The translations under genes and the position numbers were made by a program. Source: a candidate division WS2 bacterium ADurb.Bin280 (GTDB lineage Bacteria; Patescibacteriota; UBA1384; DTJR01). From it: a DNA stretch of 64,000 bases. Shown here in pieces: positions 1-64,000 of the stretch; positions within the stretch are counted from its first letter, which is position 1; the number at the start of each line of letters is the position of its first letter. Below the pieces are notes generated by a model. The model was not told where the DNA came from. It saw nothing but the letters and a program-made list of their open reading frames with translations, and searched no databases. The stretch is from contig MWBO01000031.1 in assembly GCA_002071685.1 (NCBI GenBank), positions 702 through 64,701 of the forward strand, written 5' to 3'.

Positions 1-14
1 GTGCATCGGTCAGG

Positions 15-524
15 TTGGCTAGACTGGCCAGCCATGCTGCGCGAAGCTTTGAGAATTCCTTTCAACTTCGTAGCTTGACCTGCCCCCTGTTCATGCGCGA
101 ACCTCACGACAGACTGGGGATCGGACTGCCAACCCCAAAAAAAGGGCAAGGATCGGAGTACAGCTGCTTCGCGATCCCCGTCTCGCTGGGAATTGGCCGA
201 TCGGAGCACTACACCCTAGAGGACATGCGCTACACGATCAACCACAGCTCCTCCCCGCGATTGGTCGGGCTTGGGGTCTTCCAAGTCCTCTGCATGATGA
301 TCGCCATTCCCGAACTGGACATCTCGGAAGCAGGGATCGGCTGTCCGGGTAGCGCCTACATGAAAATGCCCTACGTACAAGTCATCGGAGGTGGCGATCA
401 GCGCTACCTGAAGTGCTTCTCTATCCAGTGCTACAAGTGCCCCTACACTGAGGAGCGCACGCTGGTCATAAGCGACGACCGGCAGGACCCGTGCGACTGG
501 GCGGTCGCCATACTTCCCGAGTAA
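15..524 (+). CDS. hypothetical Cys-rich protein, GC-rich island A (5' end may lie outside window)
   Basis: The frame has G/C-biased third codon positions. TAA at 522-524 is followed about 20 nt later by a hairpin terminator. There is no in-frame stop back to the window edge; TTG 15 or ATG 93 are possible starts. No family recognised. Confidence 0.45.
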   Translation: MARLASHAARSFENSFQLRSLTCPLFMREPHDRLGIGLPTPKKGQGSEYSCFAIPVSLGIGRSEHYTLEDMRYTINHSSSPRLVGLGVFQVLCMMIAIPELDISEAGIGCPGSAYMKMPYVQVIGGGDQRYLKCFSIQCYKCPYTEERTLVISDDRQDPCDWAVAILPE

Positions 525-543
525 CAACAAGCAAAATCGACTT

Positions 544-576
544 AGGCCCGGGTTCAACCCGGGCCTTTCGCTTTTG
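544..576 (+). terminator. intrinsic terminator of island A ORF
   Basis: GGCCCGGG (545-552), loop TTCAA, CCCGGGCC (558-565), then TTTCGCTTTTG. Confidence 0.6.
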
Positions 577-697
577 CTCGATAACTATGTATCAAAATTT
601 CAATAATGCCAAAATAATATCAGCAAATCTTTTTGATTAAACTAAAAGCATTAAGCTTCGCTGGAGCGTGGACTACAAAAAGAGCTTTTTGGTTAGA

Positions 698-2590
698 TCA
701 AACTTCAATGATCACCGGAATGATCATCGGACGACGTTTGGTTTCCTTAAACAGAAACTCTCCCATCTCTTCTCGCAAAATAGATTTCATGTAAGACCAG
801 TCAGCCGGCTTTCCTTCCATGGTGTGGCGTTTGAAGATATTTCTCACTTCAGACCTCGCCCGATGGATTAGACTTTCGGCCGCTCTCATATAAACGAAAC
901 CTCGAGAAATAATGTCGGGGCTAGTGACTATCTCGCTAGTTCTTCTATCAACCGTCAAAATAATACAGAAAATTCCTCCTTCCGCCATTGCTTGTCTATC
1001 GCGCAAAACAATATTGCCGACATCTCCAACACCGAGTCCGTCAACCAGTACGTATGAAGTCGGGATTTGCGACTGCAAAACCGAAGCTTTCGAGTCGGTA
1101 AATTCTATAACTTCGCCATTTTCGACAACGAAAAGAGTTTCCTCTTCATAGCCCATGGCCTTGGCAAGATCGGCATTCGCCTGACGCATATACCTGTTTC
1201 CGTGAACCGGAATGAAGTACTTTGGCGAAATCAGCCGAATCATTGTTTTGAGTTCTTCCTGATGAGCATGGCCCGAGGTATGGATGTCCATCTGCTTATA
1301 GTCAACGACTTTGGCGCCCGCTTTGAGTAGATTGTCATACACTTCGACAACTTTTGCTTCATTACCGGGAATAATAGAACTCGAAAGAATGACTGTGTCG
1401 CCCTTTCTAATCTTGAAAAACTTGTGCTCGCCCCTACTCATTCTGGTAAGCGCCGAGGAATCCTCGCCTTGGGTTCCGGTCGAAAGAATTGCGATTTTAT
1501 CATCCGGCAATTTAGATCCCGCTAATGGAGTGACGATTAAACCCTCCGGCACCTTGAGGTATCCAAGTTTTCCGGCAACCTCGATAGTTGAAAGCATAGA
1601 GCGACCAGTAATGGAAAGCTTTCTATTTGAAGAAGCGGTCACGTCAATTATCTGCTGTATCCTAGAAATAAGCGTGGAGAAAGATGAAATAAAGATCCTT
1701 CCCTTGGTTCTGTCAAAGAGATCTTTGAGGTTGTCTTTGATTTCGCTTTCAGAAATAGCATATCCGGAATTTCTGGCACCGGTTGAGTCCATCATTAAAG
1801 CTAAAACACCGCCCTTTCCGATTTCAGCAATTCTGCCGAGATCAATCACCGGCTCGTTGATCGGAGTGAGGTCAAATTTGAAGTCGGCTGTGTGCACCAC
1901 TTTGCCCACCGGTGTTTCAATAACCAAGCCAACCGTGTCGGGAATATTGTGGTTTACTCTGAAAAAGCCAACTTTGAAAACACCCAAAGATAAATTGTCT
2001 TTTTCGGGATTTACTACGACAGTTTTTACTTTTGAACTTAGACCGAATTCTTCAAACTTTTCTTTGAGAATTCCGATCGATAGATTGGTTCCATAGATAG
2101 TCGGGCTTCCAATTTTTTCTATAATATAGGGAATGGCCCCGATGTGGTCCATGTGGCCGTGGGTTAGAACAATGCCCTTAATTCTGCTTTTATTTTCTTG
2201 TAAATAAGTGACATCGGGAATAACATAGTCAACCCCGAGCATGTCATCACTTGGAAAGCCGAATCCGGCATCGACAACCAAAATGTCATTGCCATATTCC
2301 AAAATAGCCATATTACGGCCGACTTCTTCAAGACCGCCCAAGTGAGCGATTTTCAAAGTCTTGGAGCCTCTGAAGGTGACTTTTTGATTTACTTGATTTG
2401 ATTTATAAACCTTATCAAGATGGTTTTCTCCTCTTTTTTTGCCAGCTGTGTTTCTGCCATTTTGACTTTTTGGGTGGACACGCTTTTCCTGCCTGTCACC
2501 CTTAAAATTATCAAGGGAGGCGTGGTAAGAGGTCATCCTTGCGCCTTGATTTTGAGTCTGATTTTTATTTGATACTTTTTCTTCTAACAT
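698..2590 (-). CDS. rnj: ribonuclease J (metallo-beta-lactamase/beta-CASP) with a basic N-terminal extension of about 70 aa
   Basis: THGHMDHIG motif and full-length RNase J-like architecture. AGGA lies 6 nt upstream of the ATG. Confidence 0.9.
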   Translation of the reverse strand: MLEEKVSNKNQTQNQGARMTSYHASLDNFKGDRQEKRVHPKSQNGRNTAGKKRGENHLDKVYKSNQVNQKVTFRGSKTLKIAHLGGLEEVGRNMAILEYGNDILVVDAGFGFPSDDMLGVDYVIPDVTYLQENKSRIKGIVLTHGHMDHIGAIPYIIEKIGSPTIYGTNLSIGILKEKFEEFGLSSKVKTVVVNPEKDNLSLGVFKVGFFRVNHNIPDTVGLVIETPVGKVVHTADFKFDLTPINEPVIDLGRIAEIGKGGVLALMMDSTGARNSGYAISESEIKDNLKDLFDRTKGRIFISSFSTLISRIQQIIDVTASSNRKLSITGRSMLSTIEVAGKLGYLKVPEGLIVTPLAGSKLPDDKIAILSTGTQGEDSSALTRMSRGEHKFFKIRKGDTVILSSSIIPGNEAKVVEVYDNLLKAGAKVVDYKQMDIHTSGHAHQEELKTMIRLISPKYFIPVHGNRYMRQANADLAKAMGYEEETLFVVENGEVIEFTDSKASVLQSQIPTSYVLVDGLGVGDVGNIVLRDRQAMAEGGIFCIILTVDRRTSEIVTSPDIISRGFVYMRAAESLIHRARSEVRNIFKRHTMEGKPADWSYMKSILREEMGEFLFKETKRRPMIIPVIIEV

Positions 2591-2641
2591 CTATTTCCTT
2601 TCATAAAATAGTAAAATTATGAATTTATTTTTATTTAGACT

Positions 2642-3223
2642 TTATGTCTTATTTTTTTCTTCTATTTTGCAAAGAGCAATTTTGATTTTTTTGAAATCTT
2701 CAAAAAGGGTTTTTCGCATTGAACCGTTGTAAAGAGCGACTGCCGGATGATAAAGCGCCATATAGGCCTGATTTTTTTTGACAAAACATCTCCCGTGGAC
2801 CACCGAAATCGAGCCAACAGAGGGTAAAAACCTTCCCAAGGAATGACGCCCCAAGCAAACGATTAGTTTGGGCTTGATAATCTCAATCTGCTTTTGAAGA
2901 TACGGCCAGCATGCCTGCACCTCTTCGGGTTTGGGGTCGCGATTCCCCGGAGGTCGGTGTTTGACAACATTGGCAATATAAACTTGATCTCTTTTAAGAT
3001 CTATCGATTCGAGCATCTCGTCCAACATCTTGCCGGCCTTGCCGACAAAGGGCTGGCCGAGTTCGTCCTCTTTTTCGCCCGGGCCCTCGCCTATGAACAT
3101 TATTTGGCAATTAATATCGCCACCCCCGGGTACCGGATTTTTGGCTAACTTATAAAGAGGGCACTTCTTGCACTCCTTCACTTGGGCATACAAATCAGAA
3201 ATTTCCTGCTCTTTATTTTCCAA
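2642..3223 (-). CDS. uracil-DNA glycosylase, family 4
   Basis: CKKCPLY, GEGPGEKEDELGQPFVGKAGKMLD and HPA motifs. The apparent start is TTG with no SD. Confidence 0.85.
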   Translation of the reverse strand: MENKEQEISDLYAQVKECKKCPLYKLAKNPVPGGGDINCQIMFIGEGPGEKEDELGQPFVGKAGKMLDEMLESIDLKRDQVYIANVVKHRPPGNRDPKPEEVQACWPYLQKQIEIIKPKLIVCLGRHSLGRFLPSVGSISVVHGRCFVKKNQAYMALYHPAVALYNGSMRKTLFEDFKKIKIALCKIEEKNKT

Positions 3224-3257
3224 ATTAAAAACTTAGAGAACTAAATACTCTGCAGAT

Positions 3258-3286
3258 ATAATAGCACTTTTATTGCCTTTTGTCAA
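3258..3286 (-). promoter_or_regulatory. sigma70-like promoter for the UDG gene
   Basis: On the minus strand: TTGACA (3286-3281), 17-nt spacer, TATTAT (3263-3258). Confidence 0.45.
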
Positions 3287-3301
3287 GATATTGGCTATAT
3301 T
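3273..3301 (+). promoter_or_regulatory. candidate promoter for island B ORF, overlapping the divergent UDG promoter
   Basis: TTGCCT (3273-3278), 17-nt spacer, TATATT (3296-3301), about 50 nt upstream of ATG 3352. Confidence 0.35.
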
Positions 3302-3351
3302 TAACTCTCGACTTTGTCGAGAATGCCGTATCACCTCGGGAGGTGCGACAA

Positions 3352-3822
3352 ATGGCCGTTGCGGAGAAAAGGAAGGTGCAGCATCCGACATTTGCGCTCG
3401 ACTATGCTGTTTTGAGCGCAATGCTGGACGCAATGAAGTTGCCCGAAGATCTGAAAGAGTCAATCGCTCTGATCCCCGGGCTTCCCAAACCTGACGTTTC
3501 GCAGATCCTCGCAAGAGTATGTTCGGAGGTCGGATCTCCAAGCCACCGGATCCTCTGCAGGAGCCGCGGACTCGGAAAAGAGGAGCCGTTGAGCCAGTAC
3601 GTCGCCTTCAAAAGGATTGAGGCGGCTGATCGCATCATCCTCCGCGATAACGCCCTCGTAATCACTGGGCACCACTCACAGTGGCCAGAATACCTCGAGA
3701 TTCGGGTGAAAAATGTGGGCGACACAGGAGGTGTCGACGAGGGTGTCTTCGCAGTACTTCTGGCGACGGCCCTCTGGCGATGCAATCACCGCCTGATCAT
3801 CAACAGGTGCGAGGGTGACTAG
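3352..3822 (+). CDS. hypothetical protein, GC-rich island B (156 aa from ATG 3352)
   Basis: GGGAGGTG SD at 3338-3345, 6 nt before the ATG. The ORF is GC-rich, and its TAG stop is followed by a hairpin terminator. No family recognised. Confidence 0.5.
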   Translation: MAVAEKRKVQHPTFALDYAVLSAMLDAMKLPEDLKESIALIPGLPKPDVSQILARVCSEVGSPSHRILCRSRGLGKEEPLSQYVAFKRIEAADRIILRDNALVITGHHSQWPEYLEIRVKNVGDTGGVDEGVFAVLLATALWRCNHRLIINRCEGD

Positions 3823-3848
3823 TTCGCTTCGCGCACCGTCTCAATTCC

Positions 3849-3888
3849 GGCCGGGTGGCCTCAAAACCGCCCGGCCGTCGTCGTTTTG
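3849..3888 (+). terminator. intrinsic terminator of island B ORF
   Basis: GGCCGGGTGG / CCGCCCGGCC stem (one G-U pair), 8-nt loop, tail GTCGTCGTTTTGG. Confidence 0.6.
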
Positions 3889-3938
3889 GAGCAAGCCGAA
3901 TATCAAAAATACCTTCAAAAATACTTTTTATCTAAAAA

Positions 3939-5585
3939 TCAGAGCTTTCTAGGGTCGTTTGTGTTTTCTCCAAAAATAAATTCTTGCTTTGAACCTCTTT
4001 CGCAGTAATCAACTACAAAATCAATACTATCGCCTTGAACTATTGGTTCAATCTTGCTAATTGAAGTTGGACGGTCAGGAGCAACCAATTTCGCCCCATA
4101 CAAACTGGACATTTGCTTTCCTATTCCCTCGCTTTGACCAGTACTACAAGATGACAAAATAATTACCGGATTCTCTGCCAAAAAGGATCCCATTCTAGCG
4201 ACCCCCCTGCCAAACAAATCCTGAATATTGAGAATATGAGCGTGTTGTATGATCTCTTGCGCCTCTTGATCAAGTCTGTATCTTTCATAATCAAAACTTT
4301 CATAATTTTCATCAAAATAAGCGTTATAGTCTTTCATTATCACTTCTCGCGGTGTACCAAATTGAATCGAACTATGTGTCCCATGCCCGCCGATTATGGC
4401 AAAAGAAATTTTGTTTTGCTTTCCGTATCGCCTTTCAAGACCAGCAAGGCGCTTTGCTACTTCAAATTTTCCACCACCCTCAACAATTCTGACAGTAAAA
4501 TTTCCCATTTGATACCGATTTGCAAGATTTTCAAATATTTTCTTGGAGTAGAGGCCCCCATTCCAATCAGATTTAGGAAACAGAATTATTCCATATGGGC
4601 TGTGATGGTCCCTCTTTTCATATTGACCAATCAATAACTCAACGGGGTATCTCGAAAAAAATTCTATTCCAAACTCGTGATTGAGTACTTTGCAAATGCC
4701 GGGATGAAGGTCCTCGAGAGTCTCTATGCTTAATAAATTTTCCCCTATATGTCGCGAACGTCTCTGATCAGGATAAGTGGTTAACCAAGACTTCTTGAGC
4801 CCTCCCCAATCAAGATCGTATCTTTTTAAGAATTTTTCCAGCGATTCGTTTATTTCCTGATTATCGGATCCTGCAAGCGCACCCAATAATTCTACATGAC
4901 TTAAAATTTCGCAAAGATATTCCGAAGATCTATCCGTTGATCTATAGCTGTCAAGCTCGTAGCAAAAATCCTTCGCGTAGTCCTGACTGATTGGTGGATA
5001 TTCTCCCGCACTTTCAATGTTGTCAATATAAAAAGCAATGTCTTCAGGATGAGAAGGTTTCAAGTCCCTCAAGAGATATTTGTCTTCGGGATCGGCATAA
5101 TAGTGCATGAAAAGGGCGGCAAATTTATTCTCAATCTCTTCGTTTATTCTGTGATCATCCGGAGACTCCGTTTTCGTACAATAAAAAGATCTCGCAAGCG
5201 CCATAAAACCGGTCTGATAACCCTCTAAATTCGAGGCACGATCATAGAGCCTATCGAGTTGACCAAAGAAAAGTTTTTTCAGTTGCTCAATCTCGCCCTG
5301 ATACTTAGGACATCTGCCCGCATCATCGATAATCGACAGCAGAGAGTCAAATTGACGCTGGTCCATGTCATAGCACAGGGTACAGGCTTCATCTATGTAC
5401 TCAATAGAGCTTTTTTTTGACGAAACGTCACCTTCAAGTGGCTGGCCGTTTTCATCTGCCATCGCAAAGAAATTCAGCCTGCTAGATTTTGCTTCTTCGA
5501 GTGCAACATCAATAGCCTGACGATTAAACTCGACTTCTTGGTCAGACAAACCCTGCCCCTCGCTTGGATTGGGAGTTTCCCCCAT
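3939..5585 (-). CDS. hypothetical protein with a C-terminal CHAT/caspase-like (clan CD) His-Cys dyad domain
   Basis: The C-terminal ~200 aa show strand-motif order IILFP, VRIVEGGG, FAIIGGHGTHSS, VIILSSCSTGQ. These resemble the CHAT HG and LSAC-x-TG motifs. The gene starts 2 nt after the pnp stop. Confidence 0.45.
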   Translation of the reverse strand: MGETPNPSEGQGLSDQEVEFNRQAIDVALEEAKSSRLNFFAMADENGQPLEGDVSSKKSSIEYIDEACTLCYDMDQRQFDSLLSIIDDAGRCPKYQGEIEQLKKLFFGQLDRLYDRASNLEGYQTGFMALARSFYCTKTESPDDHRINEEIENKFAALFMHYYADPEDKYLLRDLKPSHPEDIAFYIDNIESAGEYPPISQDYAKDFCYELDSYRSTDRSSEYLCEILSHVELLGALAGSDNQEINESLEKFLKRYDLDWGGLKKSWLTTYPDQRRSRHIGENLLSIETLEDLHPGICKVLNHEFGIEFFSRYPVELLIGQYEKRDHHSPYGIILFPKSDWNGGLYSKKIFENLANRYQMGNFTVRIVEGGGKFEVAKRLAGLERRYGKQNKISFAIIGGHGTHSSIQFGTPREVIMKDYNAYFDENYESFDYERYRLDQEAQEIIQHAHILNIQDLFGRGVARMGSFLAENPVIILSSCSTGQSEGIGKQMSSLYGAKLVAPDRPTSISKIEPIVQGDSIDFVVDYCERGSKQEFIFGENTNDPRKL

Positions 5586-5587
5586 AT

Positions 5588-7774
5588 TTATTTTGCTTTT
5601 TTGATAGAAAGCGAAACTCTACCCTTTTCCGGGTCGATACCGGTCACTTTTACTTTGACTTTGTCACCAACTTTGACTTTGCACGAGACATCGGGAATTC
5701 TCTCGTCGCAGATCTCGCTAATGTGCACCATCCCGTCTTTATTGGGCAAAAACTTGACAATAGCACCGATCTCTTTGCCGGTGTTTCTATCTTTTTGAAT
5801 ATTGACGACTTCTCCATCGTAGATCTTATCAAGCTCCGGCTCAACTGTCTGACCTTCAACCATCGATTTGACTAGTTCGGCAGCTTTGGAATCGGCCGAA
5901 GAAATCATCACCGTCCCGTCATCCTCGATGTCAACTGCAACTACCTCTTTTCCACCAGCTTGGGCGATGATATTCTGAATATTTTTGCCCCCCGGGCCGA
6001 TTAATTCTCCGATTTTAGCGGGATTTATTTTGACAGTAATTATTCGTGGAGCATATTGGGAGAGTTCGATCTTGGAAGATGGAATGATGGAAAGCATCTT
6101 TTGCATGATGAAGTCTCTACCTACCTTCGCCTTCGTGAGGGTTGAGCGGATCATTTCCATTGAAAGTCCGTCGATTTTGACATCAAGCTGAATAGCGGTG
6201 ATTCCGTTTTTCGTTCCTGCCACCTTGAAGTCCATATCTCCACCAAAATCTTCAACACCTTGGAGATCCGTCAAGACAGCAAATTGGTATTTTTCGTCTT
6301 CTTCGATACCCTCGATCTCTACTTTCTCGCCTGTCTTTGGCCTTGAAACCATTCCCATGGCGATCCCTGCCACCGGCTCCTTGATCGGCACGCCGGCATC
6401 CATCAGGGCGAGAGTCGATCCACACGTAGCCGCCATCGAGGAAGATCCGTTTGACGAAAGTATCTCACTGACTAATCTGATAGTATAGGGAAATTCATCT
6501 TTGGAGGGCAAAACAGGGACCAAGGCCTTCTCCGCCAAAGCGCCGTGCCCTATTTCTCTTCTGGAAGCTGAGCCAACTCTCTTTACTTCACCGGTAGAAT
6601 AAGGAGGAAAATTGTAGAAATGCATGTATCTCTTGGTCGTGTCTTCTTCCATCGTATCGATGAACTGCTCCATCCCCGGACTTGCCAAGGTAGCTATGGT
6701 CAACGACTGGGTCTGTCCGCGAGTAAATAAACCCGAGCCATGAGCTCTGGGCAAGAGACCCGTTTTTATATCAAGAGGTCTTATTTCGTCTAGCTTTCTG
6801 CCGTCCGGCCTGATGCCATCGGCAAGAATCGTCTCTCTTACTTCTTTTTCCAAGAATTTATTAAAGACTTCTTCCAGATCCGCCTGTTTGTATTTGCCTT
6901 CAAAGGCCGTTAAGATCTCATCCTTCAAACTCTGGACATTGTCTTCTTTGGCGGCATTTTCTCGATCGAGCATTGTTTGGTGCAATCTTGAACCAATCAA
7001 TTCCTTGACGGCCAGTTGCATTTCAACAGTGTGATCTTCTACGGCAATCTTATCAGGATTGATGAAGGGTTCTTGAGCATCTATTAATTGATCGATGTAA
7101 GTTTGGGCGAATTCGATCGCTTCGACTACTTTTTCTTCGCTGATTTCCTTTGAAGATGCCTCAAGCATCAAAACTCTCTTTTTGGTTCCGACAACAACTA
7201 GATCGAGAGTGCTGTTTTCCATTTGTGATCTGAGAGGATTTGCCACAAACTCACCGTCGATCATACCAACACGAACGCCTCCGATCGGTCCCATGAATGG
7301 AGCCATCGATTGGCAAATTGCTGTTGAGGCGGCTAGTAGCGCCAACATATCAGGATCGTTCTCTTTATCAAAAGAAAGAGTCGTGATAATAACTTGGGTC
7401 TCATGCCTAAAATACTTGGGAAAAAGAGGCCTGATCGGGCGATCGATCATTCTTGAATTTAATATTGCTTGCTCGCTGGGACGACCTTCTCTTTTGATAA
7501 ACCTTGATCCGGAGATTTTTCCCGAAGCATAAAATCTCTCCTCGTAATCAATACTCAAGGGCATGTAATCCATGTCAGAGGGTTCTTTACCGACGACACA
7601 GGTTGCCAAGACCATTGTTCCGCCCGCTTGCGCTAGGATGGCACCGTCTGCTTGCATTGCTAATTCACCAGAACTAAGCCGCAGGTTTTGACCTGCGACG
7701 CTAAATTCTATCTCTTTCTTTTCCATTTTCCTCCAGAGATCGGGCCTAAAGCCTGAAATACGAACGTACTCCAA
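5588..7774 (-). CDS. pnp: polynucleotide phosphorylase
   Basis: Two RNase PH-like domains, FGGDMDFKVAGT motif, and KH and S1 C-terminal domains. Confidence 0.95.
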   Translation of the reverse strand: MEYVRISGFRPDLWRKMEKKEIEFSVAGQNLRLSSGELAMQADGAILAQAGGTMVLATCVVGKEPSDMDYMPLSIDYEERFYASGKISGSRFIKREGRPSEQAILNSRMIDRPIRPLFPKYFRHETQVIITTLSFDKENDPDMLALLAASTAICQSMAPFMGPIGGVRVGMIDGEFVANPLRSQMENSTLDLVVVGTKKRVLMLEASSKEISEEKVVEAIEFAQTYIDQLIDAQEPFINPDKIAVEDHTVEMQLAVKELIGSRLHQTMLDRENAAKEDNVQSLKDEILTAFEGKYKQADLEEVFNKFLEKEVRETILADGIRPDGRKLDEIRPLDIKTGLLPRAHGSGLFTRGQTQSLTIATLASPGMEQFIDTMEEDTTKRYMHFYNFPPYSTGEVKRVGSASRREIGHGALAEKALVPVLPSKDEFPYTIRLVSEILSSNGSSSMAATCGSTLALMDAGVPIKEPVAGIAMGMVSRPKTGEKVEIEGIEEDEKYQFAVLTDLQGVEDFGGDMDFKVAGTKNGITAIQLDVKIDGLSMEMIRSTLTKAKVGRDFIMQKMLSIIPSSKIELSQYAPRIITVKINPAKIGELIGPGGKNIQNIIAQAGGKEVVAVDIEDDGTVMISSADSKAAELVKSMVEGQTVEPELDKIYDGEVVNIQKDRNTGKEIGAIVKFLPNKDGMVHISEICDERIPDVSCKVKVGDKVKVKVTGIDPEKGRVSLSIKKAK

Positions 7775-7805
7775 TGCTTCAAGCCCGATTTGCTATTATT
7801 TGCTT

Positions 7806-8231
7806 TTATTTTTTAAGCTTCAACGAAGCGATCAGTTTAAGATAACTCTCGTTGTCTGTTTTCTTGTAGTAATTCAGAAGCCTTCTTCTTTTTCCAACCA
7901 TAATAAGAAGCCCGCGTCTTGAATCAAAATCGTGCGGATGTTTTTTGAGATGGTCCGAAAGCGAAGCAATTTTCTCAGAAAAATTTTTAACTTGAAAATC
8001 GACAGAACCGGTATCAGCCGAACTCTTTGACTTTTTGGTTTTTGAAGCTTCTTTTTTGACAGGACTTTCAGCTTTCTTAACAGCTTTTTTCTCAACGACC
8101 TTCTTGTCCTCAACTTTTGCTTTAGTTTCTTTTGCAACTTTTGAAGCTTTTCGACTGGACTTCTTTTCTTCAACAGCCTTGGTTTTTGCTGTCTTTGTTT
8201 TTGGTTTTTCCGCTGTTTCTTTCTTTGCCAT
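7806..8231 (-). CDS. rpsO: ribosomal protein S15 with a Lys/Ala/Glu-rich N-terminal extension
   Basis: C-terminal HLKKHPHDFDSRRGLLIMVGKRRRLLNYYKK matches the S15 core. It sits upstream of pnp, as in the conserved rpsO-pnp operon. Confidence 0.85.
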   Translation of the reverse strand: MAKKETAEKPKTKTAKTKAVEEKKSSRKASKVAKETKAKVEDKKVVEKKAVKKAESPVKKEASKTKKSKSSADTGSVDFQVKNFSEKIASLSDHLKKHPHDFDSRRGLLIMVGKRRRLLNYYKKTDNESYLKLIASLKLKK

Positions 8232-8288
8232 TTTTATTCCTAATTTTTATAACATTTAATTTTTATCACAAAACGCTTGTTTTTTCAA

Positions 8289-9824
8289 TCACCATTTAGT
8301 AATAACCCTACCGCTTGCATCACGATCTTCTTTTGAGTCGTCCTCCTTGGACTCAATTGGTTCTTCAGAATTAATCTGGGGTTCTGTCAAAATTGCATCG
8401 GCTACTCTTTGAGCATCGCTTATAAGCTCATTTTCATTTGCGGTTTCGCTCTCACTTACCTCCTCTACTTTTGCTTCAAGAACACTTTTTTCAAAAACAA
8501 CCTCCTTGACCTGCTCTTGTTCGGTTTTTTCCGGTTCTTCAGCTTGCTCAGCCCCTTTGGTGCCAGTTTCGACATCTTCCACCGTTGGAGACACCATCTC
8601 TTCAGATTTTTCTGCCACAGTATTTTCGTCAGATTTTACTTCTTTTGCGAGAGGTTCATTGCCTACTTTTTCGGCACCATTGCCTTTTTGCATTTTAGCG
8701 ATTTTTTCCAAAATTGTTTGCTGATTGTCTTTGAGGGTTCCGTTAACTCTAAAGGCAGCAGCCACTTCGTGCCCTCCACCACCGAACGATTCAGCAATTC
8801 TGGCAACATTTACACCCTTGGCTATCGATCTCAACGAACCGTGGACATAACCCTGTCTCTCACTCAAAAGAAGTGCGAAATCAACCTCGGTTGCAGATTT
8901 GAGTAGTTCATCTATGACGCCCGAAAGAGCGCTTTCGTCCGCGCCAGTTTTCTCCAAGTCTTCTCTTGAAACCGATGAATACAAAAATTTGTTCTCTTTG
9001 TCCTCGCTCACCTTGGTCAAGACAAGCCCCCAAAGTTTAAGGGTTTCCATCGACTTCGTTTTGTACAAATTCTTGACGATCTCTTGCTGTCTGGCGCCTG
9101 CGGCAACCAATTGAGCAGCGATAGTTAGAGATTTTGGAGTGGTATTAACATTTTGGAAACTTGATGTGTCATAAATCAGACCGGTCAGAAGGCAGGTGGC
9201 CACATCTGCATCTATAATCTGATTGTCCTTAGAGAGAGATTCAAAAAGCGAGACCAAAATTTCTGAAGTTGATGTAGCAACCAGCTCAACAAGATTTATT
9301 TTGCCGAATTTCTCGTTTGAAGGATGGTGGTCGATATTGATGAGCGGTATTTCATAAAAGATGTCTAGAGATGGAGCGATTTCTCCAAGTCTTTCGATAT
9401 TGGGGGTGTCAACGCTGATAATCAAATCATATTTGGGCTTCGCCTGCGGAAAACTGATATTTTCAGCAGAAAATCTTCCCTTACCTCTTGGAGTTATGAC
9501 AATGTTTACAAGTTTTTTCCCCGAATCTTCCTTTTTGTAGCCAATTTTTTCAATTTCGACACTGCTTGTGTCGACGGAGATTATAAAATCGTCGGAGACT
9601 TCAATTTTTCTGCCTATTTCGCTTATTCTAGGTAAAAAATTAAAAATTTTGTTGGGAGCATCGGACGTTACACAATCCGTCTTTTTGCCCATTTTTTCCA
9701 AAACTATTTTCAATGCCAAAAGAGATCCTAGAGCATCTCCATCCGGATTTTTGTGTCCAACAAGAAGAATGCTCTGGGCACCCTTGATTAATTCACTCGC
9801 TTGTTGTTTTACACTTGCTTCCAT
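8289..9824 (-). CDS. DHH/DHHA1 phosphoesterase (NrnA-like) with an acidic C-terminal tail of about 130 aa
   Basis: GHKNPDGDALGS, NIDHHPSN and GGGGHEVAAAF motifs. Confidence 0.8.
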   Translation of the reverse strand: MEASVKQQASELIKGAQSILLVGHKNPDGDALGSLLALKIVLEKMGKKTDCVTSDAPNKIFNFLPRISEIGRKIEVSDDFIISVDTSSVEIEKIGYKKEDSGKKLVNIVITPRGKGRFSAENISFPQAKPKYDLIISVDTPNIERLGEIAPSLDIFYEIPLINIDHHPSNEKFGKINLVELVATSTSEILVSLFESLSKDNQIIDADVATCLLTGLIYDTSSFQNVNTTPKSLTIAAQLVAAGARQQEIVKNLYKTKSMETLKLWGLVLTKVSEDKENKFLYSSVSREDLEKTGADESALSGVIDELLKSATEVDFALLLSERQGYVHGSLRSIAKGVNVARIAESFGGGGHEVAAAFRVNGTLKDNQQTILEKIAKMQKGNGAEKVGNEPLAKEVKSDENTVAEKSEEMVSPTVEDVETGTKGAEQAEEPEKTEQEQVKEVVFEKSVLEAKVEEVSESETANENELISDAQRVADAILTEPQINSEEPIESKEDDSKEDRDASGRVITKW

Positions 9825-9930
9825 TTCACCTCATTAAAATGATTAAGCTAATGTATCAAACAACCGTGCTTCTTGTCAACACTGCGATTTTATGATAAAA
9901 ACTATTTAGCAAAATAATTTTTTATATAAT

Positions 9931-10167
9931 ATGCCAATCAAGAAGTCAGCAATAAAGGCGGCCAAACAAGCACAAGCAAGAACGCTTAGAAATGTCGCAA
10001 AGAAAAGAACGCTCAAAAAAACCATAAAAGAAACCCTCAAGGCAGATCAATTACCGAAAGCACAAAGTGTTATCGATAAGATTGCTAAAACGGGTTATAT
10101 CCACAAAAACAAAGCATCTAGAATCAAATCGAGACTGGCTAAAAACGTTAAAACTCAAGGTAAATAA
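9931..10167 (+). CDS. rpsT: ribosomal protein S20
   Basis: MPIKKSAIKAAKQAQARTLRN N-terminus, with typical size and basic composition. Confidence 0.85.
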   Translation: MPIKKSAIKAAKQAQARTLRNVAKKRTLKKTIKETLKADQLPKAQSVIDKIAKTGYIHKNKASRIKSRLAKNVKTQGK

Positions 10168-10175
10168 ACTAGGCG

Positions 10176-10829
10176 ATGGAAAAAAATAAGGAGGGGCGCA
10201 ATCTTTATTTTGCGATTTATGCGGCAAATATTGCTTATGAGCTTGGTAAATGGGCTTTTGTCGTCATAATACTGGGCACTCTAATTCATTATTTTGTAGC
10301 AACAGTTTTTGTAATATCAGGTCCCTCAATGGAAAGCGAATTTCATAACGGGCAATTTGTTTTGGTTTCGAGAATCGGACTTTTTACTGAAAAATACAAG
10401 AGGGGCGACCCGATGGTTCTTCGCTTCCCGGGAGATCCGGAGAATAAAAAATATATCAAAAGACTGATCGGACTTCCCGGGGAAAATATCAAAATACAGG
10501 ACAATGAAGTTTTTATTAACGGCAAAAAACTCTACGAAACTTATGTCAAAGTCGTGGATCCGGAATTTCTACCCTACTATTATGAAAGCGAAGAGCTCGC
10601 AAAGGAAGCGCAACGACTCCACCAAATGGGACAAGCCATGACCAAGCCAGATCTAGAGGTCAAAATTCCCGAACAGTCATACTTTCTGATGGGAGACAAT
10701 CGAGAAAATTCAAACGATTCTCGGGTCTGGTATAGCGCTAAAAAATCGGACCTGATCGGTCCGGTGAGATTCATTCTCTGGCCCCTTAAAGACTGGGGAC
10801 CGGTAGTCAACCCCTATTACGGGGAGTGA
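10176..10829 (+). CDS. lepB: signal peptidase I
   Basis: N-terminal TM segment, plus SGPSMES, KRLIGLPGE and GDNRENSNDSR boxes. Confidence 0.9.
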   Translation: MEKNKEGRNLYFAIYAANIAYELGKWAFVVIILGTLIHYFVATVFVISGPSMESEFHNGQFVLVSRIGLFTEKYKRGDPMVLRFPGDPENKKYIKRLIGLPGENIKIQDNEVFINGKKLYETYVKVVDPEFLPYYYESEELAKEAQRLHQMGQAMTKPDLEVKIPEQSYFLMGDNRENSNDSRVWYSAKKSDLIGPVRFILWPLKDWGPVVNPYYGE

Positions 10830-10837
10830 AAAGATTT

Positions 10838-12217
10838 TTATTTTAGCTCTAACGATTTCTCAATATTTATCAATCTGTCTGGCACCTCTTCCTCAAAATT
10901 TGCCAAGTGCCAGATTTTCCCCTCATACTCCAATACAGCGTTTCCCATTGATTTTGCCGTTGAAGACAAGACAGCTTCCCTGTGACCATCTTTAGAGGAT
11001 AAATACAAACCTAAGACCTCAGACGGTGCGAAAATCCCTCTAGGAAAACCGTCTGTTCTAATTTCATTCATGGCGTTGATCGTCCCCCCGCCATCGATAT
11101 AATTGTGAAAATCTCTATCCATCCACGGATGCCCCTCTTTATTGCCGCCTTTATAAAAACCTTTTTCTCCCGCAACAATACCTTCATCAACCGCTATCAC
11201 CGTTTTAAGACGCTTGAGCGCAAAATCAGTCAGAACCTTGTTCTCGACAAGCTTTTTCAAACCGTGCCTCTCCCTCTCTTTATTTACTTCCTGAAGAAAA
11301 CTGCTTGCATAACTCGTATCATTTGAAGAAAAATTCATTTCTTCAAATTTTTTCGTGCCTGCCGGATTATTAACATTTGCAGACGACTCCCGGTCGTTTG
11401 AAACCGCTTCATCACTTATCGAAAGCTGATTTCTTGAATTCACCCTCCCCATTAGAATCGCTCCATCCTGACAAGGGCCAAGAGAAACGATCAAATCGTC
11501 GTTTGATTTTTTAAAATCAGCAATTTTTAGCTTTTCGCTCGGATACATAAATGTTTTCTTGGGCGAATAGTCGTTTGACTTTTCCCTACCATGAACACAG
11601 ACATCAAAATCGCCCTTTTTCTTTGCCATATTAATCGGCACATAAATAAAAATGGTTTGGCAAGACTTTCCTATCGCCTTTACTTTATTGCTAACCGACT
11701 CCTCTCCCCAAGAAGGAGAATAAAGTTGGACCAAAAGTTCGTCGTCAATTGGCACATCATTGAAGTAAAGTCCGGTTTTTAACTTAGTTTTTTCAATGCC
11801 TTCTCCGGTAGCCGTTTTGTAAGCGAGTGATAGTTTATCGATGTAAGAGGACGAAATTTTCTTGAGAGTTCCCCTCTTGGTAAAATAACCTCCGGACGAG
11901 ACGGCAACTTCAACTCTTTTTGCCAAATCATTGTCTGTCTCAATATCACTAACTAGAACAACTTGGCCGATTTTTTTTGTCTGACAGTCTCTAGATTCCG
12001 GAAAATCGCTAATCTCTTGAGCCGAAAAATCCTGCGAACTCAAATATCCATAGTCGTCACCCGCATCCGAGGAGACAGTATTTTTTAAAACGGTGTTTAA
12101 AAAAAATGCCAGAGCCAAAGCGAAAAGCGCAGAGCTGAAAATTCCTATAGCAAAGGTTCCTTTTAGAAAAAACTTGCTGTGAGCCGGTTTATTATTCACC
12201 AAAAATCTCCCTTTCAT
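10838..12217 (-). CDS. membrane-anchored protein with a C-terminal CAP/SCP (YkwD-like) domain
   Basis: N-terminal TM segment. The C-terminal region (NKERERHGLKKL ... SKDGHREAVLS ... GKIWHLANF) resembles the CAP superfamily pattern. Confidence 0.45.
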   Translation of the reverse strand: MKGRFLVNNKPAHSKFFLKGTFAIGIFSSALFALALAFFLNTVLKNTVSSDAGDDYGYLSSQDFSAQEISDFPESRDCQTKKIGQVVLVSDIETDNDLAKRVEVAVSSGGYFTKRGTLKKISSSYIDKLSLAYKTATGEGIEKTKLKTGLYFNDVPIDDELLVQLYSPSWGEESVSNKVKAIGKSCQTIFIYVPINMAKKKGDFDVCVHGREKSNDYSPKKTFMYPSEKLKIADFKKSNDDLIVSLGPCQDGAILMGRVNSRNQLSISDEAVSNDRESSANVNNPAGTKKFEEMNFSSNDTSYASSFLQEVNKERERHGLKKLVENKVLTDFALKRLKTVIAVDEGIVAGEKGFYKGGNKEGHPWMDRDFHNYIDGGGTINAMNEIRTDGFPRGIFAPSEVLGLYLSSKDGHREAVLSSTAKSMGNAVLEYEGKIWHLANFEEEVPDRLINIEKSLELK

Positions 12218-12428
12218 CTAGCGCAAGCGCTTCGTTTTCAAATTCTCCATTGTAAAGCTCTCTAAATTCATCGCTATTTGATGAATCGATTTTTTCAAGA
12301 TACTTCGTGGCCTGAGATTTCGTCGATCGCTCTTGACTACTTTGTTTTTCGCCAGGATACAAAAAGTAAAAAACTACAATCAAAGCGATCAAGCTCGTCG
12401 CGATCAAAAAGATAAATAGCTTCTTCAT
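12192..12428 (-). CDS. small single-pass membrane protein
   Basis: 78-aa ORF with an N-terminal hydrophobic helix. It overlaps the downstream gene start. No family recognised. Confidence 0.4.
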   Translation of the reverse strand: MKKLFIFLIATSLIALIVVFYFLYPGEKQSSQERSTKSQATKYLEKIDSSNSDEFRELYNGEFENEALALDEREIFGE

Positions 12429-12499
12429 CTCCTTAATTATAGAATAGTACTGAAAAAAATGGTATATTTAACTTACGATAAAACGGAAGCAGGAGGGGT

Positions 12500-15403
12500 T
12501 TGGTAAGAAAATATCGAAAGCTCGTTTTGTACTTTTTTTCGTTGGCCTTTCTAGTCAGCTTTTTATTCGTATTCAATAAGTACTACGCAAACGCCGATCC
12601 CATCAATCCGCAAGTCGGACAAGAAAACGTGAACGAGAGCGTCGATACGGGACGCTGGAAGGAAGACGCCGAAGTGACGGCGGTGGGAAAAGCGGCAGCT
12701 AGGGCGCGGGAAGTTCTAAACTGGGCCTTATCAATTGAAAACGCCGGTTTCACCAATCAAGAAGGTGGCTCCATTCTCAAGTCGTGGAATAAAATTCGTG
12801 ATTTACTGGGAGTTTTTTATCTAATAGTATTAATCGTTTTGGGCTTTGGCCTAATAGCCAGAGCCGCGTGGGCCGAAAGATCTAGAAGAGTTTTTGTCGC
12901 TCTGATAATTTCTTTTGTTGCCGCCTATTTCAGTTACGCCATTCTTTCAAGAGTGGTTCAATTTACCGACGAACAGATACAGCAGAGACTCTATACAATT
13001 CACAGATGGGGCGACACCGGAACTACAGAGGAAAAGCATCTTCGAGCACAAGATCTTTTGACAGTCAGCTTCAGTTATCAGGAGTTCAGAGGATTTAGAA
13101 AAGTTGGCTCATCTTACGGCGAGGCAATTGCCAATCACCTTCTGCTTGTCAAAGCCACAACACTAACGAATTACGTCATCGCCTTTATCATTTTGCTTCG
13201 AATTGTGATTCTCTGGGGCTTAGTTATTTTCTCGCCATTCGTCTTTCCTCTTTTTGTTTTTGATCTGACGAAAAATGTCGGTGTTGTTTGGGGAAGAGAA
13301 TTCTTCAGGTGGCTGATACTTGGACCACTTTTCGCTGTTTTCATTTCTCTTGTCCCCTATATATGGAACCAAACCACTGTTCCCGTGACCAACACCTATC
13401 AAAATCAGAAAGCCAAAAACAGCGGAATTCCCATAACAGTTGATAAAAACATCTTGTCTCCTTCGAGCTCTTCAGGAGACAAGACCTCTCAAAACGTCTA
13501 TGAAAGCGGGACAAACATAATTTTATCCCCTCCGGGAAATACTGGCGCGGAACTTCAAAAAGACGACGACATCTCAAGTGGTAATAATCTTTCGGAAACT
13601 GATACATACACAAGGTGGATAATCGCCCTCATGATGATTTGGGGTGCAATCGCCCTTCCCTTTATTCTCCTGAAAGTAGTTGTTAATTTTTCAATCGAAG
13701 CAGGACGGGGCATCACCAATATCGTCCTTGGAACTTCGGCTGGCCAATACATTTCTTCTGCGATACAAAAAAATAGTCCGGCAAGCGCCAATGGCGCCGA
13801 CAGAACATCCACCGGCCTGAGATTAGTTGGCGACAAAATAGATTCAAAAATTTCTCAAATCAGCTCCCAAGAGGCAAGCGCACGTCGCATTCAGAGGAAT
13901 ATCACTCAAAACAAAACAACTCCAAACTCTCTCCCCGAATCGCTTAATAATCTCGATTCATCTCAAAATTCGCCACAAGTTCTAGATATCACAAACAACG
14001 TCGCCACTTCCGATGTCAAGCCAATTGCCAAATTGGCACAAATAGAACAATCCCAGCAAAGTATGCTTTCGGGTAGTAGTTTGATTAATTCAATCTCCAA
14101 TCCGCAAAGCGCTTCAAACAACAATACTGTGCAAAATTTAGAAGCTCTCAAGCAAAACATCATCCAAAGTTCAAACAGTGGAGATAAACAGGCTCAGGGT
14201 CTTAAAAACGCCATTACAGGAAACATTTCATCTTATCTTAGTGGCGATGTAGCAAATGAAATATTGGAAAAAGATTATACGAAATTTGACCAAACGCTAC
14301 AAAAGGTCTTTTCACCTATAGAGCAAGAAGGTCAGGAACAGCTCAAGCAAATTTTTGGAATCCAAAACGCCAAAAACTTCCCTGAAATAATCGACGAACT
14401 TGCGAAGAAACAGGATCCGCGAGCACAAGGCGCGAAAAATATTTTAAGCGATATAGAACAAAGTGTAAAACTCCCACCACCACAGAAAAATGCCGCCTTG
14501 ATGGAAATTGGCAAGAACATGTCTGAAACAGAAAATATTACTGATCAAACCGTCAGAAATAATTATTCATCAATCAAATCAATCATTAATCAAATACCTC
14601 AAACAGCAAATATCGGCTTTGCTTCGCTACAAAAAGACGCTCAATCTTATTATGAAATTTCATCACGCGACATTGTCGATAACAAAATTAAGGGCGAATT
14701 AGCTGTCAATTTCACACAGTCTCTTGATAATTTGCTAGAAGGCCACAAGCAAACAGGGGGCGCTCCTTCACAAAATAGCCCGATCGCAACGATCGAAAAG
14801 GTTACAAGCAATATCAAAAATATTTCAACCAATGATGGGACACGGGGTGTGGACAATGTTCTAGCGGCAGCGAAAAGGATTGCAGATCCTCAGTCGGCAG
14901 AAAGCGAGCAAGAGAAACAAGAATACCAACAAACGAAAGAATTCATCAATGATCAGGCCGCAAACGGTAACAAACAGGCTTTGGCGATCGAGGAAGCGAT
15001 GAAAAACATTTCCAAAGAGCTGGAAATAGATGAAGCAAAAAATGTTAAAGTGACAGATATCGCCAGACTACGCGCCAGCGTTCGTGAAGATCAAGATTTT
15101 ATGAATACCAAGAAGCTCTGGTTACAAAACTACCTAAATTATCTAAACCCTTATACCAAGGATAAAGGCGACTCTCTGCTAAAAGAAATCAATCTACTTG
15201 GCCAGACGCTTAATGACATAATCTCGCCCGACAACGAAAAGAAAAAGGAAGCGCTCAAAAGAGTGCAGAAAATTATCCCATTTGCCCTGCTTGGCAATTA
15301 CAAAATCAGCGATATAGCAAAATATTTGCTTGCAAAATACGACGGAGCAAGTGAAGCTTTAAACAGCTTGCGCCAACATCAAGAAAAAAAGGAGGTTTCG
15401 TGA
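12500..15403 (+). CDS. polytopic membrane protein with a VirB6/TrbL-like segment and a long Q/N/S-rich C-terminal extension
   Basis: Multiple TM helices. The motif LRIVILWGLVIFSPFVFPLFVFDLTKNVGVVWGREFFRW is paralogous to motifs in the ORFs at 45044 and 49576. AGGAGG precedes a TTG start. Confidence 0.5.
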   Translation: MVRKYRKLVLYFFSLAFLVSFLFVFNKYYANADPINPQVGQENVNESVDTGRWKEDAEVTAVGKAAARAREVLNWALSIENAGFTNQEGGSILKSWNKIRDLLGVFYLIVLIVLGFGLIARAAWAERSRRVFVALIISFVAAYFSYAILSRVVQFTDEQIQQRLYTIHRWGDTGTTEEKHLRAQDLLTVSFSYQEFRGFRKVGSSYGEAIANHLLLVKATTLTNYVIAFIILLRIVILWGLVIFSPFVFPLFVFDLTKNVGVVWGREFFRWLILGPLFAVFISLVPYIWNQTTVPVTNTYQNQKAKNSGIPITVDKNILSPSSSSGDKTSQNVYESGTNIILSPPGNTGAELQKDDDISSGNNLSETDTYTRWIIALMMIWGAIALPFILLKVVVNFSIEAGRGITNIVLGTSAGQYISSAIQKNSPASANGADRTSTGLRLVGDKIDSKISQISSQEASARRIQRNITQNKTTPNSLPESLNNLDSSQNSPQVLDITNNVATSDVKPIAKLAQIEQSQQSMLSGSSLINSISNPQSASNNNTVQNLEALKQNIIQSSNSGDKQAQGLKNAITGNISSYLSGDVANEILEKDYTKFDQTLQKVFSPIEQEGQEQLKQIFGIQNAKNFPEIIDELAKKQDPRAQGAKNILSDIEQSVKLPPPQKNAALMEIGKNMSETENITDQTVRNNYSSIKSIINQIPQTANIGFASLQKDAQSYYEISSRDIVDNKIKGELAVNFTQSLDNLLEGHKQTGGAPSQNSPIATIEKVTSNIKNISTNDGTRGVDNVLAAAKRIADPQSAESEQEKQEYQQTKEFINDQAANGNKQALAIEEAMKNISKELEIDEAKNVKVTDIARLRASVREDQDFMNTKKLWLQNYLNYLNPYTKDKGDSLLKEINLLGQTLNDIISPDNEKKKEALKRVQKIIPFALLGNYKISDIAKYLLAKYDGASEALNSLRQHQEKKEVS

Positions 15404-17238
15404 AACTAAAAAGAACAATTGCTCTATTTACTTTACTTTCTACAATTACGCTGCTTACCGGATGCTCAACGGTGAACCGAGAAGAAAACAATGACACCGA
15501 CCTGTCTTCAATCAGCGACAGCCCCTACGGGGAGCAAGCCGGCTTCAATCCCGACAACCCCTATCCGGTGATCAAGACTATTAATAATTCTTTGATGATC
15601 GAGATTGATTATTATAAATACAACGGACAAATTGATCACACGACAAAATATTACGGGATCTCGAGGGGCTTCATCTCCGATTCAAAACTATCCGAAGGCA
15701 CCTTTGAATGCTTGCCCATAAGAATAAAAAAACTCTCACAGGACAATTGCACAGGAAAATACAATTACCGCAAACTAATGCTTTCATCAAAAAGCTCAGC
15801 CCTGGAAGACGAATTTGATAGTGAGGCGTACCTCTTGGAAAAAAATTTCCGGTTTGAAAACCTTGTCACAAATACAGATAATTACGACATGCTTTTTTTG
15901 CACAATTACACCCAGAGCGCCCTGCATGCTCAAGGGGGCAAGATCTTTGACATATTTTTAAGCGAAGAAGTATTAAGTGATCTCGATAAAGAAAATAAAA
16001 AGCGCGGAACAGTTACGGGCAAAAACAAAGATGGTGGCATTGCTACTGTCGGACGAACAATCCGTGAAATCCTTGAAGACTGTGGCCAGAGTGATTTATC
16101 GGGCGTAAATCCGGCGATGGTGGGAGTTGTCCAACAAGGTCCGGGAGTTGATGATGACGAGATTATCGCCTTGAACAAAAAATACAGTGAAACCGTCGAT
16201 GTTCCGACGAAAACTGCTATTGATTCGCTTTTGCAAAAAGCAAGTGCAATTAAAGATTTAAACAAAGGACGTAACAAAGATGGCGATATCGACAAAATGC
16301 TTGGCGATGACATTCTTCAAAGAGTGTGGTATTTAGCAGGGACCTCATCATTTAGCGCCCTTGCTAATCATCCTCCGGGGAGCGTTTTTGCCTCGGGAAA
16401 TGAAATACAACTTGGAGAATTAATCAGCGAATTAAGAGACAAAATCGACAAGGAAGCAAAAATAAACCTCACCATAAATTATAATGAAGGGTCGACTAGC
16501 TTTATAAATATGTCCGTCGAATATTTAGGTCACATCACTCATTATCTTTATCGGCCGGCCGCCTACGCTTCGGCAGAAATATCAGTTCCTCAAGCTACAG
16601 ACGCAAACGGCTTAGCGGTTGGCGCAGTCGAAATTGAACAGGAAGAAGCGGGTGAGATTTCAAGTGACCCGTGGTGTGGTTTCACACCTGAATGCAAGCC
16701 AGCCATTTATCTGTATCCCGAAAAAACGACTCTGCTAAACGTCAAAATCGGCCCCTCCGTTGGTCAACGCACCATCACCATTCCACCCTATGATGCAAGA
16801 ACCGGCTGGCAAGTGACAGCCACTAAGAGCGGGAAAATCTACTGGGGAGCGAATTCATACACCCACTTGTTTTACGAAGCGCTTACCCCTAATCCAAAAG
16901 TTCCTCAAACCGGCTGGATAATTGACGGAAATAATATTGAAAAATCTCTTTATGACATCGGCAGAAGATTGGGATTGAACGAAACAGAAAGCGAAGAACT
17001 TTCTGATTATTGGACGAAAAAGCTATCAGGTTCGCCCTATTATTTTGTCGGGTTGATAGACGAAGATGAAATTGAAAGACTCGAGCCATTGAAAATCGAG
17101 CCCCAACCAAAAACAACAATAAGAATTAGGTTTTACTTTAAATCTCTAAAAGAAATAATACCGGTTAAAAGTCCGGATATAAAAATCAAACAAAGAGTTG
17201 GCTTCACGGCTGTAGAATGGGGCGGATACGTTAAATAG
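15400..17238 (+). CDS. lipoprotein of unknown function
   Basis: Signal peptide with an LLTGCS lipobox. A GTGA start/stop overlap with the upstream gene and an AAGGAGG SD indicate coupling. Confidence 0.6.
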   Translation: MKLKRTIALFTLLSTITLLTGCSTVNREENNDTDLSSISDSPYGEQAGFNPDNPYPVIKTINNSLMIEIDYYKYNGQIDHTTKYYGISRGFISDSKLSEGTFECLPIRIKKLSQDNCTGKYNYRKLMLSSKSSALEDEFDSEAYLLEKNFRFENLVTNTDNYDMLFLHNYTQSALHAQGGKIFDIFLSEEVLSDLDKENKKRGTVTGKNKDGGIATVGRTIREILEDCGQSDLSGVNPAMVGVVQQGPGVDDDEIIALNKKYSETVDVPTKTAIDSLLQKASAIKDLNKGRNKDGDIDKMLGDDILQRVWYLAGTSSFSALANHPPGSVFASGNEIQLGELISELRDKIDKEAKINLTINYNEGSTSFINMSVEYLGHITHYLYRPAAYASAEISVPQATDANGLAVGAVEIEQEEAGEISSDPWCGFTPECKPAIYLYPEKTTLLNVKIGPSVGQRTITIPPYDARTGWQVTATKSGKIYWGANSYTHLFYEALTPNPKVPQTGWIIDGNNIEKSLYDIGRRLGLNETESEELSDYWTKKLSGSPYYFVGLIDEDEIERLEPLKIEPQPKTTIRIRFYFKSLKEIIPVKSPDIKIKQRVGFTAVEWGGYVK

Positions 17239-17242
17239 TTGA

Positions 17243-18763
17243 CTATCTTACGAGTGGCTCGCTAGAGACATCAAAAGTATCGGCAATGTAGTCAATTATT
17301 GGAATTAATGATTTGGCAAAACCCTCGACGGAATCTATTTTTACAATAGCATCATACCACTTTGGCAATATGAAGTTAGCTTGAATAAATCTAGCAGACC
17401 AAGACGATTCCACCCCCAATGCGACTGCATAGGGTAAGTACTCGGAAAACTTATCTTCACTACCACGAAACGGTTCATTTTGCGAAAGGAAATTTCGAAA
17501 GCGCACCCAATTAACTATAGATTGTCTCCCCATCGGTGTGTAATTGGTAATCAGCGGAGCTGTTTTTATAATCATCATTCCTTCGGCGATCAGCACCAGC
17601 CAGAGTAAAAGCAAAAATTTGGGCTCATCGCCAAAAAGTGCATAGAGAATATAACCCGCCAGACCGACAAAGAATACCAGAATGCCAAATACCCTGTATT
17701 TAAGATGGAGCCGAGCTGGTGGTTGAGCAAAAAAACCAAGATCGCTGGCATATTTATAGATGTCGAGATAAGTCAAGGCTATTTTTCTGGAAAAAAGATG
17801 CCTCGAGGCCCTTTCTTCTACGTCTTGGGAATCGGCAATTTTTTGACTCGGAAGAAAAATTTTATCAAGCAAAATCTCTTCAAATTCAAGCAAAGTCGCC
17901 CTCTGCTGAGCGCTAGTTTCTTTTTTGTATATTACAAAATCACTACCGCGATTATAAATATCAATAAAACCACGCCTCGCCAGATCAATCAGTGTGGCCA
18001 TTATGGCTCTGGAACCAACTCTCCCCTCAATCAAGACACTGACAACAGCAGGAGGGATTGTAGCCGGCAATACGTCTGTCGCCTCTTTCAAGTCAAGTGG
18101 AATCCCCTTTTTTCTTTTTGACGACATGAAGGCCAAAATAATAGCAGAGACAACAACAAGGATAGTAATTATTGATAGCCAAGCAATAGGCGAGACAGAC
18201 TCTATTCCCCCGCTAACTACTTTTGTGACCGGAAGTTTAAAATAACCCTTTGGAAAATATCCGACGATAGTCACGGTTGAATTAGGGTTGACGTCCTTGG
18301 CATAATATTCTATCGCCATGCCGTCTTCAGTTATTTTAGCGCCCGAAGCAGTTGCTCCATGGACGGCAATAATTTGTGGATCCTCTTGCAGTCTTATTAT
18401 TGGCTTAGGTAAATTAACTACAATCTTTGCCTTGGAATAGTATTCGAACTTTTTATCAAGAACGATGTATCGGAGTTCATCATAATCTTTTCGCGGTTTT
18501 ATGCCTTCTTTGATCTCTCTGTTTAGAATTTTGATGGATCCGTTTTCAAGCAAGTCGATCGATAAAAGATACTCTCCGCTAATGGCGGAGATGTTGTAGT
18601 TATCTTGGGGCGAAGCAAAAATCGTGTCTGCCTGCACGCTGTCAACATCCGCCTCGATGGTTTGCCGTGCAAGCAAGTTATCGCGGTAATTAAAAGCAAA
18701 AAAAGACAGCGTTGCAAGCAACGAAAAAAATATAAGTTTCCTGTGGTATATTCCAACTATCAT
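17243..18763 (-). CDS. membrane protein, DUF2207-like architecture
   Basis: N-terminal TM segment, extracytoplasmic domain, then several TM helices. The assignment rests on architecture only. Confidence 0.3.
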   Translation of the reverse strand: MIVGIYHRKLIFFSLLATLSFFAFNYRDNLLARQTIEADVDSVQADTIFASPQDNYNISAISGEYLLSIDLLENGSIKILNREIKEGIKPRKDYDELRYIVLDKKFEYYSKAKIVVNLPKPIIRLQEDPQIIAVHGATASGAKITEDGMAIEYYAKDVNPNSTVTIVGYFPKGYFKLPVTKVVSGGIESVSPIAWLSIITILVVVSAIILAFMSSKRKKGIPLDLKEATDVLPATIPPAVVSVLIEGRVGSRAIMATLIDLARRGFIDIYNRGSDFVIYKKETSAQQRATLLEFEEILLDKIFLPSQKIADSQDVEERASRHLFSRKIALTYLDIYKYASDLGFFAQPPARLHLKYRVFGILVFFVGLAGYILYALFGDEPKFLLLLWLVLIAEGMMIIKTAPLITNYTPMGRQSIVNWVRFRNFLSQNEPFRGSEDKFSEYLPYAVALGVESSWSARFIQANFILPKWYDAIVKIDSVEGFAKSLIPIIDYIADTFDVSSEPLVR

Positions 18764-19708
18764 TTAAATTGCCAAAACAAGTTCCTTTAATCCTTCCGCA
18801 TCTTCAATTTTACCACTCTTGATGCGCTCATCAACCAGAATAATTTTGTTATAGATATGAGATAAATTTTCCCAAGAAAACGCTTGAGCAAAATTTCTAT
18901 TTTTACTAACAACAAAGGGCTTCAAATTACAGATTTTGGCGATTTTGTAATTATCCATCTTTTGATCCTGTTCGATAGCATCTTTAATTTGAGCGATGGC
19001 CCTGAAAGAAAAAATTATTGCGCCAAGTACTTTTAGGGGCACTTCGCCTGATTCGATTATGTCCTTGACCAATTTTGCGGAAGATTTCTTATTTCTTTTT
19101 AGCAAAGAGTCGGTGAGGGCAAAAACATTCGCACTTATTTCACTTGAAACCATCTGCATGACGTCGTCGAGTTCAATTTTTTCTTTGACATATAGGGATA
19201 ATTTATCAATCTCGTTGACCAAGCGCCACAAATCTCTACCGGCAATCTCTATCATTTTACTTCGAGCAGCCGCACTTATAGCGACACCATTTTCGCGACA
19301 GCGCAAATCAATAAAACTTTCCAGCGCCCTTCCCTCGAGATTTTTAAATTCCTGAAATCTCTTTTTATCTTTTGTAAGCGCCTTAAAAATAGCTGTTCTG
19401 CGATCAATTGGCCCTACTTGATAAAAAACTACCACCGTTGAGGGAGGGATTCGGCCAAGAAGCGATGCAACCCCTTCGGTGGTTTGCTTATTTTTATTTG
19501 AAACAATATTTCTGACAAGAATGAGTCTGGTGGTTGCAAGAAGGGGCACCGCCTGAATATTTGCCGAAAGCTCTGATAATTCTGCCTGCTCTCCATCGAT
19601 TTTGGTCAGGTCAAAATCTGAAGCAGAACTTTTTTTATATCTTTGCTCAAGTTCGCTTATTTTTTCACGAATGAGATAATCATTTTCACCAAAGAAAAAT
19701 AAATACAT
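18764..19708 (-). CDS. holA: DNA polymerase III delta subunit
   Basis: N-terminal YLFFGENDYLIREKI pattern and matching size; sits adjacent to a replication/repair exonuclease. Confidence 0.6.
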   Translation of the reverse strand: MYLFFFGENDYLIREKISELEQRYKKSSASDFDLTKIDGEQAELSELSANIQAVPLLATTRLILVRNIVSNKNKQTTEGVASLLGRIPPSTVVVFYQVGPIDRRTAIFKALTKDKKRFQEFKNLEGRALESFIDLRCRENGVAISAAARSKMIEIAGRDLWRLVNEIDKLSLYVKEKIELDDVMQMVSSEISANVFALTDSLLKRNKKSSAKLVKDIIESGEVPLKVLGAIIFSFRAIAQIKDAIEQDQKMDNYKIAKICNLKPFVVSKNRNFAQAFSWENLSHIYNKIILVDERIKSGKIEDAEGLKELVLAI

Positions 19709-19710
19709 TT

Positions 19711-20634
19711 TTAAAACAAACTCTCCTGCGTAGTGATTCCTCTGTCGCTTTGCGGCAATCGCTTAATTAATGATTTAAATCTATATTTTTGTAAAAAATC
19801 AATTACCTTAGCTCTGTCAAAATCGTGGGTTTTTGCTCTGGCGATGGGAAAATCAAGCTCGACATCTGTCTTAATGGTTGCCAAAAGATAAGACATAAAA
19901 GCATCTTGTTTGCCGTTTAGCAATTTCTGATAAACGGAGTTCTTAAATTTTTCTTCAAACGACTGCTTGTCCTCAAGCGCTTCGTATATTCCCTTTAGCG
20001 ATCCATAGTTTTTCAAGAGCGCTTTGGCAGTAATTTCGCCAATTCCTGCAACTCCGGGAATATTGTCAGAGCTATCTCCAGAAAGTGCTTTATAATCAAT
20101 AATCGTTTCAGGGGGAAAGCCGAACTTGCCCAAGACAGCTGTTTCGTCATAGACCATTTCTTTAATTTTTCCCATGGCGCTCATCGCCACCTTAGTTCTT
20201 TGATCGACCAACTGAAGAGCGTCTTGATCACCCGTCACAATGATAATTTCGCCCTCCTTAAAATCACCGTTAACTTTTTTGACAATTGTTCCAATCAAAT
20301 CGTCCGCTTCGTATCCTTCCTTAGATAAAAGAGGGATGCTCATTTTATCTACAAATTCCCAAACATCGGGTATCTGGTCATAAAATTCTTGAGGAGGTTT
20401 GATGCGTTTGGCTTTATACTGTTTGAAAATTTCATCTCTAAAGGTGGGTCCCTTAACATCAAAAGCTACCGCCAGATGGGTCGGTTTGAACTTTTCGATC
20501 GTGGAAAAAAGAGTCGAGATAAATCCATAGATCGCGTTGACCAAGCGTCCCTCCACCTCAAAGCGAGGAGTAGCATGATATGAACGATGTAAAACCGCAT
20601 TTCCATCTATCAGAACGAGAAGCATTTTTTCCAT
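19711..20634 (-). CDS. stand-alone 5'-3' exonuclease (PolI N-terminal/FEN-like)
   Basis: LLVLIDGNAVLHRSYHA, acidic clusters and an H3TH region (SDNIPGVAGIGEITA). There is no polymerase domain. Confidence 0.85.
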   Translation of the reverse strand: MEKMLLVLIDGNAVLHRSYHATPRFEVEGRLVNAIYGFISTLFSTIEKFKPTHLAVAFDVKGPTFRDEIFKQYKAKRIKPPQEFYDQIPDVWEFVDKMSIPLLSKEGYEADDLIGTIVKKVNGDFKEGEIIIVTGDQDALQLVDQRTKVAMSAMGKIKEMVYDETAVLGKFGFPPETIIDYKALSGDSSDNIPGVAGIGEITAKALLKNYGSLKGIYEALEDKQSFEEKFKNSVYQKLLNGKQDAFMSYLLATIKTDVELDFPIARAKTHDFDRAKVIDFLQKYRFKSLIKRLPQSDRGITTQESLF

Positions 20635-20682
20635 GAAACAATTCTAGCTCACTTGAGTACAATTTCAAACTCTTCAAGACTG

Positions 20683-22932
20683 CTAGCGCAATTTGGCGCC
20701 AAAGGATTCTGCCAGAGCCGACGTAATTTTACTCATCTGCTCTTGGGCTTCTTGATCAGAAAGGGTTTTGCTTTCATCTTCCAAATAGATGTGGTATGCA
20801 ATCGACTTTACATTTTCACCCAAAGACGGTGCGCTAAACTCGTCAAAAAGCTCCACCAAAACCGCCTTTTCGGACGACTCTTTGATTTTTTCTAAAATTT
20901 GTTCGTTTTCTATTTCCTTTGCTACAATTATCGCTAAATCCCTCTTGATGGGCGGATATTTTGAGATCGGCCGATAAGACGTATTTATCGGCTTTGATAG
21001 CTTGGATTGGTCTTCAAATTCGATCTGGGGCAAATATTTGTCCAAATCAATTTGAGCTACGCTGACGCGAGGTTTTTTAATCTTAAAAGCGGACAACTCA
21101 TCGGCACTCAAATCTCTTGATTCAAATGCACTTTGGTCAATATTGAGCTTTTGACAAAGTTTCTTTATTACATTTTCTAAATTTTGCGCAGACTTTCCCG
21201 AGCAGGCAATCGCCAAAGAGTTTCTCTCTGTTTGTTTATCAAAAATCTTACCAATTTCGAAAATTTCAATGTCGTCAAAAATTGGATTTGAGGCAATAAC
21301 TTTCAATAAACCTGCGACAAGTGAATTTCTTAAATAACGGTTCTCTTCTTGGATGGGATTAGAAACTTCAACAAGTCCCTCGACATCAAGCTTTGCTACT
21401 TGGGCCTCTTTTTGAGAAAGAAAAGTATAGTTTATTGTTTCATCAAAACCCATCTCAACCAGTGCGTCTTTTATTTTCTCCTTTTTGAAATAATCCGAAG
21501 AAGTGCTTTTTGAAGTAACCTCAATCTGATTTTCGCCAATTTTTTCAAGTGAATAAAATCTCCCGACTTCTTCACTGAGATCCTGCCACAAGCTGACATC
21601 ATTTCTCCAGAGAGGGACCCAAACATCGTCTCCGGCAATCTCAAAACCCAAAGCGGTCAAAATCTTTTCCATTTCGCTTTTGTCAATTTTGGTTCCAAGT
21701 AGAGCATTTATTTTTTTACTTTCGAGTTTAATTTTTTTTCTTTGCTTTACTTCGCCGGCTTTAACGACACCCTCAAGAATTTTTGCTCCAGAAAGTTCTG
21801 CTATCATTAAAGCCGCTTTATCGAGAGCATATCGGACAGACCCTTCGTCAACGCCTCGCTCAAATCGATAGCTTGCTTCGGTTTGAATTCCCAAGAGTCG
21901 GCGCGTTTTTCTAATCGATTTTGGATCAAAAACAGCCGCTTCTAGAACAATATCAACAGTATCTTGATCGATCTGACTGTTTAAAAGCCCCATTACACCA
22001 GCAATGGCAACCGGTTTTTGACCATCGCCAATCACAACCATCTCATCTGTGAGAGCTCTTGCCACGCCGTCAAGAGTAACCACTTCGCAATTTTCCTGCA
22101 GTTGCTCAATCACAATTTTGGAGGCGACAAGCTTGTTTTTGTCAAAGGCGTGAAGAGGATGTCCCAAATCAAGCATGACGTAATTCGTCACATCAACAAT
22201 ATTGTTTATCGGCTTGGCGCCAAGCTTCTCTAATCGATCACAAAGCCATTTGGGAGATGGCGCAACTTTTACATCCTTAATCACCCTTGCAAGATAAAGC
22301 GGACAAAGCTTAGTTTTAAGATCGATCGAGATGGCATCTTGGGCGCTCTCTTCGCTTTCCTCTAAAACTATTTCTTCCTTCTGTAAATCTTCTCCTTTAT
22401 TTGCTGAAAGTTCGCGTGACAAACCAAAATGAGAGAGAAGATCTCCGCGATTTGGAGTTATTTCAAGATCAAGTACCACATCTCCCATTAGAAACTCTCT
22501 GACACTTTTTCCCACTACGCAAGAATCATCAAGTATGCAGACACCCCTGTGATCCTTGGAGATTCCCAGTTCCCTTGGCGAGAGTAACATTCCAGTTGAT
22601 TTGACGCCCCGAATTTCCGCCTCTTCAATCTCAAAATCGAGTACTCTGCTCCCCACTCTAGCCATCGGCACGATTTGACCCACTTCGATATTTGGCGCTC
22701 CGCAAACAAGCCGCACCTCCTTCTCGCCGTCAAAAACTGTCGCTAACTGAAGGCGGTCGGCATTGGGGTGTGGTTCAATTTTGATAATTTTTACTGCGAC
22801 AATCTTTTCGTCAATTGTTGCTCCGGAAATACTTTCAACTTCGGAACCAAGAGCAGTCAAAACTTCGGCAATTTGCGAAACATCCTCGCTGGTTTTGTAA
22901 TAATCCTTGAGCCAAGATACTAAATATTTCAT
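20683..22932 (-). CDS. pheT: phenylalanine--tRNA ligase beta subunit
   Basis: N-terminal tRNA-binding domain (HPNADRLQLATV), B3/4 and B5 regions and a C-terminal anticodon-binding-like domain. Directly follows pheS. Confidence 0.9.
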   Translation of the reverse strand: MKYLVSWLKDYYKTSEDVSQIAEVLTALGSEVESISGATIDEKIVAVKIIKIEPHPNADRLQLATVFDGEKEVRLVCGAPNIEVGQIVPMARVGSRVLDFEIEEAEIRGVKSTGMLLSPRELGISKDHRGVCILDDSCVVGKSVREFLMGDVVLDLEITPNRGDLLSHFGLSRELSANKGEDLQKEEIVLEESEESAQDAISIDLKTKLCPLYLARVIKDVKVAPSPKWLCDRLEKLGAKPINNIVDVTNYVMLDLGHPLHAFDKNKLVASKIVIEQLQENCEVVTLDGVARALTDEMVVIGDGQKPVAIAGVMGLLNSQIDQDTVDIVLEAAVFDPKSIRKTRRLLGIQTEASYRFERGVDEGSVRYALDKAALMIAELSGAKILEGVVKAGEVKQRKKIKLESKKINALLGTKIDKSEMEKILTALGFEIAGDDVWVPLWRNDVSLWQDLSEEVGRFYSLEKIGENQIEVTSKSTSSDYFKKEKIKDALVEMGFDETINYTFLSQKEAQVAKLDVEGLVEVSNPIQEENRYLRNSLVAGLLKVIASNPIFDDIEIFEIGKIFDKQTERNSLAIACSGKSAQNLENVIKKLCQKLNIDQSAFESRDLSADELSAFKIKKPRVSVAQIDLDKYLPQIEFEDQSKLSKPINTSYRPISKYPPIKRDLAIIVAKEIENEQILEKIKESSEKAVLVELFDEFSAPSLGENVKSIAYHIYLEDESKTLSDQEAQEQMSKITSALAESFGAKLR

Positions 22933-23613
22933 TTAAAATTGCCTTAAAAATCTTAAGTCCCCCTGCCAGAGCTGTCTGATATCCTTAATGCCGTGTTTTT
23001 GTAGCACCAAGCGATCAAGTCCAAGGCCGAAGGCAAATCCACTGTAATCTTGCGAACTCAAACCCATGTTTTTTAAGACTTGCGGGTGGACCATGCCCGA
23101 CCCAAGTACCTCGAGCCACTTACCATCTTTTAAAATATCAACATCAAACCCCGGCTCAACAAAAGGATAATGGTGTGGTCGGAAACGATACTTCACGTCA
23201 TCACCGTACAATTTTTTTAAAATCATTTTGAGTGTCCAAAAAAGATTGGCCACAGTGACGTTTTTGTCGATATACAAACCCTCGAGCTGGAAAAATGTCG
23301 TTTCATGACGATCATCGGTTGCCTCATTTCTATAACATTTACCAGGAACAATGATCTTAATTGGAGGTTTAGTATTTTTGGCCGCCCTAATTTGACAATT
23401 TGAAGTGTGTGTCCTAAGAAGTCTGCCGTCCTTGAGATAAAAGGTATCTTGAACATCTCTGGCAGGATGGTCTTCGGGAACATTGAGGGCATCAAAATTG
23501 TGCCATTCGTCATCCACCTCTGGTCCCTCAAAAACCGAAAAACCCAGGTCTTTAAAAAAATCAACCAGCTCTCTCGTTGCTAAAGTCGAAGGATGCAGGT
23601 GTCCTCTTTTCAT
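22933..23613 (-). CDS. pheS: phenylalanine--tRNA ligase alpha subunit, catalytic core only (226 aa)
   Basis: HPSTLATRELVDFF, NFDALNVPEDHPARDVQDTFYL and class II motifs. The ATG overlaps the FemAB stop (ATGA). Confidence 0.85.
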   Translation of the reverse strand: MKRGHLHPSTLATRELVDFFKDLGFSVFEGPEVDDEWHNFDALNVPEDHPARDVQDTFYLKDGRLLRTHTSNCQIRAAKNTKPPIKIIVPGKCYRNEATDDRHETTFFQLEGLYIDKNVTVANLFWTLKMILKKLYGDDVKYRFRPHHYPFVEPGFDVDILKDGKWLEVLGSGMVHPQVLKNMGLSSQDYSGFAFGLGLDRLVLQKHGIKDIRQLWQGDLRFLRQF

Positions 23614-24566
23614 GCCTCGCTCCTTCTTCTTTTCTCAATCAGTTTAAAAACCTGATAAGCAAATTTACTGTTGATAAAATCATAGCTTCCAAGGATCTCA
23701 ACCGCCTGACCACCGAACTGCTCTTTAAACCTAGTGATCCCCGCCCACTTGGAGCCCGGATTATCAGGGGCACTTCTTCCTATCAGATCATAAAGCTTTG
23801 CGCCCTCTTCTTTTGCATCTACTATTATTTGCCAGTGCATCAAATATGGTGCCATCACTTCTCTGTTTTGGCTGGAGGACCCGCCGTAAAGATAACTAGC
23901 GACGCCATCATACATTGAAATCAAGGCAGCTGACAGGGGCTTGTTTTCGAAATAGGCAATGTAAACCCACAAGTACTCGGTTTGCTCAAAAGATTTCGCC
24001 ATTTCCACAAAGTACTCGCGCGATCTCCCGCCGATCCCTTCGCGCTTGACCGTCTGATTATAAATTTCAAAAAACTGGTCAAGGACAATTTTCTCTTTCT
24101 CACCAAATTCCTTGAGAGAAACTCTTTTTATTTGAACGCCTTTCCTTTGAGCTAATTTGACATTGTAACGCCCTTTTTGTTTCATTTGTGAAAGAATTGT
24201 CCCTCTGGTAGGTGTAAGATCAACAATTTGTCGCCATTTCGGCTGAACCTGTTCAAAAGACTTTTTAAAACCCATCGAGAGCAAAATTTTGTTTGCATTA
24301 TCACCATAACGATCAATTAATTCGAGTCGCAAAAAAATCGAATTATGCTGCTTGGCCATAGACTTCAATTGCTCTACTTGATTACCGCTTATCTGCGAAG
24401 AAGAGACTTCGGGAACATACAGAAAATTTTTTCCAAAAGGAAGCTGTTTTTTGTGAACAAAAAGATTGTCGGAAGAAATAATTTCAAATCCGAAGCTTTT
24501 TTTGAAATCCGCCCACTGTTTTGTTTGTAGAATTGAACCCATATTACTTATGTTAAATCTTATCAC
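23610..24566 (-). CDS. FemAB-family peptidoglycan aminoacyl-transferase
   Basis: Size and general FemX/MurM-like sequence pattern (paired acyltransferase-like halves). Confidence 0.65.
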   Translation of the reverse strand: MIRFNISNMGSILQTKQWADFKKSFGFEIISSDNLFVHKKQLPFGKNFLYVPEVSSSQISGNQVEQLKSMAKQHNSIFLRLELIDRYGDNANKILLSMGFKKSFEQVQPKWRQIVDLTPTRGTILSQMKQKGRYNVKLAQRKGVQIKRVSLKEFGEKEKIVLDQFFEIYNQTVKREGIGGRSREYFVEMAKSFEQTEYLWVYIAYFENKPLSAALISMYDGVASYLYGGSSSQNREVMAPYLMHWQIIVDAKEEGAKLYDLIGRSAPDNPGSKWAGITRFKEQFGGQAVEILGSYDFINSKFAYQVFKLIEKRRRSEA

Positions 24567-24596
24567 AAACAGGTAAAAATTACAGTATCGCCCTTC

Positions 24597-24625
24597 AATA
24601 TATTAAAACATCGTTTAAATATCAA
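24597..24625 (-). promoter_or_regulatory. candidate promoter of the femAB-pheST operon
   Basis: On the minus strand: TTGATA (24625-24620), 17-nt spacer, TATATT (24602-24597). Confidence 0.4.
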
Positions 24626-24640
24626 GACGGGGTTAAGTTG

Positions 24641-24707
24641 AGGCAAAAGCTAAACGGCTCATACGAGTGAGCCGTTTAAATACCACGGCCCCGGGTTTAC
24701 CGGGGCC
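24641..24707 (-). terminator. tandem hairpins terminating island C ORF
   Basis: First hairpin: GGCCCCGG-GTTTA-CCGGGGCC (24687-24707). Second hairpin: AAACGGCTCA-6 nt-TGAGCCGTTT (24652-24677), followed on the minus strand by AGCTTTTGCC. Confidence 0.55.
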
Positions 24708-24732
24708 TGAAGAGATGTACAAAGCCGAGGGT

Positions 24733-25173
24733 TCACGGGGCTTCGAAGACCTCCAGCACCCGAGCGTTGGAGAGCTCGAAGCCAAATCCGCCTCCGCTCT
24801 CGATCGAGCTCGAGAGAGCCTCCCCGAACAACCAGAGACGATCAGCGTGGCGGAGCTGGACAGGACGGATGGCAAACGACTGTCGCCCGACCGGTAAAAC
24901 CCGACAGGGCATCTTGAGGTAGCCATCCTGCTCGAACTTCCGCCTCTCCCGATCTCCGCTCAGGGTGAGCGGAAAGTAAGGAATAACTGCCCGAGCATCA
25001 CCCAAACGAAAGTGCAGATCGTAACGTCCCGAATCGACCATCCGGTCCGCACAGATGATAACAGTGGTGCTGGTGGGGCTGGCAAGAACGGCGCGCACTG
25101 ACAAGACGTCCGCCTCCTCGCCGTTTGATACACCGACGACGAGCAGGCACAGCACGACACAAATCGCCTTCAT
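24733..25173 (-). CDS. hypothetical secreted protein, GC-rich island C
   Basis: ATG 25173 has GGAG 8 nt upstream. The N-terminus MKAICVVLCLLVVGVSNG looks like a signal peptide. No family recognised. Confidence 0.5.
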   Translation of the reverse strand: MKAICVVLCLLVVGVSNGEEADVLSVRAVLASPTSTTVIICADRMVDSGRYDLHFRLGDARAVIPYFPLTLSGDRERRKFEQDGYLKMPCRVLPVGRQSFAIRPVQLRHADRLWLFGEALSSSIESGGGFGFELSNARVLEVFEAP

Positions 25174-25214
25174 GGGCCTGACTCCAAGTTTATTGAACGC
25201 CAAACGCTATGGCG

Positions 25215-25242
25215 ATTATACCCTTTTGACTTTCAAAATCAA
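25215..25242 (-). promoter_or_regulatory. candidate promoter of island C ORF
   Basis: On the minus strand: TTGATT (25242-25237), 16-nt spacer, TATAAT (25220-25215). Confidence 0.45.
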
Positions 25243-25265
25243 TCATTTTGCGCTAGAATGTCTTG

Positions 25266-26297
25266 ATGAACAAAAACAAAAAAATATTAGCAATCGAAAC
25301 CTCCTGTGATGAAACGGCCATGGCCGTTCTTGATTTGCATGAAACCGACGTTGCTTATGACTTCGAAATTCTCTCGAATGTTGTCGCCAGCCAAATCGAT
25401 CTGCATAAAAAATGGGGTGGAGTTTACCCCGAACTTGCTTCGAGAGCTCACCTTGAAGCAATAATCCCCGTCCTCGAGGAAGCCCTCGAGCCAATTGGAG
25501 GGTTGTCAAACTTTTCAAGAGAAATCGACGAAATCGCCGTCACCAAGGAGCCGGGGCTGATTGGCTCTCTGCTAATGGGAATAGAGACAGCGGAGCTTCT
25601 GGGAGCATTTTATAAAAAGAGTGTTGTCGAGGTCAATCATCTTGAAGGCCACATATACAGCGCTTTTTGCAATCAAGATAGAAGACAGTTTTCAATAAAG
25701 AAAAGCGATATTTTCCCGATATTGGCCTTGGTCGTTTCGGGCGGACATACTTCCCTTATCTTGATGAAGGAGCACCTCAAATATCAAACGATTGGCCAGA
25801 CTATTGACGATGCCGCCGGTGAAGCTTTTGACAAAGTTGCCAGAATAATGAATCTTGGCTACCCTGGAGGACCGGTGATTGAAAAAATTGCTCAAAGCGG
25901 AGATGAAAAAGCATACGAGCTTCCCCAAGGATTAAAAAATAGCCGAGATCTAAATTTCTCTTTTTCCGGCCTCAAAACATCGGTTCTATACAAAACAAAA
26001 GACATAAAAACCGGTCAAGAAAAGACACACAACAAAGCCGACATGGCTGCTTCGTTTCAAAAAGCGGTCGCCGATATTCTGATTAAAAAAACGCTCGCCG
26101 CCAAGAAAAAATACAATCCCAAGACAATCATCCTTGGCGGAGGCGTCAGTGCTAATGGATATTTGAGGAATAATTTTAGAGATAAGATATCCACATCGTC
26201 TTCTAGTCAATCCGGAGAAACGCAAATCCTAATCCCCCCGCGCAATCTATCAACCGACAACGCGGTTGGGATAGCAATCGCAGGAGCGATAAAATAA
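25266..26297 (+). CDS. tsaD: tRNA N6-adenosine threonylcarbamoyltransferase
   Basis: ILAIETSCDETA N-terminus and a Kae1/Gcp-like pattern throughout. TTG 25263 is an alternative start. Confidence 0.9.
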   Translation: MNKNKKILAIETSCDETAMAVLDLHETDVAYDFEILSNVVASQIDLHKKWGGVYPELASRAHLEAIIPVLEEALEPIGGLSNFSREIDEIAVTKEPGLIGSLLMGIETAELLGAFYKKSVVEVNHLEGHIYSAFCNQDRRQFSIKKSDIFPILALVVSGGHTSLILMKEHLKYQTIGQTIDDAAGEAFDKVARIMNLGYPGGPVIEKIAQSGDEKAYELPQGLKNSRDLNFSFSGLKTSVLYKTKDIKTGQEKTHNKADMAASFQKAVADILIKKTLAAKKKYNPKTIILGGGVSANGYLRNNFRDKISTSSSSQSGETQILIPPRNLSTDNAVGIAIAGAIK

Positions 26298-26307
26298 AAT
26301 CAGTAAC

Positions 26308-27165
26308 TCATCTCAACATCGCCTCGATATTACGTCCCGAAGAGATGCGATAGCGCGGAATCTCAAAAAGATTTTCCAAATCTATGACTCCAAGTGAAGA
26401 TTTAGTAGTGACTGCATATTTGTATTTGGCGTCTTTTACCACATCAATCGTCTGCTGGTTATATTTGCCGGCGGGATAACAGAAAGAGATCACAGGAGAC
26501 GAGGTGATTGCTTCCAGAGTTTCTTTGGATTTTATAAGTTCGTTTTTAAGACTCTCGCCTCGATATTTATCAAGCGAGGGATGGTTGACTGTATGAGAGC
26601 CTATCTCATTTCCCTTTGAAAAAATTTCCTTTACCTGATCTTGAGTCACATATTCGCTCTTACCAATTTTGCCGGTGATGATGAAAAAAGTACCGGTTGC
26701 TCCATATTTATTTAGTATTGGAAGGGCATAGTTATAATTATCGTCATAGCCATCGTCAAAAGTTGGCACGACGACTTTTTGGGGCAGTTGTTTTTGCAAA
26801 ATTGCTTCGTCCAATTTTGCAAAAGACATTATCTTGTAACCCTGTTCGCTCAAGTACTTGATCTGCTGTTCAAACTCTTGCTCTGAGACAGTCAACCCTT
26901 TCCTGATATCGTCCGCCTTATCGGGCAGGGGCCCAATGTGATGATACATGAAAACCTTGGCGTCAATTTCTTTTTTTATCTCTTGAAACTGATCGTTCTT
27001 TGCCTGAGGCGTTGCGGTAGCGGTGGCGGTTACCTGCGCCATCACCTCATCTTGCAGGACTGGCTCGCTTGCATCGATGGGCGGAAAAAGCAAAACTACT
27101 GCAACAAAAGCTGAAACAATCATTAAGACAGGTAAAAAAAACGAACTACTCTTGGCTACCCTCAT
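26308..27165 (-). CDS. polysaccharide deacetylase (NodB homology domain), membrane anchored
   Basis: TFDDGYDDNY and GSHTVNHPSL motifs. The start was moved to ATG 27165, which is preceded by AGAGGAGGGG. Confidence 0.8.
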   Translation of the reverse strand: MRVAKSSSFFLPVLMIVSAFVAVVLLFPPIDASEPVLQDEVMAQVTATATATPQAKNDQFQEIKKEIDAKVFMYHHIGPLPDKADDIRKGLTVSEQEFEQQIKYLSEQGYKIMSFAKLDEAILQKQLPQKVVVPTFDDGYDDNYNYALPILNKYGATGTFFIITGKIGKSEYVTQDQVKEIFSKGNEIGSHTVNHPSLDKYRGESLKNELIKSKETLEAITSSPVISFCYPAGKYNQQTIDVVKDAKYKYAVTTKSSLGVIDLENLFEIPRYRISSGRNIEAMLR

Positions 27166-28972
27166 TCCCCTCCTCTTTAGCTGGTCCTCGCAAATACTTT
27201 GCCGGCCACGGAACATATGAAGAACTGAATTTCTGGTCGACAATTAATTCACCATTTTTCTTAACTTGATAAGTAAAAGTAGCCTTGGCGCCGGGATGGG
27301 CACGATCAATTCTCTTTTCCTCTCCCGGAGCAAGCGAGGGATCATCAATATAAACATTTTCAGGCGCAGGAACCTGGTCGTAAACATAAGGTTCGGAAAT
27401 TTCTATTTCCCGGCCATCTTTGGTTCCATAAAAATCAAATGTAGCTTTATAGCCCTCGACCCTTCCCTGAATTAGAATATAAGAGGGAGTATTATTAACA
27501 AATTTTAGATCGGGAGATGGCGTATAAATCGTTGCATCCATCCCGATCGGAGGTTCATAATAACTCACCCGATAAGAGTGATTGTGTCTTTCGGTGATTT
27601 TCAAACCAGAATTCATTGCCGCTCTAAAAAGGGTCGTAGAAACTTGGCACAATCCGCCGCCAAACTCCGGAACAGTTTTATCTTCTTTGATTACCATTTC
27701 TTGCAGATAACCGGTGCTTGCATCAACCCTGCCGAGACGTCCAGTGGTAGAAAATTCCTCTCCGGGCTTCAGAAGGACACCTGACACCGCCTGAACACCA
27801 GTTTTGACATTGTGAACTCTATTACTCGAACTTCCCGTAAAGGTGGTTGTGGCGCTTCCAATAAGCTCCTTGATACCATACTTAGTGATATCAGAACTCT
27901 CACGCGCCTTAATCGAGGGCTCCTGAACCTTCGAGGGCAACTTCAATACCTCCCTCTTGCCACTTTCCAAGATACTTATTATCACATCAGAGGCCTTGTC
28001 GATATCAACCATCTCGCCACTTTGTGAGGGGACTTGGATACTCACTACGCCGTCATTGATCGCAAACTTTGCCTCTACTGGATCAATATTAAAATCTTCG
28101 CCTTGACTCTCCAGCATTGACGATATTTTTGTTTTACTAAAAGAAACATAGGGCTCCTCATACTCCTTCTCTCCCAGGAAACCTCCTTCTTTCTCCCTTT
28201 TTACTAATTGAATCATCGAACCGAGAGTGTTTGACGACCACGTCGCTTTTCCCTTGGGTCCAGACAGCTCAAGATTTGAAGCAACTAATTCAAGCGCCTT
28301 TGAGGACAAAGACTGTGCCTCCTCTCTAGAGATTGTTGGCTGATCGTCAATTAGTTCAGCTACAATTTCGCCATCACCTTCAATTGACAAACGCTTAAAT
28401 ATTTCAGCTTTTACTCGGGCTTCATCTATCCCCCGACCAGCCACCGGCTCTACGATTGTAGCCTTTTTGTTTCTAACTATGACATTTGCTTCGGTTTTTG
28501 GCTTCCCCACTTGTTGTTCGATCAGCATCAACCAATCCTCCGCCTGTTTCTCATTAAAAGAAAAATCAATCGCCACTTCTTTTTTAGAGAAAAGAGACAT
28601 CAACAAAGATGCCAAATTTTTTACTGTCGAGCTTTCATGACCGATCGCATAAGCCTTTTCGACAATCTCTTCTTCGTTTAGACTCCAGCCGATTTCACTA
28701 AATTTGCTTTCAAAATTTTTCTCCGATACCTTGATTACTATTTTTCTGTCTTTGAGTTCATTGTTTTTTGAAGCAACCTTTTCTTTTAGTTGTTCCCTAG
28801 TCTCTCCGGATATCGAATCCTCAAGAAAAAAGATCTTGGGGAGTACTTTGTCCTGATAGTCCTTTGCGTAAGCAATTAAGGAGGCACCAATAGTCACAAC
28901 CAACACAAGAGAGACGGTGACGACCACCTTGATAAGCAGCAGGCGACGATTATTCTTTTTTACCTTTTTCAC
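27146..28972 (-). CDS. VanW-family protein
   Basis: N-terminal TM segment. The C-terminal GGGLCQVSTTLFRAAMNSGLKITERHNHSYRVSYY matches the VanW domain. Confidence 0.8.
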   Translation of the reverse strand: MKKVKKNNRRLLLIKVVVTVSLVLVVTIGASLIAYAKDYQDKVLPKIFFLEDSISGETREQLKEKVASKNNELKDRKIVIKVSEKNFESKFSEIGWSLNEEEIVEKAYAIGHESSTVKNLASLLMSLFSKKEVAIDFSFNEKQAEDWLMLIEQQVGKPKTEANVIVRNKKATIVEPVAGRGIDEARVKAEIFKRLSIEGDGEIVAELIDDQPTISREEAQSLSSKALELVASNLELSGPKGKATWSSNTLGSMIQLVKREKEGGFLGEKEYEEPYVSFSKTKISSMLESQGEDFNIDPVEAKFAINDGVVSIQVPSQSGEMVDIDKASDVIISILESGKREVLKLPSKVQEPSIKARESSDITKYGIKELIGSATTTFTGSSSNRVHNVKTGVQAVSGVLLKPGEEFSTTGRLGRVDASTGYLQEMVIKEDKTVPEFGGGLCQVSTTLFRAAMNSGLKITERHNHSYRVSYYEPPIGMDATIYTPSPDLKFVNNTPSYILIQGRVEGYKATFDFYGTKDGREIEISEPYVYDQVPAPENVYIDDPSLAPGEEKRIDRAHPGAKATFTYQVKKNGELIVDQKFSSSYVPWPAKYLRGPAKEEGNEGSQE

Positions 28973-29213
28973 TTCCCTCTTTTAATATCTCTTGCAGAAC
29001 TTCTTTGGCTATAGCACTTTTACTTTGATTTAACTGATCTTGAGTTAATAAGTCAACAAAAACCTCATCACCCTCAGCTACTTTATCAGGTAGGAATTTT
29101 TTACTTACTGTAACGCTCTGGTTGTCGGAAAAAACAAGATTAACTCGGTCGCCATCAATATTTGCGACTGTGACTTTGAGTAATTTGTCACTCGTCAATG
29201 TTGCTACGCTCAT
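28950..29213 (-). CDS. small hypothetical protein
   Basis: 87-aa ORF in an operon upstream of VanW, overlapping its start. No family recognised with confidence. Confidence 0.45.
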   Translation of the reverse strand: MSVATLTSDKLLKVTVANIDGDRVNLVFSDNQSVTVSKKFLPDKVAEGDEVFVDLLTQDQLNQSKSAIAKEVLQEILKEGSEKGKKE

Positions 29214-29218
29214 TTTTT

Positions 29219-31240
29219 TTATGACAGTATCAGGCCGACAATCAGTAGGGCAATAATATTGAGTATCTTGATCATCGGATTAATAGCTGGTCCGGCAGTG
29301 TCTTTGTATGGATCTCCAACTGTATCACCTGTAACAGCGGCCTTGTGTGCCTCCGATCCTTTGCCGCCATGATTGCCAAGCTCAATGTATTTCTTAGCAT
29401 TATCCCAAGCAGCGCCTCCGGAAGTCATCGAAATAGCTACAAACAATCCAGTCACGATTGAGCCGACCAGTAATCCGCCCAAGGCAACTGGTCCAAGAAC
29501 AAAACCAACAATTATCGGAGCTACAACGGGCAATAGTGAAGGCACAATCATCTGTCTGATTGCCGCCTTGGTCACAATATCAACCGCCTTTGAATAGTCC
29601 GGCTTTGTTTTGCCTTCCATCAAACCTTTGATGGTTTTAAACTGACGCCTAACTTCTTCAACTACAAATCCGGCAGTTTTTCCCACAGACTCCATCGCCA
29701 ATGCCCCAAACCAGTAAGGCAACAAACCTCCGATGAATAACCCGACCAATACCTTTGGATCGGAGAGAGAAAAGTCAATAAACTGTCCGGCATTCTCTAT
29801 CTCTTGAGTGTAGGAAGCAAATAAAACAATTGCGGCCAGTCCGGCAGATGCAATGGCGTAACCCTTTGTAACCGCCTTGGTTGTGTTTCCAACTGCATCA
29901 AGAGGATCGGTTACTTCTCTGACCTTGGATGGCATTTCGGCCATCTCGGCGATGCCTCCGGCATTGTCGGTAATCGGTCCGTATGCATCAATTGCAACGA
30001 TAATTCCAGTCATAGAAAGCATTGCAAAAGCAGCAATCGCAACCCCATACAATCCAGCGATTTCAAACGCCGCAAGAGTACCAGCCGCTATCACTAATAC
30101 GGGCCAGACAGTTGATTTCATCGAGATCGCCAAACCGGCAATAATATTTGTGCCATGGCCGGTTGTCGAGGCTTGCGCCAATGATTTTACAGGATGAAAA
30201 TTGGTCGAAGTAAAATATTCTGTTATCACGATCATTGCCGCAGTGACCACCAGGCCAATCAGGGAGCAATAAAACAACGCCATAGCATCGCTTCCCATCA
30301 GCCAATTACTTATGAAATAGAATGCAACCACAGCTATAAGTCCGGAGGCAATCACCCCTTTGTAAAGGGCGCTCATTATCTTTTCACCGCTAAGTTTAAT
30401 GAAGAAACTTCCGATAATCGATGAAATGATGGATGCTCCGCCCAAGACCAGCGGATAAAGCACCGCTTTATTTGCATCGTCATACAAGAGCGTGCCAAGA
30501 AGCATCGCTGCAATTGCCGTCACGGCATAAGTCTCAAAAAGATCGGCCGCCATCCCAGCGCAATCACCGACATTGTCGCCGACGTTGTCGGCAATTACAG
30601 CCGGGTTCCTTGGATCATCTTCGGGAATATTTGCTTCAACCTTTCCGACAAGATCAGCCCCTACATCAGCAGCTTTAGTAAATATTCCACCGCCGAGTCT
30701 TGCAAAAACAGAAATCAAAGAGCCGCCAAATCCCAAGCCGACCAAATGGTTGACAAGTTCCTTGGTGCTCTCTTCAGGCAGAAGATAGCTAAGCAGAAAA
30801 TAATAGCCAGCCACCCCCAAAAGACCAAGGCCAACAACTAGCAAACCGGTTACCGATCCGCCCTTAAAAGCAAGATCAAGAGCGCTTTTCATACCGTCTT
30901 TTGCTGCCTGAGCGACTCTAACGTTTGCTCTTACAGAGATATACATTCCTATGTATCCCGCCAAAGCGGAGAAAGCCGCTCCGATTATAAAACCAAGAGC
31001 GCTGAACCAACCAATTGCAAAATACAAAACAACAGCAATTACTAAAGCAACGATTGCCACGGTTCGATATTGTCTGCTCAAATAAGCCGCCGCACCTTGC
31101 TGAATGGCATCGGCAATTTCTAGCATTTTTTTATCACCGGCACTTTTGGAAAGTATCCATCTTGCCATCAACAGTCCGTAAACGATCGCGATCAGCGAAC
31201 TTATAAGCGCAATATACATACCATAGCTTGCTGTTGTCAT
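29219..31240 (-). CDS. hppA: membrane-bound H+/Na+-translocating pyrophosphatase
   Basis: [33 protein letters not shown] and [14 protein letters not shown] motifs, with about 16 TM helices. Confidence 0.95.
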
Positions 31241-31292
31241 GCTTCCTCCAAAATTAAAACAAAGGTTAGTTAAGATTTAGCTTAAATTTGTT

Positions 31293-32441
31293 TTATTTAT
31301 ATACTATTTCCCTGTACACTTCAAGGGTTTTCGTGGCTGTCAGATTCCAATTAAAGCGCTTGATATTGTCATAACCCCTTTGCACAATCGATTTTTTAAG
31401 AGCTTTGTCGTCTAAAACTTGAGAAATTTTTTCGGCGATATCCGAAACGTTTTCAGGATCAAAATAATGCGCTCCAGTTGAGTAAATTTCCTTAAAAAAC
31501 TCTCGATCGCTAGCAATCAGAGGAGTACCACACGATTGCGCTTCAAGTCCGGGAATTCCAAATCCCTCCGCTAGAGAAGGAAAAACAAAGGCCTCAGCAT
31601 TGGCATAAATCGCAGGCAAATCCTCATCTTCAACAAATCCGGTGAATTTAACCGAATCTGAAAGCGATAACTCATTGATCCTTTTGACAAGATTCGGAAA
31701 TTTGGGATCCACGCGACCGGCAAAAACCAAGTCAAGCTTGCCCTGCCATCTCTTGTCATTTGCAATTTGATAAAAGGCCTCGACAAGACGTACCAGATTT
31801 TTATGTTCTCGCCATTGCCCGACATAAAGCAAGTATGGATTTTTCAAATTATATTTTTCAAAAAGTTCGGATGAAGATTTATCTTTTGTGTTACAAAACT
31901 GCTCGTCGACTCCATTATAAGTCGTTATAACTTTTTCTTTTTTCAGATTAAATGTTTTTACCAACTGTTTGTTGACATAATTTGAAACAGTTAACACTCT
32001 TTCACTTTTGCGCGCGGCATGCCCCATCACATATTGATAAGCAATTCTTTTTGCAAAAGGACTTTGTCGCGCAAACTGTGACAAAGTGAGGTCGTGGATT
32101 GTCGCTACAAATTTCCCCCGATAATAAACGGGGTGATTAAAATGCGGGAAATGAACAAGATCGAGCTTCAGAGAATCGAGCAAACGAGGCAGAACCAATT
32201 GCTCCGACAACGAATAGTGAGTGGCTTGTGTCTCGATCACATCAACAGGATTTTCACGATCCACAAGGAGCTCTTTAAGCTTAGGGTCAAGGGTTGCGCC
32301 ACTACCCACCAACAGCAAATATTTTTGCTTAGTATCAAGAGGCAGCAAATGTTTTAGCAACTCACAAGAGTAGCGACCAATTCCAGCATGTGAGAGGGAC
32401 AGGAATCTACCATCAAATAATATTCTTTTTATCGAATCCAT
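31293..32441 (-). CDS. glycosyltransferase family 4
   Basis: EGFGIPGLEAQSCGTPLIASD motif of GT-B retaining enzymes. Confidence 0.8.
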   Translation of the reverse strand: MDSIKRILFDGRFLSLSHAGIGRYSCELLKHLLPLDTKQKYLLLVGSGATLDPKLKELLVDRENPVDVIETQATHYSLSEQLVLPRLLDSLKLDLVHFPHFNHPVYYRGKFVATIHDLTLSQFARQSPFAKRIAYQYVMGHAARKSERVLTVSNYVNKQLVKTFNLKKEKVITTYNGVDEQFCNTKDKSSSELFEKYNLKNPYLLYVGQWREHKNLVRLVEAFYQIANDKRWQGKLDLVFAGRVDPKFPNLVKRINELSLSDSVKFTGFVEDEDLPAIYANAEAFVFPSLAEGFGIPGLEAQSCGTPLIASDREFFKEIYSTGAHYFDPENVSDIAEKISQVLDDKALKKSIVQRGYDNIKRFNWNLTATKTLEVYREIVYK

Positions 32442-33554
32442 TTATTTTTTGAATGTCCAGTTTTTGTTGACAAAAAAATTCCAAAACATCGCAACCGCAG
32501 TGGCGATCACCAAGCCATAAAACTCTATCCAATCAAGATATGCCGTAACAACATAAAAGGCGGCACTGTTTATTAGCAACCCTACAATTGCCACAATCAT
32601 AAACTTACTTGCCTCAACGGCGACTTTCTTCTCTTTTGAGGCAAATGTCCACTTGCGATTCATGTAATAGCTTGACAGAGCCGAAACTACGAAAGAAAGG
32701 GCTTTTGCAATCTGCCTGATCAATTGAATATCAAGAGAGACTAGATTCTGGAGCAAAATCCTAAGGGGTAAATAAACCACCCAATCAACCAGTGTGTTAA
32801 TACCTCCTACAATAGCAAATTTTACAAATTGTCTAACTGATTTTTTTTGCGAAAAAAGTTTGAATACGAGTTTAGCGGACTTAGAGAGTTCGCCGGAAAT
32901 TTTTGATTCCCCAGTCACCCGGTCCTTAAAGATAATTGGTGTTTCTTTCAGTTTAAATTTATTTTCTTGAGCCAAAAGCAACATCTCAACTTGAAAGGCA
33001 TAACCGGCCGCCTGAATAGCATCCAGATCTATTGATTTAAAAAATTCTAGGGGATAGCATTTGAAACCGGCCGTGGCATCTTTTGCCTTAATGGCAAGAA
33101 TTAATCTGACGACAAAATTCGCCCCCCAGCTATTGATGTATCTTTTTACATCCCATCCGACAATTCTTCCTCCCCTGATATATCTTGAACCTATCGCCAC
33201 AGTTTGATCGTCACAAAGAGCTATCAAGGGATTTAGCGCTTCAGGCGGGTGAGAGAAATCGGCATCCATGGAAATGAACTTCTCATACCCCTTGCTCATC
33301 CCCCACTTGAATCCGGCAACATAAGCGCGCCCCAAACCCTCTTTTTTTGTTCTGTTTAGAAGATGAACCTTTTTGTTTTTTTTGGCGATTTCCTCTACAA
33401 TTTTTCCCGTGCCGTCAGGTGAGCTGTCATCAACAACCAAAATATCAACCCCATCGGCTTTGTTAAAAATTTCATCTATAATTTTTTTTATATTGCCCTT
33501 CTCGTTGTAAGTTGGAATGACAATCAGGTTTTTTTCTGTTCCCATAAATCTCAA
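32442..33554 (-). CDS. polyprenol-phosphate sugar synthase (GT2, Dpm1-like) fused to a GtrA-like membrane domain
   Basis: VIPTYNE, VVDDSSPDGT and MDADFSHPP motifs. The C-terminal 4-TM region starts FVKFAIVGGINTLVDW. Confidence 0.8.
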   Translation of the reverse strand: MRFMGTEKNLIVIPTYNEKGNIKKIIDEIFNKADGVDILVVDDSSPDGTGKIVEEIAKKNKKVHLLNRTKKEGLGRAYVAGFKWGMSKGYEKFISMDADFSHPPEALNPLIALCDDQTVAIGSRYIRGGRIVGWDVKRYINSWGANFVVRLILAIKAKDATAGFKCYPLEFFKSIDLDAIQAAGYAFQVEMLLLAQENKFKLKETPIIFKDRVTGESKISGELSKSAKLVFKLFSQKKSVRQFVKFAIVGGINTLVDWVVYLPLRILLQNLVSLDIQLIRQIAKALSFVVSALSSYYMNRKWTFASKEKKVAVEASKFMIVAIVGLLINSAAFYVVTAYLDWIEFYGLVIATAVAMFWNFFVNKNWTFKK

Positions 33555-33618
33555 TTTACACCCCGCAGCTGTTTTTGTAAATCGTTTTTAGCTAAAATAA
33601 GTCAAGAAAAAGTCAAAA

Positions 33619-34986
33619 ATGAGCAAAATTACAAATTTTATCAAAAAATATCGGGTCTTTATTTTTTTAATTTCGTTGATAATGCTTTGCGCAATCGCAA
33701 GATTTTACGGATTAAACTCCCTTCTTCATTTTGATGTAGATGAAGCAACTCACACGCAAATAATCACAAATATATTTGAAAAATTTGATCTGGTAGCCAA
33801 GGGCCCTCCCGCCTCAAGTGGCGAGACGCTTTATCACGGAGCCTTCTATTATTACCTCTATCTACCTTTTGGTATTATCGGAAACGGAAATCCCCTCTAC
33901 CTGTCGATTTTCACGATCATCCTTTCTATTGCTTCCATACCCCTTTTATATCTGGCGCTGGAGAGGGCGTTTGGAGGACGAGTTGCTTTTTTCTCAACAA
34001 TTTTCTACGGCCTATCAAGCAGTGTCATTCTTTACAGCAGATGGATTTGGAACCCAAACTCCATCCCCTTCTTCTTCATCCTTGCACTCTTTGCTCTTTC
34101 TAGAATAAATGAAAAAAGGGGCACTTATTTAGTTTTACTGTTTTTTGCGATTAGCTGTATCTCGCAACTTCATTTTGGGTCAATGCTTCTTCCCGTACTC
34201 ATCCTCCTTCTTCTACCTTGGTTGTTAAAAATGAAATTTGGCCTGAAAGCCTGGATGGTCGCGATTTGTGCTTTTCTAATTCCTTGGCTACCGACCATTT
34301 ATTACGAGATCATAAGTAATTTTGAACTATTAAGAGGCCTCTTGCACATGAGCGATGGCACCAGAGAAAGCCTGACACTAATCGACAGAATTATGCGCTC
34401 CTACAATTACTTTATTTTTATGTTTGATAACATTAACAGACTTTCGAGCCAGTATTTTATTCTCTCGATCTTAACGCTTGTTAGTATGCTTGTCCTGTAC
34501 ATAAGAAAGCCAAACAAGCAGGCAAATGGCCTTGTTGCAATTTTTCTTCTCGGATCACTTGTTTACATATTCTTAGTTTGCGCGGCTTATAGCGGTATTT
34601 TACACATCCATTTTGTCGAAGAAATTTTCGTGCTAATGGCCATCACCCTTGGATCATTAGTAGCGCAATTATCTAGAAATAAATTCACTATTTTGGCGGC
34701 AATTTTTATTACTTGCCTTGCCGTATCTAATAATTACGCTCAATACAAAAAAGAAATTATAGGGGGTAAAAGAGAGTTTGAAACTCACAAAAAAGTCTGT
34801 CAAAAAATTGAAGACACCGGCGATAAAAGCGCTTTAGTTTTTATAAATGGCAAAGAGAATCCAAATTTTATAAAATACATCTGCCAGAGATTTTACGGAA
34901 TTGATATTGGAGAATATCCAGATAATACGTACTACTTCGAAACCGATTTCAAAAATAAGTTTAACTCTAGTAGAGTAGATATATAG
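33619..34986 (+). CDS. GT-C fold membrane glycosyltransferase (ArnT/PMT-like)
   Basis: Ten or more TM helices and an acidic FDVDE motif in the first extracytoplasmic loop. Sits next to a polyprenol-P-sugar synthase. Confidence 0.5.
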   Translation: MSKITNFIKKYRVFIFLISLIMLCAIARFYGLNSLLHFDVDEATHTQIITNIFEKFDLVAKGPPASSGETLYHGAFYYYLYLPFGIIGNGNPLYLSIFTIILSIASIPLLYLALERAFGGRVAFFSTIFYGLSSSVILYSRWIWNPNSIPFFFILALFALSRINEKRGTYLVLLFFAISCISQLHFGSMLLPVLILLLLPWLLKMKFGLKAWMVAICAFLIPWLPTIYYEIISNFELLRGLLHMSDGTRESLTLIDRIMRSYNYFIFMFDNINRLSSQYFILSILTLVSMLVLYIRKPNKQANGLVAIFLLGSLVYIFLVCAAYSGILHIHFVEEIFVLMAITLGSLVAQLSRNKFTILAAIFITCLAVSNNYAQYKKEIIGGKREFETHKKVCQKIEDTGDKSALVFINGKENPNFIKYICQRFYGIDIGEYPDNTYYFETDFKNKFNSSRVDI

Positions 34987-34993
34987 GAGGAAA

Positions 34994-36130
34994 ATGAAAA
35001 AAACCCTTGGAATATTGTTGATAATATCCGCGATTTTAATTACTTTTGCGATTTTGTATACAAAGTATTTCGACACAAGTGACAAGACTGCCACAAACTC
35101 CGATAGCTCTGTCTTAAATCTTCAAAAAGAAAATTTTGTCTGGGGAGCCAACACTTCCTGCTACCAAATAGATGGTTATGTAGAGGAAACAGCCGATAAA
35201 CAGATAGAAATTATCAATGATCTAAAAATAAATACCGTCAGAATGTTTTTGGAAAGAAGAATTAGTCTTGAACCATTTGAGGTAATTTACGACGAAAAGG
35301 CGAACGACAGTTTTGTCGAAAAATTAAAAGAAAACAACAAAGACATAGTGATGATTGTCGATGGTGACATTATCAATAGTGCGACAATTGACGGTTTCGA
35401 TCAGGAGTCGGCCGGCTATCAAATGGGAAAATACGCCGCCTCAAGATACAAGGGCAAAATAAAATATTATCAGATAGCAAACGAAGTCACCGGTACGAGC
35501 ATTAAACCATCCGATCCGAGCTTCACCGGTCCAACTTTCAAGGGCGATTATAATGTTGAATATTCGACCGAAAGGTATCGGGCATTACTAGGTTGGCTAA
35601 AGGGTATGCAAAAAGGTATCAGGGAGAGCGACGAACAGGCAAAGATCGTTATAAGCGGGCATTGGCATTTATATTTCATCATCGACAAATTAATCAAAGA
35701 CGGCATAGATCCCGACGTTATCGGTTGGGCTTGGTATAGCGATGACGGAGACGATATCACTGAAAGAGATCTGGGAGAGGGTAAGAGTTTCAATTTAGCT
35801 GCGAAGCTCAATGAGTTTGGACGAGATGTTTGGATTATCGAGTTAAATTCAACCAAGGGAAGCTATAATGAGAGTAAAAAGAGAAACGACGAAGAATACC
35901 AGTCAAATTTTCTGAAAAAGATGGTGCCAAATTTGATCGAAACCGGTCTGATAAAGGGAATTTTGATATACACCCTTTTCGACACTCCATCCTTTGCCGA
36001 CGGCCGAGACGAAAGCGAAACACACTGGGGACTAGTCAATGTCAGCAAAAACAAAAATGGCAGTGTGGTTTTTAAGACAAAAAAAGCCTTCAGCACTTTC
36101 AGGAGTTTGATCGAAAAGTACTCAAACTAG
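34994..36130 (+). CDS. membrane-anchored clan GH-A (TIM-barrel) glycoside hydrolase-like protein
   Basis: YQIANEV (acid/base NE) and VWIIELN (nucleophile E) spaced as in GH5/GH39-type enzymes. N-terminal TM segment. Confidence 0.5.
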   Translation: MKKTLGILLIISAILITFAILYTKYFDTSDKTATNSDSSVLNLQKENFVWGANTSCYQIDGYVEETADKQIEIINDLKINTVRMFLERRISLEPFEVIYDEKANDSFVEKLKENNKDIVMIVDGDIINSATIDGFDQESAGYQMGKYAASRYKGKIKYYQIANEVTGTSIKPSDPSFTGPTFKGDYNVEYSTERYRALLGWLKGMQKGIRESDEQAKIVISGHWHLYFIIDKLIKDGIDPDVIGWAWYSDDGDDITERDLGEGKSFNLAAKLNEFGRDVWIIELNSTKGSYNESKKRNDEEYQSNFLKKMVPNLIETGLIKGILIYTLFDTPSFADGRDESETHWGLVNVSKNKNGSVVFKTKKAFSTFRSLIEKYSN

Positions 36131-39100
36131 TTCCTGATCAGCTCAATATAGTCAACAGCAAGCTCCGCCCCTCCGGCTGATTTAACCCTAAGCTCTACTT
36201 GTGAGACCGGATCTAAAAGCTCGAACTCGAGTTTAAAGTCTTGATAAGAACCATTATTGGTTTTTGATTTTAACTCTGCTCGCGCAAGGCCACCACTTGC
36301 ACCGACAACATCAATAATCGCTGGATTGTTTTCGTCTTTGATGTTTTTGATCGCAAGTCTAAAATTAGCAGTATACCTACCTTCGCCGAGATTAAGATAG
36401 GGACCGCTGACCAAATAACCTAGAGCGTTTTCATTGCAAAATCTCTGCTTACCCGCGCTGAAGGAACCTGATTCAGAAATCGATCCCATTTGAGAACTCA
36501 AATTTTCTGCTTCGATTTTGTTTGTTAGCTTTACATCAACCTTGATTGGGTAATAGTAAAAAACAGTTTTTAACCCGATGTTTTTCGTCACAATATAAAA
36601 CGACTCCTTTTGTTGTTCTATTTTATTTTTCAGTATCTCAATATCGTCTATCTGTTCAAATTTTTCAGCTTTAACGATTATCTCATCTTTTTGGACGAAG
36701 CCCTGGTAGTTATTACCGATTCTGGTTTCGCTTTGATTTATTCCTAGTACCAGTTCTAGTTCTTCAGGGTCCTCATCCTCCGCTATATAAAACCAGCCGT
36801 CTTTATCAGTAAAAGTCCAATTCAAAACAGATTTACCATACTTTAATGAGCGCAGGAAACATTTTAAAAGATCAAGCCTGGAAGCATCCTCTTTCACGAC
36901 CCTGCAAAGCTGATTTGAATAAATATTTACAGCTAGGTTTGAAACCGGCAAATTATCGGAAACTATTCTGCCAAAAGTTATATTTTTTGTTTTCGAAATC
37001 TCCGCAATATCATCTACAACACCTTTGCTTCTTTCAAACGAAAGCTTATAGATCGCTTGTTTAAAAATCGACGAAGTGCGATCTATGCTAACATTCATTT
37101 TTGTAAAAACCTCGAAGAGTAAAGTGGGATGATCAGATGCCCCATTGGCACCCGAAGATCGAATATCGAAGTATTGGCCGTCAAAACGCCAAAAAGGATG
37201 ATAGATAGCGTCACTTGATAGATAAGCGCTCGCACCTCTTGAAATGGCATCTCTTGATTTTTTGTATACTTCCCCCGCCCCCACTCCTACATCTCCAAAA
37301 TTAATAAATTCACCGTCATAAGAAGACCATGTACGAGTGACATTGGAAGAGGAAAACACACCGCCTGGATCAGATTTTTTCTGAAACTCGGATAAAGATT
37401 CATTTGGCGATGGCAAATTGTGATACGCGTAAACCTGGGGCACAACAATTAAAATAAGTTGTAAAACTACGACTACATAAACAAATAACCCCAACCTTTT
37501 TAATTTCAAACAAAGAAGCGAAGACAAAACGGCAATCGGCGCCAATGACATCATCATCGCTCTGCCATGAAGATTTTCATAAATATACGACGAAGTCAAA
37601 AGTGGCGGTAAAAGCCAAATAGCAAAGGCCACAAATTGGCGATAATGTTTTTTAAAGACAATAAGCAAAAGCGACGCAAAAGATAAAATTAGAGGCAATG
37701 AAATGCTCACAGTAGAAAAACGCTTTAAATATTCTACAAAAGAAATGGAGCTGCGATCGCCGACGTTTCCAAAAAGCAGAAACTCGACTGCAGCGGAAAA
37801 GCTATTTATTCCCATTGCAATGTACCCCTTTGATTCTGAATAAATAAGCAGAAGAGAATACATTGCAATACTGGTAAGAGCAAAGAAAACAAAAAGTATC
37901 ACCGATAGAACAATTCCACGAAGAGTCTTTTTTCTCAAAACGGGAAGCTTTATCAAAGCAACCGCAAAAAAAGCTACCGACCAAAAAGCAACTTGAGTGT
38001 GAGCAAGAGCTGCAAGTGAAAGGGCTAGGCCAGAAAAAATGATTAATAAGTATTGTTTCAATTTTTTCTCGCTTTCACAAAATAGTACAAAGAAATACAG
38101 AGACAAATAAAAAAAGAAGTGCATTGTTGCATCAACCAAAATTGTTATTTGCGAAATATAGACATATGGAAAAATCGCATAAATAATAGACGACATCCAA
38201 GCGACTGTGCTGCCAAAAAGTCTTCTTAAAATAGCAAAAAATAAAATAATCGAGGAACACCCCAGCAAGGCCGAGGCGAGGGAGGCTGAAAGCGCCGGAC
38301 TTGAGAAAATTTGCAATCGATAAATTAAATTTGAAAAAAATAGGTACAAGGGATGAAAGGGGGCGTGACCATTGGTGAGGGCTTTAAGAAAATCGCTCTC
38401 GGTGGTTCTTGCGATATATTGATTTGAATCAAAAAAATCTGCAGAGGAACTCAAAAGTAATATTCTCGATAAAAATAATGACAAAATTGCAAGAGAAAAA
38501 ATAACTACACTTCTAGATTTTACTAAGCACTCTTCCGTTTTATAAAATCTATAAATTTCCTTAAATCCTTTCAAAATAACCGAAAAATTGGCGCCGGTTG
38601 GGCGTCCCGCAGTTCTTTTGAAATGACAAACCGGCTTTTGCAAAATTCGACAGCCCTTTTTCTTAATTTTAAATAAAAGCTCTGCAGAAAACGCCGCACC
38701 TTGCGAAATTATCTCTAGATCAGAAATTGTTTGTTTCTTAAAAAGTTTGAAGGCACAGTCAATGTCTTTGAATTTTATCCCAAGAAGCAGGAAGCAAATA
38801 ATTCTCCAGCCCAAAGCGTTCAAGTGACGCCTTGTACCCTCAGCTCTATTTTTTCTATATCCTATCACCGCATCATTTTTGTCGATAAATTTAATGAATT
38901 CATCTAGCTGATTAATATCAAACTGCAAGTCAGAATCAGTGAAAAATATCAGTTCCCCTTGAGCCAAACTCAAACCCTTCCAAACCGCCGCCCCGTAACC
39001 AAGATTTTTTTCGTGATCGATAATTTTTAGATTTTTCTCAAATTTCTGACAATTTCGCGCATTATCGAGAGTTTTATCGCTACTTCCATCGTTAACAATG

Positions 39101-39228
39101 ATTATTTCATAATTTTTATACCGCTTTTTCAAATAAGAAGAAGCTTTTTCGATCGCAAGTGCAATACTTTCCTGCTCGTTGAAGGCAGGCATCACTAACG
39201 AAAATTCTAGACTTTCATTTTTTTTCAC
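36127..39228 (-). CDS. fusion protein: GT2 synthase, then a polytopic GT-C-like membrane domain, then a ~400 aa extracytoplasmic C-terminal domain
   Basis: N-terminal motifs LVMPAFNE, IIVNDGSSD and TDSDLQF. A block of about 12 TM helices follows, then a soluble beta-rich tail. Confidence 0.6.
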   Translation of the reverse strand: MKKNESLEFSLVMPAFNEQESIALAIEKASSYLKKRYKNYEIIIVNDGSSDKTLDNARNCQKFEKNLKIIDHEKNLGYGAAVWKGLSLAQGELIFFTDSDLQFDINQLDEFIKFIDKNDAVIGYRKNRAEGTRRHLNALGWRIICFLLLGIKFKDIDCAFKLFKKQTISDLEIISQGAAFSAELLFKIKKKGCRILQKPVCHFKRTAGRPTGANFSVILKGFKEIYRFYKTEECLVKSRSVVIFSLAILSLFLSRILLLSSSADFFDSNQYIARTTESDFLKALTNGHAPFHPLYLFFSNLIYRLQIFSSPALSASLASALLGCSSIILFFAILRRLFGSTVAWMSSIIYAIFPYVYISQITILVDATMHFFFYLSLYFFVLFCESEKKLKQYLLIIFSGLALSLAALAHTQVAFWSVAFFAVALIKLPVLRKKTLRGIVLSVILFVFFALTSIAMYSLLLIYSESKGYIAMGINSFSAAVEFLLFGNVGDRSSISFVEYLKRFSTVSISLPLILSFASLLLIVFKKHYRQFVAFAIWLLPPLLTSSYIYENLHGRAMMMSLAPIAVLSSLLCLKLKRLGLFVYVVVVLQLILIVVPQVYAYHNLPSPNESLSEFQKKSDPGGVFSSSNVTRTWSSYDGEFINFGDVGVGAGEVYKKSRDAISRGASAYLSSDAIYHPFWRFDGQYFDIRSSGANGASDHPTLLFEVFTKMNVSIDRTSSIFKQAIYKLSFERSKGVVDDIAEISKTKNITFGRIVSDNLPVSNLAVNIYSNQLCRVVKEDASRLDLLKCFLRSLKYGKSVLNWTFTDKDGWFYIAEDEDPEELELVLGINQSETRIGNNYQGFVQKDEIIVKAEKFEQIDDIEILKNKIEQQKESFYIVTKNIGLKTVFYYYPIKVDVKLTNKIEAENLSSQMGSISESGSFSAGKQRFCNENALGYLVSGPYLNLGEGRYTANFRLAIKNIKDENNPAIIDVVGASGGLARAELKSKTNNGSYQDFKLEFELLDPVSQVELRVKSAGGAELAVDYIELIRN

Positions 39229-39258
39229 GTGTTTTATTTAAAAAATATTTTTATTAAG

Positions 39259-40413
39259 CTAAAGCAAGCCGAGCAAAATCCAGAATAATATCGACAAATC
39301 ATTTCTGAAAAAAGGCGTATCAACAATACCATAAATTAAAATTGAAGACAGCGCAGAAACAATTACCGGATCCCTCGAGTTCTTGAGAAAAAAGTAGAGC
39401 ATTAATATAAATGAAGTGATACCCAGTAATCCCATGGTCAAATATATGTGAAAAAATAAATTGTGAGCAGTTAAGGCTTGTGGCGCTATGTACTCACTGT
39501 AATTTATCCGCCCTCTTGTGAGATCGGTAAAATAATCTTGAAAATTTGACAGACCAACCCCCGCCAGCGGCCTTTCCTCGGCGATCTCAATCGAAGTCGT
39601 CCAAATGTAATATCTTATGTTTGACGAATTACCCACTCTACCCATTGCGCCAAAATTTGGTCTGAAAACCCATAGCACACCGGCTATGAGCACAATTGAA
39701 AATAAAACGGCAAAAAGTTTGTAATATGCGAGGTATTTTTTTGCTATAAATTGAGCGCAAACCATCGCAAGACCAACCGGTAAAGCTAGATAAGCCCCTC
39801 TTGAGCCGCTTAAAATTATTGCCACAAATATTAAAACGTCCGCAGTTAGATAGAACAAAAACTTCCCGCTCGCTCTAAAGTTTTTGATCAAACCATGAAA
39901 TCCAATAATAAAGATCGGGACCAAAAACATTGTCAGATAATTTGGGCTCAATCTATCAAGATCAAGTAATCGCCCATCAGAAGAACTCGTCCCGAAAGCA
40001 AACATTACTAGGCTTGCGCTAGCGGTAAGGGCGCCGGAGACAACTAGACAAGCAGGCAACAGCTTAATACTTTCCCTATCGCCATATCTAATCGTCAAAA
40101 ATATCAGAAAGCCATCAATAAAATATGCTTTAAATATACCGGATGATCTAATAAATTGAGGGTCAACAAAAACACTGATCAAGGCAGTTACGACAAAAAA
40201 TAATGATACAAAAAAATATAAGTCGAATTTTATTTTAATCTTTTTCTCTAAAAGACCTGCTAAAAAAGTTATGTAAATAAGAACTTCAAGAGCAGTTGAA
40301 GGGATCGAAAAAATACTAAATCTCAAGATATAAAGGGGCAGAAAAATTACAGTTAAAATAATAAAAATATTGAAAAAACCAAACTGCTTGAATCTTTTTT
40401 TGACCTCATTCAT
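39259..40413 (-). CDS. O-antigen ligase/polymerase-like (Wzy_C) membrane protein
   Basis: Polytopic protein with an SGSRGAYLALPVG loop motif. Confidence 0.55.
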   Translation of the reverse strand: MNEVKKRFKQFGFFNIFIILTVIFLPLYILRFSIFSIPSTALEVLIYITFLAGLLEKKIKIKFDLYFFVSLFFVVTALISVFVDPQFIRSSGIFKAYFIDGFLIFLTIRYGDRESIKLLPACLVVSGALTASASLVMFAFGTSSSDGRLLDLDRLSPNYLTMFLVPIFIIGFHGLIKNFRASGKFLFYLTADVLIFVAIILSGSRGAYLALPVGLAMVCAQFIAKKYLAYYKLFAVLFSIVLIAGVLWVFRPNFGAMGRVGNSSNIRYYIWTTSIEIAEERPLAGVGLSNFQDYFTDLTRGRINYSEYIAPQALTAHNLFFHIYLTMGLLGITSFILMLYFFLKNSRDPVIVSALSSILIYGIVDTPFFRNDLSILFWILLGLL

Positions 40414-41848
40414 TCACACCCTCCAATGCAACTCTACTTGAAGCGGAAAGAAGAGCGATCAAGTACCAAATATGAATAATATAAAGGGTTGAAAAAGTAG
40501 TGTACTGAACCAATATGCCAATAAAAGAAACAAGCAGAGCAAAAACTGTCGCTTTCAAGAAAGTTTCCTTTGACTTTCTCAGCGCTGAAACAGAATTTGT
40601 TATCAGAGAAATAATCAGGGCGACAAAAGACAGAAACACCACCAAACCGCCCTCTGAGAGAATTTCCAAATACTCATTATTGACGATCGACCAACCATCT
40701 TCTTCAGGGGGCTCGTCAGGGTCACCTTGAATGACGGGGCCAAAATTCCCAAGACCAACCCCAAGGACTGGATTGTGAGTAAAAAGTTCCCACGCCAAGG
40801 ATGCAGTCGAAAGTCGCAAAACAACCGACTCTCCCTCGTCCCTATCCTCTACTGCCACGTGAGCAACGAACTCGTCAATAGCCCTAGATTCACCCTTTGA
40901 CAAAGCGAAATACGCACCAAACCCAACTATAAAAATCATAGCTAGAGAAATGGCCACAACCTTGAAATTTAAAATGGCTTTTCTTTGTGAAACGAGCAAA
41001 ATAAGCAAGACAGCCGCGGCTCCAAGATAAGCCCCGCGAGAAACAGCCAAAATAAAATCAATCAAAAGGGCGCCAAGTAAAATATACGACAAAGTTTTAT
41101 TGAAAACTCCTCCGATTAGCCCTTTTAGATTCAAAACGAAAATAAGCAAAATCGGAATAAATAAATAATTGGCAAAATAAAGAGGTTCTTGAGAAAAGGC
41201 CTGAATTCTGGCGAACCCAAATGTAGATTGATCATAGCCCTCCTTAAGAAGTGTGATTTCGTTTGGCAACCCTACAGCATCTCCGGCAAACTGCATCAGT
41301 CCGAAGAAACCAGAAAAAAGAGCCCCCCACAATATTGCGGTCAAGACTTTCTTTATATCTTCTTTTGTTTTAACGGAAAGGGTCACGATCATATAAAGAG
41401 CACCCATCAAAAGCATGAAAACGTAGACTTGAATCGCCCGTGAAAAATTAATCGCCACCGTCAGGCTAATTAACAAAAAAAGCAGAAAATAGATAACGGA
41501 AAACCTTACCTTATCTCTAGGAATCTTGCTTCTTTCAGCAAAAAAAGAAATCAGGCAAGCGATAAGTGATATCAGGATCAAAATATGATTTATCTTCAAA
41601 GTTGCTCCGCCGATCTCAAGAGTGGGAACTCTTTCAAAGGGCAAGAAAAAACCTATTAAGATAGGAGCTATCACCGGCTTTTTCACAATTAGCGGAATCA
41701 GCCCTATCGCTAATGTAAGCGAAAGTATAAAGACAAGGCCGATAGGAAACTTCAAGTAGGACAGAGCGATGCCGGATACAAATGCCAAAATAATCGCTAT
41801 GAAATAAAAGACAATCAGGCCTCGATTTTTCATTATTTTGTTAAACAT
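40406..41848 (-). CDS. O-antigen ligase/polymerase-like (Wzy_C) membrane protein
   Basis: Polytopic protein with an AVSRGAYLGAAAV motif and a large external loop. Confidence 0.55.
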   Translation of the reverse strand: MFNKIMKNRGLIVFYFIAIILAFVSGIALSYLKFPIGLVFILSLTLAIGLIPLIVKKPVIAPILIGFFLPFERVPTLEIGGATLKINHILILISLIACLISFFAERSKIPRDKVRFSVIYFLLFLLISLTVAINFSRAIQVYVFMLLMGALYMIVTLSVKTKEDIKKVLTAILWGALFSGFFGLMQFAGDAVGLPNEITLLKEGYDQSTFGFARIQAFSQEPLYFANYLFIPILLIFVLNLKGLIGGVFNKTLSYILLGALLIDFILAVSRGAYLGAAAVLLILLVSQRKAILNFKVVAISLAMIFIVGFGAYFALSKGESRAIDEFVAHVAVEDRDEGESVVLRLSTASLAWELFTHNPVLGVGLGNFGPVIQGDPDEPPEEDGWSIVNNEYLEILSEGGLVVFLSFVALIISLITNSVSALRKSKETFLKATVFALLVSFIGILVQYTTFSTLYIIHIWYLIALLSASSRVALEGVNE

Positions 41849-42912
41849 TTTTCATAAATTTCTATAGTCTTGCGGGCGGTTTGCTTCCAATCAAACTTAC
41901 TAACCTGCTCAATGTTTTTCTTTTGCATTTCACGGTAAAGTGAACTATCACGATTAAGCTTGGTAATGGCCTCTATCCAAGCGCTCTTCTTTCTTGGTGA
42001 AATTAAAATTCCCGCATCCCCTATAACTTCGGGCATCGAAGAAGTGTCCGATGAAATGACGGGAACGCCACAGGCCATCGCCTCAAGGGGCGGCAAGCCG
42101 AACCCTTCATAAAGTGACGGGAAAGTGAAAATTTTTGCCCCTTGATAAAGAGCCGCTTTGTCCTTCTCGTCGATGTAGCCAGTAAAGATTACTTTATCTT
42201 TGAGATTGAGTTTTTCAACCTTTTCAAACAAACCTTCGTAATACCACCCCTTTTTCCCGGTGATCACCAATGATAAATTTTTGTTTTTGGGATCTTTGAT
42301 AACCTCAAAGAAAACATCTATCAAAAAATTCAGGTTTTTACGGGGTTCGAGGGTGCCTACATGCAGTAAATAATCATTTTCAAGATTGTACTTATCGCGA
42401 ATTATTTTCAAATCGTTTGAGCCAGCAGGTTTTTTCAACCTTGAATCGTAGCCGTTGTGGATAACTGTAATTTTGTCAGAAGGAATTTTCAAAACCCTAA
42501 CTATGTCCGCCTTCGTAGAATGTGAAATTGAAATTATCTGCTTTGCCTTGCGATAAGAAAAGGGCATCCATTTAGAATAAAAAATTCTTGAGGCAAATGG
42601 AATATTCTGGGGAAACAAAATGCTGATAATGTCATGGATCGTCACAACTACCTCGCCACTAAACATCATCGGAGCAGAAAAGCACGGTTGATGAATAATT
42701 TGAGCACCATGATTTTTGGCTAAACGAGGAAATTTATATTGGTCCCAAATAAATCGCTCTGGTGTGGAAAAATCTTTTGACGTGTCTGGACTGATTAAAA
42801 CAAACTCATTTTGTGCGCCATTTTCCTTAAGATTTTCGACTAAATTTGAAACATAAAAACCAAATCCGGTTGGTTGACCTAGGGTAGTTTGGGTATCAAT
42901 GGCAATTTTCAA
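41833..42912 (-). CDS. glycosyltransferase family 4
   Basis: YEGFGLPPLEAMACGVPVISSD motif. Confidence 0.8.
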   Translation of the reverse strand: MKIAIDTQTTLGQPTGFGFYVSNLVENLKENGAQNEFVLISPDTSKDFSTPERFIWDQYKFPRLAKNHGAQIIHQPCFSAPMMFSGEVVVTIHDIISILFPQNIPFASRIFYSKWMPFSYRKAKQIISISHSTKADIVRVLKIPSDKITVIHNGYDSRLKKPAGSNDLKIIRDKYNLENDYLLHVGTLEPRKNLNFLIDVFFEVIKDPKNKNLSLVITGKKGWYYEGLFEKVEKLNLKDKVIFTGYIDEKDKAALYQGAKIFTFPSLYEGFGLPPLEAMACGVPVISSDTSSMPEVIGDAGILISPRKKSAWIEAITKLNRDSSLYREMQKKNIEQVSKFDWKQTARKTIEIYEKCLTK

Positions 42913-44384
42913 TCTCTGCTCCTTGAAATTAGACTATTAACAAAACCTGCGGGCAATACATTGAAAATATAAATACAAAGAACATAAACCGCTACGCAAA
43001 AAGCGCAAGCAAGCATAACGTTAATATTGGCTTGAAGCATTAAATAAGCAACCGCGCCCATAGCCAGAGAGCAAAGGATAATCCTCGGGATTCTATCTAA
43101 CTTCAGTGGTATTTTTATAAATCTTCTCGAAACGATATAAGTGACAGCCACAACCAGAATTTCCGTTGTCAATGTAGCGAATGCCGCACCAACATAGCTA
43201 AAACGCGGAATCAAAATTAGATTCAAGACAACATTAAAAAGGGCAAAGCCGATGGTTGGATAAACAAGTGCTTTCTGTCCTCCAATTGATACAACCAAGT
43301 AATTGTATAAAGCGGTGAAAAAATTGATCCCGACAGAAAAAATCAAAATCCTCAGACAGGTCACGGACGTCATCTGATAACCCATTATACTTACCGTTGA
43401 AGAGGATATGAATTCATCTCCGCGCGATCCGGCAATAAAAGAAATAATCGGCGCAGATAAAATGAATGTAGCCACTACGATTGGTGCCGCCAAAACCACC
43501 AAGGCATCAAACTGTTTCTGAAAAGCACTGTTTAATCGACTGTCTTTGTTGACTGCGTAGCTGGTAATCAAGGGGAAAGCCGCCCCCAGAAGCATGGTCG
43601 GAATATATTGCAAAACCTCCAGAAGCTTGTACGGAGTTCCATAAATACCTACATCAACCATCCCTTTCATAAAAGAAAGCATCAGGGAGTCCATTTTGTA
43701 ATAAACAAATCCAAACATCATCGTAATACCGATCGGCGCAGCCAAAGCGATCACTTTTTTCAAATACACCTTGTCAAAAGAAAAGCCGATCTCAACATAT
43801 TTTGAAACCGCGAAAAGATTTATCAAAAAATTAAGGGCATTGCCTGCAATATAGGAGGCCATAATGACATAGAAGCCGGCCTGCAAATAAACAAGCAAAT
43901 AAATTATCAAAAGAGTTAAGATTCTCCCGACAACCTCGGCTCCAACAGCAATGTCCATCCGATACTTGTTCAAGAAAACACCGACCAAGGTTGAGTTCAT
44001 CGTCAGAAAAAACCAAGCCAGCGTCACTATTCCCACTGCCAGCTTCACATCATAAGGATAATTAAATAACCAAACGCAAGCAAAGGAGAGTAGATGCACA
44101 AAAAGTGCCAAAAATAACCGCAAAGTGAAAATGTTTTTAAATACCTTATTTTTGTCTTCGCTAATAGAGAGCTCCCTGATAAGCGTCCATTGCAAGCCAA
44201 AATCAGCAAAAATTGAGAAAAAAGCGACAAAAGCAAAGGCAGTTGTGTATTTGCCCACCCCCTCAATCCCAAGGTACTCGAAAAGAGCGGCTACCGTCGC
44301 CAAAGATACCAAAATGCCCACAAGCTTGCCGATCATCTGCGCTCCGGCACTATAAGCAATCTTCTTTGTATTGTTATCGTTCAT
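42909..44384 (-). CDS. Wzx-like polysaccharide flippase (MOP superfamily)
   Basis: About 14 TM helices and a typical PST-family N-terminus. First gene of the glycan operon. Confidence 0.7.
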   Translation of the reverse strand: MNDNNTKKIAYSAGAQMIGKLVGILVSLATVAALFEYLGIEGVGKYTTAFAFVAFFSIFADFGLQWTLIRELSISEDKNKVFKNIFTLRLFLALFVHLLSFACVWLFNYPYDVKLAVGIVTLAWFFLTMNSTLVGVFLNKYRMDIAVGAEVVGRILTLLIIYLLVYLQAGFYVIMASYIAGNALNFLINLFAVSKYVEIGFSFDKVYLKKVIALAAPIGITMMFGFVYYKMDSLMLSFMKGMVDVGIYGTPYKLLEVLQYIPTMLLGAAFPLITSYAVNKDSRLNSAFQKQFDALVVLAAPIVVATFILSAPIISFIAGSRGDEFISSSTVSIMGYQMTSVTCLRILIFSVGINFFTALYNYLVVSIGGQKALVYPTIGFALFNVVLNLILIPRFSYVGAAFATLTTEILVVAVTYIVSRRFIKIPLKLDRIPRIILCSLAMGAVAYLMLQANINVMLACAFCVAVYVLCIYIFNVLPAGFVNSLISRSRD

Positions 44385-44516
44385 ATAAAAAGGTTTTCTA
44401 CGAGTAAAATATTACTTCAAAGACTTCAAATAGGCAACACGAAAGACAGCTTTATTTGACGCAAGTATTTTTGTATAATTAATTCAAAAGGAGGGTAACT
44501 GGACCCAAAGAAAAAG

Positions 44517-45047
44517 ATGATTCTTATCGTGTTGGGATTGACGGTGGTTTTGATAATCATCTTGTTAATTCTGTCACCGACAAGCAAAAAAGATCAATCA
44601 ATAACCGAGCAAGACAAAATCAAGACCTCTCAAGGAGAAAATAACATTGTTGCTCTTCCGACCCAAACAGCTTCCTCGCCCCAAGGGGGTGGGATCTCCG
44701 GTGGCAAGCTCGCCGATTCGAGTGTTGCAGTGGCGTCGGTAACACCATTTCCTGGATCGGGAGATCTGGACTGGACAAGAAACGACAAAATTGACCGAGA
44801 AAAACTAGTGGAAAACAGCAAGGTGAGAAATATCAGTGCCTGTGAATTATCGGGACTTGAAAACAGCTGGAAAAACCCGGTTGAGAAATTCGTTTGCGAT
44901 AGCATGGAATTTCTCGACCTAAGAGTTTTGGAGGGATTAAATCAACTAGCTTGTATGCTTTCGCTTAATGCCCTTCAAACAAATGTCGATGCAGATCTTG
45001 ACATGGCCTACATCGACGGAGAGTGTCGAATAATAGATAGAAAATGA
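44517..45047 (+). CDS. single-pass membrane protein with a 4-Cys C-terminal domain (operon gene 1)
   Basis: N-terminal TM segment. AGGAGGG at 44489-44495 lies 21 nt from the ATG; an in-frame CTG at 44499 is an alternative start. Confidence 0.45.
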   Translation: MILIVLGLTVVLIIILLILSPTSKKDQSITEQDKIKTSQGENNIVALPTQTASSPQGGGISGGKLADSSVAVASVTPFPGSGDLDWTRNDKIDREKLVENSKVRNISACELSGLENSWKNPVEKFVCDSMEFLDLRVLEGLNQLACMLSLNALQTNVDADLDMAYIDGECRIIDRK

Positions 45048-45787
45048 AAAAAGTTATATTCATCCTCTCAGCTGTCTTTTTGCTCTCCGGTTTTGGCGCA
45101 CCGTGCCTTTGCGCTAACACTGCGCTAGCCTATAGCCCAGGTCAACCTGGTGAATTGACAGAAGCGCTGAGACTTCAAAAAAGCAGCAGCGAGTGGATCA
45201 ACCAGCTATACAATGTCAGCAAAACACTCCTAAATGCCATTTTGCTCATTGGATTAATCATTGCCGCAATCGCTATGACCTTAAGTCTGCCGATAGAGAG
45301 CTACACTATCAAAAAAATGATGCCCCGAGTTATATTTGCTGTGTTAATCGGAAACACCATAATCAGCATCGCCGCCATCGGATCCTCAATCATCGACAAC
45401 ATCATGCAAATAAGTATTTTCAAATGGACCTGGACAGACACGCTTTCGATTATGGGAATGAACCTGGCGGATACCCTCAAAGCGTTTGCATATTCTCTTC
45501 CGGCGATAACCAATGCGGTTTCGGGTGGAATTCTTGTGATTGGGCTACTCTTATCGCTTCTACCAGCACTTTTTATAATAATCGTAAATTTGTTCCTTAG
45601 CCTTCGAGTTTGGATTGTATTAATAGCGGTTGCGCTAGGTCCGATTGCCGTAGGGCTTTCACTCCTCCCCTTTACAGAAGGTCTTTACAAAAAATGGTAC
45701 AAGATTTTGATATTTTGGCTTGTTTTTCCGCTAATTGTTAACTTCTTTTTATTTATCATCAAACTAATACCAGATATAAATCCCTAG
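45044..45787 (+). CDS. VirB6/TrbL-like polytopic membrane protein, minimal form (operon gene 2)
   Basis: Signal peptide and 5-6 TM helices. Carries the motif LRVWIVLIAVALGPIAVGLSLLPFTEGLYKKWYKILIFWLVFPLIVNF. ATGA overlap with gene 1. Confidence 0.5.
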   Translation: MKKVIFILSAVFLLSGFGAPCLCANTALAYSPGQPGELTEALRLQKSSSEWINQLYNVSKTLLNAILLIGLIIAAIAMTLSLPIESYTIKKMMPRVIFAVLIGNTIISIAAIGSSIIDNIMQISIFKWTWTDTLSIMGMNLADTLKAFAYSLPAITNAVSGGILVIGLLLSLLPALFIIIVNLFLSLRVWIVLIAVALGPIAVGLSLLPFTEGLYKKWYKILIFWLVFPLIVNFFLFIIKLIPDINP

Positions 45788-45808
45788 CTAAAAGCAATTG
45801 GAGGAAAA

Positions 45809-47653
45809 ATGAGTGAAGTTATCGCAGAGTTAATTCCAATGTTAGTAAGAACTGGAATTTTGTTACTGATAATTATGGCCCCGTTTAAATGGGAAAAAGA
45901 GTTGAGTGGATTGTGGTCTCAGGTGGTTAAATACGGCAAGATTGCCGCTGTTACTCAGGTGGCAACAATCGGCGCTGGCATAGCAGTAGGATCAAGAAAT
46001 ATTATAGAACGGCGTAAGGCGGCAAGAAATTTTGAATTTAAAAAACTCACAAGTCAAAGCGGAGAAGAATTAAATAAAAGCATAGACTCATTAGCACAGG
46101 CACGGGTAAGGCGCACCGCCAAAGATCCAGACGAAGCCAAGCGCGTAGATTTTGACACGGCAAAAGCCGAAATAAGCCAAGAAATACAAGACGGGAACAA
46201 AAGCGATATAATCAAAGACATTGCTTATGATTCGCCGGCTGGCAAACCAAAAAAAGGCTTCAACGCAAACTTTGCGATGGGTAGGTTGGGGTCGTTTGCA
46301 TTTCCCGATAGGTACCTTGACAGGATACTAACCGGCACTTCAACTGTAATGTTTCTTACGCAAGCATTGAAAAACCGTTCCGAGTTTAAAAAGAACATAG
46401 CAAAATCAACATTTGGCAAATTTGCAGAAACGGGACTAGCCGAGGGAGCCCCCGCAAAAATAGATCGAAGGATTCAGGGGCAATATGAAGACATTCGAAC
46501 ATTTGACTCAATCAGCGATGTGGCAGATTATGATCCAGAAAATTTAAAAGTACTCAGGGGTATATATGCTCGTTTAATGGGCCTGCCGTATAACGAAGAT
46601 GAAAGCCTAATGACAACCGATCAGTTAGTAGCGGTGACAAGTGGCCTTATCGAACATTTAAAGGATCCCATCCTCGGCGGAAAAGATGCGAGAGCCTATG
46701 ATAACGATCCAGTGCTTATTGCCTTCCAAGAATATCACCGCAACAAACCAAATGGCCCGACTGATGGCTACAACGAAATCGGAGCAATGATCGCTGTTCA
46801 CAAAAAAATAATGGAACTGGCCCCTAGAGAACTGAGCCGTTATGCAAGAGGAGAAAAGCTTGGTGAAGAAGATAGAAGAAGGTTTATGAGCGCAAGCATG
46901 TTGGGTCAACTAGGAAAAGTAGGGTATCAACCCACAGATTTCAAAACAAAAGATAGGGGTTCTGGTGACGAAGGTGACGAAGAACCACCTCCAGGAACAA
47001 GCCCTACAGGACCAAGCAGACCACCGACGCCAACTCCACCACCACCTCCGGAATCATCGTCAAGTCCAGACTACCTGGAACTTGTAAAAGCCGTCTCCGC
47101 AGTGGAGAGCAAGGTTGAATCTTCAGGAGATAGGGCTAAGGATGGCCTGGAAAAAATCGGGGGGCTAATCGCACACTTCGGCGAAAACCCTCCGAAAAAC
47201 ATTGACGCTCAAGCAGTGGCTCAAACTAATAGACGAATCTTGACGCAATTAAAAGATCGAGGGAAAGAAACAGTCGCAGATCAAATCGAAAGCGAGGGAC
47301 AATCTCTTGATGTCGAGAGTTTGCCCGAAGAAGACAGGGGCGTTGCAGAAGAATATTTACGAAACCAGAGAATTGCGACCGCCCTTTCGGTTAACGAAAC
47401 TAACCCCATAGCAATTAGTATAGCGCAAAACATATTGACAAAACCAGGAGAGGACCTACCTAACAAATTGAATCAACTACAGAGCTCTCTTGATGCATTA
47501 ACTAAAACTCGAGATGGAGGCGATGCGTTCAGAGGTCCCATAATACAAGCCATAAAAGACATAACCGGCACCACTGCAACCTCCGAAAGAGACATAATAT
47601 TTAATACTCAAAGCGCTATTGAGGCATTGAGAAACATAAACCCAAAGGAGTAG
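45809..47653 (+). CDS. hypothetical membrane-anchored protein with a Pro-rich linker (operon gene 3)
   Basis: Two N-terminal TM helices, a PPPGTSPTGPSRPPTPTPPPPP linker and a GGAGGA SD. No NTPase motif seen. Confidence 0.5.
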   Translation: MSEVIAELIPMLVRTGILLLIIMAPFKWEKELSGLWSQVVKYGKIAAVTQVATIGAGIAVGSRNIIERRKAARNFEFKKLTSQSGEELNKSIDSLAQARVRRTAKDPDEAKRVDFDTAKAEISQEIQDGNKSDIIKDIAYDSPAGKPKKGFNANFAMGRLGSFAFPDRYLDRILTGTSTVMFLTQALKNRSEFKKNIAKSTFGKFAETGLAEGAPAKIDRRIQGQYEDIRTFDSISDVADYDPENLKVLRGIYARLMGLPYNEDESLMTTDQLVAVTSGLIEHLKDPILGGKDARAYDNDPVLIAFQEYHRNKPNGPTDGYNEIGAMIAVHKKIMELAPRELSRYARGEKLGEEDRRRFMSASMLGQLGKVGYQPTDFKTKDRGSGDEGDEEPPPGTSPTGPSRPPTPTPPPPPESSSSPDYLELVKAVSAVESKVESSGDRAKDGLEKIGGLIAHFGENPPKNIDAQAVAQTNRRILTQLKDRGKETVADQIESEGQSLDVESLPEEDRGVAEEYLRNQRIATALSVNETNPIAISIAQNILTKPGEDLPNKLNQLQSSLDALTKTRDGGDAFRGPIIQAIKDITGTTATSERDIIFNTQSAIEALRNINPKE

Positions 47654-47656
47654 TTA

Positions 47657-48055
47657 ATGAAAAATTTGACTCTTAGGTTATATGAAAATATCCTTCTTCA
47701 AAATACCCGTGATGAATTGGTAATAGAATTAGTTGGTGAACTTGACTACTTAAAGGATAAGATAAAGAAAATGGCAGAAAAAAAACTACCTTTATCTATT
47801 GAAAGGGGCGACCGGTCAGCCATTCGTAGTATCATCAGAGAATTAGCAGAGTGTCATCTAAAACTAAATGATCCGAGAAAATGGCAGGATATTGAAAGTG
47901 CGAAACGCGAAGAATTGATAGCATTAACTACTGAACAAATTATCAAGATATTAATCGAAAAATACCCTTCTCTAAATGAAGATAGCCTTTATGCAATCGG
48001 CCCTGCATTGATAGAGTGGAACTTTCAAGCCACACAATGGAGAAATGAGGAATAA
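47657..48055 (+). CDS. small soluble helical protein (operon gene 4)
   Basis: 132-aa ORF starting 3 nt after the gene 3 stop. No family recognised. Confidence 0.5.
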   Translation: MKNLTLRLYENILLQNTRDELVIELVGELDYLKDKIKKMAEKKLPLSIERGDRSAIRSIIRELAECHLKLNDPRKWQDIESAKREELIALTTEQIIKILIEKYPSLNEDSLYAIGPALIEWNFQATQWRNEE

Positions 48056-48058
48056 ATA

Positions 48059-49579
48059 ATGCCTGATGAAAAACAAATCAATAACGATCAAAATGAAGAA
48101 CTTGACACCAAAGAGGATGGTCCCGACTCTTTGCAAGATGCTTACGACGACTACGAATCAATACGAGATTTAATAAAAAAACCATCTGATAATAAAAATA
48201 AAGAAGACTCTAGTCAATCAAATCAAAAAGAAAACGAGCCTACCGCCGGTGAACGAGGGGCTAAAGAAGAACAAGCCGACCTCCGTCAAGCAGATAGCCA
48301 AAATGTAAACCCCAATCAATCGCCAGAGGGACAGGATCGGCGCCCAACCCAAGAAACCAAAGCACCACAAAATACAAATCCTCGTGCCAAGGAAAACCAG
48401 ACCGGCCAAGCAACGAAGGATGCAAGCGAAAGCAACCCAAAGTCAAGTGGGGCCGAAGAAGCTCGAGCACCGGAGAGAGCGCCTCAAGCACAAACCCAGA
48501 ACGCCAAAGGCACTCCGGCGACACAAGGCGAACAGGGTGCCAAGGGGGCACTTTCTCAAGCCGGCAAGACAGGAGCTAGCGCTGAAAAAAACCTAGCCGG
48601 CCAAGGACTGAAGGCTGGAGCAAAACAAGCGGGTAAGGAAGTGGCCAAAGAAGGAGCGCTTGCCGCCAGTCGCACAGCCGCGGCAGCCGCTGCGCCAGAA
48701 TCTATGGGAGCTTCCCTTGCCGCCCAAGCCGGAATCGAGGCTGCCTCGCGATCAGTCGGATTTATTCAAAAAAATTTTTGGCTGATTCTAACTATCGTAA
48801 TCGCCTTATCTTTTGTAATCGGCGGAGGATTTGCCTACACCTACTTGGCTAAATTCTTTTTCTTCAATAAATTGGGAGGCGAGGAGAAGCAATTGTTAAA
48901 CGATCTTCGAGATGGCGTCAAGCAAGAGCGTCTAGTGCTTCAAAACGATGAGGATATTCAAAAAATCGAAAAAGGCGTGGGAAGTTTTGTCGCAACTAGC
49001 TTGATAAACGAACTTAGCAATAACCACGAAAAGATCAAAATAAACTACCTCGGTTCGCAAGATTCCTCAAGTGGCAACGAGCCCTACGAGTTTGATGTTC
49101 TGGGAGCTGATATAATAAAGTGTGTGAACTTGGCAAGCTCATCAAAAGCGGGCGAGTTTTTTGTTGACTTTGGCCAAAGCGCTTGGCAACAAGAACTCAA
49201 GAATCTTGGGGCAAATACTCTTTGCGCCGTCGATTATTATCCGAAAATCGAGCAAGCAAAGACTGGCAAATACTCTGACCATTATCAAATCAGAGAGTTC
49301 AGCGCCGATCAAGCTGATGCCTTTATTGATAAAATAATTGCTTATAAGCAGGCACAAATAATTGATGAAACAGCCGACATTGCCGCTAACGAGCAAAAAC
49401 AGCAAGACAATTTGCTCGCACCGCCTGATGTCATCAGAGTTAGCGAGCAGGTGGTAAGCGGTTTGCCTCCCCAATTAATAGAAAAGGTTAAATCAGCCAA
49501 AAACTACTCGTCATTCTCTTTGGCAACCTTCCCCAAGGGTGCAAGTAATACGGCAATGCACATTAGTTATCTAGAATGA
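48059..49579 (+). CDS. bitopic protein: disordered N-terminal region, one TM helix, C-terminal globular domain (operon gene 5)
   Basis: Low-complexity Q/A/G/K-rich first 230 aa, a TM helix FWLILTIVIALSFVIGGGFAY, then about 250 aa of unknown domain. Confidence 0.5.
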   Translation: MPDEKQINNDQNEELDTKEDGPDSLQDAYDDYESIRDLIKKPSDNKNKEDSSQSNQKENEPTAGERGAKEEQADLRQADSQNVNPNQSPEGQDRRPTQETKAPQNTNPRAKENQTGQATKDASESNPKSSGAEEARAPERAPQAQTQNAKGTPATQGEQGAKGALSQAGKTGASAEKNLAGQGLKAGAKQAGKEVAKEGALAASRTAAAAAAPESMGASLAAQAGIEAASRSVGFIQKNFWLILTIVIALSFVIGGGFAYTYLAKFFFFNKLGGEEKQLLNDLRDGVKQERLVLQNDEDIQKIEKGVGSFVATSLINELSNNHEKIKINYLGSQDSSSGNEPYEFDVLGADIIKCVNLASSSKAGEFFVDFGQSAWQQELKNLGANTLCAVDYYPKIEQAKTGKYSDHYQIREFSADQADAFIDKIIAYKQAQIIDETADIAANEQKQQDNLLAPPDVIRVSEQVVSGLPPQLIEKVKSAKNYSSFSLATFPKGASNTAMHISYLE

Positions 49580-52371
49580 TGAAAAAAAAATTATTTATCT
49601 TCACGGCTTTTGCCCTCTTCCTTTTTTTACCGTTTTCCTTAGCAAATGCAGCTAGCTCAACCGGGACGTACCAAAACGGCATAAAAAATTGGGAGAAAAA
49701 AACAAGCCCGATAGTTGCGGGTCAGAGCATTGACCCCAAAGAGATTTGCGATGAAATGTTTGCTGCAGATGAAAAAAATCTTTTCAAAGATGTCATTTGT
49801 TCGCTAAGTCGTGTAATCGCCGCCTCTACCTCACAATTTTCAACCGAAATGACATGCAAGATCCAGCAGGCACCAACGAAAAGCAACTATGTCGCCGTCG
49901 ACTTTGAATATAAAAATGGCTCTTGCCAAGCCACTTCTTCAAGCAGTAATTCTTCTGAAATATTCGGCTCAAAAACTGGCTCATCCCCCCTTGCTCAAAC
50001 GGCACCGACCGGACTCTACACAGGCAAAAGTATACTAACATCCGACTTGGCAGCGAACGAACAAGGGACAAAAAAGGCCTTCAACGCTCTTGCCTGGGTA
50101 CTTTCTATCGGCGCCCTGCTCGCACTCCTCGTCTATGCCTTTTCAAGTATTCTAAATATCGAGATAAACACTTATTCATTCAAAAAAGCCCTTCCACGCA
50201 CAATCGGCGCACTAATTGGCGGGTGGGTGTCGTTGTCAGTAATAATTCTACTTTCAAGGTTTGTCGATTTCTTCTATCGCTTCAATATTTTCTCCCCCTA
50301 TCAGTCACTCCACCCGATGGCAAACATTTTCTCTGGTAATTTCATCTTTTCTTCATCGCCTACAATCTCAAACAATGGTCTTGAAAACAGCATTTCTCTA
50401 ATCTTTCAAGCAGGAGGTCAACTTCTCGAAAATCAATCCTCCATCGCCTCGCTAATACTTGGCGCGCTTGTCTTGGGGATTCCTGCGATTGTGGTAATAG
50501 TGTTTGAGTATGTAATGGCTCTAAGACCCTTTGTTGTCTCCCTGCTGGCGGCAGTTTCCCCCATTGCCTTTGCCTCGTTCATCCTTCCGCAAACGCAAGT
50601 ATTTTTCAAAAAGTGGCTCCAATATTTACTGATCGCTCTTTTTTATCCATTGGCAGTCAATTTCGTTTTTTATTTTTTGAACCTGATCGAGGTAAGCGGT
50701 AGTAATCCGGTCCCCTTCTTCGCTCAATGGGCCTTCAAGATATTTGCAATTATTGTTTTGATAAGACTACCTTTTAAAATCACCAGCGATGTCGCTATTC
50801 TTTCCAGTAAACTGTCAACAAGCCCACTCGGCCAATCGCTTGGCCTAAACAAAGCGTTTCCTTCAAAATCAACGACTGCAGAAGGATTGCCAAAGAGCGA
50901 TGACGCACTCAAAGCAAATAATAAAATGGCGCAAGTTGTCGCACCAAAGAGAAACTTTTTATCAAAAATTTCACAAAACACAAAAAATGAAACAAGTTTC
51001 AAAAAGCCCCGAACCGACTACAGTCAAAATCTGGAAAATCTTGGCAAGAAGCAGAATATTTTAATGAGCCAAGCCAATGATGCCAATCTGCAAAGAAGCC
51101 CCGAAATGATCAAAAATTCAATTTCAGATCTCTCTCTCGGTATCTTAAAATCGGTAGCGCACAAAAGCGATATGCAGATATGGCGAGACACCAGATTGAT
51201 AGAACAACTCAAAAATCAAGACGGGAGAATTCTTGACGAACAGGGTGCCGCCCTCAGGGCCGATTCGGTGCGAAAAGCGATCAGATTGTCACAACTGTCT
51301 GAAAACGGAGAGCTCGTCAATAAAGATCTTATTGAACACTTTGCCTCAAAAGGAGCGCTTGCCCTTTTACCACAAGAAACAATCCGGAGAGCCCTTGAGC
51401 AAAAAATTATCTCCCAAAATGATCTCGCCTCGTCATTTGGCAAAAATTACAAATTAGAAAATCGAGATAAAAACGCCGGATTGATCGAAAAAGATCGAAT
51501 TAGAGGAATACTAGACCAAGATCGCCTCGATTATTCAAGCGGATTTAATTTTCTAAAAAATCAAATAGACGAGGAGGCGGACGCCCTCTTGCCAAAAGGA
51601 AAAATTACAGGGGATGAAATAGCCAAAAATTTCTTATCTGAAGCAAATGTTTCGCGTGAAAACCTGCCCCACGTCACAAAGCGTCTCAAGGAAGAAGAAA
51701 ATAGTTCCATCGCCAAACTTTCCTCGGCAATTTCAAGTGCCGGAGTAGAGAAAAAAACTGCTCTCGCCTTGGCGCAAAATAAACAAATCAGTCCAGCACA
51801 GATAGCCAAGTACTTACCCGACCAAAGCAAGGACCAGCAAACTTTGAAACTGATCAGCCAGCAAGTCGCTAAGCGCGACCTAAATAGCGCAGTCTCTTCC
51901 AAAATAAACGAAACGGTCAGCGCTCAAGAGTTTGCTTCAGCAGCAGCAATAACCCAAAAACTCTCTTCAGTGTTGAAAGAAAACCCTCAACTCAAATTAG
52001 ACGAAATTTCTAAGATGTCTTCAGCGTTGCTTGAAAAAACAAAAGGCGACGCAGATGAGGCGCAAATATCCCCCTTGGTGAGTCAAATAGAAAAATTCCA
52101 TCCAGCAATGCAAATTGAGACAGCTACAAATGCCAAAAGCAAAACTGAAATTGCAAAGAAAAAAGCTCAAGAAGTTAGCGAGACAATTGAAGTAATCAGA
52201 CAAGCGGGATTCAATGAAGACGATGTCAAAAGTAACCCCGCTCTAATTATGGAAAAAATTAAAAAGTTCATCTACGGCAAAAACGATAGCAGCAAGAGTG
52301 ATGCAAACTCTCCAGTCAAAAAAGATAGTACTTTTGACAGTGAATTAAGCAAAATATCTTCACAGTCTTAA
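49576..52371 (+). CDS. VirB6/TrbL-like polytopic membrane protein with an N-terminal secreted domain and a ~500 aa C-terminal extension (operon gene 6)
   Basis: Signal peptide, and the motif LRPFVVSLLAAVSPIAFASFILPQTQVFFKKWLQYLLIALFYPLAVNF. ATGA overlap with gene 5. Confidence 0.5.
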   Translation: MMKKKLFIFTAFALFLFLPFSLANAASSTGTYQNGIKNWEKKTSPIVAGQSIDPKEICDEMFAADEKNLFKDVICSLSRVIAASTSQFSTEMTCKIQQAPTKSNYVAVDFEYKNGSCQATSSSSNSSEIFGSKTGSSPLAQTAPTGLYTGKSILTSDLAANEQGTKKAFNALAWVLSIGALLALLVYAFSSILNIEINTYSFKKALPRTIGALIGGWVSLSVIILLSRFVDFFYRFNIFSPYQSLHPMANIFSGNFIFSSSPTISNNGLENSISLIFQAGGQLLENQSSIASLILGALVLGIPAIVVIVFEYVMALRPFVVSLLAAVSPIAFASFILPQTQVFFKKWLQYLLIALFYPLAVNFVFYFLNLIEVSGSNPVPFFAQWAFKIFAIIVLIRLPFKITSDVAILSSKLSTSPLGQSLGLNKAFPSKSTTAEGLPKSDDALKANNKMAQVVAPKRNFLSKISQNTKNETSFKKPRTDYSQNLENLGKKQNILMSQANDANLQRSPEMIKNSISDLSLGILKSVAHKSDMQIWRDTRLIEQLKNQDGRILDEQGAALRADSVRKAIRLSQLSENGELVNKDLIEHFASKGALALLPQETIRRALEQKIISQNDLASSFGKNYKLENRDKNAGLIEKDRIRGILDQDRLDYSSGFNFLKNQIDEEADALLPKGKITGDEIAKNFLSEANVSRENLPHVTKRLKEEENSSIAKLSSAISSAGVEKKTALALAQNKQISPAQIAKYLPDQSKDQQTLKLISQQVAKRDLNSAVSSKINETVSAQEFASAAAITQKLSSVLKENPQLKLDEISKMSSALLEKTKGDADEAQISPLVSQIEKFHPAMQIETATNAKSKTEIAKKKAQEVSETIEVIRQAGFNEDDVKSNPALIMEKIKKFIYGKNDSSKSDANSPVKKDSTFDSELSKISSQS

Positions 52372-52381
52372 AAAACAGGAA

Positions 52382-53596
52382 CTAAGTTATTTGAGAAAGC
52401 TCCAAGAGCTCCGGCGAGTCGCTGTTTCGTTTTTTGATCTCGATTTTGTCTTGAGTTTTTTCTGAAACAACAAGGCGATTTGGCATACCAAGCAGATCGG
52501 CATCGGCGAATTTCTCCCCCGCCGAAAGGTCGCGATCGTCAAAAATAACTTCTATCCCCCTTGAAACAAGCTCATTATAGATCTCGTCCGCCCTCTGCTT
52601 GCTATTTTCTCCCAGAGAGATCAGGTGATATTTATAAGGAGCAATACCCTCCGGCCAAATAATTCCTTTTTCATCTTTGTTCAATTCAACAGCCGTCCCC
52701 ATCAGTCTTTGAATACCGATTCCATAGCATCCCATCAAAACCGGCTTAATTTTTGAATCCTTATCGACAAAATTAAGCTCGAACGGCTGACTGTACTTTG
52801 TTCCAAGTTTGAAAATATTGCCAACTTCAACTGCCTTTATAATTTGATATTCCTTGCTTTTGCATTCCGGACATTCAAAGTCTCCCTCGACGATCTCTTT
52901 ATTGACCCCCGTGGAGCAAGCGTTACAGACATATATTTCATCCTCGCCGGCGTCGGTTTCGCTCTGAAATTCGTGAGAATATTTCGAGAAAGTTCCTCCT
53001 GAGGCATAAACGAGATAAGTCTTTTGTCTGATGCCTGTTCTTTCAAAAATTTTCCAGTAAGATTGCAGAACTTCGTCGTAATATCTGTCCAAGTCCTCTT
53101 GGTTCTCGTGAAATGAGTAAAGATCCTTCATCAAAAATTCCCTAGTTCTAAGAACGCCTGACTTTGCTCTCGCCTCGTTTCGAAACTTATTTTGTATCTG
53201 ATAAAGACCGAAGGGTAAATCTTTGTAAGAAAGGGTAAACTTTTTGGCAAGGGGGGAAACGATCTCTTCGTGAGTGGCGCCCAAAGCATATTCTTTTTCA
53301 TCCCTCCCCTTCAATTTAAACAAAGCATCAAAATTATCATACCTGTCGGTTGTGACCAAATTTGCTTTGGGAATGAGACCGCTCATCAGAATTTCCTGCG
53401 CCTCAAGAGCGTTTATCTCCTCTCTGATAATATTTGAAATTTTATTAACCACCCTCAAGCCAAGAGGCAAAAGAGTATAGATACCGGCAGCAACTTTATC
53501 AACATAACCCCCTCGAATCAAAAGCTGGGCGCTCAAGGATTGCTCGTCCTTGGGATAGTCCTTAATTGTCTTGCTAAAAGATTTGGAAAGTCTCAT
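52382..53596 (-). CDS. proS: proline--tRNA ligase, short bacterial-type form without an INS editing domain
   Basis: Class II motifs (SHEFQ, MGCYGIGIQR) and an anticodon-binding C-terminus. A CNAC...CPEC Zn-ribbon-like insert sits where the INS domain normally lies. Confidence 0.85.
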   Translation of the reverse strand: MRLSKSFSKTIKDYPKDEQSLSAQLLIRGGYVDKVAAGIYTLLPLGLRVVNKISNIIREEINALEAQEILMSGLIPKANLVTTDRYDNFDALFKLKGRDEKEYALGATHEEIVSPLAKKFTLSYKDLPFGLYQIQNKFRNEARAKSGVLRTREFLMKDLYSFHENQEDLDRYYDEVLQSYWKIFERTGIRQKTYLVYASGGTFSKYSHEFQSETDAGEDEIYVCNACSTGVNKEIVEGDFECPECKSKEYQIIKAVEVGNIFKLGTKYSQPFELNFVDKDSKIKPVLMGCYGIGIQRLMGTAVELNKDEKGIIWPEGIAPYKYHLISLGENSKQRADEIYNELVSRGIEVIFDDRDLSAGEKFADADLLGMPNRLVVSEKTQDKIEIKKRNSDSPELLELSQIT

Positions 53597-53633
53597 ATGA
53601 TAAATTTAACAGTTCGGACAAAATAATGAAAGA

Positions 53634-53666
53634 GGGCGGTGTGTGCGCATTGCGCACACACCGCCC
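53634..53666 (-). terminator. intrinsic terminator of the island D bicistron
   Basis: 15-bp perfect stem GGGCGGTGTGTGCGC / GCGCACACACCGCCC with a 3-nt loop. The minus-strand tail is TCTTTCATTATTTT. Confidence 0.6.
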
Positions 53667-53675
53667 CTTTGATTC

Positions 53676-54218
53676 TCAGCGAGCCCGAGCAAGCAGTAGC
53701 CGGCCGGTCGCTTGCATTTCCTGTCCGCGCTCAAGGCGATCGCCAACCTGCGAAGCGGCGAACGCCTTATACGCATAGGCGCGGTCGCCGTTACAGCACT
53801 CAAGCACTATCCGGAAGACGTAGTTGCCGGACCGGCCAACCTTCCTGACGATCTCAAGTGCCGCCTCGCCTGCGATCTTGCACTGGCGTCCTTCTTCGTT
53901 CCAGCCCACCAGAAAATCCAGGGCCTCCGCGCCACCATTGGCGCTCGGGACGATCACCAGAACATTCTGGTAGCCAGGGTTGTGTGTCGCATTTTCGCGA
54001 ACAGAGCAAATGGCGTTCCTCTCAAGCTTCCACGGGGGATTGGGCCGACTGTTGTCGATCAGAGCATTCGCTCCGACAACAAATGACCCGCCGTCCTTAC
54101 CGGCAAGTCCGCGAATCCTTTGTATTGCGCCAGATGTGACGTAAACGCCCTGGCCGTTTGGCGCCCTCCCAATCCCATATTTAGCGCCTGACGGCAGCTC
54201 TAGTGTCGCCTCTACCAT
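53676..54218 (-). CDS. hypothetical protein, GC-rich island D, gene 2 (180 aa)
   Basis: Its ATG lies inside the ATGGTAG overlap with gene 1. Codon structure looks coding, and a terminator lies 9 nt downstream. No family recognised. Confidence 0.5.
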   Translation of the reverse strand: MVEATLELPSGAKYGIGRAPNGQGVYVTSGAIQRIRGLAGKDGGSFVVGANALIDNSRPNPPWKLERNAICSVRENATHNPGYQNVLVIVPSANGGAEALDFLVGWNEEGRQCKIAGEAALEIVRKVGRSGNYVFRIVLECCNGDRAYAYKAFAASQVGDRLERGQEMQATGRLLLARAR

Positions 54219-54565
54219 TTCGCGACCTCCATGATCCTTGCGGGCTCGCCGATGATGAAGTATACCCGACCGGACTTGTCTGGATCGTGGATGATCATCG
54301 ACAAGCCAAGCTCGAGGTACAACTCTTCTTTCGGCTGATTCAGAAGAATCCTGGCCACAGCTGCCGCTGCTTGTCCGGCGAAAACGATCACCGCTTCGCT
54401 GACCGCGCTAGCCAATGTGTTGCGCGGTAGCTTGAGCTGCTGCTCGATCGCCTCCTTGCTGAGATGACAATGTACAAGACAGGGATCGCACGGCATCGCC
54501 AACAGGCAATCGTAGCCAGCTGGCACCCGCCACCACAAAACCTCACCATGAGCGAGGACGTACAT
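54212..54565 (-). CDS. hypothetical protein, GC-rich island D, gene 1 (117 aa)
   Basis: GGGAGGAG SD 6 nt upstream of ATG 54565. No family recognised. Confidence 0.5.
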   Translation of the reverse strand: MYVLAHGEVLWWRVPAGYDCLLAMPCDPCLVHCHLSKEAIEQQLKLPRNTLASAVSEAVIVFAGQAAAAVARILLNQPKEELYLELGLSMIIHDPDKSGRVYFIIGEPARIMEVAKW

Positions 54566-54652
54566 CGCACACTCCTCCCGCCAACCAAAGATAGGTACGA
54601 AAACGTATATTTTTTATCAAAAAATAGATCTTAAATCAATGCAAAAAGCTTT

Positions 54653-55888
54653 TTAGCCCTCACGTAGAGCTTCAACCGGATCCTTAAGTGAAGCTCTAAT
54701 CGCCGGAATGAGGCCGAAAATCACCCCTACAAGCGTGCAAAAAACAACAGATAGAACAACTACCGTCGAAGTCAGATGGGGCTCGATGACCGTTTTTTCC
54801 GCCACAACCCGATTGACGACAAGCGAGAGAAAGAGCCCGAAAGCCCCGCCAAGAATCGACAAAATGATGGATTCTATCAGAAATTGCAAAGTGATAACAC
54901 CGCCCGTAGCACCGAGCGCCTTCCTGATGCCTATCTCCCGCGTTCTATCTGCCACGGACATGAACATGACCGAGGAAATACCGATCCCTCCGACAATCAG
55001 CGAGATTGCCCCAATCGCCGAAACAGCGGAGGTTAGAATATTAATAATGCTTGAAAACATATCCAGCAACTCTTCTTGAGTGAGAACCGAAAACTCGTCG
55101 TCTTTGTGCCTCAGAAGCATATTTTGCTTGATTCTTTCGACGGTTTCGTCGATGGTATTTGAATCGTTAGCCGAAACAGCAATTCTCATAATTTTATCTT
55201 CGCCTCCGTTTATCCTCTTGGCTTGATCCATAGTAATTATCGCCACAGAGTCATAATCTGAAGAAAAAAGCTCACCAGCGTCCTTGGGCTTCTGAAGCTG
55301 TCCGATGATTTCAAATTCATCCTTGCCAATCTCAACTTTCTCTCCCACGATGTTTTCTTTGCCCTCAAAAAGCTGTTCTCTGATCATATCTGCGACGACA
55401 ATCTTCTTTTGATCGCTGTCGCTATCTTCAATAAAACGGCCGTATTTCACTTCAAAACCGCTCATCACGTCCTTCATGGGAGGATTCGTCCCCATAATCA
55501 TTGAACCGGAAACCTTGTCGCCCTTGCGGACGCTTCCCGCCGCCAGAGCTATTGGGGCAACCGCTTTGACTCCCTCGATTTTAGAAATTTCGTCGGCATC
55601 TTCTCTCTTTAAAATATCACCCGAGATGAAATTGGCCGGATTTGACATCTGAGACTGATTGAAACCACCCGAATCTGTCTCTATCTTTCCCGACAAAACT
55701 ACGATTAAGTTCGTTCCTATACCCTCAACCGTCTTGGTGACGTCTTTTTCCACGCCCTTGCCGATAGAAACGAGTGAAATAACCGCCGCAATGCCAACCA
55801 TTACTCCCAAGACGGCAAAAAACGATCTCAGCTTGTGTCTAAAAATACTTATAAAAGCTTCTTTTATAATCAATGGAATCAATTTCAT
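54653..55888 (-). CDS. ABC transporter permease, MacB/FtsX-type
   Basis: N-terminal TM segment, a large periplasmic domain and a C-terminal FtsX region (GIRKALGATGG). Confidence 0.85.
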   Translation of the reverse strand: MKLIPLIIKEAFISIFRHKLRSFFAVLGVMVGIAAVISLVSIGKGVEKDVTKTVEGIGTNLIVVLSGKIETDSGGFNQSQMSNPANFISGDILKREDADEISKIEGVKAVAPIALAAGSVRKGDKVSGSMIMGTNPPMKDVMSGFEVKYGRFIEDSDSDQKKIVVADMIREQLFEGKENIVGEKVEIGKDEFEIIGQLQKPKDAGELFSSDYDSVAIITMDQAKRINGGEDKIMRIAVSANDSNTIDETVERIKQNMLLRHKDDEFSVLTQEELLDMFSSIINILTSAVSAIGAISLIVGGIGISSVMFMSVADRTREIGIRKALGATGGVITLQFLIESIILSILGGAFGLFLSLVVNRVVAEKTVIEPHLTSTVVVLSVVFCTLVGVIFGLIPAIRASLKDPVEALREG

Positions 55889-56586
55889 TTAATCTCGCTC
55901 CCCTCGCCGATTATGTTTCCATCTCGCATTGTGATAATTCTGTCTGCTTTTTTGGCAACATCTAAATTGTGTGTCACTATGACAATTGTCTGTCCATTTC
56001 TCGACAAGTCCTTCAATATTTTGACTATTTCATCGGAGTTTTTACTATCAAGTTCGCCTGTCGGCTCATCAGCCAGCACCACCGCCGGTTCGTTCACCAA
56101 AGCCCGAGCAATCGCCACTCTTTGTTGTTGTCCGCCCGAAAGTTCGTTCGGGCGATGAGTCATTCTGTCGGCAAGCCCAACACTTCGCAAGATTTTCTCC
56201 GCTTTTTCTTTGGCACGCCGAGCGCTCTCGCCGGCATACCGCGCTGATAAAATGACATTTTCCTTTGCATTTAGAGTGTTGATCAGGTTAAATCCCTGAA
56301 AAACAAAACCAATCTTTTGTGCCCTTACCCTAGGATAGAGTCGCTTGGGCAGTCTTTTCATATTTTCCCCATCTATGATAATCTCGCCCTTACTGGGAGT
56401 TTGCAGTAGGCCCAAAAGATGCATCAGGGTTGATTTTCCGCTCCCCGAAGGTCCGACCAAGGCAACAAATTCGCCTCTATAGGCCTCAAAGTCAACGCCA
56501 CACAAAGCGTGAACGACATTCGCCTTGCCCTGATTATAAGTTTTGACCAAGCCTCTGGCACTGATAATGGGATTTTTTGTTTTCAT
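55885..56586 (-). CDS. ABC transporter ATP-binding protein (MacB/LolD-like)
   Basis: GPSGSGKSTL, LSGGQQQRVAIARAL and LADEPTGELD motifs. The start is set to ATG 56586 (MKTKNPIISARGL). Confidence 0.9.
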   Translation of the reverse strand: MKTKNPIISARGLVKTYNQGKANVVHALCGVDFEAYRGEFVALVGPSGSGKSTLMHLLGLLQTPSKGEIIIDGENMKRLPKRLYPRVRAQKIGFVFQGFNLINTLNAKENVILSARYAGESARRAKEKAEKILRSVGLADRMTHRPNELSGGQQQRVAIARALVNEPAVVLADEPTGELDSKNSDEIVKILKDLSRNGQTIVIVTHNLDVAKKADRIITMRDGNIIGEGSEIK

Positions 56587-56624
56587 ATCAAGTTGTATAA
56601 TAGAAGATGAATTATAAAAAGTAA

Positions 56625-57737
56625 ATGCCAAAGGACAATCTCGCCAAAAAAATAGAATATGGCGCAATAGCTCTTTTTTTTGCCATCGCCATAGTTCTGT
56701 CTTTGCGACACATCGCCGCCATTTCTTCTGATATTGAAAATGGGGCGAATATCGATCCGGTCAAAATGACTGATTTTACAAGAAATGGCGCTTATGACAA
56801 AAGCTCCTTTATTCTTTTTTCAAATACTTCTTCAAACGAAATTCTCTCAAGCGATCAAAACGGCTTGAAAATAATAAACCTGCAAGATAAATACTCCAGC
56901 TTCTTGGCACAACCAGTTATTTTGCAAAAAGATGTAAAATACAAGATCACCCTAGAATACCAGATGGTTGGAGCTAATGGGGATCTTTCTGCAACATACG
57001 GCATAGTAATTGGCGAACTCATAGGAAAGCCGATTTTCAGTCAAAGCATTTCAAAAGACAAGAATAACGATTCTTTTGAGTTTACGATGAGCGAAACTAC
57101 ACCGATCGCTTTCCAGTACATAAGAGTTTTGGGCGAAGGTCAATTTGTTTTGCGCTCAATAATGCTTGAAGAATCAGGGGGCGGAAATTTCACTCAACCA
57201 CCAAGCGAACAGCAAACGGCAACACCATCAAGCAAGGAAAAGAGTTCGCCTGATGCGGAAGATTTACTGATCATCAAAAACGGCTGGAGCGCTTATGGTG
57301 CAAGAGAAGCCATCGAAACAAAAGTTTTCACCCAAAAAAATATCAGTGTTTATCAGATGGAGGGCGAAGGCTGGAAAGTGGCAAAATCTACCGACAAGAA
57401 TTCTGACTTTACGATCCAAAAAGGACGCGGGGTTTATCTGCTTAATGAAAATGGCAAACAAATCGAATTAGAGGAATCGTTCATCGAGTCTAATGAGAAA
57501 ATTGTGGCAGGGAAAAACTGGAATATTTTATTTTCTGAAGATAAATCAAGAACCAATCAATTAACCTTTGATCTCGATGGCGGCCAAACCAATCTGGACG
57601 AAGCTCTTGGCGAAAGCAAGATTGCCAAATTTGCCTACCTCATAGACCCGCAACTCTCTTCCAATATGACCAAAATTGATCTCGAGAAGATAAAAGAAAT
57701 ACCGTCAGGCAATCTAATTTGGTTTTATGTTTTCTGA
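56625..57737 (+). CDS. membrane-anchored hypothetical protein
   Basis: N-terminal TM segment followed by beta-rich domains. Divergent from the ABC operon. No family recognised. Confidence 0.5.
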   Translation: MPKDNLAKKIEYGAIALFFAIAIVLSLRHIAAISSDIENGANIDPVKMTDFTRNGAYDKSSFILFSNTSSNEILSSDQNGLKIINLQDKYSSFLAQPVILQKDVKYKITLEYQMVGANGDLSATYGIVIGELIGKPIFSQSISKDKNNDSFEFTMSETTPIAFQYIRVLGEGQFVLRSIMLEESGGGNFTQPPSEQQTATPSSKEKSSPDAEDLLIIKNGWSAYGAREAIETKVFTQKNISVYQMEGEGWKVAKSTDKNSDFTIQKGRGVYLLNENGKQIELEESFIESNEKIVAGKNWNILFSEDKSRTNQLTFDLDGGQTNLDEALGESKIAKFAYLIDPQLSSNMTKIDLEKIKEIPSGNLIWFYVF

Positions 57738-57907
57738 AGATCTTGTGTCGGCTGCTTTATTTTTTTGTGATTTTTGCTAGAATTACATCTGTGCAAAAAG
57801 GTTTTCAAACGCAATGTCTCCGCCAGCTGGCGGATGGTGGTTAGGACCTGCCTACCGGCAGGCGGGCACCAGGCAATCGTCAGGTGATCGTTATGAATTC
57901 AATTGGA

Positions 57908-57982
57908 GGCCCCATCGTCTAGTGGTTAGGACACCAGGTTCTCATCCTGGCAACCGGAGTTCGACTCTCCGTGGGGTCACCA
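57908..57982 (+). tRNA. tRNA-Glu (anticodon CTC) with encoded CCA
   Basis: Cloverleaf folded by hand: acceptor GGCCCCA/TGGGGTC, D arm GTCT-AGTGGTTA-GGAC, anticodon arm CCAGG-TTCTCAT-CCTGG, T arm CGGAG-TTCGACT-CTCCG, then A-CCA. Confidence 0.9.
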
Positions 57983-58068
57983 ATTGAATTTATAGAGATA
58001 AGGAATAGATACCAGAGAAAGTATAACTACAATAAGTTAAAAGATTACAGAGACCAGATAACTACATT

Positions 58069-58424
58069 AAATTAAAAGTTAAAAATCAAAAATTAAAATG
58101 ATAATTAAAAAATAAAAAAGATTACAAAATTATTTTCTAGTAGCCAAAGCTACAGACAATGATAGAACCAGAGGGGCTTAATTGCCTGCCCTGTCGTAGT
58201 TAGCTAAATTGCTAACGAAGGAGGGCGAGGCAGCCCCTATGGTTCTATCGAATCCTTACGGCGCACGCTTGTTTCAAGAGCAAAAAATAAGCTTTTCTTT
58301 CTGGCAAACCCTCTCGACAAGTTTGCGAGCTTCCGCCAGAAGCAAAAAGCTTATTTTTCTTCCTGAAACTTTATTACATTACAAATACTTGGATTCTTAA
58401 TCCTTCATTCATCATTCTTAATTC
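58069..58424 (-). repeat. non-coding element copy L, inverted homolog of copy R
   Basis: Shares with 61382-61792 (as reverse complement) the GAATTAAGAATG head, a long AT-rich hairpin around the conserved CGCAAACTTGTCG, a GC-rich second hairpin (58161-58249) and the TTTTTAACTTTTAATTT tail. Confidence 0.55.
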
Positions 58425-58545
58425 TGAGATCTTAATTTGATAATTGCTTAATTGAGTTTGGGAGGGACGCGACCTCCCCAGAACGATGTTTCGAAAAGTG
58501 TGAGCCCCCAATGTGAGCTCGCGTCCCTCGGGTGTCCCGCGCGCG

Positions 58546-58716
58546 TTAGACACCGCCGACACAGGCGTTGTGCTCTTCGGCGCTCCTTTCGGCGCGCTCA
58601 AGCACAGCTAGCTCTACAGGCGTCAGAGCTTGACCGCTGTCCCTCTTCTCCGCGAGACTCGCGATGCGCTGGGCCTTTTCGGCATTTGCTTGTGCGGCTC
58701 TCGAACCTGCTGACAT
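58546..58716 (-). CDS. small hypothetical protein (56 aa), GC-rich island E
   Basis: AGGGAGGA SD 4-5 nt upstream of ATG 58716. Predicted helical, Ala/Glu/Arg-rich. No family recognised. Confidence 0.4.
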   Translation of the reverse strand: MSAGSRAAQANAEKAQRIASLAEKRDSGQALTPVELAVLERAERSAEEHNACVGGV

Positions 58717-58786
58717 GTCGTCCTCCCTGCGGTTCTGCCCCCGCAAGCGGGGGGTCGTTCTCCGTCGCGCGCGACGGGATATGATA

Positions 58787-58815
58787 ATTACAGCAAAAAA
58801 TTTCTAACAAGTCAA
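58787..58815 (-). promoter_or_regulatory. candidate promoter of island E ORF
   Basis: On the minus strand: TTGACT (58815-58810), 17-nt spacer, TGTAAT (58792-58787). Overlaps the stop of the upstream oxidoreductase gene. Confidence 0.35.
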
Positions 58816-59990
58816 GATAGGAGTTCTTTCAAGAGATCATCTGTTTTTATTTTAGTGCCCAATGATTGGCGGGCGATTTTCGTTTTTTGCAAAAGATTTA
58901 GAGTGCTTATGCCGACAACCTTGCCTTCCTTTTCAAAAATTGCTGCGTAGCGCTCGCCCGATGCCATATCACTCATCTGATATTTTTTATCGGCGCTTCC
59001 ACAGAAGAATAGCTGGCAAGACAAGACTTTTTTTGAAACCATCGTATATGTTTGCGACAAGACATCGCCTCCCGAGGCGTTTAAACCTGCTATTTTGCCT
59101 GATTCTTGAGCAAAAAGATAGTTCCCGGGCAGGCTCCACTCGTGTGAAAAAGGATCCTCGAACTGGCAAACATCTCCGCAAGCATAGACATCCTCAAGCG
59201 AACTGCGCATCCTTTTGTCAGTCACTATTCCCTTATCGATCGCCAAACCAAGCGATTTGGCAAAATCAAGATCTATCTTCAAACCTATTGCCGACACCCC
59301 TAGATCAAAATCAACCCTTTCTCCGTTATCAAGAATCGCTGTTCTGACGGCTTTTTCTGATGAGATTTTTTCTACTTGAGCGTTAGCAATAATCTTCACG
59401 CCCGCTTTTTGCAAACTTTTTTGTAAAATTTTTCCCCCCGCCTCACCAAGACGATTTTGCAAAAGATAGTCATCACGCATTATCAACACAATCTTTTTGC
59501 CAAGCTCAGCAAGTCCGTCGAGAAGGTCGAGTGTCAAGAAACCCCCTCCGACTACCAAGACTTTTTGTGCATTTTGCACCTTGTCCTTGAGATTGACAGC
59601 ATCTTGGAGCGAATAAAAACTCAAAAACGCATCCTGCGCACCCTGCACCTCAAGCCGTCTTGGCTGACCACCGCTGGCGATAATCAATTTATCAAATTCA
59701 ATCTGCTGACCGCTTTCCAGTTTGACCCTTTTTTCATCATAGCGCCCCTCGACTACCCGCCCCTTCGTCAACTCAATCTTGTATTTTTCATAAAATTGCT
59801 CACTTCGCAAAAATAACTTGTCTTTTGAAATTTTTCCAGAGAGGAAATGATGAAAAATTATTTTACTATAGAGACAATGCCCCTCTTGATCAACGACCAA
59901 AACCCTGCCCTCAGAGTCGTTTTCCCTGATAGCTTGAGCCGCCGCTATTCCGGCGGGCCCTCCGCCAATAATCAAATAATCGGTTTCCAT
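58812..59990 (-). CDS. FAD-dependent pyridine nucleotide-disulfide oxidoreductase family protein
   Basis: DYLIIGGGPAGIAAA and VLVVGGGFLTLD dinucleotide-binding motifs, plus an ACGDV motif. Confidence 0.8.
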   Translation of the reverse strand: METDYLIIGGGPAGIAAAQAIRENDSEGRVLVVDQEGHCLYSKIIFHHFLSGKISKDKLFLRSEQFYEKYKIELTKGRVVEGRYDEKRVKLESGQQIEFDKLIIASGGQPRRLEVQGAQDAFLSFYSLQDAVNLKDKVQNAQKVLVVGGGFLTLDLLDGLAELGKKIVLIMRDDYLLQNRLGEAGGKILQKSLQKAGVKIIANAQVEKISSEKAVRTAILDNGERVDFDLGVSAIGLKIDLDFAKSLGLAIDKGIVTDKRMRSSLEDVYACGDVCQFEDPFSHEWSLPGNYLFAQESGKIAGLNASGGDVLSQTYTMVSKKVLSCQLFFCGSADKKYQMSDMASGERYAAIFEKEGKVVGISTLNLLQKTKIARQSLGTKIKTDDLLKELLS

Positions 59991-60037
59991 TTGTTACATC
60001 CTAGAGTATAAAAAGAAAAAATCAAATAGATGGGCTT

Positions 60038-60439
60038 CTACTTATCGTCGTCTTCTTGAGTCTTGTCTTTTTTGGTGGTTTTCTTTGGCTCTTGGTCCTC
60101 TTGTTCGTCATTGCTGGCTCTGCGTTTTTTGAGAACATCGGAAATCCCCACCACCATGCCGAGACCTTGAGAGATTTGTTCACTTTTTTCCCTGATCTGC
60201 TTTTCCGCTTCTTCGATCAATCCAATGAAATGGCTGGCAAGCGTTCCGATACGATCAATCGCCTCGGAAACCATCAGAACCTTCTCTTTCACTTCGGCGG
60301 TCATAATCGCTACATCGTCAGTTGATTTGCGAAGAGAGCGACTTAGTTTGATCAGGTCGAGAATTAGCCAAACCAAGGCAACGGTCAGAACCACCACCGC
60401 TACCGCTACTATTAGGTACAAGATTTCTACGGGTTGCAT
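60038..60439 (-). CDS. small membrane-anchored coiled-coil protein (DUF948-like architecture)
   Basis: N-terminal TM segment, a helical region and an acidic/basic tail. The assignment rests on architecture only. Confidence 0.35.
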   Translation of the reverse strand: MQPVEILYLIVAVAVVVLTVALVWLILDLIKLSRSLRKSTDDVAIMTAEVKEKVLMVSEAIDRIGTLASHFIGLIEEAEKQIREKSEQISQGLGMVVGISDVLKKRRASNDEQEDQEPKKTTKKDKTQEDDDK

Positions 60440-61299
60440 TATTGCGCCTCCCTTTGATTAGTTTCAACAGGATCGCCCCCATTGTTCCCAATTGACTCAA
60501 GAAAATTTAGAAGCGCCTTTCGTTGTTGCTCTGATAAGTTACCAACAATTTCTTGAATCTGGCCGAGAGATCCTTCGGCTTGGCGAAGCGCTGCAAGCGA
60601 ATCTTGGCCTAATTCCGTCGGTACGGGTTGTTGGGGGGATGTGCCATTGGCGACGTCGGGAGTAATTGCTTCGTTACTTGGTTTAGGAAGGGGCAAGCCA
60701 CTCGTGTTTATAAACGAAGCAGTTTCGGGGGCTTCAGCGGTTATCACGGGAGCTTTTGGGGGTGGCGCGGGAATCGGAGAGGGCGCTTGGCTCTCAAGCT
60801 GATCACCGATTGCAACTTGGCCAAAGTTCATCTCATTTTTTTGGGTTTGGAATGATTGCGAAGGATCTTCCGTCGTGGCCGGCTGTTGCGGATCAACAGG
60901 CAATCCAGCGATGTGATGTTCAAGTGCAAGAGGATTATCAAGTGGCGGGACGGCATCGGGGTGAGAATTTTGATTTACAGGGGGCTCTTGTGCGACACTT
61001 GACTCTTGAGGTGGTGTATAGACAGGATTTTCGGCTACTGGTGGCTCGATCGGTATTTGAACCGATGGAGTGGGCTCGGGCGATGGCACAGAGACGGCTG
61101 GCTCTTCTGCAGTCAAATGATTTTCAGCTGAGGGAAGCGACGTTTCAGAGGGCGTCTCTATCGGAATTCGATTAGTAACAGGCGAATCGATAACTGGTGG
61201 CGTTTGGGGTGTTTCTTCTGGCAAGGCTTGTGACGGAACTTCCGGCCTAGAGACCTCCATACCGACCTGCCCAGTCTGCGGACCCTGATTTATTTGCAT
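60439..61299 (-). CDS. proline-rich hypothetical protein
   Basis: 286-aa ORF that is P/E/Q/S-rich with a short structured C-terminus. First gene of the minus-strand block. Confidence 0.5.
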   Translation of the reverse strand: MQINQGPQTGQVGMEVSRPEVPSQALPEETPQTPPVIDSPVTNRIPIETPSETSLPSAENHLTAEEPAVSVPSPEPTPSVQIPIEPPVAENPVYTPPQESSVAQEPPVNQNSHPDAVPPLDNPLALEHHIAGLPVDPQQPATTEDPSQSFQTQKNEMNFGQVAIGDQLESQAPSPIPAPPPKAPVITAEAPETASFINTSGLPLPKPSNEAITPDVANGTSPQQPVPTELGQDSLAALRQAEGSLGQIQEIVGNLSEQQRKALLNFLESIGNNGGDPVETNQREAQ

Positions 61300-61381
61300 T
61301 TTCCCCTCAAAAAATTAAATCTATAAATTTATTTGATTGTATCACAAAACCGATTTTTTTCATTATTTACTATAGAGATAA

Positions 61382-61792
61382 GAATTAAGAATGCAGAATT
61401 ATGAATTAAGAATTAATTAAACAATTAATCAATTAAGAAATTATGAATTTGCGTTTCGGGAAGAAAGTAAAGATTTTCGTTTGTTAAATTTCAAAACTTA
61501 TAAATTCCATTAACAAAAGATGATTTTTCTTATCTACTTGAGTACCGCGCAAACTTGTCGCCGGGAGTCTCAAGAGAAAGAAAAATCATGCTTTTGAGCG
61601 TGCAAAGATGGTGGGTTGTAGGGAGGAAGAAACGCTTCGCAATTAGTGTCTTCCTCCCTACATTAGTAAATAGACTTTAAGTATAAAGATTAAACTTTGC
61701 TGTCTGATATTTTTAAACTTTTCTTTATAATCTTAAGTCGCCTGCCTCAGCTATGCTGAAAGCATTGCGGGCAGGTTTTTAACTTTTAATTT
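61382..61792 (+). repeat. non-coding element copy R
   Basis: Hairpin arms 61515-61542 / 61569-61595 surround CGCAAACTTGTCG (61548-61560). A GC-rich hairpin lies at 61618-61661 and a terminator-like hairpin at 61741-61775. Confidence 0.55.
61739..61785 (+). terminator. terminator-like hairpin at the 3' end of element R
   Basis: CCTGCC (61741-61746) pairs with GGCAGG (61770-61775), with an inner ATGCT-GAA-AGCAT hairpin, followed by TTTTTAACTTTTAATTTTT. Confidence 0.5.
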
Positions 61793-61804
61793 TTAATTTA
61801 TTCC

Positions 61805-62905
61805 CTACTTCCCATGGTGAAAATAGATAACATCCGCTTCATTGACAACATAGTCCTTGCCCTCAAGACGGACCTTCCCCGCCTCTTTCGACCCCTTCCA
61901 ACCTCCGAGTGTAATGAAATCTTGGTATGAAACTACTTCGGCTTTGATAAATTTATGCTCGAAATCTCCGTGAATCGCCCCGGCCGCCTGCGGAGCCTTG
62001 GAGCCCTTTTTTATCTCCCAAGCCCTCGCCTCCATTTCGCCTGCGGTGAAAAACGAGATCAATCCGAGCGTCGTGTATGCCGACCTGATTAGGCGATTGA
62101 GCCCCGGCTCTTCGAGCCCTAAATCGCTCAAATATTCTTGACGGTCAGATTCCATGAGATTATTGAGCTCTGATTCGGTCTTGGCACAAATCACCGCGAC
62201 CTCTTCGGTTTTCACTAGATCCTCAAGATCGAAGCGTTCAATAATCTCCTGCGGATCGCTGGTAGCATTTTCTTCCGAAACATTAAATACATAAAGAAAT
62301 GGCTTCAAGGTGAGAAAATTCGCCTCCTTAAGCAAGTCCGCCTCCTCCTCGCTCAAAGATGCTTCAATCGCCGGCCTTGATTTTTCAAAAGTTTCCAGAA
62401 CCTTCTGATAAGCAACTGTCTTTTTGGTCGCCAATTTATCCCCTGATCGAACATCTTTTTGAATAGCCGACAATCTTTTGTTTAGCGTATCAGTATCGGA
62501 CAGAATCAGTTCGGTAATGATCGTCTCAATATCATTTCTGGGTGATGGATTGGACGACACATGCATCACATCATCGTTTTTAAATATCCGAACCACCATG
62601 GCAATCGCGTCAACTTCGCGAATATGTGAAAGAAATTTATTTCCAAGCCCCTCGCCCTTATGTGCCCCCTCAATCAATCCGGCAATATCTACAAATCTAA
62701 CCGTTGCATTGACTATCTGCTTTGAATTTTCCACCTCTTTCAAATGTTCGAGACGATCATCCGGCACATCAACAATGCCGATATTTGGGTCTATCGTGGT
62801 AAATGCAAAATTTGCCGCCTCCGCCAACTCGCTCTTGAGCATGGCATTAAACAGCGTCGATTTGCCAACATTAGGAAGCCCCACAATACCTATACTAAGC
62901 GACAT
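61805..62905 (-). CDS. ychF: redox-regulated ATPase YchF
   Basis: GIVGLPNVGKSTLFNA P-loop, a TGS-like C-terminus and full-length similarity to YchF/OLA1. Confidence 0.9.
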   Translation of the reverse strand: MSLSIGIVGLPNVGKSTLFNAMLKSELAEAANFAFTTIDPNIGIVDVPDDRLEHLKEVENSKQIVNATVRFVDIAGLIEGAHKGEGLGNKFLSHIREVDAIAMVVRIFKNDDVMHVSSNPSPRNDIETIITELILSDTDTLNKRLSAIQKDVRSGDKLATKKTVAYQKVLETFEKSRPAIEASLSEEEADLLKEANFLTLKPFLYVFNVSEENATSDPQEIIERFDLEDLVKTEEVAVICAKTESELNNLMESDRQEYLSDLGLEEPGLNRLIRSAYTTLGLISFFTAGEMEARAWEIKKGSKAPQAAGAIHGDFEHKFIKAEVVSYQDFITLGGWKGSKEAGKVRLEGKDYVVNEADVIYFHHGK

Positions 62906-63013
62906 TTCTGAAAACCTCCAAGATTAAGTTTCTTCACAAACAAGTGCAGTCCCAACAAAGCGTGCACTGAAAGTAGAGGACGCAGTCCCTTTTTCAGTAA
63001 ACGCGACGTGGGA

Positions 63014-63054
63014 CCAACATTAGGAAGCCCTACAACTCCGATTGATAAAGACAT
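63014..63054 (-). pseudogene. orphan duplicate of the first 14 codons of ychF
   Basis: 31/41 nt match 62865-62905, and the first 17 nt are identical. It encodes MSLSIGVVGLPNVG, compared with MSLSIGIVGLPNVG in ychF, then loses homology. Confidence 0.55.
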
Positions 63055-63119
63055 AAATGACTCAATAATTAAAAAACTCAAACCACAAGGCTCATAATAA
63101 CAGGTTTGGAGAGATTCGT

Positions 63120-63145
63120 AAACGGCTCATTTGAGTGAGCCGTTT
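63120..63145. repeat. second copy of the AAACGGCTCA/TGAGCCGTTT hairpin
   Basis: Same 10-bp stem as 24652-24677. The loops differ at 2 of 6 nt (TTTGAG vs TACGAG). Confidence 0.7.
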
Positions 63146-63156
63146 ATTTTCGAGAT

Positions 63157-63195
63157 AAAAAAAAAGGGGGCGCGCTCCGTTAAGGAGCTGCCCCC
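63157..63195 (-). terminator. intrinsic terminator of the island F bicistron
   Basis: On the minus strand: GGGGGCAGCTCC-TTAAC-GGAGCGCGCCCCC followed by T9. It lies 16 nt after the stop at 63212. Confidence 0.65.
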
Positions 63196-63211
63196 GAGCA
63201 CTACGATACTG

Positions 63212-63559
63212 CTAGGGCTCGTTCACCCCGATTAGTTCGAACTCAACGACCCGATCGTCCGGAAGGGCAATGGCGAAATCTTGGTCACCACCTCCCCGAC
63301 GATAGATGCGAAGGTCGCTGTAGAAGCGCGTACCTTTGCAAATCGGCAGACTGTGAGCGGGTATCAATCCGCTCCCGACTGAGCGTGGCGGGCTCGAAAG
63401 CTCCACGACATGCACGAGCAGACCTTCGCCACTCGCTTCCTCGACACGTACAGCATATGACCTGTAGCTCCCCTTGTGTCCAATCTTCAGGCGAAACGTT
63501 CTACCCTCACAGGGGACTCCAGCAACAAGGTCAACCACTGCGTTGGCTTGAGCGTCCAA
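63212..63559 (-). CDS. hypothetical protein, GC-rich island F, gene 2 (115 aa, TTG start)
   Basis: GC-rich ORF with GAGG upstream and a strong terminator downstream. No family recognised. Confidence 0.45.
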   Translation of the reverse strand: MDAQANAVVDLVAGVPCEGRTFRLKIGHKGSYRSYAVRVEEASGEGLLVHVVELSSPPRSVGSGLIPAHSLPICKGTRFYSDLRIYRRGGGDQDFAIALPDDRVVEFELIGVNEP

Positions 63560-63587
63560 CTTCGCATCACCTCGAATCCTGTCTTCT

Positions 63588-63971
63588 TCAACAAGGCCTG
63601 AGCCTGCACTCAGGATACTGCGACAAGCAGTCCGTGATATCGAAGATCTCAGCGATCATTTCGCCGGTCTCGGCGATCACGACACCCTGATGATTCGATG
63701 CTTTCTCAAAACGCGCAGGAAGATACCGCCTCCCAGTTCTGATCGGAATGAGGGGGTAGGGCAACATCACCTCGTTGGTCAGATCGCCTTCCTGAAGTCG
63801 CCCAAGGATACTATCCTTGAACCACCGATCGTGGCTGAAGTAATAGATCCTTGCGCTCCCTCTTGCGGTAGCTCCCTCGCTCCCGACTACTTTGATCAGA
63901 TAGATGCGACCGGCTCCATCAGGACCGGAGATCGGCCTCACACCGATTGAGGCGGCAGTTGCGATTGGCAA
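63588..63971 (-). CDS. hypothetical protein, GC-rich island F, gene 1 (127 aa, TTG start)
   Basis: GAGGGAG SD 9 nt upstream of TTG 63971. No family recognised. The island continues to the window edge. Confidence 0.45.
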   Translation of the reverse strand: MPIATAASIGVRPISGPDGAGRIYLIKVVGSEGATARGSARIYYFSHDRWFKDSILGRLQEGDLTNEVMLPYPLIPIRTGRRYLPARFEKASNHQGVVIAETGEMIAEIFDITDCLSQYPECRLRPC

Positions 63972-64000
63972 AGCTCATCACTCCCTCGTGGTATCGTTCA

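Follow-up and report, generated by a model that had tools for sequence, protein, structure and literature searches.

What does a VirB6-like membrane protein do in a chromosomal region where no VirB4, VirD4, VirB3 or other core part of a T4SS was found? This question is raised by a two-gene locus of a candidate-phylum (Patescibacteria-like) bacterium, in which a 967-residue VirB6-like protein and a 612-residue lipoprotein are encoded among housekeeping genes in a 64-kb stretch of DNA, all of which was analyzed and is hereafter called the window. Both proteins show 100% identity to BWY43_00496 and BWY43_00497 from "candidate division WS2 bacterium ADurb.Bin280". In the one patescibacterium tested, life as an epibiont requires T4SS-like genes, and the family of the 967-residue protein bears on how VirB2-type pili are assembled in monoderms. 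We consider that the protein is probably a highly divergent "extended VirB6", part of a membrane platform with a coupled envelope-accessory lipoprotein, and two "hypothetical proteins" of the window thereby gain a reasoned annotation.

A coupled gene pair in the core genome

Both predicted ORFs, of 967 and 612 codons, are present, and each has an AGGAGG ribosome-binding site (Table 1). The translational coupling that had been proposed for them is borne out by the sequence GTGA, in which the GTG start of the lipoprotein gene shares bases with the TGA stop of the upstream ORF. The pair is kept in two relatives (L092 and L093), and in L092 the genes also overlap, by 17 nt. Promoter and terminator scans gave results at chance level only. 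Uniform GC content and conserved housekeeping synteny argue against a mobile-element origin, which we rejected; the two genes form an operon of the chromosomal core genome. A gene for a CAP protein had been suggested to belong to the same envelope neighborhood. This gene is syntenic only in the closest relatives and is absent in L093; therefore, nothing links the CAP protein functionally to the pair, and we rejected the association.

Table 1. Positions of the gene pair, its parts and two remotely related genes in the window
Feature	Position	Strand	Basis
Shine-Dalgarno sequence AGGAGG	12491..12496	+	3 nt 5' of the TTG that starts the VirB6-like gene; read off the sequence
967-residue putative extended VirB6/TrbL-superfamily membrane protein (BWY43_00496)	12500..15403	+	ORF, TTG start at 12500; homologs, TrbL and Foldseek matches
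N-terminal signal peptide or signal anchor (residues 1–32), predicted	12500..12595	+	Hydropathy and charge analysis; AF2 helix 2–25
Conserved polytopic core (residues 56–411)	12665..13732	+	Conservation; AF2; hydropathy and positive-inside rule; alignment to TrbL (homologs) and to the 931/247 family
Motif SPFVFPLFVFDLTKNVGVVWGREFFRW (residues 245–271)	13232..13312	+	Lies between TM3 and TM4; conservation is highest here
Cytoplasmic all-helical domain (residues 478–967), predicted	13931..15400	+	AF2; predicted topology
Conserved C-terminal module of the tail (residues 851–967)	15050..15400	+	Conservation; HMM
Coupling junction	15390..15403	+	AGGAGG 15390–15395, GTG 15400, TGA 15401–15403; read off the sequence
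612-residue lipoprotein (BWY43_00497)	15400..17238	+	ORF, GTG start at 15400; 34 homologs; AF2 model
Lipoprotein signal peptide, lipobox L-T-G-C (Cys22)	15400..15465	+	Regular expression and alignment
Lineage-specific beta-rich N-terminal region (residues 40–424)	15517..16671	+	HMM matches 5 loci only, all close relatives
Conserved C-terminal lipoC domain (residues 425–612), extracytoplasmic	16672..17235	+	Homolog conservation
247-residue minimal VirB6-like protein, second locus	45044..45787	+	Remote homolog; BLASTP to the 931-residue protein, E = 1e-13
931-residue extended VirB6-like protein, second locus	49576..52371	+	Remote homolog, core only; Pfam TrbL 23.5 bits, E = 5e-5

Organization of the 967-residue protein

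Hydropathy and the positive-inside rule, with which the AF2 helices agree, predict a signal peptide, five transmembrane helices and a tail inside the cell. The first 32 residues combine a K/R-rich N-terminus, a hydrophobic helix and a cleavage-like site between ANA and D, where a signal peptide would be removed. The core is predicted to start with an extracytoplasmic N-terminal helix, EVTAVGKAAARAREVLNW, and to cross the membrane at about residues 102–120, 131–149, 222–244, 271–289 and 373–391, leaving two extracytoplasmic loops (150–213 and 290–372) and a 121–130 loop with four K/R residues on the inside. Within the core lies the motif noted earlier for this protein, in which S245, P246 and W264 are invariant in the family and E267, F268, R270 and W271 are nearly so.

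The region behind the core had been described as a Q/N/S/K-rich, cytoplasmic-looking tail. These four residues are in fact overrepresented, at 9–10% each, and the region is cytoplasmic by predicted topology, but it is not low complexity. After a low-confidence linker (residues 423–475), AF2 models about 490 residues as some 25 helices with pLDDT mostly >90, and on this confident model we rejected the idea of a disordered low-complexity tail. The tail ends in a conserved module (near-invariant residues D866, K871, W874, Y878, W892, P927, G932 and Y942), an HMM of which matches in 84 of 88 related loci. Neither a PDB profile search nor Foldseek found a solved structure matching the helical domain.

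A divergent branch of the TrbL/VirB6 superfamily

The family of the 967-residue protein is large in Patescibacteria, where it occurs in at least 177 species-representative genomes, and is abundant in genomes labelled Levy-, Roizman- and Daviesbacteria. We retrieved 51 homologs. The protein itself has no match to Pfam TrbL/VirB6 (PF04610, curated cut-off 25.9 bits) at E ≤ 0.1, and half of the family members (25/50) match at E ≤ 0.01. Eight tested members score 19–26 bits across profile positions 5–191 of 215 (~87%), and one of them (P0037, 26.0 bits) exceeds the cut-off. In Foldseek searches of PDB, only TrwI/VirB6 chains reached probabilities of 0.75–0.85, with E-values of 0.7–1.7 that are not significant and TM-scores to the target of 0.36–0.41 over 232–263 columns. 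Profile searches of both VirB6-like families of the window against PDB sequences returned coiled-coil or GPCR noise only. The predicted topology, with five hydrophobic helices, the N-terminus outside and the C-terminus inside, is that of TrbL/VirB6 proteins, which have about five to six. Borderline matches to TrbL throughout the family, TrwI/VirB6 chains as the sole fold matches of high probability and VirB2-type pilin genes as neighbors in related loci bear out the original description of the protein as VirB6-like. On this evidence, the family appears to be a borderline but genuine, very divergent branch of the superfamily.

Two other VirB6-like proteins, of 247 and 931 residues, are encoded at a second locus in the window. 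The 967- and 931-residue proteins match in BLASTP at E = 0.004, with the core motif aligned to SPIAFASFILPQTQVFFKKWLQY of the latter, and similarity to the 247-residue protein alone is not significant. Comparison of the 967-residue family with the 931+247 pair by hhalign gave 87% probability and E = 4e-6 over 168 collinear columns spanning several transmembrane helices (65% over 154 columns with the 931-residue protein alone), and the shared motif is therefore not merely compositional. The idea that the 967-residue protein mirrors the 931-residue one holds for the core, which is remotely homologous, but not for the long tails, between which no similarity was found. Calling the proteins paralogs at duplicate loci overstated the relationship; the three genes appear to be ancient divergent lineages, not recent duplicates. 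The proposal that the loci are modular variants of one apparatus goes beyond the evidence; no T4SS ATPase or other core part was found in the window. A homolog search with the alignment of the 931- and 247-residue proteins returned only two proteins, because hydrophobic words swamped the list of candidates, and this second family is represented here by the aligned pair.

The lack of a Pfam match for the 967-residue protein, the BLASTP E-value to the 931-residue protein of only 0.004, the Foldseek E-values >0.5 and the many other contexts of lipoprotein C-terminal domains (see below) could also be explained if this were a polytopic membrane protein of a general kind (a transporter or a scaffold, for instance) that resembles VirB6/TrbL through hydrophobic composition and is co-transcribed by chance with an unrelated lipoprotein. 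We regard this as very unlikely, given that three independent weak signals converge on one family, that the alignments are collinear over 170–190 residues and ~87% of the Pfam profile, that the conserved neighbor is a bona fide T4SS_pilin gene, and that adjacency to the lipoprotein domain recurs in three deep clades.

Pilin and ClpB genes adjoin the family in related genomes

The VirB6-like gene is immediately preceded, on the same strand, by a T4SS_pilin (VirB2-like) gene in 65 of 84 related loci; the upstream pilin scores 31.5 bits against a Pfam threshold of 26.6, and some loci have arrays of three pilins. Most commonly, the family is found in a heat-shock operon (dnaK-dnaJ ... clpB) rather than in a T4SS cluster. 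In about 50–65 of the 84 loci the gene sits between dnaJ and clpB, within hrcA-grpE-dnaK-dnaJ-...-clpB, and it sometimes overlaps clpB. The same ClpB ortholog (47–50% identity) also adjoins the gene in L001, L009, L010, L012, L092 and L093, where the dnaK context has gone and the orientation differs. A VirB4-like cluster is not among the 40 commonest neighbor clusters of 80 related loci. In the window itself, an HMM built from the relatives' pilin neighbors and run on six-frame translations gave no match at E ≤ 10, and tblastn detected no ClpB.

The position between dnaJ and clpB, with occasional overlap, the adjacency to ClpB that survives loss of the dnaK context and changes of orientation, and a conserved cytoplasmic domain for which no partner is known are all compatible with a role in chaperone or membrane-protein quality control, in which the tail would anchor or regulate ClpB (with DnaK/DnaJ) at the membrane and VirB6 ancestry would be merely historical. 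This seems unlikely to us. The 64-kb window has no ClpB, yet its VirB6-like gene is intact and conserved, a T4SS pilin gene accompanies the family gene in 65 loci, and the co-location of ClpB and DnaK may be plain inherited synteny because both are encoded by housekeeping genes.

One further scheme would unite these neighbors. T4SS pilin(s), the extended VirB6-like protein and the ClpB ortholog, often together with a protein carrying the lipoprotein C-terminal domain, could form a patescibacterial device for pilus formation or secretion that works independently of VirB4 and is encoded in the heat-shock operon, with a ClpB-type AAA+ unfoldase acting on the VirB6 helical domain to power pilin extraction or substrate threading. 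The window would then hold a derived form in which the VirB6-like and lipoprotein genes alone remain and the linked genes for ClpB and pilin are gone. We consider this speculative and improbable.

The lipoprotein and its C-terminal domain

The predicted lipobox is present: MKLKRTIALFTLLSTITLLTG followed by C fits the pattern [LVI][ASTVI][GAS]C, with L19-T20-G21-C22 as expected from sequence for an Lgt/Lsp substrate, and of the 18 closest homologs 16 share it. For residues 40–424, no Pfam or PDB match was found. The sole part conserved in distant homologs is the C-terminal 188 residues (CKPAIYLYPE...), here termed lipoC, which AF2 models with pLDDT of about 90 (75 for the whole lipoprotein); the domain is thus discrete, as had been supposed. 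Its invariant residues are K433, P434, Y437, L438, Y439, P440, E530, W538, R575, R599, W607, G608 and G609, and at E ≤ 1e-3 the family numbers 8,428 cluster representatives. No match to a family was found for lipoC in Pfam, NCBIfam or PDB, and NCBIfam has no model for either full-length protein. Foldseek searches with the lipoprotein gave no credible match in PDB, and in BFVD they returned another uncharacterized protein with the same domain and nothing else.

Every lipoC carrier has a lipobox, transmembrane anchor or signal peptide, and elsewhere the domain is fused to LRR, Big_2, SH3, TSP3 and ankyrin modules. In at least three clades that diverged deeply and share only about 30% core identity, a lipoC protein is encoded directly 3' of the VirB6-like gene. 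Such proteins are found in unrelated gene contexts too, and most members of the 967-residue family lack a lipoC neighbor. The lipoprotein is most likely an envelope accessory, either a cell-wall or surface adaptor or an enzyme.

Translational coupling, conservation of the pair in relatives and the fusion of lipoC to typical surface-interaction modules would also be expected of a self-contained surface-display or adhesion unit, in which the VirB6-like protein exports or anchors the lipoprotein, or a lipoC ligand, for contact with host cells independently of a pilus. We regard this as very unlikely: the lipoprotein needs no dedicated exporter because it has its own Sec/Lsp-type signal, and lipoC neighbors are missing in most of the family.

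Proposed function and comparison with known systems

If the 967-residue protein is an extended VirB6, its signal peptide and short extracytoplasmic helix would be followed by a membrane core of five helices, with two loops facing outward, and then by the ~490-residue cytoplasmic helical domain with its conserved terminal module. By analogy with VirB6 of the R388 system, for which a model of pilin recruitment has been reviewed (PMC12857230), the core may oligomerize in the membrane and serve as a platform or protochannel that extracts VirB2-type pilins for pilus growth or passes substrates. The cytoplasmic domain could dock an energizing or regulatory partner. The lipoprotein would be anchored on the outside of the membrane, presenting lipoC beside the VirB6 loops, and pilins, VirB4, VirB3 and ClpB would be encoded outside the window. 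What the data show is homology, architecture, coupling and linkage of genes; oligomerization, the handling of pilins and the part played by the lipoprotein are inferred from these.

Structurally, the best-probability match is TrwI/VirB6 of R388 (PDB 7O3V, 8RT9 and 8RTD), which shares the polytopic, N-out and C-in arrangement (PF04610) predicted here and the association with VirB2-type pilins, whose genes adjoin most loci of the family. Unlike TrwI, the 967-residue protein is about three times longer and its family scores at or under thresholds, and its host, unlike that of R388, is a monoderm and lacks an outer-membrane complex.

Extended VirB6 proteins, as defined by Alvarez-Martinez and Christie, have at least five hydrophobic helices and large central or C-proximal hydrophilic domain(s) (PMC12857230); examples are the VirB6 paralogs of Rickettsiales and the TcpH/ConG-type proteins of MPF_FA, of 700–900 residues (PMC12857230, PMC7648143). 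The predicted core (residues 56–411) and the C-proximal hydrophilic region of ~550 residues conform to this definition. As in hosts of extended VirB6, one small genome encodes VirB6-like proteins of very unequal size (here 247, 931 and 967 residues), some of them apart from other T4SS genes. The family differs in that its similarity in sequence lies at the limit of detection, there is no T4SS ATPase near the 967-residue gene, and ClpB and a lipoC protein are linked to it. The additions in MPF_FA proteins are described as "unstructured" in the review, whereas the extension here is modelled by AF2 as a confidently folded domain with a conserved end. The family points to three concrete partners open to testing, namely a folded domain in the cytoplasm, an ortholog of ClpB and an uncharacterized extracytoplasmic domain family of >8,000 clusters.

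Chromosomal T4SS of Patescibacteria comprise VirB4, TrsD, PrgI/VirB3, VirB6 and arrays of VirB2-like pilins, and are essential in Southlakia epibionticum (PMC12102498). The 967-residue family belongs to the same phylum-level group, is likewise chromosomal with no relaxase association, and in related loci has T4SS_pilin (PF18895) genes, arrays included, beside the VirB6-like gene. The dnaK-clpB context is not mentioned in that survey, which reported VirB6 mostly near virB4 and "scarce" in Microgenomatia, with extreme divergence suspected (PMC12102498). In contrast, the 967-residue family is not beside virB4 and is abundant in genomes labelled as Microgenomatia. Its location beside pilin genes and away from virB4 makes the family a strong candidate for the component that is missing.

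Gene pair and genomic setting

Reading of the ORFs bore out the predicted 967-aa VirB6-like protein and 612-aa lipoprotein, with their coordinates, and the translational coupling of their genes, the GTG start of the second overlapping the TGA stop of the first as GTGA. The two proteins match BWY43_00496 and BWY43_00497, respectively, from candidate division WS2 bacterium ADurb.Bin280 at 100% identity. Because GC content is uniform (0.40–0.42) and the pair is flanked by housekeeping genes (DHH phosphoesterase, signal peptidase I, holA, 5'-3' exonuclease and pheST), the locus belongs to the chromosomal core; a mobile-element origin is ruled out on the same grounds. NCBI lists the source as candidate division WS2, unplaced. 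Relatives of both genes all come from Patescibacteria/CPR-labelled MAGs, among them Berkelbacteria, Saccharimonadia-labelled and Microgenomatia genomes, and many related MAGs bear 'uncultured Gammaproteobacteria' titles, apparently placeholders. Two ORFs of 180 and 117 aa on the minus strand have no Pfam match on record, lie in locally higher GC (0.48 versus ~0.42) and have an amino-acid composition unlike that of their neighbours.

Features of the gene pair, its products and other regions of the window
Feature	Position	Strand	Details and basis
967-aa VirB6-like ORF	12500–15403	+	TTG start at 12500; AGGAGG 3 bases before start
612-aa lipoprotein ORF	15400–17238	+	GTG start at 15400; AGGAGG at 15390–15395
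Lipoprotein C-terminal domain (lipoC)	16672–17235	+	
N-terminus of 967-aa protein			K/R-rich, signal peptide, ANA|D cleavage-like site; hydropathy and charge
Conserved extracytoplasmic helix of 967-aa protein			After signal peptide, before TM helices; predicted topology
Five TM helices of 967-aa protein			Loop 121–130 strongly basic, inside; predicted topology
Two outward loops of 967-aa protein	aa 150–213 and 290–372		Predicted topology
C-terminal region of 967-aa protein			Cytoplasmic; predicted topology
78-aa ORF	12192–12428	-	
Six genes of second locus	44517–52371	+	
180-aa and 117-aa ORFs	53676–54565	-	

Family placement of the VirB6-like protein

Alone, the 967-aa protein has no match in Pfam or NCBIfam. 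A large protein collection contained 51 homologs, and relatives occur in at least 177 species-representative genomes, a count that is the yield of two peptide patterns only. Conservation is strongest in the core (aa 56–411), approximately aa 510–570, a C-terminal module (aa 851–967) and the motif originally noticed in the core (aa 245–271), which contains several invariant residues. Pfam TrbL is matched by 25 of 50 family members at E ≤ 0.01; members tested singly scored 25–26 bits over TrbL profile positions 5–191 of 215, in the TM1–TM4 region, and one of them passed the gathering threshold of 25.9 bits. In profile–profile comparison the family aligned with the 931-aa and 247-aa VirB6-like proteins of the second locus (87% probability, E 4e-6, 168 collinear columns), and the 931-aa protein itself matches TrbL (E 5e-5). 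A Foldseek search of the PDB with the AF2 model (mean pLDDT 82) gave high probability (0.75–0.85) only for chains of R388 TrwI, a solved VirB6, at E-values that were not significant. Directly upstream and on the same strand, 65 of 84 related loci have a gene for a ~100-aa two-helix protein, a representative of which passes the Pfam T4SS_pilin threshold, and arrays of three T4SS pilins occur in some loci.

Singly, none of these four independent lines (Pfam, profile–profile, fold and neighbourhood) is decisive for the window protein. Combined, they assign the family to the TrbL/VirB6 superfamily, as the original prediction had supposed, and make compositional coincidence unlikely; it is highly improbable that the protein is a generic membrane protein resembling VirB6 in composition only. 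Weak TrbC/VirB2-pilin matches on the TM1–loop–TM2 hairpin of the core in 5 of 50 members (aa ~93–157, E 0.006, in the member P0039) are probably hairpin mimicry, or could hint at a pilin-like module.

Topology was predicted from hydropathy and the positive-inside rule, with AF2 helices in agreement. As first described, S, N, K and Q are abundant in the tail, which nevertheless has a predicted fold of ~25 helices (aa 478–967, pLDDT mostly >90), which follows a low-confidence AF2 linker (aa 423–475). Its last 117 residues are kept in 84 of 88 related loci. The protein has the same architecture as extended VirB6 proteins (PMC12857230, PMC7648143), from which it differs by the predicted structure of its extension.

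We consider it moderately likely that the 967-aa protein is a divergent extended VirB6 that would form the membrane platform or protochannel of the T4SS-like machinery with which Patescibacteria build pili or secrete. On the envelope side, the lipoprotein coupled to it may act as an accessory, and the helical cytoplasmic domain may offer a place for docking. The analysis shows homology, architecture, coupling and linkage; oligomerisation, pilin handling and the role of the lipoprotein are suggested by the R388 model reviewed in PMC12857230. What is new is an orphan, putative extended VirB6 subfamily with a predicted structured tail and a partner bearing a novel domain.

Relation to the second locus

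The two loci had been described as duplicates with mirrored architecture. Within the second locus, the 931-aa and 247-aa proteins are plainly paralogous to each other (E 1e-13). The 967-aa protein is only remotely related to these two: BLASTP gives E 0.004 to the 931-aa protein and no significant match to the 247-aa protein, and hhalign gives 65–87%, according to which profile is used. Neither the middle nor the C-terminal part of its tail resembles any second-locus protein, so beyond the core the mirrored architecture is analogous. Given this weak similarity and unrelated tail, the three genes are not recent duplicates and instead represent ancient divergent lineages of one superfamily. No T4SS ATPase is present within 10 kb of either VirB6-like locus or anywhere in the 64-kb window. 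The six co-directional genes of the second locus (176, 247, 614, 132, 506 and 931 aa) overlap or lie close together. They encode the two VirB6-like paralogs and four proteins without a Pfam family, and no ATPase; in the 506-aa protein a long N-terminal stretch of low complexity precedes a TM helix.

The lipoprotein and its partner gene

Conservation across the close family extends to the predicted signal peptide and its lipobox (L-T-G-C22). The N-terminal 385 aa are lineage-specific, and the C-terminal 188 aa form the discrete domain that had been suspected (lipoC), with ~20 invariant residues. An exhaustive HMMER search recovered 8,428 cluster representatives at E ≤ 1e-3, including 4,792 at E ≤ 1e-30; no match was found among Pfam, NCBIfam, PDB sequences or PDB folds. 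In almost all cases the domain is the very last part of a ~550–650-aa protein; it is occasionally fused to LRR, Big_2, SH3, TSP3 or ankyrin modules. Carriers always have a lipobox, TM anchor or signal peptide, and lipoC is therefore extracytoplasmic. Named carriers are 'hypothetical' proteins of Patescibacteria and, in a few cases, of Spirochaetes and Lachnospiraceae. The sole significant structural match in a viral library, BFVD A0A3G4ZNZ8 (E 1.8e-10, 21% identity), is an uncharacterised protein from a metagenomic bin of the giant virus Terrestrivirus, and could reflect horizontal transfer or bin contamination.

Relatives that are 44% and 36% identical retain the pair, with a 17-nt overlap (L092) and a 46-nt gap (L093). 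A lipoC protein is encoded within 10 kb of the VirB6-like gene in 25 of 80 species-representative loci, and directly downstream on the same strand in ~14 of the 80 (gaps -7 to +91 nt); the latter cases are spread over at least three clades, between which the VirB6-like cores are no more than ~30% identical. Most family loci lack a lipoC protein, and unrelated neighbourhoods also hold one. The association is thus recurrent yet facultative, and probably functional. That the two proteins instead constitute a self-contained surface-display pair seems very doubtful.

Conserved linkage to ClpB

The dominant gene order in related loci is hrcA-grpE-dnaK-dnaJ-[T4SS pilin]-[VirB6-like]-clpB, and the window pair is a reduced form of this widely conserved, more intriguing module. 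One particular ClpB ortholog adjoins the VirB6-like gene almost always (L001, L003–L005, L009–L088, L092, L093). The clade to which the window belongs no longer has the dnaK context, yet this ClpB ortholog is still adjacent, at 47–50% identity to ClpB from the Microgenomatia context; it is divergent upstream of the VirB6-like gene in five loci (L001, L009, L010, L092, L093) and downstream in L012. The link thus outlasts both loss of the dnaK context and change of orientation. A role in proteostasis, with the VirB6-like protein tethering ClpB, is unlikely; a pilin–VirB6–ClpB machine independent of VirB4 is very unlikely.

Unlike in relatives, ClpB was not found in the 64-kb window. Since L092 and L093 have ClpB, plus a 732-aa or DUF218 gene, in the slot held in the window by the 78-aa ORF, ClpB appears to have dropped out of this position in the window. 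That ORF encodes a single-pass membrane protein and occupies the gap between the CAP and VirB6-like genes.

The main survey of patescibacterial T4SS (PMC12102498, 2025) makes no mention of ClpB, DnaK or chaperones, and describes Microgenomatia as having scarce VirB6, 'suggesting extreme sequence divergence'. Many of the VirB6-like loci found here carry Levy-, Roizman- or Daviesbacteria labels.

In the L073 lineage, the VirB6-like gene is followed by a gene for a SpoIID-domain protein (a cell-wall lytic enzyme family), which could have a VirB1-like role in opening the cell wall. That region (L073:3522–16641) encodes a ClpB-like protein (1048 aa), a lipoC protein (divergent), three T4SS pilins, the VirB6-like and SpoIID-domain proteins, a TM protein, DUF5657 and a 624-aa protein. 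Downstream of clpB in L025, L029, L043, L070 and similar loci are genes for secreted proteases (S8 subtilisin-like, M4 thermolysin-like and an HExxH-like 'c23' family). These share a Cys-rich C-terminal tail, C-x2-DP-x-C-x5-8-SIQ-x-CPL-x-C, which may serve as a signal for sorting or anchoring.

Follow-up and report, generated by a model that had tools for sequence, protein, structure and literature searches.

A GC-rich, clade-restricted gene for a predicted exported protein between tsaD and femAB-pheST in an uncultured bacterium

The window, a 64,000-nucleotide stretch of a contig from a genome labelled "candidate division WS2" in NCBI (the nearest GTDB species representative is labelled Saccharibacteria), carries on its minus strand a coding sequence for a predicted exported protein of 146 amino acids (24733..25173), which was delimited by translation, codon-level selection and orthologues. 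The start codon is the ATG at 25173-25171, the stop codon is the TGA at 24735-24733, and the protein begins with MKAICVVLCLLVVGVSNG. A Shine-Dalgarno sequence, GGAG (25182..25185, minus strand), was read from the sequence 8 nt before the ATG, and GG(A/G)G is preserved at this position in four close loci. The frame is open upstream as far as a TTG at 25203. Because the four close orthologues align from the ATG at 25173, this codon was taken as the start instead of the TTG, in agreement with the start and ribosome-binding site proposed in the initial annotation. The neighbours of the ORF are tsaD, femAB, pheS, pheT, a polysaccharide deacetylase gene and a VanW-domain gene.

Searches of 5.8 billion clustered proteins and of 1.84 billion representatives yielded a family of six members. 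Orthologous loci were obtained by exact-protein look-ups, and the six members come from six independent assemblies: the window, the close relatives L001, L002 and L003, and the distant relatives L084 and L085. In all six, the gene order is tsaD (divergent), the ORF, femAB, pheS and pheT. The ORF was found at each of the five related loci in which the family occurs, and it still occupies the same slot where the tsaD proteins are only 70-82% identical. A different GC-rich ORF was found in the tsaD/femAB slot of L004, a more distant relative, indicating that the content of the slot can turn over. No relative of the family was detected in phage records, plasmids, IMG/VR, GTDB species representatives or JGI contigs, and a back-translated family pattern also matched nothing in the GTDB species representatives or the JGI metagenome contigs. 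The unit is not bordered by any integrase gene, transposase gene or repeat, no recombinase-like ORF was found up to approximately 3 kb away, and relic duplications of the flanking genes were absent from the intergenic DNA of this island. Literature searches on the organism name and on GC-rich islands in Patescibacteria returned nothing relevant.

A consensus scan identified a putative sigma-70-type promoter of the ORF, TTGATT-16-TATAAT (25215..25242, minus strand), which matches the consensus at 10 of 12 positions. In an alignment, both hexamers were invariant among the window, L001, L002 and L003, and TTGTTT-16-TATAAT was found at the equivalent position in L084 and L085. The near-consensus hexamers, the 16-nt spacer and the conservation in relatives are those expected of a sigma-70-type promoter, and the element is the one proposed in the initial annotation. 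The same scan gave a promoter-like site for the divergent tsaD, TTCAAA-16-TAGAAT (25232..25259, plus strand), which stands back-to-back with the ORF promoter. Only 6 nt separate this site from the tsaD ATG at 25266, and the tsaD mRNA may be leaderless. The block TTCTAGCGCAAAA, complementary at this site, was invariant in the four close loci. On the other side of the ORF, the scan identified a promoter-like site before femAB-pheST, TTGATA-17-TATATT (24597..24625, minus strand), whose -10 sequence is invariant in the four close loci and whose -35 sequence varies (TTGATA, TTGTTA, TTGCCA). Promoter and terminator consensus matches were only about twice as frequent in the 2-kb stretch as expected from shuffled sequences; they rise above chance because they are conserved in independent assemblies.

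The gene's own 3' hairpin, hairpin 1 (GGCCCCGG-UAAAC-CCGGGGCC; 24687..24707, minus strand), was identified by an inverted-repeat scan and folding. It starts 25 nt past the stop codon, has a stem of 8 bp that are all GC, and folds at -19.6 kcal/mol (z = -2.9). The hairpins of the loci were folded one by one; MAFFT with RNAalifold misaligned hairpin 1 between the subfamilies. A hairpin is located at this position in all six loci (-19.6 to -30.6 kcal/mol, z -2.9 to -4.7), and its stems differ between the subfamilies (GGCCCCCGUC/GAUGGGGGCC in L084 and GGGCCCCCACC/GGUGGGGGCCC in L085). A GC-rich stem-loop just 3' of a stop codon is the stem expected of an intrinsic terminator. In the window the stem is followed by GUGGUAUUUAAA, with no clean U-run directly after it, and in L084 a U-run begins 7 nt after the stem. 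Hairpin 2 (TAAACGGCTCA-N6-TGAGCCGTTTA; 24651..24678, without strand assignment) is a 28-nt palindrome with a perfect 11-bp stem, and it ends in UUUA and then GCUUUU on the ORF strand. The 96 nt containing both hairpins fold at -38.8 kcal/mol (z = -5.1). The initial annotation had described two GC-rich hairpins acting as insulating tandem terminators. Both hairpins are present, and hairpin 1 belongs to the gene; hairpin 2, however, is only moderately GC-rich (5 GC pairs) and is a copy of a widespread palindrome that occurs at three of the six loci. The proposal of a single self-contained expression unit fared better: the promoter hexamers and the Shine-Dalgarno region are conserved in the four close loci and recognisable in the two distant ones, and a hairpin follows the gene at six of six loci. 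Comparison of the femAB-tsaD region across relatives thus leaves the reading of an autonomous cassette standing, since the promoter and the first hairpin are both conserved.

A second copy of the palindrome with identical arms (chance expectation, 0) was found at 63119-63146. Both copies lie at the 3' edge of a GC-rich island, each island having a single copy. L002 and L003 carry a palindrome with these arms, and L001, L084 and L085 lack the element. In metagenome contigs, the palindrome gave at least 120 exact matches, mostly at gene 3' ends. It is found outside genes, with several copies per genome and a strong preference for gene 3' ends, including those of convergent pairs. Among 114 distinct sites elsewhere it comes after ordinary housekeeping genes and tRNAs, and only 3 of the 114 sites are inside ORFs. 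Contigs of 28-54% GC, drawn from a wide range of environments, have all 22 arm bases in common, and 250 of 259 half-sites stand in inverted pairs. Of 68 sites, 7 had a flank whose GC content lay over 2 sd above the contig mean; three of these 7 are accounted for by both copies of the window and the orthologue in L002. The palindrome was not found in Rfam, and no mention of it was found in the literature searched. Judging from these occurrences, it is a sequence-conserved 3'-end element common to many uncultured genomes and not specific to this cassette.

The substitution pattern of the ORF was examined across orthologues. In comparisons of the window with L001-L003, pN was 0.17-0.21 and pS was 0.50-0.57, and changes at the first, second and third codon positions numbered 30-39, 21-29 and 58-65, respectively. 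The dN/dS ratio was approximately 0.2-0.35. The start codon, the Shine-Dalgarno site and the layout of the signal peptide are retained at 35% identity. The ORF is a real protein gene under purifying selection. Its dN of approximately 0.19-0.25, compared with approximately 0.13 for tsaD, indicates that it evolves faster than its neighbours.

In Sec signal peptides, a positive n-region is followed by a hydrophobic h-region of approximately 7-15 residues, and positions -3 and -1 hold small residues without charge. By these rules, codons 1-18 (MKAICVVLCLLVVGVSNG; 25120..25173, minus strand) encode a putative Sec-type signal peptide of the signal peptidase I class, which would be cleaved in front of EEAD. 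It consists of MK, AICVVLCLLVVGV and SNG|EE, with Lys at position 2, S and G at -3 and -1, and a hydrophobic core with a Kyte-Doolittle mean of 3.8 over 10 residues. The rule-based reading placed the cut sites of orthologues at VAGG|EE, VSAS|EE, VAVA|EQ and ALA|QDD, and the Kyte-Doolittle mean over 10 residues was 2.5-3.8 in all six members. The layout is thus common to the whole family despite differing sequences, which is consistent with the signal-peptide-like N-terminus noted in the initial annotation, and the protein is probably exported and cleaved. A lipoprotein signal peptide was also considered. The lipobox motif is [LVI][ASTVI][GAS]C, in which the Cys at +1 is invariant, and this candidate was rejected: C5 and C9 are preceded by I or L and not by G, A or S, C9 is replaced by Tyr in the family protein P0003, and C5 is missing from P0003 and P0005.

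The protein, which the initial annotation had called unrecognisable apart from its N-terminus, matched nothing in Pfam, NCBIfam, PHROGs, PADLOC or the PDB sequences. AlphaFold2 with four sequences gave only one confident model of five. The run with all six sequences, in which the five models agree (pLDDT 81.6, pTM 0.76), was used instead. The mature protein of approximately 128 residues is predicted to contain alpha and beta elements and has two invariant cysteines. Foldseek comparison of the model, a check suggested in the initial annotation, found nothing convincing in PDB and BFVD (best query-normalised TM-scores, 0.33 and 0.37). The model therefore represents a candidate new fold with respect to these two structure libraries, and the protein perhaps has an extracytoplasmic, envelope-related role. 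It would be a new fold exported by an organism about whose surface biology hardly anything is known.

The GC content was 0.57-0.62 across 24700-25199, compared with 0.425 for the window and 0.33-0.40 for the adjoining intergenic DNA; the GC-rich coding part described in the initial annotation was thus borne out. The ORF itself has a GC content of 0.60, with GC1, GC2 and GC3 of 0.65, 0.46 and 0.69, respectively, against background values of approximately 0.49, 0.35 and 0.41. The GC3 of every ordinary long ORF of the window was 0.30-0.52. In all six members GC3 was 0.64-0.80, compared with 0.37-0.45 in their flanking genes, and A at the third position had a frequency of 0.08-0.13 in the family against 0.27 in the background. 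There is an abrupt change in composition both at the Shine-Dalgarno site and downstream of hairpin 1.

The divergence at fourfold sites was 0.45-0.52 for the ORF and, in three of four comparisons, 0.53-0.57 for the flanks; that of femAB between the window and L001 was 0.71. The similarity of the ORF to its flanks indicates that the gene co-diverged with its neighbours. Between the two subfamilies, pS was saturated (0.64-0.82), and GC3 still stood at 0.64-0.80 on both sides, which is not predicted by simple amelioration of one old import. The best explanation, in which we place middling confidence overall, is that the high GC content of the gene is old and has stayed roughly stationary, and that it does not mark a recent import. 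Polarised third-position changes numbered 27 from GC to AT and 7 from AT to GC. This count was dropped as proof of amelioration, because a simulated stationary GC-rich model reproduced it through parsimony bias (19-27 versus 8-9); it therefore cannot decide between decay and stationarity.

We consider a weak force that acts on this gene locally and favours G and C to be the most likely cause of its composition. In our calculation, the mutational equilibrium GC3 was taken as 0.41; a scaled bias of approximately 1.3 would then raise GC3 to approximately 0.72 and leave approximately 86% of the neutral substitution rate, which agrees with the slightly lower fourfold divergence of the ORF. We lean towards selection on the transcript, for instance through its stability, its structure or G- or C-ending codons; alternatively, GC-biased gene conversion may act at an accessory locus prone to recombination. 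The folding of the coding sequence surpassed that of synonymous-codon shuffles in four of six orthologues (z -2.1 to -5.4; -0.95 for the window's own sequence and -0.23 for L084), whereas eight segments of ordinary genes of the window gave z of -0.8 to +1.6. However, two of six GC-matched controls (tsaD segments from genomes of 57-61% GC) also reached z <= -2, so that the folding signal is not specific and is suggestive only.

On these grounds, the ORF may well be a long-resident, vertically inherited, monocistronic gene of a small uncultured clade, a reading that we regard as roughly evenly balanced when taken as a whole, with the following steps included. The predicted sigma-70-type promoter, back-to-back with that of tsaD, would drive a transcript of approximately 0.5 kb. 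The GGAG ribosome-binding site would start translation of the 146-residue precursor. The N-terminal signal peptide would direct export by the Sec route and be cut before residue 19, and this cleavage would release the protein of approximately 128 residues, whose predicted fold is without match in the structure libraries searched. The gene-specific GC hairpin would end transcription, backed up in three of the six lineages by the palindromic 3'-end element, and termination there would keep read-through off the femAB-pheST promoter.

Other explanations of the island were weighed against long residence. GC-rich islands in AT-rich genomes often mark structured RNAs, and the ORF could be a mere by-product of a stop-poor, GC-rich RNA gene. 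Both strands of the transcript region beat shuffles in folding (z -3.6 and -3.9), and ORFs of 50-97 amino acids exist in other frames of the island. Even so, this account is barely credible in view of the codon-periodic substitutions, the dN/dS ratio, the translation signals and signal-peptide layout conserved at 35% identity and the confident AlphaFold2 protein model, and Rfam gave no match even at E = 10, apart from trivial hairpins. It is also very improbable that a need for Arg, Ala, Gly and Pro alone makes the gene GC-rich, which was the fallback offered in the initial annotation. The elevated GC1 and GC2 and the uniformly GC-rich homologues would fit it. Nevertheless, GC3 is the most shifted of the three positions (0.69-0.80 versus approximately 0.41), the third base is mostly G or C even at codons for conserved amino acids, and Arg outnumbers Lys by 14 to 2 in the mature protein, a near-neutral choice that follows composition and not function. 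The amino-acid requirement therefore does not explain the composition.

A foreign cassette deserves more weight, and a foreign origin at some point is possible. The initial annotation had called the gene foreign and domesticated; its atypical composition and autonomous unit were upheld, and the remainder found no support in that form, given that no donor, phage or plasmid relative was detected, that fourfold divergence is similar to that of the flanks and that the saturated subfamilies are still GC-rich. According to this explanation, an unsampled donor of approximately 60% GC (a host organism, plasmid or virus) supplied the gene, which came under a local promoter, ameliorated slowly and spread among related lineages by homologous recombination through the tsaD and femAB flanks; as a whole, we consider it rather unlikely. 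By the Muto-Osawa relations, GC1, GC2 and GC3 of 0.65, 0.46 and 0.69 are expected for a gene native to a genome of approximately 60% GC, and all three codon positions thus fit such a source. The sharp compositional borders at the Shine-Dalgarno site and past hairpin 1, the different GC-rich ORF in L004 and an extra GC-rich two-gene island in L084 that is absent from the window also favour import, as do the mosaic divergence at the slot (between L001 and L002, pS is 0.27 for tsaD and saturated for vanW), the far lower synonymous divergence of a second island (0.28-0.40 versus 0.68-0.75 in its flanks) and a degenerate duplicate of the ychF 5' end beside another island, which suggests recombination-mediated insertion. 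On the other hand, no relative exists beyond the six syntenic loci in the proteins, phage, plasmids, IMG/VR, GTDB and JGI collections searched, the ORF has diverged about as much as its flanks, and the unit has no bordering integrase, transposase or repeat. Moreover, neutral decay from one import cannot give the GC3 observed across saturated subfamilies; the slot would have to have received imports on at least three separate occasions. Among the marks of horizontal transfer, atypical composition is present, whereas no donor homologue was found in the collections searched, and the fourfold divergence, which matches that of the flanks, gives no sign of a gene tree in conflict with that of the host. 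The uniformly GC-rich homologues in AT-rich relatives, always in the tsaD-femAB slot, are the very observation that the initial annotation had named as speaking against a foreign gene. A mobile integron-like or Xer-like cassette, with the 3' palindromes as recombination sites (dif/pdif-like 11-6-11 or attC-like), is suggested by the perfect 11-bp arms of hairpin 2 around a 6-bp spacer, by the position of both window copies at the 3' edge of GC-rich islands and by the turnover in L004. However, there is a single copy per island and no flanking pair, the palindrome follows housekeeping genes and tRNAs among 114 sites elsewhere, generally away from GC-rich DNA (7 of 68 sites beyond 2 sd), it is missing from three of the six orthologous loci, the short, perfect hairpins have neither the extrahelical bases nor the GTTRRRY core of attC, and the neighbouring ORFs include no recombinase gene. 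Hairpin 2 was accordingly rejected as an attC- or dif-like site, and such a cassette is most improbable.

The long-resident reading may extend beyond this gene. A second GC-rich island of two genes (53676-54565) occupies the same slot in the relative L206, with GC3 of 0.62-0.67 and dN/dS of 0.27. The island ORFs of the window and its relatives showed no similarity to each other, and no Pfam, PHROGs or PADLOC matches were found for them. Tentatively, and with more doubt than belief, we propose that the clade, with genomes of 42-45% GC, holds a set of small clade-restricted orphan genes kept at approximately 55-64% GC by a gene-local force. The set would comprise the secreted-protein gene, the two-gene island at 53676-54565 and further genes from both the window and related genomes, each a promoter-to-terminator unit of its own between housekeeping genes, and the force would be transcript selection or biased conversion. 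If so, composition marks a distinct and durable accessory-gene compartment and not recent import, contrary to the common expectation that orphan genes are AT-rich and ameliorate. In the gene described here, a force on the gene itself appears to keep G+C high against an AT-biased background. Should this hold for the other GC-rich orphan islands, they would form a compact natural system for separating transcript selection from biased gene conversion.

The palindrome resembles two kinds of sequence-conserved terminator palindrome, the inverted pairs of Neisseria DUS and the enterobacterial REP/BIME elements, in being a repeated, conserved inverted repeat located outside genes with a bias for 3' ends, and differs from them in its low density (2 copies in 64 kb). 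DUS/USS are short motifs over-represented genome-wide, mostly as single copies and also inside genes. The half-sites of the palindrome, in contrast, are nearly all paired (250 of 259), by which a DNA uptake sequence was ruled out; only 3 of 114 sites lie in ORFs, and the density in the window is likewise unlike that of DUS/USS. REP elements are species-specific, whereas the arms of the palindrome are common to contigs of 28-54% GC.

The cassette resembles an integron cassette in that a single ORF ends in a palindrome and the slot content differs in L004. Unlike an integron cassette, it carries a promoter of its own, belongs to no array and lacks an integrase gene among its neighbours, and hairpin 2 follows ordinary genes elsewhere. 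An attC site has imperfect R''-L''/L'-R' arms, extrahelical bases and a GTTRRRY core, with an integrase gene and attI nearby; the stems here are perfect (8 bp and 11 bp), without attC architecture, and GCCGTTTAG does not fit GTTRRRY. In form the cassette also resembles phage morons, which Juhala, Hendrix and colleagues reportedly described as autonomous promoter-ORF-terminator units of atypical composition between conserved genes. The cassette likewise consists of one ORF with its own predicted sigma-70-type promoter and hairpin terminator, lies between two conserved genes from which it differs sharply in composition, and has a function unrelated to theirs. It differs from a moron in being chromosomal, between tsaD and femAB-pheST and outside any prophage context, with no phage relatives found in PHROGs, phage records or IMG/VR, and in staying at one position even between relatives that share only 70-82% identity in the tsaD protein. 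The unit is thus autonomous as in morons, but its location is not that of a phage or prophage gene.

The ORF is also similar to lineage-restricted ORFans and genomic islets in its short length, its narrow clade, its faster evolution than that of its neighbours and its atypical composition. Daubin and Ochman are said to have found in 2004 that ORFans and genes of recent acquisition typically exceed their host genome in AT content. The ORF departs in the opposite direction, its GC3 being approximately 30 points above the host, and the atypical composition survives synonymous saturation with no amelioration. Atypical base composition is routinely taken as a sign of recent horizontal transfer; in this clade, where the composition is common to six of six orthologues in a fixed slot and persists at saturation, that usual inference would mislead.

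The minus-strand ORF (146 aa; ATG at 25173 to TGA at 24733) corresponds to locus BWY43_00504 in "candidate division WS2 bacterium ADurb.Bin280", a metagenome-assembled genome. A GGAG motif is located 8 nt 5' of its ATG, and a sequence scan placed a promoter, TTGATT-16 nt-TATAAT, at 25242-25215 on the minus strand. The ORF is followed by hairpin 1 (24687-24707; 8-bp stem, all GC), hairpin 2 (24651-24678; perfect 11-bp stem), and a femAB promoter-like site found by the same scan (24625-24597, minus strand). All of these elements had been listed in the initial annotation, and its observation is confirmed. Three orthologues with 65–72% identity were found among 5.8 billion clustered proteins. Two more distant members, with 35–36% identity, came from a profile search against 1.84 billion representatives; one of these had been called too short and has a full ORF beginning at TTG. 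No further family members were obtained in a second profile search. The gene order tsaD (divergent), ORF, femAB, pheS, pheT was found for all six genes, and since the six loci represent six independent assemblies from different samples, a chimeric assembly is ruled out. The substitutions at codon positions 1, 2, and 3 were 30–39, 21–29, and 58–65, respectively, and dN/dS was 0.2–0.35. Because of this codon periodicity and dN/dS, it is unlikely that the island encodes an RNA instead of a protein; Rfam contained nothing for the GC-rich island. Neither single sequences nor the profile had a match in Pfam, NCBIfam, PHROGs, PADLOC, or PDB sequences. The ORF is a genuine protein-coding gene that has been conserved.

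The hexamers of the ORF promoter and the surrounding block were invariant in the four close loci and recognisable in the two distant ones. A tsaD promoter-like site, TTCAAA-16 nt-TAGAAT (25232-25259, plus strand), stops 6 nt short of the tsaD ATG (25266); it was as well conserved as the ORF promoter, being invariant in the same four loci. The gap between the −35 hexamer of the ORF and the tsaD start codon is 24 nt. Because these opposite sites are so closely set, the ORF and tsaD appear to share back-to-back promoters, and the tsaD mRNA may be leaderless. A strong hairpin was present 3' of the ORF stop codon at each of the six loci; the two subfamilies have different stem sequences there, which supports a structural role; in the window, hairpin 1 is without a clean U-run. 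With promoter and 3' hairpin both conserved across the six loci, the proposal of an autonomous monocistronic cassette stands. The two tandem terminator hairpins proposed with it are both present, but hairpin 2 is a copy of a widespread palindrome. Upstream of femAB, a block of ~45 nt (ATTGAAGGGCGATACTGTAATTTTTACCTGTTTGTGATAAGATTTA; 24554-24599, minus strand) varied hardly at all among four loci and could still be recognised in the distant loci L084 and L085, and its conservation exceeded that of nearby coding DNA. The block may serve the femAB-pheST operon as a regulatory leader, or it may be an additional promoter of the extended −10 type (TGnTAAGAT).

All six members of the family begin with a basic residue and a strongly hydrophobic core, followed by small residues at −3 and −1 and an acidic stretch. 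This layout is that of a predicted Sec signal peptide, in line with the signal-peptide-like start noticed earlier, and a lipobox was absent from the six N-termini. The six-member alignment contained 31 invariant positions, among them the cysteines C41 and C90 and the motifs HFRL, YFPxTLxG, and FGFE. The structural check suggested in the initial annotation was carried out: AlphaFold2 with the six sequences consistently predicted a structure containing both alpha and beta elements (pLDDT 81.6, pTM 0.76), and Foldseek found no convincing match to it in the PDB or BFVD (best TM-scores, 0.33 and 0.37, respectively). The protein is predicted to be exported and is probably disulfide-stabilised. Its gene has cell-wall genes in its surroundings, including femAB, a polysaccharide deacetylase gene, and a VanW-domain gene; an envelope role is a guess to which we attach a low probability.

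Hairpin 2 is a 28-nt palindrome, TAAACGGCTCA-N6-TGAGCCGTTTA. A second copy with exact arms was found in the window at 63119-63146, where it marks the 3' edge of a different GC-rich island; the number expected by chance is 0. An exact-pattern scan detected the palindrome in at least 120 stretches of metagenome contigs and in none of the viral contigs. Among the matches listed, the contigs had 28–54% GC and, by their record names, came from sources including groundwater 0.1-µm samples and marine sediment. The 114 distinct sites among these matches included 33 between convergent, 38 between tandem, and 5 between divergent genes and 3 inside ORFs, a distribution characteristic of 3'-end elements. 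The genes upstream, named by reading translations, are ordinary ones that encode ribosomal proteins, GroEL, H+-pyrophosphatase, GyrB, and DnaE, and several flanks terminate, as judged by eye, in apparent tRNA 3' ends. The spacer is variable and often palindromic itself, the stem is often lengthened by locus-specific complementary bases, and the half-sites were paired in 250 of 259 cases. Variant copies were confined to palindrome-bearing loci, with 14 in 745 kb, whereas 726 kb from unrelated genomes contained 0. The palindrome showed no general adjacency to GC-rich DNA and no Rfam match, and no mention of it was found in the literature searched. Judging from these features, this sequence-conserved palindrome behaves as a bidirectional terminator-like element. 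At four of the metagenome stretches (L114, L134, L147, and L169), the gene whose 3' end meets the palindrome codes each time for a small protein of one type (98–128 aa), with an N-terminal hydrophobic segment and a C-terminal motif, ...LGVSD(A/S)TATRY(L/A)DELE...GRGVYY, that resembles a winged helix-turn-helix. This may be chance, or it may connect the palindrome with a DNA-binding protein.

About seven GC-rich islands occur in the window, and their orphan ORFs are unrelated. Islands of 55–57% GC in the 42.5% GC window are located at 1-602, 3332-3922, 53598-54608, 58424-58822, and 63147-64000; those at 48321-48808 and 60550-61288 lie within longer ORFs and are low-complexity stretches of longer proteins with ordinary GC3. 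Most islands bear small ORFs (GC3 0.59–0.73), which had no significant match in Pfam or PHROGs and no mutual similarity. GC-rich island 1 ends in a hairpin, GGCCCGGG-TTCAA-CCCGGGCC (545-565), followed by a T-rich tract and closely resembling hairpin 1, GGCCCCGG-N5-CCGGGGCC. The two-gene island at 53676-54565 (minus strand; 117 and 180 aa, stop and start overlapping) is conserved in the same ftsX|...|proS slot of a relative (L206, 3354-4246), with GC3 of 0.62–0.67, dN/dS of 0.27, and compensatory changes in its terminator hairpin. Its synonymous divergence was 0.28–0.40 versus 0.68–0.75 in the flanking genes, which points to either constraint or more recent exchange. The first ~14 codons of ychF recur as a degenerate duplicate (MSLSIGVVGLPNVG; 63015-63055 versus 62863-62905, minus strand) ~150 nt 5' of the real ychF start, adjoining the palindrome and a GC-rich island; it may be the scar of a recombination-mediated insertion.

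GC content along the ORF was 0.57–0.62, compared with 0.425 for the window and 0.33–0.40 for the adjoining intergenic DNA, and its GC3 was 0.69, compared with 0.30–0.52 for all ordinary long ORFs in the window. The initial annotation explained this by a foreign gene domesticated under a local promoter, with amino-acid-driven composition as the fallback if homologues proved uniformly GC-rich in AT-rich relatives. The homologues are indeed so: the six family genes have GC of 0.59–0.64 and GC3 of 0.64–0.80, on contigs of 43–47% GC with flanking-gene GC3 of 0.37–0.45. The fallback fails as well, because the greatest shift falls on GC3, A at the third position is 0.08–0.13 against a background of 0.27, and Arg:Lys in the mature protein is 14:2. 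No donor was found in the genomes, metagenomes, phages, plasmids, and viral contigs searched. The fourfold-degenerate divergence of the ORF between the window and the close loci L001–L003 was 0.45–0.52, near the flank values (0.53–0.57 in three of four comparisons; 0.71 for femAB between the window and L001), so that the ORF co-diverged with its neighbours; this timing argues against a recent import. Across the two subfamilies pS was saturated (0.64–0.82), and all members are still GC-rich. Neutral decay towards the genomic GC3 of ~0.41 after one import cannot account for this, and at least three separate imports into one slot would be required. In a calculation that assumes 0.41 as the mutational equilibrium, a GC3 of ~0.72 results from a scaled bias of ~1.3, and the substitution rate drops to ~86% of neutral, consistent with the fourfold divergence of the ORF being slightly below that of its flanks. 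A weak directional GC force does fit the data. Polarised changes (27 GC-to-AT versus 7 AT-to-GC) are not decisive, since a stationary model reproduces them via parsimony bias. The mRNA folding test is not decisive either: although 4 of the 6 orthologues and 10 of the 14 island ORFs had z ≤ −2 against synonymous shuffles and AT-rich controls were near 0, two of six GC-matched ordinary genes share the excess.

The tsaD|femAB slot and its surroundings are not static, which bears in favour of a foreign origin. In L004, the nearest GTDB species representative (labelled Saccharibacteria; tsaD 61% identical), the same slot holds a non-homologous GC-rich ORF (4573-4887, minus strand; 104 aa, GC3 0.69) without a signal peptide, with a terminator hairpin of −48.5 kcal/mol and a U-run 3' of it (~4500-4552). 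In L084, a two-gene GC-rich island (6920-7683; 111 and 143 aa, GC3 0.77 and 0.64) lies between pheT and dnaA; its genes had no Pfam match, and the island is missing from the window. Close to the slot, divergence is mosaic (L001 versus L002: tsaD pS 0.27, vanW pS 0.79, saturated), a pattern indicating homologous recombination among these lineages. The palindrome is present at only three of the six orthologous loci. L001 carries an AT-rich insertion of ~230 nt (~8495-8800) between hairpin 1 and the femAB promoter, in the place that the palindrome occupies in the window, L002, and L003; the palindrome was therefore gained or lost between close relatives. Foreign origin followed by domestication is upheld in part at best, and a cassette from an unsampled donor of ~60% GC is possible but doubtful. 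We favour the reading, which has about an even chance of being correct, that the ORF is an old resident whose GC content is actively maintained.

The ORF represents a new protein family within a familiar type of unit, the orphan, moron-like islet. The unit is alike in kind to phage morons and orphan islets; its twist is a reversed composition that persists.

Follow-up and report, generated by a model that had tools for sequence, protein, structure and literature searches.

Two non-coding stretches of the window (the whole 64,000-nucleotide piece of DNA that was analyzed), here termed L (positions 58069–58437, minus strand) and R (61379–61799, plus strand), are diverged copies of a previously undescribed, multi-copy structured element composed of two hairpins, which in these Berkelbacteria-like ultra-small bacteria is most likely a small RNA gene. 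An earlier note made from the sequence had proposed that a single structured non-coding element is present here in two diverged versions, and at least 11 further copies in other genomes strengthen this proposal. The direct comparison of L with R that had also been proposed gave a mixed result: their best local alignment consists of a 13-mer alone (z ~3.7–5 against dinucleotide shuffles), but both are matched by covariance model R1, which was built on copies from other genomes (130.6 bits and E ~1e-29 for L, 115 bits and E ~1e-26 for R). The homology of L and R is thus established at the family level only. A chance resemblance between two AT-rich, hairpin-bearing spacers would agree with a pairwise alignment hardly above that of shuffled sequences; the scores against the family model and the six copies that a strict pattern found in one related MAG refute it and leave it a negligible probability. 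Folding was more stable than in shuffled sequences (z of -9.7 for L and -6.4 for R). A scan against Rfam returned zero matches, as expected from the claim that the element belongs to no known family, and the phage, plasmid, and viral collections searched also yielded none.

Modules of copies L and R

Every module previously described was located where the earlier note had placed it. Read on the minus strand, L begins with a period-7 tandem array detected by TRF, (TAAGAAT)n, of 6.4 units (58393–58437). It is followed by a long-type hairpin P1 of 99 nt (58271–58369), delimited by folding, model R1, and pair counts, in which the fold places an outer stem (GUUUCAGGA/UCUUGAAAC), a variable inner stem, a conserved segment (UUGCUUCUG/CAGAAAGAA), and the apex CUCG-CAAACUUGU-CGAG. 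The linker, as placed in alignment A3, reads AAGCGUGC and then GCCGUAAGGAUUC (58250–58270) and leads to hairpin P2 (58161–58249), which folds with a 17-bp stem (GAUAGAACCAUAGGGGC/GCCCCUCUGGUUCUAUC) and conserved loop halves, UGCCUCG and CAAUUAA, between which an extra helix of ~40 nt is inserted. A small hairpin P3, GUAGC-UUUG-GCUAC (58140–58153), has as its counterpart GUAGCCC-GAA-GGGCUAC in the Lake Pavin copies, and the unit ends in an AT-rich period-7 array, (TTAATTT/TTTTTAA)n (58069–58118; TRF).

The same order is found in R on the plus strand. Its head is again a (TAAGAAT)n array (61379–61416; TRF), here of 5.4 units, and AT-rich repeats continue 3' of it to ~61447. A putative remnant of a long-type P1 5' arm, GCGTTTCGGGAAGAAAGTAAAGATTTTCG (61451–61479), resembles CCGTTTCAGGAAGAAAAATCAGCTTTTTCG of copy L008 by eye, which is weak evidence. 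P1 is of the short type (83 nt, 61514–61596, from the fold and the 115-bit R1 match), without the outer GUUUC/GAAAC stem; its folded apex is (CC)GCG-CAAACUUGU-CGC(CGG), and two stretches of it, of 25 nt and 16 nt, are identical in the copy of the relative L006. The aligned linker, AGCGUGC followed by AAAGAUGGUGGGU (61597–61616), precedes the P2 fold (61617–61662), with stem UGUAGGGAGGAAGAAA/UGUCUUCCUCCCUACA and conserved loop CGCUUCGCAAUUAG. The terminator-like hairpin noted earlier is, from its folds and sequence, a plus-strand intrinsic terminator, GCCUGCC...GGCAGG then UUUUU (61740–61780), and overlaps the tail, a (TTTTTAA)n period-7 array (61776–61799; TRF).

The identical 13-mer claimed for both apices, CGCAAACTTGTCG, is exact at 58315–58327 (minus) and 61548–61560 (plus), and the window contains no further occurrence of it. 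An exact 12-mer, GAATTAAGAATG, is common to the two heads, and the tails share an exact 17-mer, as had been noted; no exact match between L and R is longer than 17 nt. Heads and tails are the sole period-7 arrays that TRF found in the window. The second hairpins had been described as unrelated in sequence, which holds for their stems, wholly different between L and R, but not for their loops, which are conserved.

Architecture and covariation of the family

Across the family, a core of ~185 nt lies within a full unit of 250–400 nt. P1 is a long hairpin with the invariant apex CGCAAACUUGUCG, whose 13-mer is identical in 10/10 rows of A3; 3' of it stands the linker, AGCGUGC plus a G-rich run, with a near-invariant AGCGUG core. 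The P2 stem varies freely in sequence, to the point that stems differ completely between copies (e.g., GUUAAGGAUAGGGGGC, AUUAAAACCAUAGGGGC, and that of R), around the conserved loop YGCYUCGCAA.., and small GC hairpins follow 3'. The motif YCGCAA is present in the loops of both P1 and P2. Three copies (L, L014, and L020b) carry extra helices, all inserted at one fixed point of the P2 loop, which is typical of structured RNAs.

The proposal that stems are kept by compensatory change agrees with strong covariation across the family. Of the cells in alignment A3, which was trimmed by hand, 92.9% are paired, as compared with 43–58% when the 3' partners are slid by 1–3 columns, and 26 of 56 base pairs are compensatory; none of 500 shuffles reached the observed values. 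The corresponding figures for A4, 94.7% and 36 of 56, are inflated because this alignment was fitted to the model, and in neither case do the counts represent independent events, since many of the sequences are related.

Distribution and relationships of the copies

In a single MAG of Berkelbacteria, obtained from Lake Pavin, the strict pattern scan detected six copies. Others are located on four metagenome contigs, among them L017/L021, L019 (two copies), and L020 (two copies), and one lies on the ychF contig of L006. Three strict-pattern matches in unrelated phyla are not set within such hairpins and appear to be fortuitous. As far as sampled, the family is confined to a Berkelbacteria-like CPR clade. 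The long-P1 subtype, to which L belongs, and the short-P1 subtype of R each recur in several genomes, and the two are therefore old paralogues. L is 86% identical to the L013 copy over 147 nt and 96.6% identical to the L016 copy over 58 nt. The proteins that those genomes share are only 70–80% identical, and the one syntenic intergenic spacer compared is wholly different in length and sequence.

These copies could also represent an intergenic repeat, selfish or acting in cis, of the MITE, REP, ERIC, or Correia kind, that is, a non-autonomous DNA element or an mRNA-stabilizing or terminating hairpin spread by transposition or recombination, whose hairpins matter in single-stranded DNA or mRNA rather than as an RNA gene. 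We regard this as possible, though not the favored reading. The copies are multiple, dispersed, and intergenic, and lie in either orientation relative to their neighbors; their positions are not conserved among related genomes with 70–80% identical proteins. P1 and P2 types are combined in mosaic fashion and one copy consists of P1 only. Furthermore, R is a clean ~440-bp insertion relative to syntenic relatives, L adjoins a local inversion of tRNA-Glu, and the break in an independent Logan assembly coincides exactly with the 5' base of P1, as would be expected at a repeat. On the other hand, the elements do not terminate in inverted repeats, and inspection of six copies showed no target-site duplication. 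Neither a transposase nor any other recurring gene was found beside any copy, and no transposase, RAYT, TnpB, or integrase was found next to the copies or in the scanned 44.5–64 kb of the window. Copy number is low (six in the MAG, two in the window). Loops are more conserved than stems, the opposite of REP-like repeats; the extra helices enter at their fixed loop position; pairing by G·U is strand-biased; and the element sequence is kept between genomes whose compared neutral spacer differs completely.

The gene block between L and R

The earlier note had also pointed out that the copies bracket a 3-kb gene block. No special meaning of this arrangement is supported, since in five relatives that lack both elements (L002, L004, L024, L025, and L026) ychF, the Pro-rich gene, and the DUF948-like gene adjoin one another with unchanged order and orientation, and the FAD oxidoreductase comes next in several of them. 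The block therefore represents the ancestral order and not a cassette. Synteny has thus already largely refuted the idea that L and R mark the two inverted termini of a 3-kb cassette able to move or invert, or are att-like scars left by an island that integrated at tRNA-Glu, and we consider it very improbable. The inverted, outward-pointing arrangement of L and R, the adjoining tRNA gene, its inversion relative to relatives, and the 12-nt direct repeat reported previously (TATAGAGATAAG, exact at 57991 and 61371) would speak for it; however, that repeat flanks L and the block but not R, and therefore does not delimit the pair. The block contains no recombinase, and the family is also present as single copies elsewhere. 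Being different old subtypes with at most 17 nt in exact common stretches, L and R are moreover poor substrates for homologous inversion.

Strand, termination, and a proposed small RNA

Pairs of G·U outnumber A·C mismatches by 26 to 9 on the strand that the earlier note had chosen, and this excess favors that strand. Model scores reach 115–200 bits on the forward strand and 13–49 bits on the reverse. Canonical terminators lie on the element strand 3' of R and of both L020 copies. The R terminator has no U tract when read on the minus strand. Because R lies antisense between two minus-strand genes and all neighboring genes are on that strand, its terminator serves no other gene, and the plus-strand transcript that it would end could come from R alone. 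Several other copies have no canonical terminator, their last hairpin being followed by AAAA and only afterwards by a U-rich run. The search for a conserved promoter gave nothing convincing, with sigma-70-like matches no more common than in shuffled sequences; the head array of L may hold the promoter.

These features also bear on whether the element acts in cis, as a regulatory leader or a 3'-UTR module by which an adjacent mRNA is controlled or stabilized. About five copies (L014, L015, L016, L017, and L019a) are situated 70–150 nt upstream of a co-directional gene, and L lies directly 3' of an operon that ends in a 56-aa ORF on the same strand. Yet R and L008 are antisense to both of their neighbors, L020a and L020b point toward one another, the L006 copy is set apart from the gene upstream of it by an intrinsic terminator, and the neighbors are mutually unrelated (MiaA, UvrD, YchF, a radical-SAM protein, and unknowns), so that such a role appears improbable.

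From the sequence evidence, we consider it probable that L and R are paralogous genes of an undescribed family of independently transcribed, structured small RNAs. Each unit would most likely be transcribed alone, on the strand reading the invariant apex, from a promoter within the heptad head, and would fold into two hairpins whose stems need only pair. The loops held constant, namely the P1 apex on its CG-clamped stem and the P2 loop, would form the working surface and may bind a common partner, whether protein or target RNA. Copies may arise through duplication and recombination between copies, as the mixing of P1 and P2 types among them suggests, and would occupy distinct intergenic locations from one genome to the next. 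The independent small RNA is the leading reading, ahead of the MITE- or REP-like repeat, although the non-conserved positions and mosaic copies fit a selfish repeat equally well.

Comparison with known systems

TIGR arrays (tigRNA/Tas) are known from CPR bacteria and phages (PMC12045711). They comprise 5–15 tandem units with two alternating 8–12-nt repeats and 9-nt spacers, adjoin a Nop-domain Tas gene, and have spacers A and B that do not covary (PMC12045711). The element resembles them in its CPR hosts and in the alternation of conserved and variable segments on a hairpin-forming RNA. In contrast, its units are solitary, its variable segments are complementary and pair with one another, and no gene resembling Tas adjoins the copies examined for neighbors or occurs in the scanned 44.5–64 kb of the window.

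Among the long palindromic intergenic repeats and MITEs whose RNA forms hairpins are ERIC/IRU, the Neisseria Correia elements, Bacillus bcr1, and pneumococcal BOX/RUP. Like these, the element is dispersed and non-coding, falls in the range of 100–300 nt, is dominated by a long imperfect hairpin, occurs in either orientation, can disrupt assemblies, and is linked to local rearrangements. It differs in that no terminal inverted repeats, target-site duplication, or parent insertion sequence were found, and in being low-copy, in having loops rather than arms as its most conserved parts, in possessing a second hairpin whose own loop is conserved, and in a sequence kept between genomes with only 70–80% identical proteins. 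REPs are 20–40 nt long and are present in hundreds of copies; their 5' tetranucleotide is conserved, and a RAYT gene is associated with them. With REP/BIME (REPIN) sequences the element shares intergenic hairpins, sometimes in inverted pairs (L020a/b and L/R), and compensatory stem changes, but its core of 185 nt contains multiple helices, the copies detected are few, and a RAYT was not found.

Sibling small RNAs of bacteria include Qrr1-5, LhrC1-5, and the protein-sequestering RNAs of the CsrB/CsrC type. The element has no sequence or Rfam relationship to them, is far larger and more elaborate (a 100-nt P1 and optional inserted helices), and differs in that related genomes do not have it at conserved gene positions and that its transcription is only predicted. 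We know of no Hfq, CsrA, or similar partner in this lineage. As in the sibling RNAs, there are several intergenic paralogues per genome, some copies have their own terminators, and a single-stranded loop motif, YCGCAA, is conserved while the stems drift with compensatory change.

Two element copies and their wider family

The non-coding elements L (58069-58437, minus strand) and R (61379-61799, plus strand) lie in the genome of ADurb.Bin280, a CPR bacterium with Berkelbacteria as its nearest named relatives; the YchF protein encoded at 61805-62905 (minus strand) was 100% identical to a protein of "candidate division WS2 bacterium ADurb.Bin280". The element features reported in the earlier note were all found where it had placed them. 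These comprised two long hairpins (folding z = -9.7 for L and -6.4 for R against shuffles), the 13-mer CGCAAACTTGTCG, which is exact in both apices and absent elsewhere in the window, second GC-rich hairpins, a common 17-mer tail and a 12-nt direct repeat. Likewise, no conserved ORF was present in the copies. The proposal that L and R are diverged copies of one element is supported by a model of the whole family, which scored both. Their pairwise alignment barely exceeded shuffled controls (z about 3.7-5), with the 13-mer alone as best local segment, and is too weak as sole proof of homology. The question is not resolvable from L and R alone.

We scanned one genome per species for CGCAAACTTGTCG followed, after a gap of 8-20 nt, by AGAAAGAA, a pattern that L and R both satisfy. 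Six matches were spread over five contigs of Candidatus Berkelbacteria LacPavin_0419_WC90_MAG_42_10 (the Lake Pavin MAG), and three further matches in unrelated phyla had no hairpin context and appear to be chance. The same pattern yielded four more true contigs in JGI metagenomes (L017/L021, L019 and L020), along with three additional matches without hairpin context, and zero matches among viral contigs. A distant blastn search of phage and plasmid collections with one Lake Pavin copy matched nothing.

A covariance model (R1), as the earlier note had suggested, was built from a hand-trimmed alignment (A3), and with it the family was recovered. Its scores for L and R, 130.6 and 115 bits, exclude chance resemblance, and it detected no third copy in the window. 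It also added three more diverged copies: one at 5602-5777 of L006, the ychF locus of a relative, with apex CCGCACACUUGUCGG, and two (L019 163-353 and L020 151-397) with a different hairpin in place of the apex. Since R matches P1, the linker and P2 of the family, its second hairpin, formerly described as unrelated to that of L, is instead homologous. No copy was found by R1 in the ychF loci of six relatives (L002, L004, L005, L024, L025 and L026), and an "empty site" comparison is therefore feasible for R only.

Core architecture and covariation

Alignment of the copies shows a common core, about 185 nt long and comprising at least two helices. Its 5' boundary reads (CCC)GUUUCWGGAA and leads into P1, a long hairpin of 83-100 nt that combines a variable inner stem with a conserved UUCGCUUCU/AGAAAGAA segment and an invariant apex. 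A linker (AGCGUGC, then a G-rich run) connects it to P2, where a 16-17-bp stem that is entirely different between copies carries a conserved loop (CGCUUCGCAAGUAG, UGCCUCGCAAUUAA and similar), and one to three small GC hairpins form the 3' end. The apical 13-mer of P1 was invariant in all ten rows of A3, and UCGCAA was invariant in the P2 loops. In L, L014 and L020b (one of two copies on contig L020), the P2 loop carries an additional helix at the same fixed position, between UUCG and CAA. A candidate P0 helix between the 5' CCC and the linker GGGG occurred in some minimum-free-energy folds, being present or absent and never covarying.

A3 was obtained with MAFFT from 10 sequences after excision of the loop insert of L. 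Its 56-pair structure had 92.9% of cells paired, against 43-58% when the 3' partners were slid by 1-3 columns. Changes on both sides were observed in 26 pairs, the covariation score was 0.32 as opposed to at most 0.09 in the slid controls, and none of 500 shuffles attained the observed values. P1 was also predicted independently by RNAalifold. In a model-fitted alignment of 12 sequences, which leans to the model, 94.7% of cells paired and compensatory changes affected 36 of the 56 pairs. G·U pairs exceeded A·C mismatches (26 versus 9) and R1 scores on the forward strand were several-fold those on the reverse strand, both of which favour a single-stranded molecule, in the simplest case an RNA, from the strand that reads CGCAAACUUGUCG.

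Two more specific structural readings were discarded. Kissing between ACUUG of the P1 loop and CAAGU of the P2 loop is not conserved, many copies having CAAUU or CAAC, and showed no covariation. The CUGAUGA found in some P1 arms, which could recall a hammerhead or box C/D motif, belongs to a segment that covaries as an ordinary helix (GAUGA/UUAUC versus GGCGG/UUGCC). A search across the window for targets complementary to the loops returned none.

Gene neighbourhood and the insertion of R

On the minus strand the order is ychF, the spacer with R (61300-61804), a Pro-rich 286-aa gene, a DUF948-like 133-aa gene, a Pyr_redox_2 oxidoreductase gene, a GC-rich island with a 56-aa ORF and the spacer with L, with which tRNA-Glu(CTC) (57908-57982) is convergent. 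The idea that this 3-kb block is a cassette or invertible segment did not survive comparison, as relatives without the elements keep the same order and orientation. Specifically, ychF, the Pro-rich gene and the DUF948-like gene are co-oriented in L002/L003, L004, L024, L025 and L026 (YchF identity 68-77%), and the Pyr_redox_2 gene follows in L002, L004 and L025, with extra genes intervening in the latter two. On these gene orders, we consider both the cassette-end and the invertible-segment reading essentially excluded by synteny.

At these same loci the element is absent and the gap between ychF and the Pro-rich gene measures about 40-50 nt in most. Compared by eye with L002 and L004, the window retains a recognisable extended -10 promoter of the Pro-rich gene (TGTGATACAAT) at about 61343-61355. 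R therefore represents about 440 bp inserted between ychF and the Pro-rich promoter, antisense to both neighbours.

The genes next to the copies encode MiaA, a UvrD-like helicase, a CarboxypepD_reg-domain protein, a radical-SAM protein, YchF and several unknowns, and no neighbour family recurred among them. No transposase, integrase, reverse transcriptase or nuclease was found among the genes beside the copies, nor any transposase at 44.5-64 kb of the window. The copies are in mixed orientation relative to their neighbours, which argues against a simple leader or 3'-UTR role.

Other peculiarities of the region were recorded. The tRNA-Glu(CTC) gene is convergent with the ychF cluster in the window (57740-58000) and co-directional with it in three relatives (L004 13083-13125, L024 13792-13866, L025 15586-15660). 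Farther out, an ABC transporter, a 180-aa ORF and a class-II aaRS gene (52382-53596) are oriented as in the relatives, so that the inversion appears limited to a small segment around the tRNA, directly beside L. The acceptor stem of this tRNA is lengthened by a 12-bp flanking helix, GAATTCAATTGG / CCAATTGAATT, CCA included (57800-58000), and its leader of about 110 nt contains a pseudo-copy of the tRNA 5' half, TGGTGGTTAGGAC...ACCAGG, interrupted by the GC-rich hairpin CCTGCCTACCGGCAGG. A partial tRNA-like stretch precedes the tRNA-Glu of L025 too. The slot between the oxidoreductase and tRNA-Glu held GC-rich (60-65%), mutually unrelated small ORFs in every genome examined (island E at 58456-58760 of the window; L004 10500-11340 and 12700-12915; L025 14730-14880 and 15055-15420). 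Island E is the 56-aa ORF, which has a good ribosome-binding site and was called as a gene on an independent contig as well. Set in an AT-rich genome, the GC-rich islands of this slot look like a phenomenon of their own that recurs. Also GC-rich (53-57% GC) is the stretch 63100-64000, where two minus-strand ORFs (63212-63559 and 63588-63971) had no Pfam match.

Subtypes, recombination and possible mobility

The copies fall into two old subtypes. The long-P1 subtype, with an outer GUUUC...GAAAC stem, comprises L, the six Lake Pavin copies, L017 and L020a, and the short-P1 subtype, starting from CAAAAG...CUUUUG, comprises R, L006 and L019a; L019b and L020b are also short, with the apex replaced. 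Exact stretches of 25 nt and 16 nt are shared by R and the L006 copy, and L matched the copy on the Lake Pavin contig L013 at 86% identity over 147 nt and locus L016 at 96.6% over 58 nt. The window and L013 have two proteins in common, at only 70-80% identity, and the syntenic spacer between their genes differs wholly in length and sequence. It follows that the element either is conserved well past neutral expectation or moves from relative to relative.

Among the copies of the Lake Pavin MAG, P1 and P2 types are combined differently, which implies that the copies have recombined. Copies also tend toward nearby pairs of differing subtype: L and R lie head to head 3.1 kb apart, L020a and L020b head to head and adjacent (about 20 nt apart, L020 1-700), and L019a and L019b 2.6 kb apart. 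Behind both members of the L020 pair stand one and the same bidirectional terminator and downstream flank; this points to a gene end having been duplicated in inverted form together with the element. Independently of the window, the Logan contig L001 (SRR17648133) matches 58372-60331 at 100% identity and stops exactly at the base before P1 of L. A break of this sort is expected of a repeat or strong hairpin in de Bruijn assembly and hints at more P1 copies in that community.

These observations bring in the main rival to an RNA gene, namely a selfish or cis-acting MITE/REP-like repeat, which we hold to be possible but rather unlikely. It would account for positions that are not conserved, for the mosaic copies, for the existence of a P1-only copy, for the insertion at R and for an independent assembly that ends precisely at the 5' base of P1. 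Like a MITE, the element is also multi-copy (six copies or more in one MAG, over five contigs, and two in the 64-kb window), dispersed, non-coding and under 500 bp. However, it lacks the terminal inverted repeats of Correia-, ERIC- or bcr1-like MITEs: its 5' end, (CCC)GTTTCWGGAA, and its 3' end, the P3/P4 hairpin followed by ACAAAA, are not reverse complements, and the palindrome is internal to P1. No target-site duplication was seen as a direct repeat around the six Lake Pavin copies, whose 3' boundary is variable and poorly defined. Further arguments against a repeat are the missing mobilising gene (beside the copies and at 44.5-64 kb of the window), the low copy number, and loops that are conserved more than stems.

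Terminators and flanking arrays

The terminator-like hairpin ascribed to R in the earlier note was confirmed at 61740-61780 as a strong hairpin with UUUUU behind it on the plus strand alone; no other plus-strand gene is able to use it. This plus-strand terminator is the best single argument that R may constitute its own transcription unit. Canonical terminators on the element strand were also present in L020a and L020b; L and the Lake Pavin copies have non-canonical ends (hairpin, AAAA, then U-rich sequence). By eye, the reverse complement of the R hairpin (61740-61776) resembles L025 15508-15543, upstream of tRNA-Glu, at 30 of 36 positions and in the same orientation relative to ychF, a likeness that is not BLAST-significant and may be coincidence.

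The head and tail modules of the earlier note are tandem arrays of period 7, formed upstream by (TAAGAAT)n and downstream by (TTTTTAA)n; the four that flank L and R match in orientation and are the sole period-7 arrays in the 64 kb. They lie outside the core common to other genomes, and a similar GAATTAA array without core occurs in the Lake Pavin MAG. By eye, both heptad heads contain weak -10-like hexamers and a TTAAGA-16/17-AAGAAT spacing, and a promoter scan gave no excess over shuffles; a promoter may lie within the arrays.

Short-period tandem arrays that resemble these heads and tails and have no structured core are frequent in the clade's intergenic spacers, including an 8-nt (NNGCCAGA)n array after ychF (L006 11095-11170 / L007 5300-5370), TTTAAAATTT-type runs (L005 11100-11260) and GAATTAA heptads (L013 2178-2300). 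The 12-nt direct repeat TATAGAGATAAG is exact at 57991-58002 and 61371-61382 (15/17 identical when extended) and rarer than chance, as many matches with at most one mismatch arising in only 1 of 100 shuffles. It delimits neither an element nor the L/R pair: one copy starts the R head and the other sits beyond the L tail, immediately after the 3' end of the tRNA.

A putative family of structured RNAs

We regard it as probable that these elements are genes for a new family of structured small RNAs. Such RNAs would present two sequence-constrained loops, both with YCGCAA, on structurally constrained stems, and the family would be maintained as a few paralogous copies. CPR/Patescibacteria genomes are tiny and poorly understood, and retention of several copies in such genomes suggests a real cellular role, for example as a regulatory or protein-binding RNA. 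The element itself is well supported, given two invariant loops and unusually clear covariation from about a dozen sequences. The covariance model offers an immediate handle for mapping its distribution and co-occurring proteins, and the defined loops make pull-down and mutational tests straightforward. Were it a selfish repeat instead, it would be an unusual one, with low copy number, conserved loops and none of the hallmarks of transposons, and it would mark sites of rearrangement and assembly breaks in these MAGs.

A more elaborate reading, which strikes us as distinctly improbable, would make the family a new, lineage-specific class of CPR structured RNAs with mobile and recombinogenic genes. 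The two constant YCGCAA loops would be presented to a partner, the freely variable, self-complementary segment of the inner stem would serve as a specificity or identity tag, and the RNA, or its DNA hairpin, could act directly in DNA rearrangement. Such a role would explain the mosaic copies, the head-to-head pairs (L/R and L020a/b) and the tRNA-Glu inversion at the L boundary.

Comparison with known families

At the gathering threshold of Rfam 15, tRNA-Glu alone passed in the whole window, and no family was reached by the elements. A permissive search (57700-62000 and loci L011, L017, L019 and L020) gave only generic miRNA-precursor hairpin matches for them, far below threshold. Nothing relevant was found in the literature on structured RNAs, repeats and MITEs of CPR and Berkelbacteria, and no description of a lineage-specific CPR/Patescibacteria non-coding RNA was found in Rfam or in the literature searched.

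Attributes of several known systems are missing from the element. REP/REPIN sequences are imperfect palindromes of 20-40 nt, present in tens to hundreds of copies along with a RAYT gene, whereas P1 spans 83-100 nt within a 185-nt core, the 64-kb window carries only two copies, and a Y1 transposase was not found next to the copies. Integron attC sites are bounded by 5'-RYYYAAC...GTTRRRY-3' boxes and stand in direct-orientation arrays with intI nearby; P1 runs from GTTTC to GAAAC, the opposite arrangement, the copies are solitary and the block holds no integrase. OMEGA and bridge-type guide RNAs (TnpB, IscB, IS110) are encoded at the end of an element with its cognate nuclease or recombinase; none of the 12 copies has an ORF of that kind next to it, and HEARO or IS605-orfB Rfam matches were absent. 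The sole CPR-linked RNA system found in our literature search was the TIGR array, in which tandem units with two alternating short repeats and non-covarying 9-nt spacers adjoin a Nop-domain Tas gene (PMC12045711). Here, by contrast, units are solitary, the variable segments show base-pair covariation and housekeeping genes lie alongside. Altogether, attC, parS-like sites, SRP RNA, 6S RNA, retrons, omega-RNA, bridge-RNA and TIGR were ruled out by architecture or by a missing partner gene. With families of sibling sRNAs the element shares a covarying structure with conserved unpaired motifs and, in R, L020a and L020b, an own terminator on the element strand. We therefore rate it as a new, unclassified family within a known kind, that of multi-copy structured intergenic RNA elements.
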